64,000 bases of DNA, from assembly GCA_946965045.2 (NCBI GenBank), contig OX337234.1, forward strand, positions 186,001 to 250,000, read 5' to 3'. The position numbers and the translations under genes are program-made. The notes beneath the pieces are model-generated. The model saw nothing but the letters and a program-made list of their open reading frames with translations, was not told the DNA's origin and did no database searches. Positions within the stretch are counted from its first letter, which is position 1. Each line of letters opens with the position of its first letter. Below, piece by piece: positions 1-64,000 of this stretch. Source of the stretch: Epithemia pelagica. Its lineage: Eukaryota; Protista; Bacillariophyta.

Positions 1-1
1 C

Positions 2-1235
2 ATGATCATTGTTGATACCATGGCAATTGTACAAGGTGCTCCTGTTGTCGCCATTGTCGCCGTCACCTTATTCCCTGTGGCGATAATGGTTTTGTGCGGA
101 GGAATTGGTTTCTGTGTTTCTCGAAGAAGCATGATGAGTGGTGATCATCCACACGTCGCACTTACTCGAAATGGTATTCGGATCGATACCAACAGCTCCA
201 ATTTTGGCTATGAAACGGTAAGTCTATACCAACTTTCCTGCATTGTTGTTTATGTTTTTGGTTCCCATTCATGCCTGTGCCATTTGTCAACTTATGTACT
301 TTCTTCGCGTTGGTGTTGCATGATACCATATGGGAGCATAGACAAGATACATGTTAATAAGGATTGTGACGCTGAAGTTATCATTATTTCGAACGACCAT
401 TGGAACCTAGTGCGACATCTAGTGGACTCTTATGGTTTCGTCGCCATGGTACAACGCCAGATGGATTGTTATTTGAGTCAACAAAATGATTGTACCGACA
501 AAGAAGAGGCAAGAACAGAGATCTGTGACACTGCCTCGGTTGGTGAAACTGGTCGTACCACCACCACTTCGACTTGGACTGATTCATATTTTGACGATAA
601 GGTCGAGCCATCCGACATGATTGCTGTCTTCGATTATGATCGGGATAGCATGATACGATCTATGAATCGATTTATTTGCATCATCGCCATATTGTCTCCA
701 TTTGTGTACTTGTCCGTGAATGGGTCGGAGCCGAGCATTGGAGACAATGTTTTTGTTGACATGACTCTAAGCTTTATTCTTCCCATGATTCTGGTTGGAG
801 GATTTCTTTCATATCTCTACGTTTCTTCTCTACGACGTATTATGGGCGGCGATCATCCTCATGTCGCTCTTACACGGAAAGGGATTCGGATAGATTACAC
901 AAGCTCCAATTTTGGCTATCGTACGGTATGTTTACTACATTTGAACTGTACATTGGTTGCTTCCTTCATGTTTACACCTAACCCTGCTTCGTGTTTCCTT
1001 TCCCGTGTCGCTACTGGTGGTCCTGACTACTGGTGGTCCTGACTACTGGTGGTCCTGAAAGATACCATATGAAAGTATAGACAAAGTTTACGTCAATCGA
1101 AATTGTGGCATACGGGAAACTATTGTTCGGAAAGACGACCATATCGTGGATCATGAAGGTTTTGTCGCCATGGTACAAAGCCAAGTGGATTGTCGACGAG
1201 AGACTGTATCGGATGAAGCATCAGAAACAGCATGA
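2..1235 (+). CDS. 5'-truncated multi-exon membrane protein with an internally duplicated module (WTDSYFDDK..DxIAVFDYDR..TM-TM..DHPHVALTRxGIRID..IPY); possibly degenerate
   Basis: ORF 2-1042 contains the module twice. Predicted introns 218-322 (acceptor reads TG, not AG) and 926-1061; last exon IPYESIDK...ETA* ends at 1235. Clear paralog at 16033-17665. Confidence 0.55.
1011..1058 (+). repeat. 3 x 16-bp tandem repeat CTACTGGTGGTCCTGA
   Basis: Three exact copies just before the intron acceptor; the paralog (~17297) has a single diverged copy. Confidence 0.9.
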
Positions 1236-1813
1236 GTAAGATATAAAGCGGAAAGGACACCCATGCTCAACAGGATTATGGTTCTGGTCACTGGCTGTAA
1301 GCCGCGAGAACAGCAACGTGCACTTGCCCCAGTCAACAAGCTGTGTACCGAATCTCGCAACATTTGGGAAATGCACAGTTCCATATTTACACTGGTCCAA
1401 CAAGGATTCGACATCTATACACCTCGGGACTATGGGCATGCTTTATCTGTTCTGGAGTCTTCCTTCTCTATGGTATCTTGTTGGTTCCACGTTCTTCGCC
1501 TAGTTTTCCGTTACGAAAACGAAGCACTTGCACAAACTTTTGGATGCGCGTTTGTGCGCTCCCTTTTTGTGTTGCCAGTCAGCCTTCCGACTCCTTCCTT
1601 GCAGTGTCCCAGTTCCATTTATCGTAGGATGATGAAAGCGTACCTTTGGAGAGGAAATAGTACAAGGTAGTTGTGGAAACCCCAGTGGTTGGTGATCCCA
1701 GTGTTCGTCGGAAAGGTTCCAACACACACGACACGATGTTTTGGTCACGTCCTGTGGAACCCCTGTAACTATAAACTGGAGCTACCAGGCCGGAAACCAC
1801 ATGCTCACATATG

Positions 1814-2626
1814 TTAGGCAAAGCTGTTCTCCAAAGTAGTAGTAGTAGTCGATAGTTCCACGAATCCCGGCAATGGTAGTTTGCTCCCATGTTGTTTCCG
1901 AAAGAAGAAGAAGAAGAACACAACTCCGTAACCAGTGAAAACCAGCAAGATGCCCGTGAGCACACCGCTGGCAAACCATTTTGCAGGACTCGTCGTGTCC
2001 TGTGGGGTACTACTATTATTCATTGGAGGAGTCGTTTGTTGCTGCAGTGCGGCTAGTTGTTTCTCCAGTTCCTTGGCTCGCTGTTGCAGCTCGGCTCGTT
2101 GTTGTTCCGCTTGTATTCGTAGTTCTTCCGCTTGTTTTCGAAATTCTTCCGCTTGCTGTTCCAGCTCGGCTTGCTGTTTGTTCAATGCTTCAAGTTGTTT
2201 CGCAAGTTCTGGTGGGATCGTGTCTTGTTGTTCTTCTTGTTCGTTTTGGCTTGTGAATTCACCAGCAGTTCTCGCATCTCTACGAGACTGTTCGCCGCCC
2301 CCAAATCTCCTTGTGGAAGTCGTTGCGATTGACTGGAACGGAGCGACCTTGTCGCGGTCGTAGAATGAGAATGGTTCATTCCTCTGCGTTTGTTCCAACA
2401 AACCTCCCTGCTGTTCCTCCTTCTCCGGCTGCTCCATGCTGCTCCTCAGGACGACGTACCGGTTGGAAGCCTTCCACAACCACACGAACAACGACAACGA
2501 GGGAGGTTCCGAAGAATCAAGCACGGTTCGGGCATTGGTACGAAGAGAGCCACCCACAACAAGGAGAAGAAGAAAGCAGCAAAGAATGACGGTAGTACCT
2601 ATATGAGCCAGAGGATTGTGCCACAT
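1814..2626 (-). CDS. Hypothetical protein with Q/E-rich coiled coil and C-terminal TM segment
   Basis: 270-aa ORF; heptad-like LEALNKQQAELEQQAEEFRKQAEELR; hydrophobic WFASGVLTGILLVFTGYGVVFFFFFF. Confidence 0.5.
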   Translation of the reverse strand: MWHNPLAHIGTTVILCCFLLLLVVGGSLRTNARTVLDSSEPPSLSLFVWLWKASNRYVVLRSSMEQPEKEEQQGGLLEQTQRNEPFSFYDRDKVAPFQSIATTSTRRFGGGEQSRRDARTAGEFTSQNEQEEQQDTIPPELAKQLEALNKQQAELEQQAEEFRKQAEELRIQAEQQRAELQQRAKELEKQLAALQQQTTPPMNNSSTPQDTTSPAKWFASGVLTGILLVFTGYGVVFFFFFFRKQHGSKLPLPGFVELSTTTTTLENSFA

Positions 2627-2832
2627 GGTAAATGATGTCTCCCTTCTTCCTTTTTTGGATCGGCGCTGCTGCTCGAGGCGACTTGCTCATTTTTTCTCTT
2701 GTGTCTCGATCATCCGCGAACTGCCCGCGTCTTGACAGCGACTGCATCATCCCATTCTTCCCCCGAGTCCCGGTGTTATATGCCAAATGATTAATGCGAA
2801 TTTAAACCGATATCATATATCATGTATCATGT

Positions 2833-2937
2833 AGTATGCAGACGAATATCAAGGAACACACCAGATTCTTAGGTCCTTCTCAACGTATGAGAAGGACCTA
2901 AGAATCTGGTGTGTTCCTTGATATTCGTCTGCATACT
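2833..2937. repeat. Perfect inverted repeat, 50-bp arms, 5-nt loop (ACGTA)
   Basis: 2833-2882 AGTATGCAGACG...GTCCTTCTCA is the exact reverse complement of 2888-2937. Confidence 0.95.
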
Positions 2938-3215
2938 CGTACTAGTCCCGTTGAGGTACCCCCGACATCACATCGATGTCTCTCCGACATCAACGGATGA
3001 CATCCAGACATTCTCACTGTCCTGACATTTGCCGGAAGATTTGAAAATTTGTGTCCCGACCATGAACAACCTTTGATTGCCCACCCGAAGGGTGGGTCAC
3101 TGGCGATCACCGAAACCGCGACCTATGAGACACCGATGTATTTTCAAAACCCCCCCACTTTTTCAGAATTTTTCCACTATAGGTATATTTGTACTAATGT
3201 ATGTGTCAGTGACGC

Positions 3216-3680
3216 TTATTCTTTTTCCAGTTGGGCGAGACGTTCTTCCAACCGATCCATCCTCACACTCATCTTTTTCAGAGCAGTCGCCAATTCCTCT
3301 ACTACACCACTCGGAAGTTCGCTGTCCTTGGTCTCCTTGGTCTTGTTTGTAGTTTTCGTCGTACGCGTCCATTCCGAGCTCGGCACTCTTTCCGACGGGT
3401 CCCTAACGAACTGATTCCGATAGCCCGCAATCCGACACACTCCATTCCGTTCGGCCCACAACTGATACTGTAGGTCGTTTTTGAGATGTTCAGGAGCGTC
3501 TTGTTCGTCGTAATGCTTGAGGTTCTTAGGTAGGAATGAACCATGCGCGTTCTTCGGGAACGTGACTGTAACTCTTGGCCAGGTCCTCTGTGGGTCTTGT
3601 ACCTTAGTGACATACCCACACAGTCCTTTTCTAATCCCCGTGAGTGGTACGACGAGATCTCCTAATGCGAATTGCACCAT
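3216..3680 (-). CDS. Hypothetical 154-aa protein, N-terminal KOW/SH3-like beta motif and C-terminal coiled coil
   Basis: FALGDLVVPLTGIRKGLCGYVTKV resembles a KOW-type motif; ends LKKMSVRMDRLEERLAQLEKE. Confidence 0.45.
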   Translation of the reverse strand: MVQFALGDLVVPLTGIRKGLCGYVTKVQDPQRTWPRVTVTFPKNAHGSFLPKNLKHYDEQDAPEHLKNDLQYQLWAERNGVCRIAGYRNQFVRDPSERVPSSEWTRTTKTTNKTKETKDSELPSGVVEELATALKKMSVRMDRLEERLAQLEKE

Positions 3681-3940
3681 TGTTTCGTTGCGTTGCGTTT
3701 TGTTTGTTTGTTGTGTGTCCGATTGCCTCTTTTCCTTCTACTCCCTACACCTACTTCCTATTCATACATATAGATACATAGGATACAACAACGCCAGTAG
3801 TGCCGCGCCATGAATTCAAATCAGTGCAAACCGTTTTGAAACATGGCGCGACTTGCCGACTTTTTTGCTTTTGTTATAGTCGTTCTCAGTTTTTTTGTTG
3901 GATTGTTGTGTTGTTGTAGTTGTTATTCCTACTTTAAGCA

Positions 3941-4720
3941 ATGGCCTATCCGCATCACCCCAACCCCGATGGCGATACGGCTGTGTTCCGTGTCGACGTT
4001 TCCGGCACAGGCGAAAACATCGTCCGAATCCGTGCCGCCATGGACATCATCCTGCCGAAGTGTGGTGTTGCACCAAGAGATTTGGTCAAAATCTCCTACC
4101 GCCATACTCCTCTTCTTTCCGGTTTCAAGTATGACAGTACCATTGACTGCAAGGCCCCGGTTTACAATGGGTTGGTCCTACAAGGTGCTGTTTTGCGCTC
4201 GGTAGCACCGCCAGGGTTCTGGCAAGTGGAACTTCCCCCCGAAAAAAGGTTTTTGGATCGTTGTATTACTGTCACACTTTACTATCTAACGTACATTGGC
4301 GGTTTCAAAATTTCGTCGCAGAAGGTGCAGTGTGGCTATTTATTTATTATCGAGAATGGATGGACGGAAGACTGGGATGACGTGGGCGTATCCACGATCT
4401 CCATCACCCAACCAGTCCCTGGTCTGACATCATCGGAACTCCGACAAATTCCTAACGCGACTGCACGCAACCAGATGGAAATGGTTACGGAAGAAGATGG
4501 GTACGACGTAGACTCCGATGGAGAACCTGCCGCTCAGGAGCTCGTACTACGGTACACATGGGCCAACTCTACTCCCGAACGCCGCCCAACCCAGATGCAG
4601 TTGCTGGAACATACCCTTACTAAGCCTCGTCCGCCGGGGTATGTTCCCAAACGTCTTATGATTGTGGAAAGGAAGCCTAAGAACGACGACAATGACAACG
4701 AGAACAATAATGCAGCGTAA
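3941..4720 (+). CDS. Hypothetical 259-aa protein, candidate accessory ORF of the YR element
   Basis: Complex-composition ATG ORF, divergent from 3216-3680 and convergent with the recombinase 3' end; no family recognised. Confidence 0.55.
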   Translation: MAYPHHPNPDGDTAVFRVDVSGTGENIVRIRAAMDIILPKCGVAPRDLVKISYRHTPLLSGFKYDSTIDCKAPVYNGLVLQGAVLRSVAPPGFWQVELPPEKRFLDRCITVTLYYLTYIGGFKISSQKVQCGYLFIIENGWTEDWDDVGVSTISITQPVPGLTSSELRQIPNATARNQMEMVTEEDGYDVDSDGEPAAQELVLRYTWANSTPERRPTQMQLLEHTLTKPRPPGYVPKRLMIVERKPKNDDNDNENNNAA

Positions 4721-4893
4721 CCTATTCTAGAAATGAGTTGAGAGTTCCAAATTTCAATTGTAAACTAGTAGTTAATATAGAAAAAAGACTGGCCCACCAC
4801 CACCCACCCAGCACTGGACCATTCCCCAGTGTCATCACTCACCAGGGCCATGTCCAGAACCAGGCGCCCAGCCTTGGTATTGTTGCGTCTTCT

Positions 4894-5574
4894 TTATCTT
4901 TTGCATATGCATTTGTATGACACTCTGTTAATTTTCTCCATTGAACCAAAGAAAGCCACCCTATCACCATTGTAACACTCGCCAATACACTTTTCCACTC
5001 GTCCCACGCTCGTCCTGATTCTCTTGAGCCACTGGTAATCTCTTGGAACGAACCCCTTATTCTTGCCCTTGTACTTCGACACCACCTCCTTCATCTTCTC
5101 ATAGACATCCTCATTTGAACCATCAAACCCAGTCAGTTCCACACGGTCATCATCCAATGCCACTTGGTGCTCCACAGGTCCAGCTCGTTGCTCTTCTCTT
5201 GTCAAGTTCCTTTGTTTCTTCTTTTGTCGTTGTCTTTCTGCGTCGTCTTCTTCGTCCCTTCCACGTACCTTTTCCGGTGTCACTAAGGCCATTCCATTAT
5301 TTGTTGTTGTCTGCTGCTGTAGCTCCACTGCCTCTGCTGCCTCTGCCGCTTCCAGGTCCAAACTCTTTTTGAAGCACTCGGAAAATAGACGAGATGCTTC
5401 CAACCTTGTTTGGTCGTCTGGAAATCGGTGAAATAGATGGCGAAGTTGTTCGAATGGTGTTTCGTCTCCTTTTTTACCAAGGGAAAGTTGGTAAATTTCC
5501 GACCAATGATAATCGGATTGACAATCTAGCGCGTCCCTTACGTACCAATCAGCCAACTCCGTTATAGATAAGGA
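4894..5574 (-). CDS. Tyrosine recombinase, exon 2 (3' part, beyond the copia insertion)
   Basis: Joining 13964 to 5574 (one TSD removed) gives ...STRT|SLSITELADWYVRDALDC..., in frame with ORF 4894-5556; total ~802 aa. Confidence 0.8.
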   Translation of the reverse strand, partial: SLSITELADWYVRDALDCQSDYHWSEIYQLSLGKKGDETPFEQLRHLFHRFPDDQTRLEASRLFSECFKKSLDLEAAEAAEAVELQQQTTTNNGMALVTPEKVRGRDEEDDAERQRQKKKQRNLTREEQRAGPVEHQVALDDDRVELTGFDGSNEDVYEKMKEVVSKYKGKNKGFVPRDYQWLKRIRTSVGRVEKCIGECYNGDRVAFFGSMEKINRVSYKCICKR

Positions 5575-5579
5575 GGTCC

Positions 5580-6362
5580 TGTTAGAATTCTCACCGTCTA
5601 TGGTGGTTAGATTCTACATCTCATCGATTCCCCATGTCACATAGCCTCGTGCTATTGCATCATGCCCTCTAGCTTCGAGCTATGTTTCCTAGCTTCGCGC
5701 TATATCGACCTATATTTCTTCGCAAATCATGAAAAGTGAGAATAGATTGACGAACTCACTCTCAAGACTAAACTGGGTCGTGCGGTATTACAACGGACAT
5801 AAATTTGGCCGTTGCTCGGACATTATACTAACGCCCTAAGCGTACGCGCCCGAAATCATCGAGCGCGCCCAAGCGACATCCGAGCGCTATCGGCATCTAT
5901 CCGATCCAACGGTCTAAGTATCCCAAGCACGACACACGATCACGCGAGACCATATTTCCATTCCCACAATCTCCAAATTGTCAACAAGCTGCGCGCCATG
6001 AAAACAACTATGCCAACCCAAAGCAAGAGCTGTTGACCCTGTATATGTTATCCGCCCACATATACATGTCATATACATCACATGAATCAACTCCAACTAT
6101 TCCAAACCTGTTGCCGCCAAGAACCTATGACACATGACCCTTGGCAGGACCGAACATTTCACGTAGACCTATCGTAGTAATCAACACACAATCTAACAAT
6201 ATCACCATTTATCACATCCTCTTTTGTGTCCCGACTATCCTTCTGATAGACTTCGACTTGCTTGCTTCTCTGACCCTGAGAAGCTTGTATCGGTTGGTGA
6301 CCTACCTGATTGTCTGCTCTACCGAGCATCAATGTCCCTACGATTCAGAAAGAATTGTAACA
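5580..6362 (+). repeat. 5' LTR (783 bp)
   Basis: Direct repeat of 13181-13963 (offset 7601); only one mismatch seen by eye (5592 C vs 13193 T). Confidence 0.97.
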
Positions 6363-6373
6363 GATTAACAGTC
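6363..6373 (+). promoter_or_regulatory. Primer-binding site, probably complementary to the tRNA-Asn(GTT) anticodon arm
   Basis: GATTAACAGTC directly follows the LTR; its reverse complement GACTGTTAATC is the anticodon stem-loop sequence of tRNA-Asn as known from yeast and E. coli. Confidence 0.55.
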
Positions 6374-6398
6374 TCAAAGCTTATTTCCTTGTGGTTTC

Positions 6399-7178
6399 AT
6401 GGATACTAACGAGATTATCACTCCTGTACGACAGATCTATCGAGCCAACCTGCATCCCGGGCAGCCCGATACCCTGGTACAGCAGGAACTGGTGCCGACG
6501 CCGAAGGCAGCCAACACATCGGTCAACATCTCCGTCGACAGTTCCAACAGCAACCCATTCGAGACTCCAACCCAGCCTCACGCTCCAATCCCTGCGCCGT
6601 TGCTTCGGCCCCCGAGTCCGCCTCGTCGGCTCGTCCCTTCTCGATCCCGTCGTACCACCCGGTTGATTGCTGATCATATCAAGTACTTCCGCCAACCAAC
6701 TTGTTCGACCTTCGATCCCGAGATCATCCGTGGGGAGACCCAGATCGAACGCCAGTTCCAATCGGTGACCCACATCGTCGACCAAGAAGACATTGACCGT
6801 CTGAACGACCAACTTCATCGTTCTCCGAGGCGTCGCCTCATCTTTGCCGCCCTCTCGGGCAACCCCATCCGTACTGTCCACCTCCGCTTCCTAACCTTCG
6901 AGCGCCCAACTGGATACTACAATACCATCCACGTCGTGAACGCGACGACTTGCCCTCTGCCTCCTAACGTTGTACGCCTAGATAACTACGTTGCCTACAT
7001 CCACGAGGTCCATACCATCGAGGACCATCGTGCAACTATCTACCCTTTGCGTGCCGAGGTCGAGAACCACCTGGCTGAAGGTGATTCCCCTTCTTCTGTT
7101 GCTTGTGCTGCCCCATCTGAGCCTGGAAGCGACTCTGATCATTCGGAAGAGGGTGAGGATTCGGAGACCGAAGCTTAA
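6399..7178 (+). CDS. Extra ORF of the copia element upstream of gag-pol (259 aa, unknown function)
   Basis: Uninterrupted ATG ORF between PBS and gag; Pro-rich N-terminus, acidic C-terminus. Confidence 0.7.
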   Translation: MDTNEIITPVRQIYRANLHPGQPDTLVQQELVPTPKAANTSVNISVDSSNSNPFETPTQPHAPIPAPLLRPPSPPRRLVPSRSRRTTRLIADHIKYFRQPTCSTFDPEIIRGETQIERQFQSVTHIVDQEDIDRLNDQLHRSPRRRLIFAALSGNPIRTVHLRFLTFERPTGYYNTIHVVNATTCPLPPNVVRLDNYVAYIHEVHTIEDHRATIYPLRAEVENHLAEGDSPSSVACAAPSEPGSDSDHSEEGEDSETEA

Positions 7179-7498
7179 TTACTCATAGTTAACTCCCGTC
7201 CTCTCAAAACCTTTCCAAGACTTAAACTCAACGCACATCCGGGTACCCTTGGTCGCACAACACGCCACACATTCCCGTCAAATCGCGAAAATTCGGCGAA
7301 AATTTGTTGAAACTCGGCGAAAATTTGTCGAAATCAACGGAAATTTCCAGGAGTCGCACATCACAACACACATCCGGGTATCACATACGTGGTACATACG
7401 TGGCACACGTGGTACATCCGGGTTCACATCACATCACACATTAAATAAACCACATCACACCGCACATTAAATAAACATCGAACCAACCAAATAACACC

Positions 7499-10400
7499 AT
7501 GGATCCTCAATCACCCAAGACACCTACGACTCCTAAGGGAGAAGATAACCAAGACAATGTCTCGGACACAGACCTATTCGACCACATCATATTTACTGTC
7601 TGCCAATTCTTCACCAAAGAAAGGGCCGACTACTTAATGAAGTGGATGAAATACCATGGTTTTGAGAACATTACCCATGTTATCTCGTATATGCAAACTA
7701 ATACCGAGGAATCCATGAAGGAACTGACACAATACAAGGTCAACAAACAGACACATGATCTACAAGGCCCCACAAGACAGCAGATCAAGCTCTTGGCTTA
7801 TTGGGCCACATACAAGACCAATGAAATTCAAGACGAGCTATCCAATAGCGACTGGATGAACCTAACGAGGAAAGAGTTCAACACTTGGAGGATCAACACA
7901 GATTTCTCTAAGGGACCACCTAGTCAAGTCCCAGTCTCGCCAATGAAGTCACCGTCATCTGTGAAATCTGTCAGCACAGTTACTGCCGCATCCCAATCTC
8001 AACAAGACCTTACAGCATTCAGAAAGGGAACTAAGCGCGACGCAACTGCATACGAGGTATTCAAGGATGAACGATACTACGATTCATTCTGGCGTGTATT
8101 CAAGACTACAGCTAAGGCTCAAGGCCTATCCAACGTTCTGAATTTCAAATACACACCACCCCATGATGATGAGTATGCCGAAGAACTTTTTCAAGAGCAA
8201 CAAGTATTTCTTTACTCCGTTCTTGTCCGTATCATTCAGACTGACCAAGGTCGAGCCTATGTACGTGAACATGAACATGATGAAGATGCGCGTGCTGTAT
8301 TGCAGAAGTTACACTCTTTGCATACCGAATCCGACCTAGCAAAGCGAGAAGTCCTCCGCTTAACCAACTACATTTCCAATCTACGTCTTGACGACACATG
8401 GCGCGGAACAACACGTCAATTTCTTCTACACTTTCAAGAGCAGCTACGTTTGCTAGACAATTTAGTGACATTGTCTGATCGCATCCCTGATCATACCAGG
8501 ATGACCTTCCTCATGCAAGCTGTAGAAAAGGTACCTGATCTCCGCCGAGTCAAGATCTTGGATAATGTGGTGAACACCAAATCCGGTGCAAAATCCCTTT
8601 GCTATCAATCATACTTCCGTCTCCTTCTAGACGCAGCTTATGACCATGATCAAGCAACCCAGTCATCTGTTCATAGTCGCCGTCGACATGTCAAACAACA
8701 TGAATCACTATATGGCCAAGATACAGATGCTGACATAACCTCACAAGATGATATGGAGTATCATGTCCACAACACCAAAGCGACATCTGAATCTCCATCC
8801 TCTTCGTCCAAGGTTAGTCTACCGCGTGACCTATGGTTCAAACTTTCTGAAGAAGATCGCAAGTTGATCATTGAGTATAACAAGATGATTCAAGCACCTT
8901 CATCAACAACACCGAGGACAGTGCAAACACATGCCCTCGACATTGATCCGGAACCTGATCCTGACCCCAACCAAGTTGCATCTGATGACGACTCACCTGG
9001 CGTAGTCCCTGAGCATTCAGATGATTCAGATCCGGTTACACAATTTATCAACCAAGCCATGACGACTGATATCAATCACCCGGCAACTGACCTGACTAGT
9101 GTTCTTTCTAACGCCAAGTCCAAGACAAGCAAGAAGGTTACTTTCAAAGCCAACATGCATAAACAAGCAGGACATGTCCCACGCTATCTGTTTTCCAGGA
9201 AATCTACTTTACCAGGGAATCAATTGATTGACCGTGGTGCTAATGGAGGACTTGCTGGTTCTGACATGCGCATCCTTTCTAAGACTGGCCGTCATATCAC
9301 TATTGTGGGTATTGATAACCATGAACTTACTGGGCTTCCTGTCGTCACATGTGCCGCAAAGTTTGAGACCAATGATGGACCTATTGTCGGCATCTTCAAT
9401 GAATATGCTTATTATGGGAAGGGCTTATCTATCCATGCTCCTGGTCAATTCGAGCATTTCGGACTTGCTGTTGATGAACGATCTGTTAAAGTTGATGGTA
9501 AACAACGCATCACTACACTTGATGGTCGTGCCATACCCCTTCACATCAAGGATGGGTTAGCCTACATCCACTCCTTGGGTATCCCCAGCGACGATGACAT
9601 GGATACCTTACCTCAGATCATCTTCACGTCACCCGACACATGGGATCCTGGTGTTCTGGACCATTCGTATTCTCCCACACCCTCTGACAATGATCCTGAT
9701 TGGAAACACGTCAAGACTGATGGTAGTATGTCGAACCATCCATATGACAACTATGGGGAGTACACTGATCGTGTTGTTTGTAACCTCAATCTCCTCTTGG
9801 ATCTCCCATATGATCATGGACCTGACGACGCACCCTTCTTTTCTATCTATGCTGACGCAGAAGGTAATGATCCTACACTTCATGCCTCTGTCCACCGTCG
9901 TTACCAGGAAGCGTATGACTGGAAGAAGTTCCGTCCATTCTTTGGTTGGCAATCTGAAGATGTTATTGCCGATACGTTCAAGCACACTACACGTAATGGT
10001 AGCATTACTTTTGACCACGACACCCTCAAGAAACATTTCAAGGCTCGCAATCCGGTCCTTAATATACCTCGACGTCATGAACCCGTTGCTACTGACTCGG
10101 TTTTCTCCGACACCCCTGCTGTTGACCATGGCGGTAAAGTCGCACAAATCTTTGTTGGTCGAGATACTCTGGTTACTGATATCTATGGGATCAAGTCGAC
10201 CAAACAGTTTGTCAATACTCTCCAGGATAACATCCGGTTTCGTGGTGCCATGGAGACCCTTATCAGTGATGGTGGTTCATCTCTCATCTCTCAAAAGGTC
10301 AAAGACATTCTTCGCACTTTGCTTATTGGGGAGTATCGATCTGAACCTTATCATCAACACCAGAATAAGGCTGAAAACCGTTATCAGACCGTTAAACGTA

Positions 10401-13186
10401 TGACCAACGCTCTCATGAATGCCACTGGTTGCCCTGCCAACACCTGGCTTCTTTGCCTTGAGTATGTCTGTGACTTATTGAACCATACGTCATCACCCAC
10501 CCACTCCGGTCGCACTCCTCTTGAGGCTCTCTCCGGTCGCCCACCCGACATTACTCATCTCTTGTTCTTTCCTTTCTGGGATGAGGTTTACTACCGTGTC
10601 GACCCCGCTGAACCCAATTCCGGTTCATATCCATCTTCTTCTGATGAGAAACTTGGCCACTGGGTTGGTTTTGCTCACAACGTTGGTGATTCTTTTACTT
10701 GGAAAATTCTCACCCAGGATAACCAGATAATCTATCGTTCTGCCGTTCGCCGTGTTGAATCCACTACACCTAACCTACGTGTGGATCGACCTTCAGGGGA
10801 GGATTCGTCTGAGAAGGATGACAATGATAAGCAAGCTGACACTGTCTTCATTCGCAGTGATAGTGAAGACCCATCCAAACCAATGCCCACGATCGATTTT
10901 GACGACATGATAGGACGCACATTCCTATGCGACACAGAAGAAAATGGGGAGCGACACCGTGCACGTGTCATCAAACGAGTCATTGATCTTAATGAAGAAG
11001 CAACGAAACAGGAAGAACGTGTCAAGTACATTTACCGAAAGACAAATTCTGATGTTGATGAGATGATATCCTATAATCAACTCATGGAGTATATCGAACG
11101 AGATAACCAAGCTCAAACCTCTGGAGATAATCTTTTCAGGTTCAGGGATGTCATTGCCCATCAAGGCCCACTGAACACAACTGATCCAGATTACAAGGGG
11201 AGCAAATATAATTTGCTTGTTGATTGGGAAACTGGGGAGACTACCTATGAACCTTTATCACTCATCGCCAATGATGATCCGATCACTGTAGCAATTTATG
11301 GAAAGAAACATGGTTTACTCAACGAACCTGGATGGAAGCATTTGAAACGTTATGTCAAAACAAGCAAACGTCTCATTCGAGCAGCCAAACAGTCAAGGAT
11401 TAAACAAGTTCACCATTCCGTCAAGTATAAGTTTGGATTTCAAGTACCACGCAATTATGAGGAAGCTGTTGCTCTTGATAAACAACATGGCAACACAAAG
11501 TGGCAGGATGCAACAGAATTAGAATTGTCACAGATCCAGTCCTACAAGACATTCAAGGATTTTGGGAAAGCCATCTTCATTAAAGGGAAAGTATCCAATG
11601 CACCTGAAGGATATCATAAGATACGTGTGCATCTTGTCTTTGACGTAAAACATGATGGACGACATAAAGCAAGACTTGTCGCAGATGGACATCTCACAAA
11701 AGAACCTGTTGAGACAATCTATTCAGGTGTTGTTTCCATTCGCAACCTCCGCATTGCCTTATTCCTGGGTACTTTGAATGACTTGGAAATATGGGGAGCA
11801 GATATTGGAAATGCATATCTGGAAGCCTTGACAGGGGAGAAAATTTTCATTGTCGCAGGACCTGAATTCAAGGAATTAGAAGGTCACATCCTGATTATAT
11901 ACAAGGCACTTTATGGATTGAAGTCATCAGGCGCACGCTGGCATGATGTCTTATTCGATGTTTTGACAGACATGGGATTTTCACCAAGCAAAGCAGATCC
12001 GGATATCTGGATGAGGAAAGCACCTGGAGAAGACTGTTACGAATACATTGCCGTATACGTTGATGACTTAGCCATTATTTCTACTGATCCTGGGAATATC
12101 TGCAAGATCCTGAAGGAGAAATACAACTTCAAACTCAAAGGAGATGGACCTATTGATTTCCATTTGGGATGTTGTTACACCAAGGATTCTGATGGAACAT
12201 TCGTAGCAGATCCAAGACGCTACATTGGTAAGATGATGGACACTTTCGAACGAATCTTCAAGGAGAAACCCAAGAAAGCCAAAACACCTCTTATTGGTGG
12301 AGACCATCCTGAATTGGATGATTCTGAGCTCCTTGATGAAGAAGGTACTAGCCATTTCCAAACTCTGATTGGACAACTCCAATGGGTGATCACTATTGGT
12401 CGTTTCGACGTCTTCACCGCTACAATGACGCTATCACGCTTTCGTGCTGCTCCGAGGAAAGGACATCTTGATAGAGCCAAGCGTATCTATGGATACCTTG
12501 CACATCTCCCAGAAGGCGCAATCAGATTTAGGATTGGAGAGCCTGATTATTCAAGTCTTCCTACCCAAGAATTTGATTGGACTCGCACTGTCTATTCGAA
12601 TGCAAGTGAACGTATTCCTGAAGACTGCCCAACACCTCTTGGCCGCTATGTTACCACAACTCATTATGTTGATGCCAATCTCATGCATGACATAGTCACT
12701 GGTAAATCCGTCACTGCTGTTCTACATTTGTTGAACGGAACACCTATTGACTGGTACAGCAAGAGACAGAGCACGGTGGAAACTGCTACCTATGGATCCG
12801 AGTTTGTGGCTGCAAGGACAGCAATAGATCAGATTACAGAATTACGACATTCTCTCCGCTACCTTGGAGTACCTATCCGAGAGCGAAGTTACTTGTACGG
12901 AGATAACAGATCTGTTGTGCTCAATGCAACCGTTCCTCACTCCATACTATCCAAGAGACACCATCTTCTGTCATACCACCGAGTTCGTGAAGCCATCGCA
13001 GCAAAGTATGTTGCATTCTACTGGAAAGATGGAAAGACCAACCCTGCCGATATCCTTAGCAAACATTGGGATTTCGTATCTATTTGGCCCATGCTCAAGC
13101 CATTGTTGTTTTGGAAAGGAGAAGTTCAAGATCTCAACAAATCCAATGATGACAAGGCTGAAACGACGAGTTGTGGGGAGTGTTAG
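7499..13186 (+). CDS. Copia gag-pol polyprotein (1895 aa)
   Basis: Protease LIDRGANGG; integrase TDSVF/ISDGG/AENRY; RT LYGLKSSG and YVDDL; RNase H YVDANL..YGSEFVA..NPADILSK. Stop codon lies inside the 3' LTR. Confidence 0.97.
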   Translation: MDPQSPKTPTTPKGEDNQDNVSDTDLFDHIIFTVCQFFTKERADYLMKWMKYHGFENITHVISYMQTNTEESMKELTQYKVNKQTHDLQGPTRQQIKLLAYWATYKTNEIQDELSNSDWMNLTRKEFNTWRINTDFSKGPPSQVPVSPMKSPSSVKSVSTVTAASQSQQDLTAFRKGTKRDATAYEVFKDERYYDSFWRVFKTTAKAQGLSNVLNFKYTPPHDDEYAEELFQEQQVFLYSVLVRIIQTDQGRAYVREHEHDEDARAVLQKLHSLHTESDLAKREVLRLTNYISNLRLDDTWRGTTRQFLLHFQEQLRLLDNLVTLSDRIPDHTRMTFLMQAVEKVPDLRRVKILDNVVNTKSGAKSLCYQSYFRLLLDAAYDHDQATQSSVHSRRRHVKQHESLYGQDTDADITSQDDMEYHVHNTKATSESPSSSSKVSLPRDLWFKLSEEDRKLIIEYNKMIQAPSSTTPRTVQTHALDIDPEPDPDPNQVASDDDSPGVVPEHSDDSDPVTQFINQAMTTDINHPATDLTSVLSNAKSKTSKKVTFKANMHKQAGHVPRYLFSRKSTLPGNQLIDRGANGGLAGSDMRILSKTGRHITIVGIDNHELTGLPVVTCAAKFETNDGPIVGIFNEYAYYGKGLSIHAPGQFEHFGLAVDERSVKVDGKQRITTLDGRAIPLHIKDGLAYIHSLGIPSDDDMDTLPQIIFTSPDTWDPGVLDHSYSPTPSDNDPDWKHVKTDGSMSNHPYDNYGEYTDRVVCNLNLLLDLPYDHGPDDAPFFSIYADAEGNDPTLHASVHRRYQEAYDWKKFRPFFGWQSEDVIADTFKHTTRNGSITFDHDTLKKHFKARNPVLNIPRRHEPVATDSVFSDTPAVDHGGKVAQIFVGRDTLVTDIYGIKSTKQFVNTLQDNIRFRGAMETLISDGGSSLISQKVKDILRTLLIGEYRSEPYHQHQNKAENRYQTVKRMTNALMNATGCPANTWLLCLEYVCDLLNHTSSPTHSGRTPLEALSGRPPDITHLLFFPFWDEVYYRVDPAEPNSGSYPSSSDEKLGHWVGFAHNVGDSFTWKILTQDNQIIYRSAVRRVESTTPNLRVDRPSGEDSSEKDDNDKQADTVFIRSDSEDPSKPMPTIDFDDMIGRTFLCDTEENGERHRARVIKRVIDLNEEATKQEERVKYIYRKTNSDVDEMISYNQLMEYIERDNQAQTSGDNLFRFRDVIAHQGPLNTTDPDYKGSKYNLLVDWETGETTYEPLSLIANDDPITVAIYGKKHGLLNEPGWKHLKRYVKTSKRLIRAAKQSRIKQVHHSVKYKFGFQVPRNYEEAVALDKQHGNTKWQDATELELSQIQSYKTFKDFGKAIFIKGKVSNAPEGYHKIRVHLVFDVKHDGRHKARLVADGHLTKEPVETIYSGVVSIRNLRIALFLGTLNDLEIWGADIGNAYLEALTGEKIFIVAGPEFKELEGHILIIYKALYGLKSSGARWHDVLFDVLTDMGFSPSKADPDIWMRKAPGEDCYEYIAVYVDDLAIISTDPGNICKILKEKYNFKLKGDGPIDFHLGCCYTKDSDGTFVADPRRYIGKMMDTFERIFKEKPKKAKTPLIGGDHPELDDSELLDEEGTSHFQTLIGQLQWVITIGRFDVFTATMTLSRFRAAPRKGHLDRAKRIYGYLAHLPEGAIRFRIGEPDYSSLPTQEFDWTRTVYSNASERIPEDCPTPLGRYVTTTHYVDANLMHDIVTGKSVTAVLHLLNGTPIDWYSKRQSTVETATYGSEFVAARTAIDQITELRHSLRYLGVPIRERSYLYGDNRSVVLNATVPHSILSKRHHLLSYHRVREAIAAKYVAFYWKDGKTNPADILSKHWDFVSIWPMLKPLLFWKGEVQDLNKSNDDKAETTSCGEC

Positions 13187-13963
13187 AATTCTTACCGTCT
13201 ATGGTGGTTAGATTCTACATCTCATCGATTCCCCATGTCACATAGCCTCGTGCTATTGCATCATGCCCTCTAGCTTCGAGCTATGTTTCCTAGCTTCGCG
13301 CTATATCGACCTATATTTCTTCGCAAATCATGAAAAGTGAGAATAGATTGACGAACTCACTCTCAAGACTAAACTGGGTCGTGCGGTATTACAACGGACA
13401 TAAATTTGGCCGTTGCTCGGACATTATACTAACGCCCTAAGCGTACGCGCCCGAAATCATCGAGCGCGCCCAAGCGACATCCGAGCGCTATCGGCATCTA
13501 TCCGATCCAACGGTCTAAGTATCCCAAGCACGACACACGATCACGCGAGACCATATTTCCATTCCCACAATCTCCAAATTGTCAACAAGCTGCGCGCCAT
13601 GAAAACAACTATGCCAACCCAAAGCAAGAGCTGTTGACCCTGTATATGTTATCCGCCCACATATACATGTCATATACATCACATGAATCAACTCCAACTA
13701 TTCCAAACCTGTTGCCGCCAAGAACCTATGACACATGACCCTTGGCAGGACCGAACATTTCACGTAGACCTATCGTAGTAATCAACACACAATCTAACAA
13801 TATCACCATTTATCACATCCTCTTTTGTGTCCCGACTATCCTTCTGATAGACTTCGACTTGCTTGCTTCTCTGACCCTGAGAAGCTTGTATCGGTTGGTG
13901 ACCTACCTGATTGTCTGCTCTACCGAGCATCAATGTCCCTACGATTCAGAAAGAATTGTAACA
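13181..13963 (+). repeat. 3' LTR (783 bp)
   Basis: As above; preceded by the short purine tract GGGGAG (13175-13180). Confidence 0.97.
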
Positions 13964-14353
13964 GGTCCGAGTGCTGGCATTTTGATTTTTTCTGTTGAAT
14001 TTTCCAGACGAATAAAAAACCGATTTCCATGGTGAGACTTTGTATTCCGGCCAACATTGTGGGCGATGGAATCCAGAGTCTTCCCATTGGCTGAGACAAT
14101 TTTGATAATACAGTGAAGCTTGTTGTAGTGTCCCATGCCTCGCTGATTTGTTCAGGGCGTCATCTTCTAGAGGCTGTAGTCCCAATCCTGGTTGGCCCAT
14201 GTCTGTGCGACGTCTTCCAGTACTCTCATATCGATACAGAATGCCAAAAATAGCATACATGTATCCAGTTTTGCGAAGAGTATGCGTCCCAACAGTACAT
14301 TGGGAAGGGTCAAAATCCGAATTCGATCCAGAAAATTGAAAGACTAAAACTTT
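13964..14353 (-). CDS. Tyrosine recombinase, exon 2 (5' part, up to the copia insertion)
   Basis: After a 67-bp intron (14354-14420, ..TTCACAG acceptor) reads KVLVFQ..GTHTLRKTGY (HxxR)..SARHGTLQQASLYY (H..Y)..STRT; 390 nt in frame. Confidence 0.85.
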
Positions 14354-14420
14354 CTGTGAAAAAAACAGTACGGTAAGCGATGTCTCACTGGCAAGTTTAT
14401 TCGCAGGTGAATAAACTTAC

Positions 14421-15758
14421 CTTAATTTCTTTTAATAACCTGCGATACGGATATTCTTTGGTTGACCAGTTATACGGTAGGGATTTACCATCGACATGTG
14501 CCTGGAGTAATTCGGGTCGGGGGAAAAGATAGGGCCCAGGAAGTTTCGCGGCTGCAAGATAGACCAAAAGGGCGCGAACCGGGCAAAACTCTGGGTTTTC
14601 GTCATCCCGATATAAAGACAAGCACTGTTCCACTTTGTCGGCCTTGCCCAATACCCAGAGTACTATTTGGTCCACACGTTTCTCTTTCCGAAGCACAACG
14701 AAACATTCCTTCCGGAACTGGGATAGACGAAGCGAACAAACTTCTTGTGCCCTTAGGAAAAGGTGAATACCGACCAACATCATGCACCATAATTGCATAT
14801 TCATGATGTCGTTCGATCTGGAAAGTAGATGTGCCCTTACCTGACGAAGCTGTTTCGTTGTTATATGTAACGCACCACGGATGTAATGGTTCGCGCGCAA
14901 ATGGTTCTGGACCCGGTTAAACATTGAAATGCAGAGTTTGTGGTACGTTGGACAGCCACGTGGACGTAAGCGAGGATACATACATCCCCCACAGTTGAGG
15001 AACTCCCTGTCTTCCGAACAGGCCCAGTTAATTTTACCTTTTGCTTCATTTTTTTTTATGCACTTTTCACACGTGCCGATATAGGCGAGTGACATGTCTT
15101 CCAAGCAAAAGGAGTTATGTAGTGTACGAATAGCAACGCGACATTTTCGTACATTTGTTGGGTCCGACCAACCGTTTTTCTTGACAATACGCCCGTTACG
15201 CTCCACACTGTCACACGAACCGGTAACAATCTTGCCAGCACGAGTGCCGTGCACGTACACGACACAATTATTATTGAAATCAACGACGTTGGTCAAACGG
15301 TCGAATGATTTATACTGGTAGAATAACGCCAGTGTCACAGGATTCGCAGGTAGGGGATTCTTCGGACGAAGCTTGTCATTGCAGATGGTCGCAGTTCGCA
15401 TGTCATCCAACAAATACGCAAATCGACCCAATTCACGCCAATAACGCGGATACTCACGGAGTGATTTATCTTCGCCATTGGACGAACCGCGAAGTTGGAA
15501 GCGGACTGTGTATTGGAAGTCGATCTCTGGAGGAGTCATTGCCTCCTCTGCTATATAGCTTTTAATTAGACTCTCCATTTCGATTTCCTCCTCTTTCGAT
15601 AGCTTCGTAGCCACCACTTCGCCTTCCTCGCGAGGACGAAAGTGAGTTTCCACGAGTTCAACTGTTGTTGCTGCGGTTGCTTCGCTAGTCATTGTCTTTT
15701 CTAGTTTTGATAGGATGTAGAAAGGATCAAATGACTTTTTATGATTGTTACAACTCAT
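14421..15758 (-). CDS. Tyrosine recombinase (Crypton-like), exon 1
   Basis: LFLRAQEVCSL (catalytic Arg box), GKADK, FCPVRALLVYL; GTAAGT donor at 14420 in phase 0. Confidence 0.85.
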
Positions 15759-16032
15759 TAGAAGTGTTTGATTGTTGAAAAGGAGATCTTTTTGCCATGG
15801 ATGTGTCAGAGGTCGTCTACAAGACGATCATTGGGAAGTTCGGAATTGGTGGGGCTATAAATTCATGCCAAGGATGGCACGGTATCCGCGATTCAACGGA
15901 GATCAAATCGTGTTGGGTCACTGGTTGGTTCACTGTTGGGTCAGTGTTGGGTTATAGGTATTTTTATAGCGTCAACTGTAGTGTCTTACGCGATATTTTA
16001 CTATATATACTAAGAGAACAAAGAGGATAACG

Positions 16033-17665
16033 ATGGGTTGGAGAAACCAAACAGAAGACTCGCTCGATGATAAGGTTCCGGCTATTGAGGAAACAATGAA
16101 GATGCCTGTGATGACCAGCGACAGTGCGGTCCTTGGAGATGGTGGTGATCCCACAACAAGCATTCCTTGGACCGATTCATATTTTGACAATAAGGTGGAT
16201 CCATCCGACTTGATTGCTGTCTTTGATTATGATCGGATCAGTGAGATACGATCTTTGAATCAAGAGGCCTTCTGTGCCACTTTCGCGACCTTTCCATTCA
16301 TGATCATTCTTGATACCTTGGCTATTGTACAAGGTGAGTGGGGTTCTGTTGTCTTCTTCACTGCATTGTTTTTGACGATGGGGGCTTTGCTAGGAGGAAT
16401 TTGTTCTTACGAAGCTGTGGTTGCTGAAAGACCATTATGAGTGGTGATCATCCGCACGTCGCACTTACTCGAAATGGTATTCGGATCGATACCGACAGCT
16501 CTAATTTTGGCTATGTCACGGTAAGTAAGCTCCATTTGCTCACTTATATCAGTACTGCTTGTTCCATTTATTAACTTATACTTTCTTCGTGCTGCTGTAA
16601 GATACCATATGAGAATATTGACAAGCTAGATGTTCATCAGGGTCGTGCTAAAGTTCTGATTGTATCGAAAGACCGTTCCAAGCAACAAACGCCATATCTA
16701 GTGGATACTCATGGTTTCGTCGCCATGGTTCAACACCAGATGGATTGTCATTTGAGTCAACAAAACGATTCTGCCGACAAAATAGAGGCAACAGAGATCT
16801 GTGACAAAACGTCCCTTGGTGAAGCCGATCGTATCACCTCCTCTTGGACTGATTCATATTTCGACGACAAGATCAAGCCATCCGACTTGATCACTGTCTT
16901 CGATTATGATCGAAAGAGTAAATTGCGATGTGTGAATCGAGTTTTTGGCACCATTGCCATAGTGTCTGCATTCTATTTCTTGTTGATGGGTTGGTTGGTG
17001 GCACCGAACATTGGAGACAATGCTCTTGTTAACGCGACTGTACGATTTGTTCTTCCCATGTTTCTGTTTGAAGGATGTCTTTCATGTCTCTATGTTTCTT
17101 CTCTACGGCAAGTTAATGGCGATGATCATCCTCATGTTGCTCTTACACGGAAAGGGATTCGGATAGATCACAAAAGCTCGAATTCTGGCTATCGCACGGT
17201 ATGTTTACAATTGAACTATATTGGTTGCTTCCTTCATGTTTAGTACACCTAACCCTGCTTCATGTCGGTAATCCTACCTTTTACTTTCCTTTGTCGCTGC
17301 TGGTGCTCCTGAAAGATACCATATGAGAGTATAGACAACGTCTATGTCAGCTATGATTGTGGCGTGCCAGAAACTACTGTTTGGAAAGACAAACCTTTGG
17401 AGGGGTCGTCGATGCGATTATCTGCATCCAAGAGTTCCGAAGAGTCGACGTCCTGGGAATAGCTATACAGTGCGGAGGGATAATTCCCACCGTACTGTAT
17501 AGCTATTCCCAGGACGTCGACTCTTCGGAACTCTTGGATGCAGATAATCGCATCGACGACCCCTCCAAAATCACTCCCGAAGTAAATCTTCATTGCCATG
17601 GTACTACGCCAAGTGGATTCTCGACGAGAGACTTTATCTTATGAAGCGGCAGAAACAGCATAAAC
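16033..17665 (+). pseudogene. Second, disrupted paralog of the repeated-module membrane protein
   Basis: Same motifs and intron positions as 2-1235; frameshift near 16430 (AERPL* instead of IMSGDHPH); last exon interrupted by the 17396-17569 hairpin, which introduces a stop. Confidence 0.7.
17396..17569. repeat. Near-perfect inverted repeat, 85-bp arms, 4-nt loop (TAAT), 2 mismatches
   Basis: 17396-17480 vs 17485-17569; absent from the paralog at ~1135-1165. Confidence 0.95.
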
Positions 17666-18838
17666 AACACCAAGGCTCAGCAAGATAATGGTTCTGGTGG
17701 CCACTGTGACCCTTCGAGAATACCAAAGGGCACTTGCCCATGTTGGGAGGGACATGCGTACCAGCTCTCTGGACGTCTATCCAGCATGGACTTTGGATCA
17801 AGACACGCAAGAACGCGATTACAAGCCACCAAATACGTTTCCATCCAAGTCATGACCGAATTCGACCGGTTGCCCAAGAAATAAGAATGGTGGACAAATG
17901 GATACGCACAATTGTTGCCCACTTATGTATATCCCCATTCTTCTTTGTTTGTCAAGCTTTGTATACCACCAAACTGGAGTCGGAGAAACAGCATCCACAA
18001 GTCGAACCTGTCGCGCAAAAAACGAAGGTCACCAAGATAGTGGCCATCAAGAGGGGCGACTACTCCAAAACGCACGTACCCCAGACTCCCTTCTTATGGA
18101 TCCTACACCAACGAGTTGCATGTCATTTCTATGGGCGTGAAAGCAGGCCTTGTTCCTCATCACTGGGAATATGGCCTACCTGCAGACAACCTATATCCTA
18201 CTAACAGAGAATTGTTAATGTGTACTAGGAGTATCTGTTTGGTTCCACGCAGACATTCTTTACTCGTTGCGATTCGGTACGGAGGAACGTCTCCGGGACA
18301 ATCCGTAATCCGTAGCTCTCATGTTCCCAGCTGTACCTAGGTAGGTAGGAGTAGGCAATTGAAATTACAAGTAACTAGACGAGCAAGAGGATGTGCCAAT
18401 ATTGTGTTGGTAGGTAGACAAGGTAGGTTTCGGAGGATCCGAGTCCCGTTGAGGTACGCCCGCCGGCATTTCTCCGAATTCTTGGCAACACGAACGCCGT
18501 TTGCAATTATTTGCAATTTGCAAGTCTTCTCCCGTTCAAATTTTGACAGACACGGAGTACGGCGTCGCTGTGTCTACGAGGAGTTGTTCTCGAACGACAA
18601 TTATCCGACGCCCGTCGATCGTGTCACCAATATTTGAAGCGAGACGAAATTTTGTAGTCCGCGCGCCATGCCATCAAACCCAAAAAATGGTTCGGTCACA
18701 ATTTCCAAAAAACGACACACCGAGAACACGAGAACTCAAAGTGTCTCTCCCAATTTTTCGATTGAACCGCAAGCAAAAGTATCCTACTGTGTAACGACTG
18801 CATCCACATCCTCCTTTTTGGTTCCATACAACACTACC

Positions 18839-20513
18839 ATGTGGACTCGTTCGGTTGGCGCTCTTGTTTCTGTGTTGGCCTGCACCAGTTCGGCTACTAC
18901 TACTACTTTGGAATCGACTGGTCCGACGCTGGACTTTACGACCTTGCCCGGTTCCGAAGGGTTGTGTTCGCCTCGCAAATTGTCGGCTCTCCACAATGTC
19001 TTGTACGTGGCCAATTCGGGCATTGGTGGCGTCACGGCCGACGATCGACAGTATTGTGCCTTGGAACGAGGCTTTTTGTCCTGCATGGGACCCACCTCGT
19101 CCGTCTCCGCCTTTTCCCTTGCAACGACTGGAGCAGAACGACGCGAGGTGGTGACGAACCTGTTTAGTTCCCGCATTGTCGAGGGGGTCTTGTTTGAAAC
19201 CCAATCCACGGGCGCGCACCATGCCGTTCCCGATGCCACGCGGTACGATCAAAAGGGACAACCCATTCTCTATGTTGTGGTGGGATTGGGCATGAATGCG
19301 ACGGAATTGCGTCGAGATGGCATTGAACAAGCCGTCGGTGCCTTTGGAGCCATTGTCGAGGCCAATTTGTACCAGCAAACGGCTCTGCCCTGGGTCTATC
19401 CCTGGGAAGATGAATATGCCAATGATTATGACAACAGTGGGGACGATACCGATTCGGGCATTTTGCCCGTCCCCAATTCGAATCCCTACCATTTGTTGAT
19501 TCGCAAGAACAAGTTTTATGTGGTACGTTTTCCCCCGACAAAAATAGAGAACTCAGAATGAATGGTGTTGTTGTGGTTTGGAGAGATCTCATTGTTCAGT
19601 GTTTGTTGTTGTTATGGTTCCTACATGTATGTCGGTCTGTTTCTTGCTGTTGTTATTGATGTTGGTGTTCCGGTAGATTGATGCGGGTGCCAATGCCGTC
19701 TTGATTTATCAACGAAAACCGAATGGTTGGTCTGAAACGGGCGAGGATCCCGTCGTCTTGGTCTTGCCCAAATTGTCCAGTCCGACCAATCCCGAATACG
19801 AAGTGGAATTTGTCCCCACCGCCCTGGCAACCCGGCCCGGTCATGACAATCAACTCTATATTTCCGCCTTGGCGGGGGCACCGTGGACGGAACCCGTGGC
19901 ACAACTCTTTCAAGTCGATTTGGACCATGACGGCTATCCCAAACCCGACACTTTGCGCGTCGTGCCCGGTGGTCCCTATTATGCCATTGCCGATTTTTCC
20001 TTTGCCGACGAATCGACCATTTACATTTTGGAAACCAATCCCGGCGTGCCCTTTATTCCCTTTGCCGGTCGCTTGTCGCAAGTCACCTTATATGACGACG
20101 ACGACGACAATGAAATGGCCACGAGCGTGACGGTCGAAACGACGCTGCCCTTGGTGGCACCCTCGGGCATTGTCGTCTACAACCATGCCATTTACATTAC
20201 CAACCGTACCTTTACGCCGTCCGGATTTGATGGCACCTGTACCGGTCACATTGTTGTGGCTGCCCTCCCCAAGAAGGGTCCCGAAAAAAAGAGTGGCAAA
20301 AAGGAAAAGAGTGGCGACGATAAGGGTGGCAAAAAGGAAACGAAGAAAATGAGCGACAAGAAGAAGAAGATGAGTGACTACGACGACAAGAGTGGCAAAA
20401 AAGAAAAGGGCGGCAAAGAAAAGGATACAAGTGGCAAAATGAAACACAAGAGTGACGGTGGCAAAACGGAAGCCAAGAGTGACAAGAAGAATGGATCCAA
20501 GGGGTATTATTAG
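18839..20513 (+). CDS. Secreted ScyD/ScyE-family-like beta-propeller protein with Lys/Gly-rich C-terminal tail; intron 19523-19676
   Basis: Signal-like MWTRSVGALVSVLAC; SPRKL..LYVANSGIGG, SNPYHL, FYV|IDAGANAV (joined by splicing), VPTALA..LYISALAG, LVAPSGI..IYITN; tail KKSGKKEKSG...SKGYY. Confidence 0.75.
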
Positions 20514-21602
20514 TAACGAAAACGTGGCGTGAACCAAACAAAGAGTGTCTGCTGGGCGTGTGTGTGTGTGTGTGCATGGGGCGGGGGGTTGTCTCTGGAT
20601 CCATTCTTCTTCACGACGAGCCTATTATGAGTCTGACCCAGCAGGTGTGGGGACGATTGCTACTCGACGGCTGCGGTGGGTTCCCCAGTCTCTTTCTCTC
20701 GATCTCGACTATACTATACTATGCTCTGCTCTATTCTATTCTATCCTGCACACACAGGAGGGGTGTCGTGTTTCGTTGCGTTCTTCTACGACTATTATCG
20801 TCGATGGGCTATAATATATATCTATATTGATGATTCTGATTCTCAGAGTTACATATTCCTTTTCAAAAACACATCCAACACAATCGTTACACGATCCCAG
20901 AGCATGGAGAGGGTCTACCTAGGTAGACTATGGGAGCAGGCTAGCAGACAGATAGCGCCATGGTCAATCAATAGAAGAGGAGTCCCTCCACTAGATAAAA
21001 GGAGTCGTATCACATGAAGATGGTTACTCCTCTCCATTGCCCGGCGATTTGAAGAAGATCGAGCCAAAGACTCTACTACCCATAGACACAATAGGCCATT
21101 CTCTCTCATTCTTCAGATTCATTCGCTTTCCAGTCGCGTGTCGGCAAAGTTGAAGTTGCTGCCAGGCTCAAAGAGTACCAGACCAGCTGTGTGCGCGATC
21201 CGCCATCACGATCGAATCCAAACGGCGGCAAAGAACAACCACCACAACACAACAAAACAACATTGGAGAGAAACAACACAACCAAAGCGACAGAGAACAA
21301 GTACACTACCCATTCTCTCTCTCTCTCTCTTAACGACCGATAAGCACAACAACAACAAGAGACGAGAGCTCCTAGTAGAGAGCAGGTAGTTCTGGAACGG
21401 AAGCAGTGTGTGTGTGGAACGGGCGAGATTCTTTGAAAAAGCACGAGATTCTATTATACAGTGCCAGCAAACAAACAAGAAGGGGTTGCTCGGTTCGCCT
21501 CTACTGCCTAGGAGGATTGGTGACACACCAACTACCACCACCGCCACCAAAACGACTCGAGACGTGTGTGCTTCTTTCAATCGTCACAATTCCAACGACA
21601 CG

Positions 21603-23345
21603 ATGAATGACAAGCCCATTGAGGAGGAGACATCCTCGCAACAACAACATCATCAACAACCACAAAGAAGAATGCCCGACAACAATGACACTGCCAAACA
21701 CCAGTTGCCAGGACCAGTCTCTGGTTCTTCTGGTACCAACCCTCCTTCCCAGACAATCACCACCACAAGAACAAACACAACCGCCGTATCCCAACCACCA
21801 CAACAAGACCTAGAAGCACCATCTTCCAGTGGTCCTTTGCGTCCTCCTCCTCCGCGTCGTTTGCGACGCGGCAAGTGGACCGTGGAAGAAGAAGCCTATG
21901 TGGCCCGCATGATTACGGAATTTCAACAGGGCACGCTGCCCGATACCCCGGCCGGTACGACGCTGCGCACGTACCTGTCGGAACAATTGCAGTGCGATCC
22001 CATGCGCATTACCAAAAAATTCACCGGTCATGCCTGCATTGGCAAACGCGTCTTTCATCCCCTTAGTACGACCAACAATAACAATGGATCCTCCATGGAA
22101 CACGAACAAACCCTCCAAAAGGCCCGACACGAACTCGAGCAACTCAAACAAGCCTGGCAACGACGCATGCAACAACAACAGCAACAACAACAATCGGTAT
22201 CGTCGAGTACACCAGCAACCACTACAATGTCGAATACCGAACCCTCCTCCAAGAATGACAAGGGATCATCCGCCGCTACCGCCTTGGTCCCAGAATTAAT
22301 AGAAGGAGTATCCTCATCCCACCACACTCGACCAACCCATCCTTCGTCTTTGGATGCCGTACGAGTGAGGACCACCGACACCCAGCCCCTGCATTCCTCG
22401 TCGTCGTCAGTGGCGGCCAATGCCATGGTATTGGTTCAAGCCGCGGGATGGCTCGAACGAGCCAAATCCTCCTTGCAAGAATCCTCCTCCTCGTCATTGT
22501 CCTCGGCGGCGCAACCACTACTGGCGCAGCAAGAATCACAACCACCGCCGGTCGTTCCTCCAAGTCAGCCATTTGTCCAGCATCCGACCCATTCCAAAAC
22601 GGACCACCACCAGGATATTAGAATAGAGGAGGGACAGAATTGGACGCACTGGTCCAAACAAGAATTGGTCCAACACATGGTACAAGTCCGACGATTGCTC
22701 TTGGAAGGACCTCCACCGACGACGACCACCACCAATACTGCAACAACAACAGCAGCCACCACACCCACAGCAGTACTAGCCACCACGGCCACTCACCCAT
22801 TCGCAACCAGACAAGGAGGAGGAGGAGGACTCGTCCGAGAAGCAGCCGAACCACCACAACCACAACCAGCAACTCCCACGACACTCGCGGCTCGTTCCAT
22901 TCCCACCAATGTGGAATTCCCGACCCACGCAAACTCGAATCATCATCCCAAGAACAACAAGAACCAGAACAAGAAGCGACCACGACGGTCCTGGACCCCT
23001 CCAACCACAGTCGACCAGGCGCAGGAGGACAATGACGACAATAACGACCAGGACGACGAAACGTCGAGTGCGGCCCAAGATGCCCAAGCCTTGGTCCACT
23101 TTTGGCATTCCGTCGCCGCCACTTCCACTTTGACCAAACACAACCAACACGACGACAACCACAGCAATACTGCGGCCGCCCATGGAGTATCTTCGTCGTC
23201 CGCCTCCTCCACGGCATCTTCGTCGACCTCCGTTCGAGCAACGAATCGGTTGTCCGTCCCAGACACTCCTACTGTCAAGACAACGACCAAACCACCTCCG
23301 TCCTCCGTTCAGTCGTCGTCCTCCTCCTCATCGGCAGGGCAATGA
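21603..23345 (+). CDS. Stramenopile Myb/SANT-like putative transcription regulator with long low-complexity tail
   Basis: LRRGKWTVEEEAYVARMITEFQQGTLP..GTTLRTYLSEQLQCDPMRITKKF domain; ORF is open from 21408, start Met uncertain. Confidence 0.7.
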   Translation: MNDKPIEEETSSQQQHHQQPQRRMPDNNDTAKHQLPGPVSGSSGTNPPSQTITTTRTNTTAVSQPPQQDLEAPSSSGPLRPPPPRRLRRGKWTVEEEAYVARMITEFQQGTLPDTPAGTTLRTYLSEQLQCDPMRITKKFTGHACIGKRVFHPLSTTNNNNGSSMEHEQTLQKARHELEQLKQAWQRRMQQQQQQQQSVSSSTPATTTMSNTEPSSKNDKGSSAATALVPELIEGVSSSHHTRPTHPSSLDAVRVRTTDTQPLHSSSSSVAANAMVLVQAAGWLERAKSSLQESSSSSLSSAAQPLLAQQESQPPPVVPPSQPFVQHPTHSKTDHHQDIRIEEGQNWTHWSKQELVQHMVQVRRLLLEGPPPTTTTTNTATTTAATTPTAVLATTATHPFATRQGGGGGLVREAAEPPQPQPATPTTLAARSIPTNVEFPTHANSNHHPKNNKNQNKKRPRRSWTPPTTVDQAQEDNDDNNDQDDETSSAAQDAQALVHFWHSVAATSTLTKHNQHDDNHSNTAAAHGVSSSSASSTASSSTSVRATNRLSVPDTPTVKTTTKPPPSSVQSSSSSSSAGQ

Positions 23346-24592
23346 GACGAATGAAATTCGTGAGGAGCAAATAATCATGAAACGAACCAAAGGAATCCCA
23401 CCATTAATGACTGTGAGTTGTGTGGTGTATGGATCCAAGTACGTCCGTTTCGCCGTGCCACTAGTCTACACACGACAAGGATGATTCCCAATCCACCGTG
23501 CCATTCTCCAGTACACAACAACAATAAGGTGGTGGTAGAGATTTCGACACTGGGGACTGAACCGTCGAGTGCGAGCGAGTGTATCTCTTGTGAATCTGTT
23601 GTCGGACCAGGGAACTACCTCGATAGGAGGGATTACGGGACGGACTCTTTCTGGAGGGATACGACGACAAGAACATGACCAAGAAGAAGACACTCGTCAA
23701 AGGCAGAACCGGAAAGGCAGAACATGGCTCTAGTAGATTATAGTGGTATGGATACACTTATCCATTTGGTGATCCCGGAGCTAGGTAGACGAACAACAAA
23801 ACTATCGTCTCATTTGTTTCGGGTACCCCACTCCTACTCCTAACTCCTCTAGTAGAGATGATTAGAGATCCTATTCGTAGTCTTGCTACTTCGTAGTCTT
23901 CCCCGCAATACTCCAAGGACATAGGGGTGCGTGATCGGGACGATATCTTGGATTTAAGGGGATTCGATTGCTATTTTGTTTTGCGAACTTGGAACACTGG
24001 CGAACCAACTCGATGATGTTCCCTCGATGATTGTGATGAGCGATGAGGGATGAGGATGAGGGCCTTGGTTGTTGGCCGGTCGATCTGTGACGGATTGACT
24101 AAAACTGACCAAGCTGGAGGACCTTGGTTCTCATAGTCATCACAAGATAGAATTTGGGATCCCTCTCTGGATTCGAACATTGAGAAGTATCATTGAAAAT
24201 TGAAAAGTCCTCCTCCTTGTTGTAAAAGGGCATCAGGTTTTCTTCTCCCAATGCTGGACTTTGAAACCTGAGCACAAAGCACGAAAACCACGGATCCCTT
24301 GCTTGTGGCAGTCGCCCAGTTGTCTCCATAATATTACTCCTATATGAACAGCTACCAGCTACCCATCCAAGCGACTGCCATTACGTTAATTCGTCATTCT
24401 GATACGCATGGTTGACACATGAATTGACGCAACGTTGGAAGGAGTGGAATCCCATTGGGTCGGTTTTAAAATGGTGTCGCACCGGTACTCGCTACTGCGT
24501 AGATCACAGTGAGTCAGAACCATCTTTGGCGTCGACGCTTGAGGTTTTTTGGGATCTAACACGCCGCAAAATCGATGACTCATACCTTCAAC

Positions 24593-24854
24593 CAAGCAGG
24601 CCGATCGTTCCAAAGTATCTAGTGTACCCCACTTTTTGACACTTCCGAACTTTGTCGTTGATCTGGAACAGTCAAGAACAAGCAGGCCGATCGTTCCAAA
24701 GTATCTAGTGTACCCCACTTTTTGACACTTCCGAACTTTGTCGTTGATCTGGAACAGTCAAGAACAAGCAGGCCGATCGTTCCAAAGTATCTAGTGTACC
24801 CCACTTTTTGACACTTCCGAACTTTGTCGTTGATCTGGAACAGTCAAGAACAAG
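24593..24854. repeat. 3 x 86-bp exact tandem repeat
   Basis: Units start at 24593, 24679 and 24765 (CAAGCAGGCCGATCGTTCC...CAGTCAAGAA); no spacers. Confidence 0.95.
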
Positions 24855-25519
24855 GTTCATGGTTCCTGTTCTTTCTCCAGTGCTCTCTCATCTCTCATCC
24901 TCCCCCCCGAAGCAGAGCATTGGTAACAACTGCGAGAGGATTGGCTCGTTTGAACAAGAGAGCCAATCCTTTGTGCTATTCCAGATAGAACAAAGTACAT
25001 CAAGAACAACACCAAACCATTGACTCGTTCGAGTCGTTGAATGACCTTGTCGGGCGCGTATAGTGAGTGCACTGGATCTGCACACTCTGGTTGCGAACGT
25101 CAATCTGCACTCTGGTTTGTGGTGTTTGCAAACGGCTGGTCACACTCTCGAGCACCCATCGGCCAAGAGAAATCATCATTCTCCCCAAAAGTTACTTCCC
25201 TGCTGAAGGCAAAAAGAAAAGGCATTGCAGACATCCTGGACGAAAACTACTAGTCTCTAGCCAATGCTGGAGCAGCTACTACTATTAACTAGCAATCCAA
25301 CACAATCTACCGAACAAGAGATACAGTTTCAATTTTGCTTTTACTCGATTGAGATCCTTCTGGTTGTCCATTGCAATCTGCAATCAAACAAAAGACTTGT
25401 GATTAGGCTCTTGCTCGATTGTCTTGCTTGTGTTTGGTTTGGACCCATTGCACACATGCAGCAGCATCGCTTGCTGAATGCCCAATACTAATCACAACCA
25501 CAATCACAGCAACAACGCC

Positions 25520-27537
25520 ATGTTCATGGCAGCGCCCTTACGGAAAAAGGATCCCTTGGTATTTTTCTTTGAAGCCGAAGACGAACTTGCGGTGGACAAC
25601 CACGAGGGTTCGTCGTCCACGGCTACCGAAGAAGCGGATATTTTGCATTTTCACTCCTGCATGGCGCACGATGTGGTACGTTTGTTGCTAGTATAGATCG
25701 ATTTAGAACTCGTGTGACCCACTGTGGAGTTTGATTTGGAATGGTTTCCACTGACAGCAGGTTCTTGTGTTTTTTGGTGTCTCGTTTTCTGACAGCAACA
25801 ATTTTTGTGGAGTCCACAGGACAAGGATGATTTAAAGCCGAGAAAGCTCTACAACAAGCACAAGCAAAAGAACCTCCTCCACAAGCGAGACCACAATGGT
25901 GAGGAGGAGGATACAGCGAGTACTGTGTCACGGGAGGAGATGGCATCGGAACGGCGGTCTTCGTGGCATGCTGCACCCGATCGCTCCATGTTGCGGGCGG
26001 TGGGTGCCGCGTCTGCGACACCGACCATTACATCCGTGTCACTCCCATCCACGACCACCGGATATTCTGCCTCTTTACCATGCTCTCGAAACTATCCTAG
26101 CAATAATAACAACCACAACAATCACAAGAGAGGAAGTATGACACGCGCGGCCTCGGCTCGGTTGTCCTCTTTGGGTGGGACACCAATCAAGTCAACATCA
26201 TTAACCTCAACACACCAATCTTCGTCTTTTGCGGCTCCTTTGTGTCCGTCACTTCGACTGGGTGGTACAATGACTCTTAGCAGGGAGGAGACTGACGCTA
26301 TGAAACATGCTCTACTATCCGATCGTTCCTCCTCACATTCCTCTTCCTTTTGGTCCTCTTCTTCCACGACACAAAGTCGGCGACAAGGGTCGGAATTATC
26401 GTTGAGTTCCCACACCAACAAAAACCGCCGACACCTAAGGGGGAGTTCCAATGCGACTAAGGGTCACACCACCACGAGACATCACCACCAGCATCGTCCA
26501 AGGTCCAGTCGCCTGGCACGAGGCTTAGGTTCCACATCCTCATTGGGCGACTTGGAACATTCCAAACGGCCATCTTCCATTTCTACCGCATCGTGTCGAA
26601 GAGAGTATCTGTCATGGGCGGAGGATCATAGTTCCGAGCTAACAACAATATCAACAGCCAACAACCGTGAGGAGGAGCGCAAGAAACGGGCCAAGATTGC
26701 TGGTTTGTTGGACAAGTGTGCCGGAACGCGGTTCCCCTTTCGAAAAAAGTTGAGTCTGGCCAATCTGGGCATGACCTTGCACGATATTCCCCTCACCGCA
26801 CTCTGTGGTAGTCCGGGTAGCCTGAATGGCGACGGCGATGGCAAGTCTCGGTTGGGCCAATCGTTACATACGCTCTCCTTGACGGAAAATACATTGGGCA
26901 TCCTGCCGGATTTGCTGGTCCAATCGTTGCCACTGTTGATTCGGTTGAACCTGTCTCATTGCGCGTTGCACTCGTTGCCCACTGTATGGAATCTTCCTCA
27001 ACTCAAAAAGTTGGACTTGTCCCACAATATGTTGTCCACCTTTCCGGGAGAGGTACGAACCTTGATCCAGAATCATACACGAGAACTATTGTGGCACATT
27101 CCTTACCCAAATGATTCTGTGGCGTGTGTTGGTTTTGTTTCTAGGCCATGCTGAAAGGACTTCCGGAACTTTTGGAACTGGATATGGTTTGTAACAAAGT
27201 GGTTGAGATTTCCCTTCCTCCACTACTGATTGATACCGAAGCAGAGACTGTCCCGAAACTTTTCTCTCGATTGGAACTTCTCAATCTAGAGAACAATGAT
27301 ATTTCCTTCTTACCCGAGGATTTGGATCGACTCCCCTCACTCAAAGTTCTCAACGTCCGCAACAATTTCTTGTCGACAATTCCTCGTCGTATTTGTTTTA
27401 TGGACCTCAAGTCGCTGGTGGTCCAGTCCAATCCCGTCGTCCATCCACCCATGGAGACCTGTGAACGAGGCATTCCAGCCATGAGACGGTATTATCAACA
27501 ACTCGAACAGGAGCGCGCCACGACCATGTACATGTAG
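25520..27537 (+). CDS. Leucine-rich-repeat protein, Ser-rich N-terminus, 3 exons
   Basis: LRR consensus (LHTLSLTENTL, LIRLNLSHCAL, LKKLDLSHNML, LELLNLENNDI, LKVLNVRNNFL); predicted introns 25676-~25795/25819 and 27053-27144. Confidence 0.85.
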
Positions 27538-28262
27538 CAATTTCCTTGACGAGAAGGAGTTCAATCTCGGGAGAAGGAGTTCAACATGGCCGGTACGCCG
27601 TATCAAGCACTTTTCTTGCGTAGAGGCCATGGTGCCTTAGTGGAGTCTTGCGGGACTCAATATCCGCGACCATGCGCGCATGCTCTGTGTTTCTGAGAGT
27701 CGGCCGAGCTAACGTTCTTCTGAACCAGATGGTGTCGCCACATTCTGTTTGTCTCGGGTCTCGGGTATGGCCAAAACGGAGCGATCCTTCCTTATGCGAC
27801 AACCCAAATTCCGTCTTCGGCATGTATACCAAATCCGCAAGAGATTGACTCGCAGTTTATGGAGGTGCAAATGGTGTCATTGAACGACGAGCGGACACCA
27901 GGACTGAACTCTCGTCCAAGCCTCAAACGGAGCGACGCGGTCAACCATGCAAGGAATGGATCTATGTTGTAATATGAAGCAATCCGTGTCTTGCGTCCGG
28001 TCGTTGTGACAGGCTGGACCTGATGGACCAAAACGGAGCGATTGTCCGACGTGCAATATGGAGCGATCCATGGTTCAGGAGCGATAGCACCGGTGAAAGC
28101 ATGGGTTCAGCTGCATCTGCACTTGGAACCGAAAAACGTGCCAAGTGTAAGCACAACCAACCACCCCGACAGCCAAAACAATGTTCACAGCCACCAATTT
28201 TTGGAAATGACAAAAAACATACTGGGTTTGAAAATGGCCAATCGCAACAACACAGGAGACTG

Positions 28263-28313
28263 AACCAACCAACCAACCAACCAACCAACCAACCAACCAA
28301 CCAACCAACCAAC
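28263..28313. repeat. (AACC)12 microsatellite
   Basis: Direct reading. Confidence 0.95.
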
Positions 28314-28530
28314 GGCGCACCGTCGACAATTTTGAGCCGGAGACTTGATGTGGATGATACCGCAATAGCAAACAGGCAAACGAAACCAAAATGTGCGGCT
28401 CTATGGAGCTCCAATTTCATGACACGAGACGCTCACAATTCTGGATCGACCAGAGTTTGCAAGAGACAACAACCGAGGTTGATTTGCCGTTGTTTTGCGT
28501 TCCAAGAAAGAAGCAGAGACCAAAGACACC

Positions 28531-29046
28531 ATGAACCTCCATTGGGCCTCCATGTTTCTTCAAGTCCTTGTTCTTGTGGTTGGTATCGCAGCAAGCACCG
28601 TCGTGATGGCGTTGGACACCACCAAGCAAGCCCATGGCCATAGTGCTGTGTTGGATGATCATGACATGGATGTTCCTCGTGTGGACATCCCGCAAGCTAC
28701 TTGGAACACCAAGAGCGTCAATCATCTCAAGGATGCCGAGATCCATAGGAACCTTTGGGAACCTGACGGTGAAGCTGAGGGGGATCCTGATTGTGAACTC
28801 GTGAGTGGCAGGGGCGGTAAATGAGGTGGTAAGGGTGACGATTGTGCTGGCGGAGGAAAGGGCAAAGGCAAGGGTTCAGGCCGTCGTCGTCGTGGGCGCA
28901 GGTTCTTGTCGGGCAAAGGTGGTGATGGTGGAGACGGCGATGGATGTATCGGTGGGGACCCCGTCGAAGGTGACCCTGTCGGAGGTGACCCCGTCGGAGG
29001 TGACCCTGTCGGAGGTGACCCCGTCGAAGGTGACCCCCCAGTGTAA
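28531..29046 (+). pseudogene. Secreted RXL/KGGK precursor copy 1, in-frame TGA at 28822-28824; C-terminal 5 x GDPV(E/G) repeats
   Basis: Frame continues past the TGA as GGKGDDCAGGGKGKGKGSGRRRRGRRFLSGK..., homologous to the three intact paralogs; 15-bp repeats at ~28956-29040. Confidence 0.7.
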
Positions 29047-30575
29047 CTCCGTGTCTCGAACATTGAATTACCACCTCCAAGTGACTTAGAGGACTGAAAA
29101 CAAAATAGAATTAGTGGCCAATCAAAAGGATCTTCCTTGTCCGACCGATCCACTACCTTTCAATAGTATTTACGACAGTGGTTTGCTGTATGTCTCTTCT
29201 ATAAAAAGGAAAAGAATAGAGGATATGATATGGAGTCCCATCTTTGATCAAGTACTAGATATTGACAAGGTGGATGATCCATGCACGCACTAGAACACAC
29301 CACCGTACTCGATTTATGTCGGGTTCGAAATGACACTACCTACCTATCGGTAGGTAGTTCGCATGCAAAAATCGAGAAGAGGTCTAGGATATGGTTTCGG
29401 CGTCAGAAAGAGTATCGTTATAAGGTGTTTCATTTCCGAAGAATCTCAAGTCTCATTCCTCATCGCTTTGTGCTCACTTTCTGGTCTAACTACTTAGGTT
29501 TCCTCAACTATGTTGTCTACTCCTAGTAATGAAAGTAGGAGCACCTAGCTGTTCCTGTCAGCGACAGCCACGAATTTTTTTGAGGCTCCGCCAATCATCA
29601 TATTTGATGGCATAACTTGTCGTTTTCTTGCCGAAAGGCAATGATCGATAAAATGTTGCCCGTGGGGATCTATTAGAAGTGGCTCGTGAGTAAAGAAAGA
29701 TGTTATTTCGTTCATTAACCCACCTACGCATCACATGAAGCATTGACTGTCGAGATCATGAATCATGGTGTGGCCTTTCAGTTGGACTGTTCAAGGATCA
29801 TGTCTTCTTGTTTCCACTTCTCCATGGGCCGGTCATGGTCATGGCGATTGCCGCGTTGACAAAGCAAGCAAAAGATCGCGTGAGTCGGGACTCTATATGT
29901 TCGAAACTCGTTTTCGCGCTGGCACTGCTTCCGTGAGAGTCCGGCGAGATGAAAAGACGCTTTCGGATCAAAAATTGCCACACATTTTTCCGATGCAGGG
30001 CAAACGGAGCGACCTCTCGTCTCTCTCATTCAGCACGACCACACGTTTCAGACTACCTGGTATATGCTAGAACGCAAACACTGTCTGTGGCTCGTAGAAA
30101 ACCAAAGGGTGGCGGCCACACCGGACCCAGAAAAAGGAGCCATCTATCCAAGGAACGAAACCATCATCCTGTGTGTATAGCCTCTACAATACGCAATGAC
30201 CGGGATGCAGCACTCCGAGAACTGCGTTCCATCTCGACAAATTCATTTCTGACAAGAGGCAACGGAAGGCAAACTAGATGAGAAGACCTTGGCAGCAAAC
30301 AACATTTTCATCAATGGGAGGAACGACACAAATTCGGCCCGTGGAGAATGATCTGCCGACTATGGGCGGCATAGCAGCAGCAGTGAATAAAACAGACACA
30401 GTTGAGAGAGCACGACAATTTTGTGCCGGGAACTCCGTAATGAACACTGGGAATTGTAAAAGAGAGAAGGATTGTCAGCAAAACACTTGTTTCAAGAGAG
30501 GACACAATTCATATCCAACCGAGTTTGCAACTCCACAAACAAAGCTTGATTGATTGAAAAAAGAAAGAAGTCAAC

Positions 30576-31034
30576 ATGAAGTTCCTCTGGATCTCGATGC
30601 AAGCCATTCTTGTCTTTGTTGGTATGACACCCACATCCGTCCTGTCTGCTGAGGACGAGGGCAACCCCCAGGACGCCAGTCGTGCTGCTGCTCTTGGGAC
30701 AGACAACAACAAGAACAGTGCGTTCATGGCAACTGAAGGCGATGCTCGTGGATTGATGGAAGGTCTCGGTGATCCCATTCCTGAGGACGGTGGCAAGAAA
30801 GGAGGCAAAGGTGACTGCGGCGATGCTGCGGATGGTGGTGGAAAGGGTGGCAAGGGCATGGATTCTCTTCGTCGTAATCGTCGTGCCCGCATGAATCGTC
30901 GTTCCTTGTCTTCGGGCAAGCGTGACGGTGATGGTTATGAAGCGATCGCTGAAGGGGATGGCGTCTCTGCTGGGTTGGTGGTGGACGTGATTACATGTGC
31001 CGACCCAGTCGGGGAAGTTGATGGCGGAAGTTGA
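30576..31034 (+). CDS. Secreted RXL/KGGK precursor copy 2 (152 aa)
   Basis: Signal peptide, RGL, GGKKGGKGDCG..GGKGGKG, RRNRRARMNRRSL, acidic tail with Cys. Confidence 0.75.
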   Translation: MKFLWISMQAILVFVGMTPTSVLSAEDEGNPQDASRAAALGTDNNKNSAFMATEGDARGLMEGLGDPIPEDGGKKGGKGDCGDAADGGGKGGKGMDSLRRNRRARMNRRSLSSGKRDGDGYEAIAEGDGVSAGLVVDVITCADPVGEVDGGS

Positions 31035-31225
31035 AGCAGGCTTCGAACGTGCTCTTTAAAAAGGCCAAAATAAGACTCCTCTATGAATAGCCAAAAGTCA
31101 AATTTAATAGGGCTTTATAGCGGTACATATGGAACAATCCATTCTTCTATGGAAGCTTGTAAAAAGTCTTTGAAGTACGAGTATGTCTTGGCAAAACCAA
31201 TGCGTTTACAATCGCGTCATTTCTG

Positions 31226-32412
31226 AAGGAACGCCCGTTCTTTTTCTAGGCCGATCCAAAAAATGTGTTATCCACTCCTTCTCCTACACGGAGTAGTAGA
31301 GGAAGCTACAATGACTTTGGCGTAGTTGTCTGTCCCTGTTCCTCTGTGCTCATGACCATTAATACATAGACCTCCTTTTCGCGTTATGATGTTGAAGACA
31401 GTTACTGTTTGAGATTCAACGAGTGACTCTTGTTGTCACCAACCGTCAGATCCACCCACGTACACAATGCATAAAGCACTGGCCAATCGCGATAATGAAT
31501 CATGGACTGTTCAAGGACCTATTCTTCGCGAGGTAGCTCGACGAGTCCCGCCGTTGCGATTTCCGTCATGACAACAAGAGATCTTGTCTCTTCTCTCCCT
31601 TTGAGGAAACAGCGTGAGTAGGGAACGATCCACACATGCCCCAACTTGGGCGGGACCCAAAAGGGTGGAACTGTACTTACAAAAGAGTGCGACGATGCTC
31701 GAGAAACAAGAGAAGAAATCTAGCGACAGGAACGTGTCTTTTCCTATCGTCTTTTTCCTCAAAAACATACTTTGACATTGCGATCATTGCAATAGGAACG
31801 GCCGTCCATTGAACAAGGTTCTTGATGCTGGTATACGAATGTTGTGGTCCATGCGATTGCGTGGGATCAAAGTTTCAAGCAGACATAAAGAGGCAGGGGA
31901 AACACGATCCTGACAATCACGATCCGAATGCGCGGGATCGAGATTCCGCTGCTTCTTTATGGGTGCTTGCAACTTTTTGAATGACACCTTCAATGCCTTG
32001 TACTGCTTCCGTGGTTGAACTTGCAACCTCTTCTTCTTTCGTGGCGCTTTTATGCGCACAACAAAGAACGGTTTCTCCAACAGGGGATTTCTTACCATTT
32101 GGAACAACCATTCTTTGTTGTGAGCATTCAAGCACCATGAAGGAAGCTGGAATCTCATCCAAGGAAGCAGCGCACGCCGCTGCATGCTTGGGTGTTCAAT
32201 ACAGTCAAATGCATTGGCTCAATTTCACCTGCGTAAATGTAAACATGAGAGAGCGATAGGTGAGAAACTCGGCTAAAGAGATTGTACAGCATTGGGCTAA
32301 GGTTTCACTTACCGTTCTTCAGTTCAATGGTCTGGGAACTGATGTTTGGATCTGTCATGGTGTAATGTTGGTGATTGTGAAAACTGTGAGCGTTGTGTGT
32401 GGTGATTGTGCT
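31226..32412. repeat. ~1.2-kb dispersed direct repeat, copy 1; contains a minus-strand ORF split by a premature TGA (31784-32185 plus 31511-31768)
   Basis: Aligns by eye with 59332-60550; CAA TGA here vs CAA TGG in copy 2. Confidence 0.85.
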
Positions 32413-33256
32413 TTGGCTGTCGGGAACGGGACCTAACATTACTCCCAAGCTTTTTGAAATGTTAGTCGCATTGGAGTCACCCTCGTCTGATGTATTGAAT
32501 GGACCACAGAAGATAAGAAGACCATCTTCTTACCCCCACTCTGGAGAGTATACAGCCTCAAGATCTCGTCCTGATACGGGACTCACTATCCGTGAATTCT
32601 CATAAAGGCGACCAATGATGTCGCACCGGCACTCGGCTTTAAGAGAGAGTCCGGCGAGATGAAATCTTTCTCAGACCGATGCCATCGCCACATTTTTCGG
32701 AGACTCTTCACCAAAAACGGAGCAGTTGTGCGAAGGGCAAAGCACATGGTACCAAAACGGAGTGATGGCTGAACAGAGCGAAACCATCATTCTTTGTATT
32801 GGCCTATACGCAATGACGGGGACGCAGCACTTTGTCGTCAAAGGGGTCCACACTTTGTGGGCAAATACTTCTTGACAACGAACAGCGGGAAAACGACGCG
32901 GGACAACAGACATTCTGGCCGCAACCACCGAAAAACTCCCACCATAGCAGAGTCCGCAAAAACCTTTTATGCGACACAGTGAGAAGCAGCAACCACCACG
33001 ACGACCTCACCAAAAATTTATTGCGGTATTGCAGCAGTGAGAGGGTGAAAGAGCACGACAATTTTGAGCCGGGGGACTCTGTAATCATGAAAACTGGGAA
33101 TGGAAAACATATGAAAGAATGATATGCAACCAGCGCAAGACATGTTGCAAGAGACACAATTTCAAAGTCATCCGAGATTGCAAGGCCACAAAACAAGGTT
33201 GATCAATCGTTTTGGATCGCCGGAAAACCGAAAACAAAAGCAAGATATCATCAATC

Positions 33257-33730
33257 ATGAAGCTCCATGGGGTCTCGATGCACTCTGTTCTCCTACTTGT
33301 TGGTATGACACCCACGTCTGTCCTGTCTACAACTTGGGACACCACTGCAGAAACCCAGGTACAGCAACAGTACAACAAGGACGAGCAGGCCAACCCCCAG
33401 GACGTCAGCAATCATGCAGCGACCAGAAACCTTGGAATGGAAGAAGGAGATCTGACAGCTGTTGATCCCATTCCGGGAGAGGGTGGCAAGAAGGGAGGCA
33501 AGGGCGGTTGTGGTGATGCTGAAGATGGTGGTGGCAAGGGCGGCAAGGGCATGGATTCTGGTGGTCACCGTCGTAATCGTGGTGCCCGCAAGAATCGTCG
33601 TTTCTTGTCGTCAGGCAAGCGTGAAAGTTATAGTAGTGATGGTGGAGCTCTCGCGGCTGGAGATACTGGCGGTCCGATTGGATGTGCTGAGGCAGAGTTT
33701 GAGGACGGTGGTGTCGAACATGGTGTCTAG
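33257..33730 (+). CDS. Secreted RXL/KGGK precursor copy 3 (157 aa)
   Basis: MKLHGVSMHSVLLLVG.., RNL, GGKKGGKGGCG..GGKGGKG, RKNRRFL, acidic tail with Cys. Confidence 0.75.
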   Translation: MKLHGVSMHSVLLLVGMTPTSVLSTTWDTTAETQVQQQYNKDEQANPQDVSNHAATRNLGMEEGDLTAVDPIPGEGGKKGGKGGCGDAEDGGGKGGKGMDSGGHRRNRGARKNRRFLSSGKRESYSSDGGALAAGDTGGPIGCAEAEFEDGGVEHGV

Positions 33731-34619
33731 GAATATATCCAGACGAGCACCTGTCTAGTATAGAATATTCGATCGTACACAACAGAACCGAACGAGAGGA
33801 CGGGTTCTGTATAGTTCCACAACAACTACGGTATTCTAGAGATGGTATTTTTCTCAAATGTTGAGACAGGAATACCTGTCGTCCCATTTACCAGCCAAAC
33901 AGAGCTGACAAAAATCCATCCATCATGGAGGGTTCCTCGGCTTTTGGTGGAGTGTGTCGTATGGAATGATATGATATAACATAATATCCTATCCGTGGTG
34001 TGCCTTTTTGTAAAAGGATTCAGAGAGATACTAGGTAGATTCTTCGAGTCTTCTATTGCTATCGCTACTCATTGGGTGGAGCTTTCATGCCACATAGCTT
34101 TTCATGCCTCAACAGAGGCGACCTATGAGCGTCTCATATACCGCTCCCATCACTGACGTGTGTGGTTTTGGCTCGTCTCCCACATTTGCTTTTGGCGAGT
34201 TGTGGTGTTGTCCGTTGTCCTCATTTTTTGTCAATCACCTCTGTCTTGTCGGTCATGTCGAATTCGTTGTGAGGAAGACAATAAGAAGAACCACGAGAAG
34301 AAGAGAGAGAGCGCGGAGTATGCAGATTTTTTCTCGTCGAGAGAGAGTTTGGTGAGATCCAGAAACATGAAACATGAGTGACCGGAACGATGCGATGCTA
34401 TTTGTGTTCCGGAGACTCTTTTCCATACCAGAAACGGAGCGATCGATCCGGTAGTATGATATCATATCTACAAGACAAACAGTACTGGCATTCAAACGAT
34501 GAATGACTGCCACCACACCGGACCACAGAAAGGTCCCTTCATGGAGAGAGACAGGGACAGTCACTACTAGTTCTGATGGATGGATTGCCCGAAAAGAGTG
34601 AAACAAACAAGATATCATC

Positions 34620-35045
34620 ATGAAACTTTATTGGGCCTCGATGCAAACCATGCTTGTTCTGGCAGTACTTGTTGAAACGACACCCACGGTCGTCCTGTCT
34701 ACTTCTGGAACGATGGACCCTAATCCCCTTCCTGAAGAGAGTAGTGGCAAGAAAGGAGGAGGAGAAAGCAAGGATGATTGTGGTGATGGAAACGGAGGCA
34801 AGGGCATGGGTTCCGATCGTCGCCGTCGTGCTCGCAAAAAGAATCGCTTCTTGTCTTCGGGCAAGAGTGGTGGTAAAGATGACGGTTGTGATGCAGCTGG
34901 TGGTGAAGTGGTCCTTGCCGGAGTGATGATTGGTTGCGCCGAAGGATCAGCGGCAACAGAAGATGTTTTTGACGGCTTTGAGGAGGCCACCATGGTGGAT
35001 TTCGGAGGTGGTCGAGTACCTGGACCGAACATTGGAAATCCGTAA
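34620..35045 (+). CDS. Secreted RXL/KGGK precursor copy 4 (141 aa)
   Basis: MKLYWASMQTMLVLAV.., SGKKGG..CGDGNGGKG, RRRRARKKNRFL, acidic tail with Cys. Confidence 0.75.
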   Translation: MKLYWASMQTMLVLAVLVETTPTVVLSTSGTMDPNPLPEESSGKKGGGESKDDCGDGNGGKGMGSDRRRRARKKNRFLSSGKSGGKDDGCDAAGGEVVLAGVMIGCAEGSAATEDVFDGFEEATMVDFGGGRVPGPNIGNP

Positions 35046-35817
35046 TGATGTATAGGATGGATTTTCAACTCAGAATCGTACCACGAAGCAACGCATCAGG
35101 TATTCATGCGCGGATGTCGTCCCTGGGAATGATGCCCTCTGTTTCCACGTTGAATCAATCCGCACAAAAGGCAAGCAATCTGTTCATTCATGTAGATGCT
35201 TGTTTGTCGCTGTGGAGTTGTGTGTTTTGACGGCGGCGTATCTACGGTTGTGGAAGGATTGTATGCTTCTTTCATGCTGTAGATGTACGATTCATCCCTC
35301 GGATCAAAGGTGCATGGGAACCGTACATAGGCCATGGTCGCTCGAGAGAGAAATGCCACTTTCGGTGAGGAAATGCGGCCGGCGGCAGCATGGATCGTGG
35401 AAACAAGTGTTCCTCCACGTTACCCGCCCTGCCTTGGAACAGATACGAATCAGCACCTCTTGTATTCGCTGCCAGTTTGTGGAGGTATCTCTTCTCAACC
35501 CACGAAACCGCTCCGTTTCATACCTCGAATCCTTTCACACGACAACTATAGTCTGCGTGATGGATTTGGACCAATCAAATCGTGTTTGGTGAAGAACGAG
35601 CAAGAATCAGTCATCGGAACAACAGCTAAGGAACGAGAACGAAACACGACCATGGGTGGGTCGAAACACATTCATCACACCACACATGTGGTTCGTTGGA
35701 ATGAACACTGGTTGGACTTGACTGCACCCACCAAACTGTTCCTGGATACCTCAATCAAGAAAGCAGTGCTACATCGCTTTGTAGAACCCTTTTGACCTGT
35801 TCCACTTGCCTACAGGG

Positions 35818-36960
35818 ATGAAGATCCAGGAACAAGCGTTGTTGTCAGGGTTGGTCTTTGCTGATAGCAAGGACAAAATAGAACCACATTGGAGGCCATC
35901 TGATGAAAACTGGTCACCACTCTTCGGACGGCATGTGTGGGGCCACGGGTTGCTTGTTGTTCCTCATCCAAACATGATACACGACAAGATGGTGGTTCTG
36001 TTGGGAGGATGTCCGGGCTCTTCTGTAACAAATTTGGTTAGACTCTTGAAGGTTGGCGAAAACAGGTGGCAAAACGCGACGCCTTTACAAGAAAAACGAG
36101 TAGACCTTGCTTCTGTGGTATGCAATGGCGCTGTTTACGCTATTGGCGGATACAACGGCCACAATGCTTTGGATACTATTGAACGTATCCATGTCGACGA
36201 TTTACTTCATTCATCATTGTCATCATCTTCCAAGAACAGCTCCAAGGGATGGAAGATGTTGAAATGTCGTTTAACAAGTGAACGATTTACCTGCGCCGCT
36301 ATAACTGTTTCTGACAGATTTATTGTGGTGGCGGGGGGATACGTTTCTATTTTCGACAATGTCTTATCATCGGTTGAGATATTGGACACGGCATCTGGGA
36401 ACCCGTATTCGTTCATATCGGGACCATCATTGAAAGAAGCTCGAAGAGGATTAGCAATGGCTGTGGTTGCTTCACGCATCTATGCTGTTGGTGGATGGGA
36501 TGGAATTATCACTTACGGTGATTGCCGGAAATCGGTCGAATACCTGGAATTTGGTGACTGGTTGGATCCTGTCACATCCACTGTCGCATTGTCCACAAAG
36601 TCTTGGACCATCCATACGAAACTTATTTTGAACTTGCCGAGAGCTGGATTTTCTGCAGTCCAAGTGGGTTCCTGTCTGGTTGTTGCAGGAGGATTCACCG
36701 ACAGGTATGAAGACGTTCATTCTGTGGAGGTTTTGGATACTGTAAGAAACGTGGTTTGGAAGCTTCCGGACTTGACAATTAGTAAGGTGAGGAATGGTTG
36801 TGGCATGATATCTTTGTCGAATGGTCTTGCTGTGATTTCTCGTAATGATGAAATGGAATTGTCGTGTGAAACACTGTCACTTGTGGACATGAAGAGTTGG
36901 CTCTTTGCACGTTTGTTGGAGATGGGCAAAGTTCCAGTGTCAGCTGGGCAATCGTGTTGA
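35818..36960 (+). CDS. Kelch-repeat protein 1
   Basis: Repeated GG motifs (VYAIGGYNG, IVVAGGY, IYAVGGWDG, LVVAGGF) with S-VE spacing typical of kelch blades. Confidence 0.9.
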   Translation: MKIQEQALLSGLVFADSKDKIEPHWRPSDENWSPLFGRHVWGHGLLVVPHPNMIHDKMVVLLGGCPGSSVTNLVRLLKVGENRWQNATPLQEKRVDLASVVCNGAVYAIGGYNGHNALDTIERIHVDDLLHSSLSSSSKNSSKGWKMLKCRLTSERFTCAAITVSDRFIVVAGGYVSIFDNVLSSVEILDTASGNPYSFISGPSLKEARRGLAMAVVASRIYAVGGWDGIITYGDCRKSVEYLEFGDWLDPVTSTVALSTKSWTIHTKLILNLPRAGFSAVQVGSCLVVAGGFTDRYEDVHSVEVLDTVRNVVWKLPDLTISKVRNGCGMISLSNGLAVISRNDEMELSCETLSLVDMKSWLFARLLEMGKVPVSAGQSC

Positions 36961-37014
36961 AGCAGTACATCACGCTTACCATGAAGCTTGTCATTGGACC
37001 CTGTTTGAAAGAGG

Positions 37015-37114
37015 GTAATGATGAAATGGAATTCTCGTTTGAAACACTGTCACTTGTGGACCAGAAGAGTTGGCTCTTTGCACGTTTGTTGGAGATCGGC
37101 AGAGTTCCAATCTG
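37015..37114 (+). pseudogene. Duplicated 3' fragment of a kelch gene
   Basis: NDEMEFSFETLSLVDQKSWLFARLLEIG repeats the kelch C-terminus at ~36840-36935. Confidence 0.75.
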
Positions 37115-38435
37115 AGCCGGCTAATGTTTTGGAAGCAATACAACACACTCATCCACGTGCTTTTCTTTGGACCCTGTTTGAAGGACGTTCTGTGATGACG
37201 GGCCGTGGTAACTAGGAATTTATTGTCATCATACAGTTTTTTTTTCACATCCTTTTGTTGCTAATATAGTTTCGATTCCATGCAGATGTTCTCATCCATC
37301 CCTTGCCGACACGAACAAGTCTGTGGTGAGCTGAAGAGGGTACTCCTGCTACTAATAGATACCGATGGGACTTTGAGAACTGTCTCGTTTTGTTCGTTCG
37401 ATTGTGTCCCATCATGAATATGGTCTTCTTGTAGTGGCACCAGAGAGCGAACTGTGTCAGTTTACTCCTGCTACTCAATAGGATTCCGATGGGACGTCTA
37501 GAACTGTCGCGGTTTGTTTGTTCGATTGCTTCCCATCATGTACAATATATCGTCTTCTTGCAGTGGCACCAGAGAGCGAACTGTGTCTCAGTATAGGATT
37601 CTTCCCCGATAGAGCATCATTTCTTCTTTCTAGGCCGAAAAACTGAGATCTATCACCATATATGCACAGTTTTCTTAGTCCCTCTATACATGCATAGCAT
37701 CTACAAAAGCCATACCCACACCGATAGCGGCGCCTTGGCGATGGCGCGCAATCTCATGAATCATGATAACTGTCTATGTTCGGCCGAACCAGAAGAACCA
37801 GAGTAGATCTGGGGACTTGGTGTTGGAGAATGCAAAACGAGAAAATCTAGTAGACTGCCCGCTCAAGCAAAATGTGTTTTCGACTCAAGTCGCTTGATCA
37901 TCCTACTTCCAAGTCCGTCGTCCTCGTGTGCGGATGAGGGCACCTTTATCCATGAGCGTGTGAAACTCCTAATCTAGGATGTAGGGTTGGATGGACCGGG
38001 TGGTTCTGCTTCGTGGATCGAGACAGCACGGGCCCTCTGGAACGGGCCGTTTTCCAACAGAGTATCATTTGGGCCTGTCAGATCAACGAGCACATCTCAA
38101 TCTCACGCCTGCCTTCGATCAACAGCGGATCAACACCTCGTGTGATCCGTCGAGGTGTGCCTTCTTAACCGTCGGAACCGCTTTGCTTCTTTCTCTGACT
38201 CTCCCAATGATGGATTTGGAGTGGTCGAATTGTGTTCCATGAAGAACGAACACGAATCAACAACAAACACCATCACGGAACGAGAACGAAACTGTGAGTC
38301 GAAACACATCCATAACACATCTTGTTTGTTCGAACTAGACTTGACTGCATCCATCACAACGCTCCTGGATGCCACAAAAAGAAAGCGCTCCTCGTAGAGG
38401 AAGGACCTTTTATTGACCTGTTCCACAAAAAAACA

Positions 38436-39641
38436 ATGCCCACAAGGATGGAGATCCAGGAACAAGCGTTGTTGTCAGGCTTGGTCTATGCCGACAGCAA
38501 GGACAAAACAGAACCACAGTGGAGGCCATCAAGTGATAATTGGCCTCCACTCTTGGAACGACATGTGAGCGACCACGGGTTGCTTGTCGTTCATCATCCA
38601 GACACGACCCACGACAAGTTGGTGGTTTTGTTGGGGGGATGGACGGGACGTCCTTCTGATGGCACAACAAATTGGGTTAGTCTCTTGGATTTTTGCAAAA
38701 AAAAGTGGCAAAATGGACCGCCTCTTCAAGAAAAACGAGGAAGTCTTGCTTCTGTGGTATGCAATGGCGCTGTTTACGCCATTGGCGGATACAATGGCCA
38801 ATCTGTTTTGGATACAATTGAACGTATCCCTGTCAGCGATTTACTTCATTCATCATCATCTTCCAAGAGCAGCTCCAAAGGATGGAAGATGTTGAAGTGT
38901 CGTTTAACAAGTGAACGATCAAACTGCGCCGCTATAACTGTTTCTGACAGATTTATTGTGGTGACGGGTGGATGCAATTCAAGTCCCCATATATGCTTAT
39001 CATCCGTTGATATCCTGGATACGGCATCTGGAAACCCGTGTTCGGTCGTATCGGGGCCATTGTTGCAAGAATGTCGAAGAGATTTTGCCCTGGCTGTGGT
39101 AGGTTCACGCATCTATGCTGTTGGTGGATGGGATGGAATTATCACTTACGGTGATTGCCGGAAATCGGTCGAATACCTGGAATTTGGTGACTGGTTGGAT
39201 CCTGTCACATCCACTGTCGCATTGTCCACAAAGTCTTGGACCATCCATACGAAACTTATTTTGAACTTGCCGAGAGCTGGATTTTCTGCAGTCCAAGTGG
39301 GTTCCTGTCTGGTTGTTGCAGGAGGATTCACCGACAGGTATGAAGACGTTCATTCTGTGGAGGTTTTGGATACTGTAAGAAACGTGGTTTGGAAGCTTCC
39401 GGACTTGACAATTAGTAAGGTGAGGAATGGTTGTGGCATGATATCTTTGTCGAATGGTCTTGCTGTGATTATCCGTAATAGTCCAATGGAATTGTCGTAT
39501 GAAACACTGTCACTTGTGGACATGAAGAGTTGGCTCTTTGCACATTTGTTGGATATTGGCAAAGCTGAAACCTCACCTGGGCCATCTTTTGGCAGTAGTA
39601 CAAAACGCTCATCCTCATGCCTTTCTTCGGACCCCTTGTGA
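38436..39641 (+). CDS. Kelch-repeat protein 2
   Basis: Paralog of kelch 1; 39104-39470 is identical to 36471-36837. Confidence 0.9.
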   Translation: MPTRMEIQEQALLSGLVYADSKDKTEPQWRPSSDNWPPLLERHVSDHGLLVVHHPDTTHDKLVVLLGGWTGRPSDGTTNWVSLLDFCKKKWQNGPPLQEKRGSLASVVCNGAVYAIGGYNGQSVLDTIERIPVSDLLHSSSSSKSSSKGWKMLKCRLTSERSNCAAITVSDRFIVVTGGCNSSPHICLSSVDILDTASGNPCSVVSGPLLQECRRDFALAVVGSRIYAVGGWDGIITYGDCRKSVEYLEFGDWLDPVTSTVALSTKSWTIHTKLILNLPRAGFSAVQVGSCLVVAGGFTDRYEDVHSVEVLDTVRNVVWKLPDLTISKVRNGCGMISLSNGLAVIIRNSPMELSYETLSLVDMKSWLFAHLLDIGKAETSPGPSFGSSTKRSSSCLSSDPL

Positions 39642-40953
39642 TAACGGTTTTGTGATGACAGGCCGGAATAATAATCTTTTTCTTGTTCTGACTTGTTGCA
39701 ACGTTGAATGGGAAGCGGCATGAAAAAGCAGAGGAGGATATCAAAGCTTTGGTCCACAAATATGTTGTTCAATCTGTGCCATATAGTGTCAGTTTCTTTT
39801 TGGCATCCTTTTGTCGCTATAATAGATAGTCTCGAATCCATTCAGTATACATAGTTTAAGCTCCGAGCACATTCTACAGTTTTGACATTGTACGCGTCCA
39901 TTCCCCTTGCCTCGGTACACACGCCAAAGTCTCTAGTGAACTCATAGGTATTTATCAATACCGATTGGAATTCGACGACTGCCTCGTTTTTTGGGGGGTC
40001 TCGACTGTTCCCCATGATGGTCTTTGCCTGGTGGCAACAGCGAGCGACCTCTGCGTCTCATTATAGGATTCTCTCTAGGCCGAGAAACTGAGATCTATCC
40101 ATCTCCAGAATTGGATACAATAGATCCATCTATGGACATTGTATTCTTATTAGCTCAAAATCTATCCACATAGATCCACGTAGCATGTACAAAAGCGACC
40201 TACCAGCTTGTAAAAGACCTTGCCATCCTATTCGTCTGAGTTCAGTATGAACGGGACGGGTGGGCCGGAAGGCTTGGGGTCTGGGGTGGGAATTTCCAGA
40301 AAGACCAGCTGTTCCGAAAACGGACGGACAGTAGAGTAAAAAGTACAATTGAGCAAACATGGCGGTTGATGAATCGGTTAAATATATATGGCAATGATAT
40401 AGCAATGATTATTTTAATGGTCAGTCATGGTATGATTTGGAGGTGCACCTCCAACCGCGTAAAATGTGAGTGGCGACTCACCCTTGACGTATCGTTACTA
40501 ATAATGTAAGACTCCCAACCATCAATCTATGACCTCTACAAGCCATTTTTCTGTCGAAGCCTGTAATTTGACGTTGAATGACGTTACGAGCTCCCGGCTC
40601 ACGATCGCACCACTGCATAATAGCACCACCATCACCATGAACAGTAAAGCCGCAGTGCACCTCCAACGAAAGGTGCTAGCACTCCTCCGACCATCAAGCA
40701 TGCCTCAGAATGGAGTGTACCGTGAAGGTTGAAAAGGGCGGCGATGAGTTGGATAGTTTGATCGAGCTACAACTACATTTGCAATGTCTTCCAGTTTGAT
40801 GAGTGATGAGGGAAAGTCGTGACAAGAATATCAACAATGGAGACAGATAACGATGGAAAGATAAAGATCACAACGGAGGAACGACGGAGAAAGATTCAAT
40901 TCGGGTCAAGGAATGATGGACGACCCGGAAATTGAAACACGGCAATCAGACGG

Positions 40954-42351
40954 GTGGTTTTCAAGCATCAAGGAAGTATCTGTCAGAAGACGACGACACA
41001 GCTTCTGTTGTCGGCGACAATGGTGGCGGTGCTGCTGCTGCTTCGAGTGGATACCGTGGAGCTGTGGTGGCAGTCGAAGATCGCGTGGTCGTTCTTCTCC
41101 TTCCGCCATGCGACAAACGTTGAGTCACACAGCGTCATTATTGACGAGCGGCCACAACAACCACGACTGGACGAAAAATGGTCGTGCCCGAGGCTGTGCC
41201 CAATCTACGAATGCGACAATCACGGAAACAAGCACGGAGGGTTGCATCCAAACAACCACCATCACCAGCGACAACAGCACACCAGCAAGAAGAAAAAGAA
41301 GAACCAACAGGACATTCCAGAGAATCGTTCCTCGAGTACTGCTAGTCGCTTTCATGTTTGGAATTATGCCGAGAAACGACCTCCAACACGTGCACATCCA
41401 GAACGTGATTTAGAGGAGGACGACGACAAGCCCCATTCCGTTGACTCCAGGATTGTTTCTTCCACAGCCTCGTATTTGACCTCGTGTCCGACGGCTGCCT
41501 TTACCATTGGTTATGGTGTCGGAACCTGGCCGCATCATTTGCCGACAAGCAGCAGCCGCAGGACAAGCAGGAGCAGTACAGATCGTGGGCGGGGAGACAA
41601 AACGGATGCCGAAACAGGATCATTGTCCTGGTCCTTTTCGTCCGAGAATCCTCCTATCAGCCATAGCAGCCATGTGAGTACAAAAACGACTCTTCTTTCT
41701 CGCTCGCAAGTGGTGCGACAATTACCACCCTGTGAATTTGTGCAGTTTCAATGTTGGTCTCGCCTGCAAGCACCGACTGGTGCGGCGACACAGGTGGCTG
41801 TCGTGCGGGCCGTGACACTGGCGTCGTCGTCGTGGGTGAGGAGTATTACTGCCATGGGTGGGAAACGACGAGGCAATCGCCATTCAAATAAGTACTACAA
41901 TCACAAAACAGACACTCGTACAAACCATGATCCTCCCTTGGGTTGGTCCTGGTTGTTTCAAACCTTTGGTGTCGAACAATTGCACGTGCAAGCCTTGGAT
42001 CGAGCCTTGCCCATCAATCTGCGCAACATTGTGTTGGATCGCTTGCAACAAACAGGTACCACGGCCCAAAACAAAAAAGCCTCGATGCGAATCCTCCACA
42101 AGTTGCCAAAAAAACCACAAGGAAAGGACTCCACAGACCTGGCCTGGTCCTTTCCAGAGTACTACTCGTCCCGTAATCGAAGAATGGTGGTGAACCAAAC
42201 CGAGCCGAACCAGCAGCTGCAGCGTCACCCTAAGAGGTGGTGGTGGAACAAGAACCCGCATCACAACAAGATGTGGTGGCATGGCAAAAAGGACAAGACG
42301 AGCCTCGATCATTCTCCTTCTTTTTCTTTTAGCAACAATGATCCAAAATGA
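40954..42351 (+). CDS. Hypothetical protein with N-terminal signal anchor (465 aa), possibly degenerate
   Basis: Long ORF with hydrophobic LLLSATMVAVLLLLRV; no catalytic motif recognised. Confidence 0.45.
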   Translation: MVFKHQGSICQKTTTQLLLSATMVAVLLLLRVDTVELWWQSKIAWSFFSFRHATNVESHSVIIDERPQQPRLDEKWSCPRLCPIYECDNHGNKHGGLHPNNHHHQRQQHTSKKKKKNQQDIPENRSSSTASRFHVWNYAEKRPPTRAHPERDLEEDDDKPHSVDSRIVSSTASYLTSCPTAAFTIGYGVGTWPHHLPTSSSRRTSRSSTDRGRGDKTDAETGSLSWSFSSENPPISHSSHVSTKTTLLSRSQVVRQLPPCEFVQFQCWSRLQAPTGAATQVAVVRAVTLASSSWVRSITAMGGKRRGNRHSNKYYNHKTDTRTNHDPPLGWSWLFQTFGVEQLHVQALDRALPINLRNIVLDRLQQTGTTAQNKKASMRILHKLPKKPQGKDSTDLAWSFPEYYSSRNRRMVVNQTEPNQQLQRHPKRWWWNKNPHHNKMWWHGKKDKTSLDHSPSFSFSNNDPK

Positions 42352-43244
42352 TGAGGAGTATATGAGGTCGGTTCGTATGGTCAACGACCCTCCTCAGCAG
42401 GACCTTGTGGTTGTTTCTTCATGGTTCGCCCATGGCAAAACAATCCAAAATCAATCATTGGCCGCCATCATGCTGACCATGTTCTCTCTCTCATTCCCCC
42501 ATAATTTGGCGGCGATAATGCGTAGATATCTCTTCCTCTTGTGGTTTTGGTTGGGGAACAGAAAAGTGCGGGGCAAAAACATCGCTACCATTCGCTATCG
42601 TCTAGCGACCACTGGTAGCGACTTCACTCCACTCGTATTCGGTGGAAGTGGAATCGTCATGGGGACACGAGCGAATACAAGGTGCTTCTCGAGCTACCCT
42701 TTCCTCATCAATAGTAATCGTAGGATTTCGCCCTCGTTTGGATGTTTGCGGGATAGATAAGTTCTGGCGAGCTTAGTAGTTTGGAACCAGTCCAACCATT
42801 CATGGTTCCCTTGCTATGAACTAGAGGAATGATGTCGCATTCAAAGCAGGGAAATTTTGCAAACATCACATAATCTCTAGTTCATGTGGGCTCATCCTCT
42901 ACCACTAATACCTCTCTACCTAGTAGAGGCGAGTCCTTCATCTCCCTGTCTACGACAATGGTAGTGCCGGCATTCAAAGCGATGAATATCATGTTGTGAT
43001 TTTTGCCAATGATAGTGACTATTTGTGTTTGAAGGCATTCATGGTCAACATGGATGAGGCCGAGGACGTACCTCTTGGACATTGCTGGAATGTAAGGTAT
43101 TACCCTCTTATCCATCAACAAGGAAACCTATACTCAACTTTTTCAAAATACTTGTACGGCAGGAACATGAAGACAAACAAAAACATGGTTACTTCTGAAT
43201 TAGATTCAACATAGTAGATCCTTCGACTGTGGCTGACCTAGCAC

Positions 43245-44165
43245 TTAGGAGAGACCAAACACCATCATGGCCATTCGAATCCCAAACACCAGTGAGTACG
43301 GATTCATGGACAGTGTCACACTCGCACCCGACAATAAGGAGGTCTGGTTGTTGTTGGCAGACAAGGATGACTGAAACAAGTTCCCAAATTCCGTCCGTGT
43401 AAAACAAGCATCGGCTCCACTCTCCTCTTGAATGTGTTGGGCCAATTCGGGACTGACTACCGAAGAACCACCAAAAAACAAGTTGACAAAATCCACCACA
43501 TTGTCCGCCGTGATACAGAGATCATCCAGAGCGGCTTCACTGCCCTCGGCGCCAGTTGCAACACCGGTGCAGGCCACTATATCGTCGAACAAAAACTTTC
43601 CTGATTTTCCGGCCGGGAGCTGGATATGCTCCATTTCCCAAGTATCAATGGAACCATCCTTGTTGGTATCAATAAATTCAATCGCATCTTGGACCATTGA
43701 ATCCATATCCAGTCCGTCTTGACTTGCTGAATCATCCATAAGGCCGGACAACAATGACGTGTAGAGAGACCGGAGTATATCGGTCGAGAACGTTTGGCCA
43801 GTCTCCATACGAGCAACAAGGTCTTCCAAGGTTTGATCCGCTTGTGTCAAAGAAGCGCCCCTGTTTGGCACGTGTGATTGGCCTCCTTGCTGAGACGTGA
43901 GGAGAAAGCACTTGTTGTTGTGGTTCGTTTCTTCTGGAACAGCCGTCAAGGTACGCCGAAGGTCCAATTTTCCGACCACCAATCCAACAAGCAGCAACAA
44001 AATCGCAATCCCAATAAAGACGAGAAAGAATTTGGGCCGCGGTTCTTCAGGACTTGGTTGTACGTTCGCGGCGATGTATAAGAAATTTGTACCATCAGGG
44101 AACGGAACCGGAACCGGAACACCGCCATTCAAAAGATTGAGATTGCTGGCATCGAATTCGAACAC
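43245..44165 (-). CDS. Membrane protein with an EF-hand
   Basis: TM segment FFLVFIGIAILLLLVGLVVG; canonical loop DTNKDGSIDTWE; acidic composition. Confidence 0.65.
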   Translation of the reverse strand: MFEFDASNLNLLNGGVPVPVPFPDGTNFLYIAANVQPSPEEPRPKFFLVFIGIAILLLLVGLVVGKLDLRRTLTAVPEETNHNNKCFLLTSQQGGQSHVPNRGASLTQADQTLEDLVARMETGQTFSTDILRSLYTSLLSGLMDDSASQDGLDMDSMVQDAIEFIDTNKDGSIDTWEMEHIQLPAGKSGKFLFDDIVACTGVATGAEGSEAALDDLCITADNVVDFVNLFFGGSSVVSPELAQHIQEESGADACFTRTEFGNLFQSSLSANNNQTSLLSGASVTLSMNPYSLVFGIRMAMMVFGLS

Positions 44166-44587
44166 AGACCCGACACACGATGTCGGAATTCCTCGTGTGG
44201 ATTGGGATGGTGTGGGTTTGGTCGATCATTGTCGTCCTTGCAATGGCGGCGTACTCGTCTACCTTTATCACTCGTCGTCCTACCCTTCCCCACTCACTGA
44301 GCACTCACTGAGGAGTAAGTCACTCCCCACACTCCCACTACCTAAGCCCCAAAAATTACTGTACTTCGATTTTTTATTCTAGTGTTGTGTAGGAGTTCCC
44401 ATTGTGTTGGTGCATGCTGCTGTGTTCTGTGTTGTCTTGTGTCGCTCGTGGTCGGGTCGCGAGAGGAGTGGGGGATGGAAGATCTAAGTATTCTGTCACA
44501 CTATTTATGCAACAAGCACGCCTCGGAGTTTGATTGGCATCCAATAATTGTGAGACAAATGATACTGAGACATAAAGCGTAATGAAT

Positions 44588-45000
44588 CATCCGATAGAAT
44601 CGGATGAGGTCACTTAAGTGACGCGGTTATTTAAAAACAATTAAGATTACCTAGTGCCCTATCGAAAGTAGGGCACGCTTAATTGTATAAAACTAATTAA
44701 GCTCACGACTTCTAAGTATCCATTCAGAGAACCGATCACTTAGGAAGACCGAAAATTACCTAAGGAGCGCTGGCACGACTCCTCGTGACAAAGGAAGCTA
44801 ACATACCTTAAGAGCCCCGGGGGACTCCTCGTCGCAGGGCGCTCCTCGTGGCTTAACTCCTCGTCGGGCAATAGCTTCTCGTCGTGGACTGCCCCCTCGA
44901 TCCGCTTATGCGGATCTCACAGGGGCAGTCCACTCCTCGTCGCTATTGCCCTTCTCGGAGTCTTGCCACTCCTCACACCCTAGCTCCTCCTCGTCCACCC
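44588..45000. other. Cluster of short hairpins/palindromes and CTCCTCGT repeats
   Basis: Stems at 44588-44606, 44609-44622 (GTCACTTAAGTGAC), 44654-44676 and ~44884-44933 (GTGGACTGCCCC..GGGGCAGTCCAC); about six CTCCTCGT copies in 44779-44995. Confidence 0.7.
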
Positions 45001-45783
45001 TCAGCTATTAAAGTAGACTTACGACCCGATACCATTCGCAAGAAAAAGTCATCCTTATCTTGACTGTCGCACAGTCCGACGGATTTGCATTATGGCGGGG
45101 GTGCTTGTTCGTGGTTGGGTATTACCTTGCATTCCTGGGTGGTTCATTATTTGCATTGGTCTTTCCGGTCCAGTTTTGCTGCCGTTTTTTGAGTGCCGCC
45201 GTCGGATTCTTGGTCTCGACCTTGCTCTTTGCCGCAGTCTTGAACGGATTGGGACATCATCATCCCAAGTGTTTGGGTGGCGTGGATTACTTTACCGATG
45301 CCTTTGTGTTGATGCCTTTGTTTCGAGTTGGACCACCTTTAGTACGGTACGTGCACACACACGCACAAGACACTAGGGACATTTGCCAAGAGGTGGTTGT
45401 CATGTTTGTGTTGTATCCATGATTCCATGTGTTTTCTCATACTGTCGTTGTGCACACATGTGTGCTGCTGTGGGATTGGTGGTATCTGTACAATACCAGG
45501 TGGGATATGGGTTGATTTACAGTGGTATTAGTCCCGATGAACACGATATTCGCAAATGTACAGGCATGACCTTTGCCGTGACCTTGTAGGCCTTTGTCTT
45601 TCCAAGGTCACACGAACCCAATCCGTGGCCCAAGTAGCCTTCTTTAGTACACCCATTGTCATTCGATATGGATCCATGTTCGAGGTGTTGCTTGTTTGCA
45701 AGGTTTGTTCCTCATCTTGCGTAAATGAGACAATGGCTTATAAACAAAAGCTATGCACTGCAACTCAAAAGTTATCCAAATAA

Positions 45784-46100
45784 TAACCGACTAGCATAAA
45801 CAGTCAATCGTAACTGTTTAAAACACACGTGACGCATTCTGATGCAAAATCCTTAGTCAGTCAGCCAAATTTTCTTATTCGATAAGAAAATCACCTAGTC
45901 AGTTATAAGTCTATTAGAAAAAATAAGTCGATCATTGAGAAATCCCCGACCGACTTAATAAGTCAGTCAAATCAATATTTATTCCGTTACATTTTATTTT
46001 TACTCAGTCACCTTCATTATAGACTGTCTTATATCTTTAATTGACCCATATGACCGACTTAATTTTCCTAATCAGTTCACCATATCAATAAGTCAGTTAA
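45784..46100. repeat. Left subterminal repeat array (AGTCRGTYA / TAACYGACT)
   Basis: Copies at about 45784, 45855, 45897, 45947, 45961, 46052 and 46091, in both orientations. Confidence 0.8.
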
Positions 46101-46301
46101 TTTTTGTTTGAGGGGAGAGAGATGAGAGAGACGGAAAAAGCCGCGACGAAAGATGAGTGAGACGACGACGCGATCAACGAGAGAGAGAATGTTGATCTAT
46201 TTACAAAATAATATGGAGTTTCTGAAATACTATAATGCAACTAATATATATATGAAGATATTTTACCTCTCCTCATGCCTTGGCCATTATAGATACAAGG
46301 A

Positions 46302-49025
46302 TCAGGAATTTCTTCGTGATGATGAACGTGACGACCTCATGGATCGTTGCCCGACCTGTCCTGTTTCTTCCTTCAGTTTTTGCTTCATCTTCTCGATGTA
46401 GCACGCATTGCAAAATGCATGCTTGCAAGAATGACTTGCAAGCAATGCATGTTTGCATGCCATTATTGGGTTCTTCTGGTTGATCTTCTTTTTCCCACCG
46501 AATCTCTCCTTGCACTCGATACATACTGATGGCCACTTTGTATTTCTGGCATAATATTTCTCGTTAAAATATGTTGTCGTGTCCTCTTTGATCAAATGAC
46601 ACAGACCATGGTCAAATTCTTCGGAACACATATTGCTACCTTCACTAGATCCTTTACGCCTTGGCGATTTCCTCCCCCCTTGTTTCGCGTTGGTTGCCTG
46701 CAAGAAAGGAAATCAGACAAGAACATGTTAGACTTTCATGACCACTACAACGGATTCTTGAGTCGTCTGAAACATTACAATATTATCCGTACCTTTCTTT
46801 TTCTTTTGGGAGGGCTTGTTGTCTAAATATAGGATCATTCATTCATGCACAAGTTAGTTTCGAAAGTATATAATTGCAGTGACAACCACCATCCCAACTC
46901 ACGTACCTTCGCGACTGTTTCCTTTTCAGCACCATCCCTCGACGGATGATGTACGCTACTACTCGACATGTCCTGCTGATTACTAGAACCATTCTTCGTG
47001 ACTGTCTCTTTCGCACTTGTGGTTTGTCCCTGTTGATCGTCACACGTCTTTTCACATAGATCGACATTTGTGCTCTCCTCCAATTGAGTTACTAATTCAT
47101 CATTTTGGGACGTGTTCTCCCTTGGTCCATCTTCTGTAGTTGGTGGTTGACAATTGTTGTTTGATTCCACTGTGGTTCCTTCACTGACTTCTTCCTCAAC
47201 ATTTGGAGTAGGTTTGTCCTTTTTTCCACCGTTCGTGGTTCTTACACTGACTTCTTCCTCAACATTTGGAGTAGGTTTGTCCTTTTTTCCACCGTTCGCG
47301 GTGGTATTTTCAGTACCAGTTTGCTTTTGTTCACTAGACCCATCCCTTTCCGTGTTCTCTCCTGAATCCCACAATGTGTTACTCTTTCCCACGTTGCCAG
47401 ATTCCTCAAAAAGTGGTGGCGACAAATCTCCTGTTGATTCGGAATGAACTGACTGATGATCTTCATTTTCTTCACAGTGCTGCTCATTGTCTACGTATCC
47501 AGCCACACCCAAAGGAATTGGTATGTTTGTAAGTTGCTCATTGGCATCATTTGTTGATTGTCCTCTACTCGTATTGATAATCACGTTTCCTGGCTCAGTG
47601 TTGTTGTTACGATTTGTTTCGTAGCCAACGCGATTTACAGTCTCTAACTGTTGTCGCCTCTCATTCTCTGAATTGGTTTGGTTACCAACGCAAACAGTTG
47701 CATTGTGCGCTCTGCTTAACGTTCCTTGCAGATTGTCCGTCAAATCTGAGATCTCAGCAGGGTTTGTATGCACAACGAGTTCTCGTCCGGTGATGTTTCC
47801 GTTCCTTGGTATTGCCTGTCTTGGCACAAAACACGTTGCCCAAAGCATTCTGACACACTCTTCGTCAATATTTACACCGATTGCTTGTGAAAATATATGA
47901 CTTGCACGCTCGAAGTCAGGAGTTGTACTGTCTACCTCAATGACGTTTGGATTCGGATTCTGTTCCTTGAGATTTCTCAAACAGTTGTCCAAATCAGGTT
48001 AGTACTATAGGAGCATCTTTGTTAGACAACACCAAACGTAGGACCGCTTGAACACGTACCTGTTCCGTTGACACAACCACATAGAAAAATGTGGACTGAT
48101 TGTACCGAACCTTCTTTTCATAGCTATGATTTTTGCCCTGACCTTTTGTTAAGGAAATACTCCAACCTGCATTGCACAGCATCGGAGACATCAAGCTACC
48201 CACCACGGCGGACTTCGCGGAACGAGCTACGGCTGAAAACCCTCCTCTGTCAGTCGGACAGGTTCGTGTTCTCTTCCCATTCACAAATTTTGGTTTTTGT
48301 TGGGGGAGAAGTACCATTCCTTCATTGTCAAACCACTGATCAATTGCCGCTGCAAGCCAGTGTCTGTCCTTATGAAATTGATGGACTAACTCGAAGACCA
48401 TTCTTTCATTGTCCGGTGTGCTTGTCAACTCGTTGAGAATTTTTCGGAAATCTTGTATCGTGTGAGGAAAGGAAGCTTTCCCTGGCATTCGAACATCCAT
48501 CTCCTTGGCTCTGGTACGGATACTGTCTTCATATGTTTTTTTGATGTGGGCCCGAAGACTATCTCGAATCTCTTGAATCTCTTGTAGCATCAGTTTACCG
48601 TCCGGTAGAGTGTCTGTGTCCGCCAAACCATCCGTCCGTCGGGCCTTCCGATACATCCATAAGCGACAAGCTTGTTCCTCAGTTGTTGGGCCGGCACCAT
48701 TTGTTGGATTAAAAAAATTACGAGGATATTCCAGTAAGACTCTTGGTTCCTCACGATTTAATTCTGTTGTTGGATCATTGTTCCGATGAATCGGTATGGA
48801 CCGTGTATCATTGTCCAATACCGTTTGATTCAGTTGCATTGTTGTGTTATCTCGTCTATTTTCATTCCTGGAATTTATACTTCCGATGGATGCTCTTGTA
48901 GCTTCGTTGAGGTTCTGTGATTGGGATGCGATGGATGTCAGGTCATTTGAGTTCCGTGATTGAGCGGTGCTCACCCCGATCGGCGGAACGCGCATGGGCA
49001 AATTCCGATCAATGGTTCGAAACAT
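46302..49025 (-). CDS. Three-exon accessory gene of the CACTG element (~804 aa) with C-terminal Cys/His zinc finger
   Basis: Exons 49025-48060, ~47959-46907 and 46697-46302; both donors GTACGT in phase 0, TACTAAC branch at 48004-47998; tail CIEC..CKH..CKHAFCNAC; 63-bp internal duplication at 47182/47245. Confidence 0.6.
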
Positions 49026-49635
49026 GGACTAAAAACGATCGAAATAAGCCAACAAGCAATGATTAGCCGGAAAAGGATTATCAAACACAGCTAACTGTGA
49101 CGTTACATACCATCTTTCAATCGTAGACCTCTCTGTCTCTCCGTCTATATTGAATAGCAAAAGGTGCTCTCTCCTCTCTGTTGATGAGACGCAACATATA
49201 CACCCGCCACACACAGAGCATCACATACACCCACACGACACGCACGATTTTTGTTGAGGACGAAAATCTCCACTTGTATTGTGTAGGTTAGACGTTACAC
49301 AGGCACAGCAAACGGTTGTTCTGGTGGTGTACGGTACTCATTTTCTTATGTATTTCATCTTTACGACGTCTTGGTTAGGTCTGCTCCTCTAAACATTTTT
49401 GTAAATTATTGTTGATTAGACATTATTTTGAAATTTTATCTAAGTGACTTTCAAACGCGGGACGCCAAAGCAATACCGCTCTATAACAAATTAGAGAAAG
49501 GAAATGTCTCACTGTGACTAATTTTGGGGGATTCATCCCCCATTTCCACTGTCTCTCCTCATCGTCCTTTTTTCTCTCTTGGTTATCTGAAATACAAATG
49601 GAGGTAATGAGAGAATGGACACCTCGTGCATATAG

Positions 49636-52600
49636 TTGATGCAAATAGACGATCCCTGTAAACTTATTGACAACGATATCCTTATGGATTCCCTAAGTAC
49701 ACCCACGACCTTGGAGATTCAGTGTCCGGAATGCTATATGTCCGTGGTTTGCATTCCGGCGAAAGCTTCCCCACCAGAAATGGAAAAATTCTTGTATGAA
49801 GGAACATGTTCTAATTCCATTAGTAACTGTTCCATGGCGTCAAAAACCTTCTTCTGTTGTAAATTATGCATTGGTGATTCAGGACATTGTGGGAAATCTA
49901 CAGGATACATCAGACAATGGAAATATGTTCGACGGCATTACTCTACTTCGTTTCACCAGACAAGACTTTCTTCGACAAGATGCAGTGCCTTGAAAGACTA
50001 CGTACAAGAGGAACAGGATCACTTTGTTCCAGACGTGGATTCAGGAGACTCGGTCTTTATAGAAGAAACAACGGTGGCAGTTCCGGAAGTTATTCCTTCA
50101 CTTCAAGAACTTCGTGGTCTTGGTTTTGATAAAGATTCAATGACTCCTCGATTCATGATTGAAGAATTACGGTGCAAGGGACAGGGAATACGCTGGCTAA
50201 CTGCAAACGCGTTTGGACTCCAATCATCGCAGGTTAGTGATGAGGAAGCTCGTTTCTGTCTCCGTCTTTCGTCACTTTTAGTGCAATTATCAGAGCATCA
50301 GAAGAAACAACTTGGCGAGATCTTGACGATTGCTGGTAATAATGGTCATCCACAACTGTCCATTTTCCAAAACATTCGATTGCCTACAACATCCGAAGAC
50401 TTCGACCGATTCTTCTTGACTGGGAAGAATGCTATTCTCCCAAATCTGCCCCACCCAGTTCCGAAAAATACGCCAGATGGGACACATTCGTTTGTTTCGT
50501 TGACTGATTTGTTGGCGAACGAATTTGGGAAGGCAACGGAATTTGATCAATTCGAATTCTACACCACAATCCAATTGGGACCTCATGATAGAGTCCCAAG
50601 TGTATCTTCAACAATGTGTGCAAACTCGCTATACATAACACTGAAGGAATGCCATAAAGAGACTGATGAAGCACAGCACGAAGCACAAGGCGAATCCTTT
50701 GTTATCTATCTATGGCTTCGTGAGTGGCGCGATGACTTTGACCCCAATAATACAAAGTCATCGCGCAATCAAGTTTGGTGTAACACTTTCACTTTGAGCC
50801 CGCCACAGCAATCAACTAACATTCGTGGAGCAACGACGTACTATATGGGCTTGTCAAGTAAAGGAGACGATCACCGACAGATCGAAGAGATAATGGCGAA
50901 TGAATTGGATCTGTTATCATCCGTTGGTATGCAGGTTTATCATGGGGGCTTGCGGAAAGTTATCCGAATCAAGGTTGGGAAACTCTTGATTTCCATCGAT
51001 CGGCCAGAAAGAACCTCCATGTTCAACATTGGAGACCACAATGGCACCTATTCAACGTGCTGGGGATTTGCATCGAGTGTGGATGGGAACTGTATGGTCA
51101 ATCATTTACCTGCATGCACAAAATGTAAGAAAGAACGCTCAGATCGCCTATTGAATGACTCAACAACATCCACAACCGCTTCTTCTACATGCAATTCGTG
51201 TTCCAATTGGAATCTTGAAGACCCAAAGTTCGTATTTCTGGCTCCCCCGGAATATCCACAGAGGTATGATCAATCTACCGACGCACCACAGCCTCCTATA
51301 TTACGGAATCTTTGGTATCGGATCGAAGATATACAGACAGCGACCACTAACGAAGGAGAAGAGACCAATCAAGAAGAAAATGGTGAAGGCACATCAAAGA
51401 AGAGGAAAAAACAGAGACGGAAGAAACCAACAAAGCGGATATATTTGCGTACCGTGCGACTTAGCGTTACTTGGCTGAAAGAGGCCGTAACCTTCGCGTG
51501 CCACAACGTACGACAACCTTTCGAGATACAACGACCGAGTAAAAAGTTCTGGACAAAGAGTAATTTTGTGGCTTTCTTGAAGACTTGTGCACTAACAAAT
51601 CGCATGATTGAATCTCTTTACCAAGAATGCTCTTCTCGTGTCATAGACCCAACGTTGCCAGTGTGTTGGAATGATGCCACCTCCTTGGCCAAGTGTCATT
51701 TCGCTCCAATGCACATGCTTTTCTTGGGGCATGTGAAAAGCAACATCGAGATGATGTCCAAATGGCTTGGAAAATACAACAAATTGGCTACATTCGGCAA
51801 ACAAGCCAACAAGTACTTGAATGGAATTCGATCATTGCGGGCTACCAAGTTCTTTTGTGCGCAACCATTGTCAACATCCTCATGGGGCACTGGTGTGTGG
51901 GTTTCGGAAAACTACCTACTGGGGGCGCGTCTTTGGAGATTCATCATAGCCATACCGAGTATCTGCAATGACAGGCTATTCCATTCTCCAACATATAAAG
52001 AAGAATGGAATACCGTAAGTAAATTCATGACGTCGATGACCATGTGTCTTGGTCGAATCATGACGAATCAAAAGACAATCCCAGACATGGAAGACTACAT
52101 TCATCTATACATGGACTACATGGTTGAGGTCGATAGGATTTTGGCCAGCGTAGACCGGCAAAAGAAGAATCCTAATTTTGTTAAGTCCAATTCACTTGGG
52201 ATTTTGTCCTGTGCAAAGGCACATGAAGAGATGGGCCCGGCATTATTGCACTGGGAAGGAGGATGGGAAGGCGAGCGCAAGATTCAACAAGTCAAACCAA
52301 TGCTGACAATCAAACGCAGTACGGCAAATTGGACAATGATTACGATGCGCAAGTTATACCAATATGATACTTTGGAATGGATGCTTGACAAAATGGACGA
52401 ACAAAATGGGTCTAGATCAAGACGGAAGAGAGATAGTGACGCAGTGCTGAAAGTTTTCAAGAACCGTCAGGAAATGGAACAAGACTTGGCATCGAATGCC
52501 ATTCTATGTGGTCTATTAGGCAATGACAAGCATATATATCTTGCCTATCGTCCGACAGGAGAGGAAGAGGGAAATACTCGGCGGTTGGTGAAAATATGCC

Positions 52601-52872
52601 GTGTGATGGTAGACGACACATCGGGAGAATGGACTCCAAGTCGATGTTGGACGGCACCACTCCATCTTGGTACCGAAACAAAGCTTTATGACTCGATTGG
52701 ATGTCTTTGGGAAGATTTTATTGAGGAAGTGCTGATATGTATGCCCAGAATCTCCGAAACGAATGGAAGTTTCACGAATTTGTATTATATCGTCGGAAAT
52801 TTATGGAGAGAACGACAACCTAATGGACTGCATACAATACCGGATATACGGGCTATCACATCTAATGAATAA
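49636..52872 (+). CDS. DDE transposase of the CACTA/Plavaka (CMC) type, 1078 aa
   Basis: WRDDFDP (cf. CACTA TDGFNP), IDRPER, PMHMLFLGHVK, WVSENY, WEGGWEGERKIQQVK (cf. W..FER); N-terminal Cys/His finger; located inside CACTG TIRs. Confidence 0.8.
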   Translation: MMQIDDPCKLIDNDILMDSLSTPTTLEIQCPECYMSVVCIPAKASPPEMEKFLYEGTCSNSISNCSMASKTFFCCKLCIGDSGHCGKSTGYIRQWKYVRRHYSTSFHQTRLSSTRCSALKDYVQEEQDHFVPDVDSGDSVFIEETTVAVPEVIPSLQELRGLGFDKDSMTPRFMIEELRCKGQGIRWLTANAFGLQSSQVSDEEARFCLRLSSLLVQLSEHQKKQLGEILTIAGNNGHPQLSIFQNIRLPTTSEDFDRFFLTGKNAILPNLPHPVPKNTPDGTHSFVSLTDLLANEFGKATEFDQFEFYTTIQLGPHDRVPSVSSTMCANSLYITLKECHKETDEAQHEAQGESFVIYLWLREWRDDFDPNNTKSSRNQVWCNTFTLSPPQQSTNIRGATTYYMGLSSKGDDHRQIEEIMANELDLLSSVGMQVYHGGLRKVIRIKVGKLLISIDRPERTSMFNIGDHNGTYSTCWGFASSVDGNCMVNHLPACTKCKKERSDRLLNDSTTSTTASSTCNSCSNWNLEDPKFVFLAPPEYPQRYDQSTDAPQPPILRNLWYRIEDIQTATTNEGEETNQEENGEGTSKKRKKQRRKKPTKRIYLRTVRLSVTWLKEAVTFACHNVRQPFEIQRPSKKFWTKSNFVAFLKTCALTNRMIESLYQECSSRVIDPTLPVCWNDATSLAKCHFAPMHMLFLGHVKSNIEMMSKWLGKYNKLATFGKQANKYLNGIRSLRATKFFCAQPLSTSSWGTGVWVSENYLLGARLWRFIIAIPSICNDRLFHSPTYKEEWNTVSKFMTSMTMCLGRIMTNQKTIPDMEDYIHLYMDYMVEVDRILASVDRQKKNPNFVKSNSLGILSCAKAHEEMGPALLHWEGGWEGERKIQQVKPMLTIKRSTANWTMITMRKLYQYDTLEWMLDKMDEQNGSRSRRKRDSDAVLKVFKNRQEMEQDLASNAILCGLLGNDKHIYLAYRPTGEEEGNTRRLVKICRVMVDDTSGEWTPSRCWTAPLHLGTETKLYDSIGCLWEDFIEEVLICMPRISETNGSFTNLYYIVGNLWRERQPNGLHTIPDIRAITSNE

Positions 52873-52898
52873 TACATGCTATTAACTATCTATGTACC

Positions 52899-54344
52899 CT
52901 AGTCAGATGAGCTATGAATAGATGAAATTATCCAGGGATAAGCGACTCGAGTGGAAACCATAGTCCAAACATGAAGACGACGGTTTGTTTTGAGGTCCTT
53001 TTTAATGTACCCCGCCTTCTCGATCGCCCTGAGGATTGTTGTGGTATATCGCAAAGATGAATTTTCGTGTTGATGACAACACTTAGTGACTCTTTCGTGA
53101 ATATCAGATGAAGTGATCCAACCATCTTCCTTGTGGTGGTCAACAAAATAACATAGCATGTAATAAATACAAAGCAGATTGGAATCGAGAATGGAATGTG
53201 AAGGGATAAAACAAACTTGATTCGTCCATTTCATGACACAACGTAGAGTCTGGTGGTTCACGGAGCATCGAGACCATCCAGGTTCGGGCACGGATTTGAA
53301 ATTGTCCACAGGCGTGTTGTTCAATAAGGGAAGCAACCTATTCTTCGTTCCAGTCCGAGTTCCCATGCAACGACGTGGGATAAATATAATGAGTCCGGCA
53401 CCCCACGTTTGTCCTTCTGTAAGGGAAGGAAATTTCGAAATGCATTTTGATCTCCGAATGGGAATTGTGTCCAGAAGTTCTTGCACTTTCTGAAAGTAAG
53501 GTAACGGAGTGGAGCAGCTCAACCCAGTTGTGACACCACGGGCGTCCATACTCTGTTTGGTTTCTTCAAGTTCGATGTCGAACTGACGCCCAACAAGAAC
53601 AATTCCGCATTTGCACCATTTGCCAAGAGTGACATATGCTACTCGATCAATGAAATTCTTCGGACTGGTCATTGTTAAAAGCATGTGATTTGTTCGTGCG
53701 CCTGTGAGAATTTCGTCGACGATAATATAGAAACCATGGTGCGTCGACAATTGACCAAGTCTCTCCAAGAACCGAATGCTTAGAGTACTTCCATTAGAAG
53801 CAAGAAGTAACTCTAAGAAGAGAACTTTCACCGGTTGTCCCAAGGTATGTTGGTACATACATCGTTTGTGGATATGGTTTAAGCACAAGTCTTCATATGA
53901 GTCTTGTCCTCTTGTTCCCATAATTCCTTGGATACAATATGGTAAGGCGATTGTACGTGCTCGTGCCGAAGAAGAAATATCATCACACGTGGGTGCGTAG
54001 ATGTAAGAAGGCCCATCGTTCACTCTGAAGTCAGCCGTAGACCAAGATTGTAGCGGCCCCAAATCTCCCGATATATAACTTCCACATCCGACCAGAACAC
54101 AATTGGTATCTCCCTTACTCAAACTCGTGATGGCAAATAAATTTGCATCGGAGCCATTGGGTGTCAACTTTTCCAAAGAGAATTGTCCTTTTGTTGTGTC
54201 CTTGATAATGGATCGTAATTCGATCTCGGACTGTTTGTCGTCGGATAGATAACAGTCGGTAAGCGTACGTTTGTTGGAACGTCGTCGTGAGTGTTCGATT
54301 AGAACATACGAAGAACCCCAGTTATTTGCGAAATCATCCGACAT
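52899..54344 (-). CDS. Class-III PLP-dependent aminotransferase-fold protein with putative C-terminal winged-helix (481 aa)
   Basis: NGSDANLFA (cf. SGSEANE.A), GSYISG (cf. SYHG), FLELLLASNG, FLERLGQLSTHHGFYIIVDEILTGART, VTLGKW (PLP Lys); C-terminus ITSSDIHE..TTILRAIEKAGYIKKDLKTNRRLHVW. Confidence 0.75.
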   Translation of the reverse strand: MSDDFANNWGSSYVLIEHSRRRSNKRTLTDCYLSDDKQSEIELRSIIKDTTKGQFSLEKLTPNGSDANLFAITSLSKGDTNCVLVGCGSYISGDLGPLQSWSTADFRVNDGPSYIYAPTCDDISSSARARTIALPYCIQGIMGTRGQDSYEDLCLNHIHKRCMYQHTLGQPVKVLFLELLLASNGSTLSIRFLERLGQLSTHHGFYIIVDEILTGARTNHMLLTMTSPKNFIDRVAYVTLGKWCKCGIVLVGRQFDIELEETKQSMDARGVTTGLSCSTPLPYFQKVQELLDTIPIRRSKCISKFPSLTEGQTWGAGLIIFIPRRCMGTRTGTKNRLLPLLNNTPVDNFKSVPEPGWSRCSVNHQTLRCVMKWTNQVCFIPSHSILDSNLLCIYYMLCYFVDHHKEDGWITSSDIHERVTKCCHQHENSSLRYTTTILRAIEKAGYIKKDLKTNRRLHVWTMVSTRVAYPWIISSIHSSSD

Positions 54345-55028
54345 CGCTTATTCTCTATTATCTCTCGTCTTTGTGTCGCCTCTCGCACCGTCTCTCTCGT
54401 TGTTGTTTTCCGCCCTCACACACACACACTCTCTCTCTCTCTCGTCGTGTGGGGGGTAGAATTTGGCGGGTCGCAGAGAAAATGTGAGAGGAAAAATGAT
54501 GCATGTATACGACTGCCGGCATGCGTGTCGGACTTTGGCAAGACCAAATGACGATGAGTCAATACCGATATAGATTTAAATTATTATATTGGATATTGAT
54601 ATTGAATCAATTTTTATGTTTAATAAGGAATATGATATGAGCAAATTTCATAGAGCATCTGTTCGGCTCTACAAGGAAACAGTACAGATATGAGATTGTT
54701 CTATTCATATTACGTTTGTGAATAAAGGATATTGTATGGATGAAATAAATATCAATCGAATAGGAAATTGGATGTGTGAGATACATAGACCGATAAGAAT
54801 GAATGATATGTTGTTTTGAAATAATCGTTGTCTAAGTATCATGGATCGAAGTGAGCAAGCTTGTTTGATCATTTATAGATTACCAAGACCAAGACCATTT
54901 ATAATCCCAGATCCGTTATTGGAAATTCGAAATATAGCATTGGATTGATATGTGTATAAATGAGAGAGAGAGAAAGGTGCATGATCATAGAGAGACATCT
55001 CGAGAGAGACAACGGCATTCTCACCACC

Positions 55029-56060
55029 ATGTCGTCGTCGTCTTCGGAATCGTCGTCGTCTTCGGAATCGTCGTATGGAGACACTGTATGCGTCAATCAT
55101 GTACCTTACTTTGATTGGGTACTGATGGACAATATAAGGATTGGTTCGTTCATGGCCATCCAGATGAGAGACCAAGAAGATCCAACGGAAATATCCATCG
55201 TCCGGTTGGAAGAACGACAACAAGACGACGACGTGGATCCAGAGATAGCGTCAACAAATATCAGGTTGCGTCTTTTCCCACCCTTGTTTCCGAACAAGCG
55301 TGTGAGTTGGCATCCCAAAATGCCCAAACACGACCACGAAGAAATCGAAAATGGACATGGATCCAAGCATCAAGAACTGTATGAGTCAACAGAGAATCTC
55401 TGGATTGCTGGTGAGAAACCGGATGAAAAGATAAAGCTACTGTTCCCAACTTTCGTTTTCACTTTGGATGAATTATGCAAACCACAAAATGTATGGGCAG
55501 AAGGAATGTCGAACGTCTATTATGTTCGATTCTGGCACCATACCATCAATTCGTACACAAAAAAAACAAAGCACCGTCTCGAACCATTACCATCAACGGC
55601 CTGTATGGGTTTCCCAAATAACAACCCGGACTACAAGCATCCAAGTAATCTAATTATTCCGCGACGGTGCTTCCATTACAATGTTTGGTTTGGATTGTAC
55701 AATCTGCGCAAACAGCTTCTGAAAAAGATGGCAAAGGATGACATTTCAAGCAGTGACAAGAGAGATGAATTGACAATGAAGGTCGGGTGTATTCCCATGG
55801 AGTGTATTCAGTACATACACACGCTGGGAAACTCGGTTATATCGACTCGCAAACTAAGAATGTCTTACCAATCGGGTTTCCTCCGATTTGAAACAGTGGG
55901 AGACTTGATCTATCTCAATTCTCTGTTTGGGAAAAGAGACAAATGTCTCAAACGAGGACATCACCTCAGTGTTGGTAAGTCAGATAAGAAGAGTAAGACA
56001 AAGGATGCCGACAATTATGATACAAAGAAGACAAAAGGATTGATGTGGGAGATATCGTGA
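55029..56060 (+). CDS. Accessory ORF of the CACTG element, BAH-like N-terminal domain (tentative)
   Basis: IRIGSFMAI..IVRL..IRLRLF..ELYES..FVFT..GMSNVYYVRF resembles the BAH strand pattern; ORF is open from 54960. Confidence 0.45.
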   Translation: MSSSSSESSSSSESSYGDTVCVNHVPYFDWVLMDNIRIGSFMAIQMRDQEDPTEISIVRLEERQQDDDVDPEIASTNIRLRLFPPLFPNKRVSWHPKMPKHDHEEIENGHGSKHQELYESTENLWIAGEKPDEKIKLLFPTFVFTLDELCKPQNVWAEGMSNVYYVRFWHHTINSYTKKTKHRLEPLPSTACMGFPNNNPDYKHPSNLIIPRRCFHYNVWFGLYNLRKQLLKKMAKDDISSSDKRDELTMKVGCIPMECIQYIHTLGNSVISTRKLRMSYQSGFLRFETVGDLIYLNSLFGKRDKCLKRGHHLSVGKSDKKSKTKDADNYDTKKTKGLMWEIS

Positions 56061-56124
56061 CGTCTCTCCTATATAGAAAAAACGTCTCGATGAAAAATTC
56101 AGAAGAGAAATAAACAGTCAAAAA

Positions 56125-56340
56125 ATAACTGATTGAAAGTGATACGGTTACTTGTAACTGAGTAACTTTTTAGTCAGTTATGATCTTCGACTAAAGATTA
56201 AGTCGGTTAACTCGGAATCGTCTTATGATAAAACGATTGGTGTAACCGACTTTTGAAAGACGGATATGCATCAGTGGTCAGTCAGTTCGGTTTTAATCGT
56301 TTAATTATAAGTCAGTTAGAAAACCGGTTAGTCAGTTGGA
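56125..56340. repeat. Right subterminal repeat array (AGTCRGTTN / TAACCGACT)
   Basis: Copies at about 56172, 56201, 56243, 56280, 56310 and 56330. Confidence 0.8.
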
Positions 56341-58007
56341 GATTGATTTGCAGTGTGGTTTGTAAAAAATATCTAGGTAGGGGTAACTAGGGCAAAAGCT
56401 ACTCGTGGTATCTTTCGATTTTCGGGTCCGGTCGCACATGCGTATAATGAGTGCAATCGCAAAATCGCGTTTTGATAGAATGGCCTGCATGAAAGCGCGA
56501 TGCGATTTGGAAGGAATTTTGGTGAGCATGAGCACCAAAATCGCGCTTTCGCGCGTCGATAGAATGGGCCCCGCAGTGCATGCGATCACGCGTGACTCAC
56601 TCACATGCTTGGGGGTATGTGGCTCCTGAATACGACGGATACTGAACTCAGCCGTCCTATACCGCCTTGGCGGTTTCAATTGTACGGACACTGACGTGGT
56701 TTTGTCTCTTGGAACTCAGCGAGACAATGGCGCACACACACCGATCATCGGTATTAGCCCTCTCTGTTCGACCGAACCAGAAACCAGAAAAGATCTGGAG
56801 TTGGTGCTGGTGAATGCAAACGAGAAAATCTAGATAGGCCTCACAAGCAAAAAGTGTTTTCTTTACAAGTCTCTTGATTGGTCATTTATTTTCCCTACCA
56901 GGATGATGATGACTACACTGCTACTAGTTCTAATTTCGTGGACCCATAAGGTTATGGTCGCTGCCTTTGGTTTGACTGCGTGGTCCTTTTATCCTCGTGT
57001 GTGCGAATGAGGGCAACTTTTCATCCAGCATTGCTAAACTCTTGATCAAACGCATGCAGGGGTCGATGCTGGACCAGGTGATTTTGTTTCGTTGAACGAG
57101 ACAGAACGGGTCCTTTTGCAATAAAGTACTGCATCGGCCGATCAGCTAATATCACAGCAAAAACAAATGGACGGTACAATGTCATTCAAGAGTCATGCTT
57201 ATAAAGAGTTCGAACGGATGAACAACAAGAACAAAAAGAGTTGTCCTCTCGAACCAAGGACAGCGTGGGCGGTGGACCTCATTCTGGAGGTATTGGAGGT
57301 TGCGGTCCAGTAGTCTTTGATGACTGACTGGATTGTCTCTTTACGATGAGTCGTAAAAGTTCCGAGCAGCTCTTTCTGCGACGGGTGATCGCGTAGGCAT
57401 TGGTGGAAACGAGGCCCAGATGGAAGAATTATTTGACGGTGCTGAGGAGCTCACCATGGGTGTTTCGGAGGTGGTGGAGCTGTGGAGGTGTCGGGACCTG
57501 GAACGAACATGGGAAATGCTTAGTGCACTATGAAACAACGCATCAAGTAGGCATGCTCGGACGTCGTCCATCGAAATGCCCTCTATGACGAATCAAGCAA
57601 TCGTTATTCACTCATAAGGCAATGCGTCTATTCTGTCAGTTCAACGAGCACATGACACGTCTGCATGCGAATCAGCACCTCTTTTGATCCGTCGAGGTGT
57701 CCCCTCTCCACCATCCGATTCTTTTCCCTCTACACGTCGAGTCTCCCAACACAGCATGTATGTGATGGATTTGGATCGGTCGAATTGTGCTCCACGAAGA
57801 ACGAGCACGAATCAACAACAAACACACCAATGTCTACTTGATCACGGAACGAGAACGAAACAGTGAGTCGAAACGCATCCATAACCCATCTTGTTTGTTC
57901 GAACTAGACTTGACTGCATCCATCACAACGCTCCTGGCTGCCACAAAAAGAAAGCGCTCCTCGTAGAGGAAGGACCTTTTTCTGATCAATTCCACAAAGA
58001 AAAACCA

Positions 58008-59161
58008 ATGCTGACAAGGATGAAGATCCAGGAACAAGCCTTGTTGTCAGGGTTGGTCTTTGCCGACAGCAAGGACACCATAGAAACACTCAGTGGAGGC
58101 CATATAGTGATAATTGGCCTCCACTACATGGACATTACGGCTGGGGTCACGGGTTGGTTGTCGTTCATCATCCAGAAACGAACCACGACAAGATGGTGGT
58201 TTTGTTGGGAGGATGGCCGGAACCTACTTCTGATGGTACCACAAATTCGGTAAGACTCTTGAACGTCTGCGAGAAAAGATGGCAAACTGGACCGCCTCTA
58301 CAAGAAAAACGAAAATACCTTGCTTCCGTGGTATGCAATGGCGTTGTTTACGTCATTGGTGGGCACAATGGCCAAACTGTCGGCGATTTACTTCATTCAT
58401 CGTCATCTTCTTTTAGGAACAACTTCACCGGATGGAAAACGTTGAATTGTTGTTTGACAAGTAAACGATATGAGTGCGCCGCTGTAGCTGTTTCTGACAG
58501 ATTCATTATGGTGGCGGGCGGACGCAATCATAGTGACGACAATTGCTCATCATCCGTTGATATCCTGGACACGGCATCTGGAAACCCGTATTCAGTCGTA
58601 TCTGGACCATCCTTGAAAAAAGGTCGAAGCGATTTTGTTATGGCTGTGGTAGGTTCACGCATCTATGCTGTTGGTGGGAGTGTGGGAAAATTCCCCTATG
58701 CTCGATCATTGGAATCGGTCGAATACCTGGAATTTGATGACTGGTTGGATCCTGTCACATCCACTTCCCCATTGTCCACAAAGTCCTGGACCATTCACAA
58801 GGAACTCATTTTGAACAAGCCGAGATCTGAATTGTCTGCAGTACAAGTGGGCTCCTGTCTTGTTGTTGCAGGAGGAGGCGATGCCAGCGGTAAATGCGTA
58901 CGCTCAGTGGAGGTTTTGGATACTGTGAGAAACATGGTTTGGGAGCTTCCGGGATTGTCTAGTATGAAGAGTTTTTGTGGCATGATATCGTCGTCGAATG
59001 CTATTGCTGTGATTACTCGTAATGATGCATTGGAATTCTCGTTTGAAACACTGTCACTTGTGGATAAGAAGAGTTGGCTCTTTGCACTTTTGTTGGAAAT
59101 TGGCAAAGTTCCAACCTCACCTGGGTCATCTTATGGAAGCAGTACAATACGCTCATGCTGA
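58008..59161 (+). pseudogene. Kelch-repeat paralog 3, frameshifted near 58085
   Basis: GAAACACTCAGTGG vs GAACCACAGTGG in kelch 2 (+2 nt); also lacks the LDTIERI segment; kelch motifs continue in ORF 58154-59161. Confidence 0.75.
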
Positions 59162-59331
59162 AGCCTGTCTTTGGATCCTGTGTGAAAGAGTGTCTGTGGT
59201 AATGGGCCATGGTAGGAATCTAGGACTTGAAACCTTTTTGTGACATGAATTGTTGCAACCTTGAATAAGAAGAAGCATGAAAAAACAGAGGAGGATATTA
59301 AAGCTTTGTTCCACAAATGTCTTGATCAATA

Positions 59332-60550
59332 AAGGAACGCCCGTTCTTGTTCTACGGCAATCCAAAAAATGTCTTATCCACTCCTTCTCCTACAGGGAGT
59401 AGTAGAGGAAGCTGCAATCACTTCGGCGTAGCTGTCTGTCCCTGTCCCTCTGTGCTTATGAGCACCAAAAGATACTCCTCCTTTTCTTGTTATGACGTTG
59501 AATGACATTTAGTGTTTGAGATTCAAGGAGTGACTCTTGTTGTCACCAACCGTCAGATCTACAGCCCAAAAAGTTCGCTTGCGTCCACCCACGTAAAACC
59601 CTTGTCACTCGCGGTATTGAATCATGGACCGTTCAAAGACCTATTCTTCGCGAGGTAGTTCGATGAGTCCCGCCGTTGCGATTTCCGTCATGACATGAAG
59701 AGGTTCCCAAAACGATCCCTCTCTCTTCTCTCTCTCTCATTTTGCGGAACCAGCGTGAGTAGGGAACGATCAACACATGCCACAACTTGGGCGGGACCCA
59801 AAAGGTTGGAACTGTACTTACAAAAGAGTGCGACCATACTCGAGAAACAAGAAAAGAAATCCAGCGGCAGAAACGTGTCTATTCTTGTCCGCGTTTCCCT
59901 CAGCATACTTTGACATTGCGACCATTGCAATAGGAACGACCGTCCATTGAACAAGGCGCTTGATGTTGGTATACGACTGTTGTGGTCCATGCGATTGCGT
60001 GGGATCAAAGTTTCAAGCAGACACAAAGAGGCAGGGGAAACACGATCCTGACAAACTCGATCCGAATGCGCGGGATCGAGATTCCGCTGCCTCTTTGTGG
60101 CTGATTGCAGCTTTTTGAATGGCACCTTCAATGCCTTGTGCTGCCTGCGTGGTTGAGTTTGCAACCTCGTCTTTCCTCGTGGCGCTTTTATGCGCACAAC
60201 AAAGAACGGTTTCTCCAACAGGGGATTTCTTACCATTTGGAGCAACCATTCTTTGTTGTGAGCATTCAAGCACCATGAAGGAAGCTGGAATCTCATCCAA
60301 GGAAGCAGCGCACGCCGCTGCATGCTTGGGTGTTCAATAGAGTCAAATGCATTGGCTCAATTTCACCTGCGTAAATGTAAACATGAGAGAGCGATAGGTG
60401 AGAAACTCGGTTAAAGAGATTGTACAGCATTGGGCTAAGGTTTCAGTTACCGTTCTTCAGTTCAATGGTCTGGGAACTGATGTTTGGATCTGTCATGGTG
60501 TAATGTTGGTGATTGTGAAAACTGTGAGCGTTGTGTGTGGTGATTGTGCT
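59332..60550. repeat. ~1.2-kb dispersed direct repeat, copy 2
   Basis: Same orientation as 31226-32412; homology stops abruptly at GTGATTGTGCT (60550). Confidence 0.85.
59688..60323 (-). CDS. Hypothetical basic protein (211 aa) inside the dispersed repeat
   Basis: ORF conserved in both repeat copies, disrupted in copy 1; no family recognised. Confidence 0.4.
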   Translation of the reverse strand: MQRRALLPWMRFQLPSWCLNAHNKEWLLQMVRNPLLEKPFFVVRIKAPRGKTRLQTQPRRQHKALKVPFKKLQSATKRQRNLDPAHSDRVCQDRVSPASLCLLETLIPRNRMDHNSRIPTSSALFNGRSFLLQWSQCQSMLRETRTRIDTFLPLDFFSCFSSMVALFCKYSSNLLGPAQVVACVDRSLLTLVPQNERERRERDRFGNLFMS

Positions 60551-63500
60551 CGGGGGTGTTAGTTTCAAAAGGCAGCAATATGATTGGGTTAGAAATGTCG
60601 TTTCACAAAAAATCACTTAGGAAACAAATGTCGTTATAAGTGTCTTGCCGTGTCCCGGGAACCCATCGAATCACGGACAAAAAACATGGAGGGAAGATTC
60701 CATCAGCCGATCCGGTCGGTCCTTCACGGTCGCCCATGGCATGGCCAAGTCGACCATTGCGACAAGTCCTCTTCTGACCATCTCATGACCCTTTTGAGCA
60801 TGGTCAGAAGCCTGCAATAGCAGCACTTCCCTACCAAAGCTGACCCGGCGTGGATTCCGACATGCCGTACTCGCCCCGATGTCACACACCGAATTCCTCT
60901 TATTTCACTATACGAAAAAGAGTAGTAGCGTTTTTTGTTAAGTATAAGGCGAATCTTAGAGAAAATTTCATGCCAAAGCCACAACGCCTCATTCAACGAC
61001 GATTTCCATCGCAACGGAACATAGACCACTGTTATGATCCGTTGGATTTAGACATTTCAATATATGGAGAACCTTATTCCAATGGCATATAACAGCCATC
61101 TCATGTCCATAACAACGAATTTGCCGACCGAAAATAGGCCCCCAAAAATTCATGCCAACCATCGGGACTCAACCAAAATTTCATTTAACCGTCGTGACTC
61201 AACCAAAAGAAATATACGGACATGAACATGAACATAACAGCCAAGTCGCTTTTTTATCGTTGTTGACTCGCATTTTTATGACCGACTGATGGAAATTCTT
61301 GTCTCACATTATCAGGTTCCCTTTTTCCGTTGACAATGGAAACGAAGTAGACTTGCCATTGTACTTCACATCAACACTCGGAACGTTCACATCAACACTC
61401 GGAACGTAATCCCAACCATGCCAAAGCGTCGTCGCAAGTCTTCAAACAGAAGACGGTCTCCCAAGCGTTCCAGAACACTGACATCCAACGATAATGAGGC
61501 AGGTATCCGTGCCATTCCTTCTGCACCTCTCCCCCCATCAGCATCGCAAGGTGTAACTCGTCTACAAGCACAGAAAATCAAAGCCTTGCCTCCTTCTCCT
61601 AACCTTCAAACGCGATCGAAAAGGAAAGGAAATGGGGCAAGTCTGCCGTTACAAATTAGCTACCAAGAAAGGAAACGCATCGCCGACCTGATCGAAGATT
61701 TTGAAGATCATGATTTTCAACCTTGCTCTATTTTCGGCCGACATCGAGAAGAAATATTCAAGGGCTTCAAGTTTTGCAGAAACTGTTTCGATGCCGACGA
61801 GATGGAGACAACCAGACCCCAACACAAATTGAACCGAAAGGCGGAAAACGGACGTTATACATGCCGGGCCAAACACAAAGGCGTCGGATTTCCCACAACC
61901 AAAAGACCACCACCACCCAAAGTATATCGCAAGAAGCAGACTGTGAAGCAATCGAAGCCCAATAATTTACTCTCATCTCCATCTGACATTTCCCCCACTC
62001 CATTACCGACACTCGCACTCTACTGCTTTCCTACTCAAGAAACTGTCGATGCAACAGATGAATCAAAACATCATGATTCTCCACAAGATTATGATGCCGT
62101 TTTCGATGACTCAAGTGACAACGAGTCTTTCCAAACCTCACAACAAGACCTCTCCACAACAGATAGGGCAACGATCGTCTCTACGTCATCGTCACGAGAA
62201 CCATCTGACTACCCGTCGTCTAACACTGGAGACGACAGGACTATCGTCGTTGACAACTCCCAGTCACATCCACCAAGATCTCCACCATCCCAACGACGAA
62301 GTAATCCTGTACCCTCACCAGTCAATACCACTACCGTTTCCAATACACAACAACTTTCTCCATCCAGAAACACACAATCTCCGAACACCGACACTCAGCA
62401 CATCGCTTCCCCACCTGGTACTCTTCGAGAAAGGAGCCCACTCTCTCTCCAAAGTCCAAATCGCGATAGTGCAACATCTATAGATCCCCCGCTTTCGCCA
62501 CAAAACCAGATCTCACTTCTTCAAGCAAGGATTGACTTACTGAAAGAAGAACGCCGCGAATTACTTCGACAAAAAAAAGCTCAACAGATTCAACTCAAGA
62601 AAAAGGACGACAAAATGAGAAAAATGAGTGAGAAATTGAAATCAATGGAAGCTTTACAACAAGCTTTCTGCAATGTACCAAGATCGTGCACCGATGACGT
62701 CAAGTCGGCACAGATTGTAGCGCACATAAAGATGGTGATTCTTAGAAGCGTGCAAAATCATGCCACTGACAGTCACAGAACAGAACTGTTCTTCAAACTG
62801 CTTGTGGAAATGATGCTTTACGACGATATTCATGGGCTTCAGTTGAGAGACAAGATGATGGATACGTACCGACTCCACATGCGTCGGTATGTGTATTCTC
62901 CTTTCCGAATATTGAAGGAGATGGATCTCGCGGGAGGAGTCCTCAACTACGAGGGACTCGAGATCCTTCGACGATGCGAGAACAATGGAGAGAGACATAA
63001 GCGGACGCTTATCCCGAGTTCTGGCTCTGTCAAGAAGATTGCAGCAATGATGGAGAGATTCGGCGCCGAAAAGATCCCCTTTCGAATGATCCGAAACTCC
63101 AAAGACGGAACAGAGGGGTTCTATTTCCGAGTAGCAGACATGGTTCGGGAAGTGATTCTTGCAAGAAAGGCAGTTGCAGAAGGCATGCTGAGGAATCTGA
63201 TGATGGCACAGACACTAGATGGTGCCACATTGACCAACTACACAAATCATACTCTTGCGGGGATTAAATTCAACGACAAATCCAACCCGCTAACGTCATC
63301 TCGGAACGACGTCACACCTTTGGTCTGCGTAATGGGCAGTGAAACCAAGGCAAACGTCCGAGGCATCTTTTCCGTCTTGTTTGCTGAAATCGCTGAGGCA
63401 GCGAACACCATCCTCCCACGATTACTTGGCATCCTCGCGTTATGGATCGTCACGAACTGTGACATGTCCTGCGAGTGGAAGCTTTGTGGTTGTGGGGGGG

Positions 63501-64000
63501 CTGCCAAGAATGCCAACTACCCGTGCACGAAATGCCCCATTCATAGCAAAGACCTGCATCTACGTGCCACTGACCAACCTTCAAAGTGCGAGTGGTGTGA
63601 GAAAATGGGTCACTTGGACGATGATCCTAACTGGGAGTGTCGGCATCATAAAATGCTGACCAAGGAGCATCGCGCCGCGTTGCAACGAGAAGTGAAATCG
63701 TTCGAAGCTGGACTACCTAAACATACGAAAGAATTGGAGACCATCTGGTCCAAATCCAAGATAACACCACATCTCGACCCGAGACTCCAATCCACTCCGA
63801 TGCAAAGAAAAGAGATTACGTCGATTCATTTCGATGTTTCAAAGGCCACTCGCAAGAGCCGTTCGACGTACACCCAGCATCTGACAAATGACCTAAAATT
63901 ACGGGGTCTGCCTTTAGATGGATCGATGATTGAGCGCCAAGAAAGGTTGAAGGTTCAATTGACGTCAGAGTGGGTTTATCGCGAATCGTCCGACGCTCTG
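60551..64000 (+). mobile_element. Left part of a second DNA transposon (Transib/Chapaev-like), truncated by the window end
   Basis: Begins where the dispersed-repeat homology breaks; short direct repeats at ~60963/61145, ~61166/61196 and 61367-61406; transposase-like ORF downstream. TIR not verifiable. Confidence 0.5.
61418..64000 (+). CDS. DDE transposase-like ORF with a Transib/Chapaev/RAG1-type core (>860 aa, no stop in window)
   Basis: My manual translation is open from ATG 61418 to 64000: QTLDGA (D1), VCVMGSET, TNCDMSCEWKLCGCGG..YPCTKCP (D2 plus CxxC). Missing from the ORF track because it has no stop in the window. Confidence 0.6.
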   Translation, partial: MPKRRRKSSNRRRSPKRSRTLTSNDNEAGIRAIPSAPLPPSASQGVTRLQAQKIKALPPSPNLQTRSKRKGNGASLPLQISYQERKRIADLIEDFEDHDFQPCSIFGRHREEIFKGFKFCRNCFDADEMETTRPQHKLNRKAENGRYTCRAKHKGVGFPTTKRPPPPKVYRKKQTVKQSKPNNLLSSPSDISPTPLPTLALYCFPTQETVDATDESKHHDSPQDYDAVFDDSSDNESFQTSQQDLSTTDRATIVSTSSSREPSDYPSSNTGDDRTIVVDNSQSHPPRSPPSQRRSNPVPSPVNTTTVSNTQQLSPSRNTQSPNTDTQHIASPPGTLRERSPLSLQSPNRDSATSIDPPLSPQNQISLLQARIDLLKEERRELLRQKKAQQIQLKKKDDKMRKMSEKLKSMEALQQAFCNVPRSCTDDVKSAQIVAHIKMVILRSVQNHATDSHRTELFFKLLVEMMLYDDIHGLQLRDKMMDTYRLHMRRYVYSPFRILKEMDLAGGVLNYEGLEILRRCENNGERHKRTLIPSSGSVKKIAAMMERFGAEKIPFRMIRNSKDGTEGFYFRVADMVREVILARKAVAEGMLRNLMMAQTLDGATLTNYTNHTLAGIKFNDKSNPLTSSRNDVTPLVCVMGSETKANVRGIFSVLFAEIAEAANTILPRLLGILALWIVTNCDMSCEWKLCGCGGAAKNANYPCTKCPIHSKDLHLRATDQPSKCEWCEKMGHLDDDPNWECRHHKMLTKEHRAALQREVKSFEAGLPKHTKELETIWSKSKITPHLDPRLQSTPMQRKEITSIHFDVSKATRKSRSTYTQHLTNDLKLRGLPLDGSMIERQERLKVQLTSEWVYRESSDAL

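Follow-up and report, generated by a model that had tools for sequence, protein, structure and literature searches.

This study identified a 481-aa protein that is encoded within a 10.6-kb DNA transposon of Epithemia pelagica and combines the fold of a class-III aminotransferase with a C-terminal winged helix. It is probably a core component of a cut-and-paste transposon family with CACTG ends, target duplications of 2 bp and a DDE transposase of the CMCT type, and as such it would bind PLP, be targeted by its winged helix and be needed by the element. The sequence-only reading of this DNA had suggested a dedicated accessory of the transposon rather than a captured host gene. That suggestion is supported, since a transposase homologue adjoins the gene in all ten informative loci, the two proteins diverge together, and the aminotransferase-like gene equals or exceeds the transposase in conservation. 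We therefore regard it as a lasting, dedicated part of this transposon family and not as a recent host-gene capture.

The carrier element and its transposase

The window, which is the whole 64-kb stretch of DNA that was analysed, contains the transposon at positions 45756-56355. Both termini begin CACTGCAA, the right end being read as the reverse complement. The element comprises the following features, listed with strand where applicable:

45754..45755: left copy of the target-site duplication, TG (sequence read; empty-site contigs with a single TG)
45756..45769, +: left terminal inverted repeat (TIR), starting CACTGCAACTCAA, which agrees with the right end in 12-13 of the first 14-20 bases
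45756..46205: left subterminal region with four AGTCAGT repeats, at 45855, 45897, 45961 and 46091 (repeat count)
46302..49025, -: three conserved ORFs of 343, 385 and 133 aa (ORF list; homologues in related loci)
49636..52872, +: transposase, 1078 aa (family alignment, CMCT motif pattern)
52899..54344, -: 481-aa ORF with PLP aminotransferase fold and winged helix (ORF, fold models, homologues)
54960..56060, +: 366-aa ORF, divergent from the aminotransferase-like gene; lineage-specific
55906..56355: right subterminal region with four AGTCAGT repeats, at 56172, 56280, 56310 and 56330 (repeat count)
56342..56355, -: right TIR, reading inward CACTGCAAATCAAT (sequence read)
56356..56357: right copy of the target-site duplication, TG (sequence read; empty-site contigs)

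Eight of the 15 AGTCAGT copies in the window lie no more than 450 bp from the two element ends, and those at the right end are in the + strand orientation, as are those at the left. The flanking TG duplication is proven by contigs from the same samples (runs X1-X3), in which the site is empty and TG occurs only once. As empty and occupied sites coexist in these samples, the window copy is a young, polymorphic insertion. Duplications of 2 bp were observed in three elements, namely TG in the window, TA in L002 and TT in L003. In the closest relative, L001, the right end reads CACTGCAAGTC; its left terminus was searched for and not found, and this copy may be truncated.

With regard to the transposase, the family alignment (A3) revealed the ordered pattern D365 ... 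D454 ... C493xxC496 ... H687xxxxH692 ... E757, in which D365, D454, C493, H692 and E757 are invariant and conservation reaches at least 90% for C496 and H687. Judging from this pattern, these residues are presumably catalytic. The CMCT clade (EnSpm/CACTA-Mirage-Chapaev-Transib-Plavaka) has been defined by such a motif pattern, by 5'-CA..TG-3' termini and by a target duplication of 2-5 bp (PMC12730594). The carrier element, with its CACTG..CAGTG termini, its 2-bp duplication and the D..D..C(2)C..H(4)H..E pattern of its transposase, agrees with this definition. Pfam gave no match for the window transposase and 32 family members, including to Transposase_21 and Plavaka (PF18759), and a profile search with alignment A3 found only the family itself, with no bridge to named families. 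Language-model features of the transposase point to Plavaka/Transposase_21.

The element shares its CACTG termini and subterminal repeats with EnSpm/CACTA, Mirage and Plavaka elements, and the D..D..C(2)C..H(3-4)H..E pattern is common to their transposases and that of the window. The target duplication of classic EnSpm/CACTA elements is 3 bp, whereas it is 2 bp in the three elements described above, and the accessory protein, unlike that of EnSpm/CACTA, is not TnpA-like. A 2-bp duplication has also been reported for PlavakaA/B (PMC12730594). The designation as a CACTA element in the sequence-only reading is thus only approximate: the CACTG termini and the CMCT pattern are in its favour, but the length of the duplication and the lack of a Pfam transposase match are not.

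The three minus-strand ORFs are possibly parts of one spliced accessory gene. Homologues of the 343-aa and 133-aa ORFs were found in L001, L002 and L003, and of the 385-aa ORF only in L001. Pfam gave only weak zinc-finger matches for the three, the 133-aa ORF being Cys-rich and RING-like, and an ESM Atlas search with the 343-aa ORF returned no match. The 366-aa ORF, for which a homologue was found only in L001, contains no known domain. Since the N-terminus of the transposase is Cys/His-rich and these other conserved ORFs are present, a protein other than the aminotransferase-like one may be the end-binding factor.

Fold, active site and winged helix of the 481-aa protein

The ORF starts with ATG, contains zero internal stops, lies inside the TIRs and is convergent with the transposase ORF, with 26 nt between the two stop codons; it is therefore intact and placed as the sequence-only reading had described. 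It is also intronless, as had been claimed, since independently called homologues on other contigs share its length and N-terminus. The parts of the protein referred to below are encoded as follows:

52950..53189, -: winged-helix domain, aa about 386-465, with a basic wing including K452 and R456 (domain model, Foldseek, VIA)
53274..54344, -: class-III aminotransferase-fold domain, aa 1-357 (VIA, hhalign)
53619-53621, -: codon of K242, the putative PLP (Schiff-base) lysine
53715-53717, -: codon of D210, the putative aspartate at the PLP pyridine nitrogen

The AF2 model of the protein (pLDDT 87.5, pTM 0.90) gave top Foldseek matches that were all class-III aminotransferases, with E about 1e-9. 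When aa 1-357 were considered separately, VIA aligned 324 residues with 2jjh (Z 27.1, rmsd 3.5 A), and the best 50 entries listed were all class-III-fold PLP enzymes, each with Z >24. The family profile matched taurine and GABA aminotransferases in the PDB (E 5e-6), and hhalign to E. coli GabT gave a probability of 91.8% and E 7e-7. Feature and structure searches of the ESM Atlas returned only canonical aminotransferases. The Pfam model Aminotran_3 (PF00202) scored 10.3 bits on the 481-aa protein (E 0.27, cut-off 30.5) and matched 23 of 31 family members at E<0.01, the best at 3.4e-9. The class-III assignment is firm from the family profile and the fold, although the Pfam signal of the single protein is weak; by these measures, the protein is a divergent branch of the class-III superfamily, below Pfam-level membership.

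In comparison with class-III enzymes such as E. coli GabT, the M. tuberculosis lysine aminotransferase Rv3290c, omega-transaminases and BioA, the fold is shared over aa 1-357 (Z 25-27), and equivalents of the Schiff-base lysine, the pyridine-nitrogen aspartate, the phosphate-binding Gly-Ser, the ring-stacking tyrosine and the carboxylate-binding arginine are present. In contrast, the 481-aa protein is only about 13-16% identical to these enzymes, has some 5 residues fewer after the lysine, continues into a C-terminal winged helix and is encoded by a transposon. The first ~40 residues of the canonical enzymes are missing, and the family has an invariant N-terminal motif of its own, DDxANxWG.

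In the active site, VDEILTG is found at aa 209-215 and TLGK at aa 239-242, and hhalign places D210 and K242 at the positions of D239 and K268 of GabT, which agrees with the class-III aspartate and lysine signatures recognised in the sequence-only reading. G64/S65, Y90 and E178 correspond to G111/S112, Y138 and E206 of GabT, respectively. Among 114 family representatives, each from a 50%-identity cluster, K242, D210, E211, E178 and R217 are kept in all 114, R336 in 113 and Y90 in 112. Two contacts that GabT makes with substrate or cofactor are changed: Q242, the glutamine contacting O3', is replaced by leucine or methionine in the family, and R141 by D94. The latter was considered as a hint of a basic substrate and dropped, the aspartate being present in just 56 of the 114 representatives. 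On the whole, the domain appears to keep every PLP-holding residue of real enzymes, and the protein is predicted to bind PLP.

For the C-terminal ~60 aa, a winged helix had been proposed; the fold was recovered, but it extends over about 80 aa. The separate model of this domain (pLDDT 79.7) exhibits helices H29-45, H55-66 and H74-86 and strands E90-95 and E100-105 in domain numbering, in accordance with the topology H1-(S1)-H2-H3-S2-wing-S3. The top Foldseek matches were all winged-helix proteins. VIA aligned 62-89 residues (60-85 at rmsd 1.4-2.7 A) with Z 9-10 to winged helices of Fur, MarR, Z-alpha, the cullin WHB and RNA polymerase III subunits. The wing has a mean net charge of +4.6 across the family, and R456 is kept in 107 of the 114 representatives. 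Winged helices often mediate protein contacts and not DNA binding alone, and those of cullin, ESCRT-II and RNA polymerase III subunits rank among the best matches. DNA binding is a candidate role of this predicted domain, and protein contacts are equally used by the fold.

A basic patch at aa 19-26 was considered as a nuclear localisation signal and rejected: it lies in a low-confidence loop, and a comparable patch is found in 32 of 112 representatives, so that it is a weak hint restricted to the clade of the window protein. For the longer family members (640-670 aa), the search for additional domains gave nothing firm and a single weak Tudor match.

Spread of the family and linkage to the transposase

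A search of 1.84 billion proteins assigned 644 representatives to the family at E<=1e-3 and, at the stricter E<=1e-30, 274; the 644 form a clade that barely touches the canonical class-III enzymes. The winged helix is retained family-wide. The contigs that carry family members are large and have neighbours of eukaryotic type, such as copia-type reverse transcriptase and Kelch-repeat genes.

Co-occurrence with the same transposase had been proposed as a check of the sequence-only reading. A transposase homologue adjoins the aminotransferase-like gene in 10/10 informative loci (the window, L001, L002, L003, L004/5, L008, L009, L011, L014 and L015), down to a transposase identity of 22%, and every related element retrieved retains the aminotransferase-like gene. 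The pairwise identities of the two proteins are correlated (Mantel r 0.96; 0/5000 permutations as high), which points to co-inheritance, whatever its cause, and is not a measure of function. In the nearest pair, the aminotransferase-like proteins are 68% identical and the transposases 62%. Clusters of near-identical members found elsewhere, 273 for the aminotransferase-like protein and 204 for the transposase, speak for mobility. As far as these comparisons reach, the aminotransferase-like gene has remained with the transposase during the entire diversification of the family.

Possible roles in transposition

In the reading that we favour, the 481-aa protein would bind PLP and form the dimer that is usual for fold-type I. 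Its winged helix would bring it to DNA, with the AGTCAGT repeats as candidate sites, or to a partner, either chromatin or the transposase. There it would perform PLP chemistry or PLP-dependent ligand binding which the element requires in order to move or to stay expressed.

The bacterial MocR/GabR regulators consist of an N-terminal GntR-type winged helix-turn-helix and a class-I-like aminotransferase domain. MocR, GabR and PdxR thus combine a winged helix and a fold-type I PLP domain in one chain, as does the 481-aa protein, and they provide a possible model for ligand-dependent DNA binding. Membership in this group is ruled out by the domain order and the aminotransferase class, in agreement with the sequence-only reading: the winged helix is C-terminal here, and the PLP domain belongs to class III. 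No GntR match was found by Pfam at E up to 1 for the 481-aa protein or up to 0.01 for 31 members, nor was a sequence relation of the family to MocR/GabR/PdxR found, and any likeness is convergent. We consider it unlikely that the protein is, as the sequence-only reading had suggested, a sensor of this kind, in which an aldimine with an amine or amino acid, without turnover, would alter binding of the dimer at the element ends or promoter and tie transposition or transcription to metabolism. The presence of both domains in one chain would suit such a role, as would the subterminal repeats at both ends, since fold-type I PLP proteins are dimers and dimers suit repeated sites; the replacement of the GabT glutamine that contacts O3' by leucine or methionine indicates that the chemistry may be altered. 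However, the domain order and class differ from those of MocR, and the entire PLP cage is retained as in working enzymes, as is the carboxylate-binding R336 (113/114). We think a working enzyme more probable than a pure sensor, as there is virtually no variation at the catalytic lysine, the aspartate or the arginine that binds the carboxylate.

Such an enzyme might be tethered to DNA or chromatin by the winged helix. At the element or in its surroundings, it would then edit a macromolecule-borne amine or carbonyl, for example that of a 5-formylpyrimidine, a histone lysine or a DNA-bound polyamine. This we judge to be improbable, and more so than a sensor; to our knowledge, such editing chemistry is not known in eukaryotic chromatin. 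The gp52 protein of phage M6 is described as a PLP enzyme in thymidine hypermodification (PMC11472151; PMC8989533). Together with the daptide RiPP aminotransferase, it illustrates that PLP enzymes can act on DNA- or peptide-attached groups. The NCBIfam model of the daptide aminotransferase, NF041821, is matched by 27 of 31 family members, but the match is local (aa 169-229) and scores about 21 bits, far below the cut-off of 450, which makes it a lead and not a membership.

It is very unlikely that the fold merely serves as a platform on which a DNA-binding winged helix dimerises, as in a TnpA-like end-binder to which PLP would be irrelevant: the strong divergence from canonical enzymes and the loss of the N-terminal segment would fit such a scaffold, but it would need none of K242, D210, E178, R217, R336 and Y90, which are kept in 112-114 of 114 clusters less than 50% identical. 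Least credible of all, and close to refuted, is a captured host metabolic aminotransferase that travels as cargo and serves at most host metabolism, since, even though DNA transposons do capture host genes and ordinary metabolic enzymes share this fold, the constant adjacency to the transposase, the co-divergence and the at least equal conservation of the two genes, the separate clade of 644 representatives, the added winged helix and the exchange of the first ~40 canonical residues for an invariant N-terminus all speak against it.

The helper proteins known from eukaryotic cut-and-paste transposons comprise DNA-binding factors, proteases and helicases and, in fungi, dioxygenases of the TET/JBP type. 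Genes for the latter ride on EnSpm, Plavaka, Kyakuja, Dileera, Zisupton and other fungal DNA transposons, have been acquired several times, are present in only some transposon families and presumably benefit the element by letting it evade silencing through methylation (PMC12730594). As in the window element, the enzyme gene lies inside a complete cut-and-paste element, in some cases of the CMCT clade. The enzyme class and chemistry differ, and the aminotransferase-like gene accompanies the transposase at every locus examined. In the literature on transposons (CACTA/EnSpm, diatom) with aminotransferase or pyridoxal, we found no description of such a helper.

A helper that unites a PLP fold with a winged helix and has been preserved just as well as the transposase over hundreds of clusters would add a new chemistry to transposons. 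As a sensor, it would couple the activity of the element to an amine or amino-acid metabolite; as an enzyme, it would act on some nuclear substrate, and if this were DNA or chromatin, it would be a transposon-encoded epigenetic or DNA-editing enzyme with a role like that of TET/JBP in fungal transposons. Being intact, young and polymorphic, the window element would lend itself well to reconstitution of transposition in an assay, and active elements of this type might be tested as genetic tools for algae.

The element, its insertion and its genes

The aminotransferase-like gene lies on a transposon together with a convergent transposase gene, within the terminal inverted repeats, as the sequence-only reading had described. 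The features are as follows.

45756-56355: the transposon, 10.6 kb, enclosing the aminotransferase-like gene and the 1078-aa ORF
Left end, starting at 45756: reads CACTGCAACTCAA, flanked by TG
Right end, read inward from 56355: starts CACTGCAAATCAAT, flanked by TG
46302-46703, minus strand: 133-aa Cys-rich ORF
46835-49025, minus strand: abutting 343-aa and 385-aa ORFs
49636-52872, plus strand: 1078-aa transposase ORF, convergent with the aminotransferase-like ORF
52899-54344, minus strand: aminotransferase-like ORF, 481 aa, ATG start, no internal stops
54345-54959: divergent interval of 615 nt
Right side of the element: 366-aa ORF

The right junction was compared with contigs publicly available for this organism (runs X1-X3). 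Contigs with loose ends at 56356 carry the left flank of the element (...GGCTTATAAACAAAAGCTA) directly before TG and the right flank, and one X3 contig reads AAACAAAAGCTA-TG-GTTTGTAAAAA. An empty site with a single TG is present in the same samples as the filled site, and these contigs therefore prove the boundaries of the element and its 2-bp duplication. The insertion is polymorphic or heterozygous, and hence young. Filled-allele contigs are identical to the window across 52500-56369. A search of the sequencing runs for this locus turned up no RNA run.

At the right flank (56341-56674), contig depth is ~70-120 within the element and leaps to 800-21000 immediately beyond it, with numerous variant contigs; the element adjoins or sits within a very high-copy repeat. 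Contigs of run X3 break at 53448/53477, 54170/54222 and 54559/54606, the middle piece having twice the depth of its neighbours, and part of the aminotransferase-like gene, around 53448-54170, may be present in this sample in another, near-identical copy. One contig of 217 nt, from a biofilm metagenome (run X4), agrees with 53899-54115 apart from three differences; a close relative of the element or of the organism lives in that biofilm.

With regard to the other genes, the 343-aa and 133-aa ORFs of the left arm are conserved in the three related loci L001-L003, whereas among these the 385-aa ORF has a homologue in L001 only, as does the 366-aa ORF. The boundary between the 343-aa and 385-aa ORFs involves a change of frame, with a stop at 47994 and the next ORF starting at 47992, and their homologues in L001 (15357-17544) overlap by 50 nt, also in different frames. 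This suggests that a conserved intron or frameshift joins the two, possibly with the 133-aa ORF, as one gene. The stop codons of the transposase and aminotransferase-like genes are 26 nt apart (52873-52898; 12-120 nt in relatives), so that the two transcripts probably overlap at their 3' ends, which could generate antisense RNA. A (CT)n/(GA)n tract (54409-54456) lies in the interval that separates the aminotransferase-like gene from the 366-aa ORF; this interval probably serves both as a common promoter region. Of the 15 AGTCAGT copies that the 64-kb window contains, eight fall in the terminal 450 bp at either end of the element, four per end, all in the same orientation (plus strand) at both ends.

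In the alignment of the transposase family, the conserved order is W363-x-D365-D-F-D-P, D454-x-P-E, C493xxC496, C518xxC521, H687xxxxH692 and W754-x-x-E757, all residues being invariant save C496 and H687, which are both at least 90% conserved. The classic EnSpm duplication is 3 bp, in contrast to the 2 bp found here. None of the 32 family members matched a Pfam model, and a profile search with the family found its own family alone; language-model features of the transposase pointed to Plavaka and Transposase_21 clusters. The transposase shares the D..D..C(2)C..H(3-4)H..E pattern of the CMCT clade (EnSpm/CACTA, Mirage, Chapaev, Transib, Plavaka, ESTA, Lanisha), for which CA..TG termini and 2-5 bp duplications are also given (PMC12730594). 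The earlier designation as a CACTA element thus stands in part: the motif pattern and the CACTG-type ends speak for it, the duplication length and the lack of Pfam transposase matches against it. 'CACTA-like, CMCT clade', a placement down to the level of the clade, is the defensible label.

Fold and active site of the aminotransferase-like protein

The fold and the active site place the protein in the class-III aminotransferase superfamily, as a divergent branch that scores below the threshold of Pfam. As a single sequence it matched poorly (Pfam Aminotran_3, E 0.27; GabT in the PDB, E 0.57). Relatives are numerous: a word-index search yielded 53 proteins, one of them the window's own, and a full profile search across 1.84 billion representatives found 644 with E<=1e-3, 274 of them with E<=1e-30; none of the relatives found by these searches carries a name. 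At the family level, Aminotran_3 was matched by 23 of 31 members, and the family profile reached PDB aminotransferases at E 5e-6. An AlphaFold2 model built with the alignment of 31 relatives was confident, with a pLDDT of 87.5 and a pTM of 0.90. The top Foldseek matches of residues 1-357 were all class-III aminotransferases; VIA-align superposed them on M. tuberculosis lysine aminotransferase (Z 27.1, 324 residues, rmsd 3.5 Å), with ~50 further class-III entries at Z >24. The model thus assigns residues 1-357 to the class-III aminotransferase fold.

Profile comparison matched the family with the E. coli gabT product (91.8% probability, E 7e-7).

Active-site residues and their GabT counterparts
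G64-S65; GabT G111-S112; PLP phosphate
Y90; GabT Y138; ring stacking
E178; GabT E206
D210; GabT D239; pyridine N
K242; GabT K268; Schiff base
R336; GabT R398; carboxylate Arg, equated by motif (NRLLPLL versus LRILVPL)

Among 114 representatives, one per 50%-identity cluster, K242, D210, E211, E178 and R217 were each present in all 114, R336 in 113 and Y90 in 112. Such near-absolute conservation in so divergent a family supports a working cofactor site. D210 and K242 are the signature Asp and Schiff-base Lys already recognized by the sequence-only reading. In contrast to GabT, Q242 is replaced by L/M, R141 by D94, and the lysine is followed by a shorter loop; an invariant DDxANxWG start takes the place of the first ~40 residues found in canonical enzymes.

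The expected C-terminal winged helix was recovered in two models. In the full model, residues 386-465 form a helix, a short strand, two helices and a beta-hairpin. Modelled separately from its own alignment, the segment 358-481 (pLDDT 79.7) gave top Foldseek matches that were all winged-helix proteins (MarR/ZitR, PerR/Fur, PadR, TubR, FOXM1, TFIIE), with weak E-values from 3e-3. In an exhaustive VIA search, the segment matched winged helices of an RNA polymerase III subunit, Fur, Z-alpha domains, cullin WHB and MarR at Z 9-10 over 62-89 aligned residues, 60-85 of these at rmsd 1.4-2.7 Å. The predicted fold is therefore that of a winged helix, and as the matches comprise DNA-binding as well as protein-binding members, they do not tell the type of target. 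The wing hairpin is basic family-wide (mean net charge +4.6; R456 kept in 107/114), which is compatible with nucleic-acid binding, though no proof of it. Membership of the MocR/GabR regulators, bacterial fusions of a winged helix and a PLP fold, was ruled out: both domain order and aminotransferase class differ, as had been anticipated.

Association with the transposase across the family

Neighbourhoods of aminotransferase-like relatives were taken at falling similarity, the 2-kb contig L016 being left out as too short to be informative. A homologue of the transposase adjoins the gene in every informative locus, including L008, L009, L014, L015 and, among the most distant, L011.

Identity to the window's proteins (aminotransferase-like; transposase)
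L001: 68%; 62%
L003: 46%; 41%
L002: 40%; 39%
L004/L005, among the most distant: 31%; 22.5%

Within the clade of the window the gene pair is arranged tail to tail at a spacing of 12-120 nt; in the most divergent clade (L004 660-6394, L011 3-4456) both genes share a strand and the transposase is the upstream one. Complete elements with CACTGCA ends enclose both genes in L002 (5997-15608, TIR 19/20, duplication TA) and L003 (8276-17427, TIR 16/20, duplication TT), the co-occurrence that had been proposed as a check. Pairwise identities of the two proteins across ten loci correlate with r 0.96 (0/5000 permutations as high), conservation being, if anything, higher in the aminotransferase-like protein. 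Given this adjacency, the complete elements, the correlated identities and the conservation, the gene has long belonged to the core gene set of this transposon family and is not a recent capture, in line with the earlier view of a dedicated accessory and not a captured host gene.

Near-identical members in some clusters (273 for the aminotransferase-like protein, 204 for the transposase) point to high copy number elsewhere. Relative to the window, L002 has its 343-aa and 133-aa ORF homologues on the opposite side of the aminotransferase-like gene; the order of genes has changed, with the convergent pair kept together. The closest related element, in L001, lies between two Kelch-repeat genes (4575-5735 and 18699-20015), its right end at 18711 falling a few bases into the second as called, and may have inserted in a tandem Kelch gene array. 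L004 also holds an unannotated 1924-aa ORF (6875-12649, minus strand) without Pfam matches.

Possible role in the element

Both the PLP-type active site and the winged helix are strongly constrained, in a protein co-inherited with the transposase. We moderately favour a real catalyst. A MocR-like sensor, which would likewise combine a PLP fold with a winged helix, seems improbable, and a scaffold or passenger role is unlikely.

Tudor, a chromatin-reader domain, here of the PTM/DIR17-like type, recurs among relatives: as a separate gene in L009 (971-2470, minus strand; 38.5 bits, above Pfam's cut-off), fused to one transposase homologue (P0117), and as a weak C-terminal match in one aminotransferase-like homologue (P0146, residues 579-619). 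This recurrent yet loose link hints at chromatin as the arena, as a lead only.

In the proposed mechanism, the protein would bind PLP and, as fold-type I proteins do, dimerise; its winged helix would bring it to DNA, chromatin or the transposase, and it would carry out a PLP-dependent step needed by the element. We found no description of a transposon-encoded PLP aminotransferase in the literature. In fungi, transposons of the CMCT and KDZ groups encode TET/JBP dioxygenases, whose presumed function is to counter silencing by methylation (PMC12730594); the present accessory resembles these in logic only. Phage M6 gp52 is a PLP-dependent enzyme whose substrate is a DNA-borne group (PMC11472151). 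By analogy with these two precedents, an enzymatic role for the aminotransferase-like protein is plausible.
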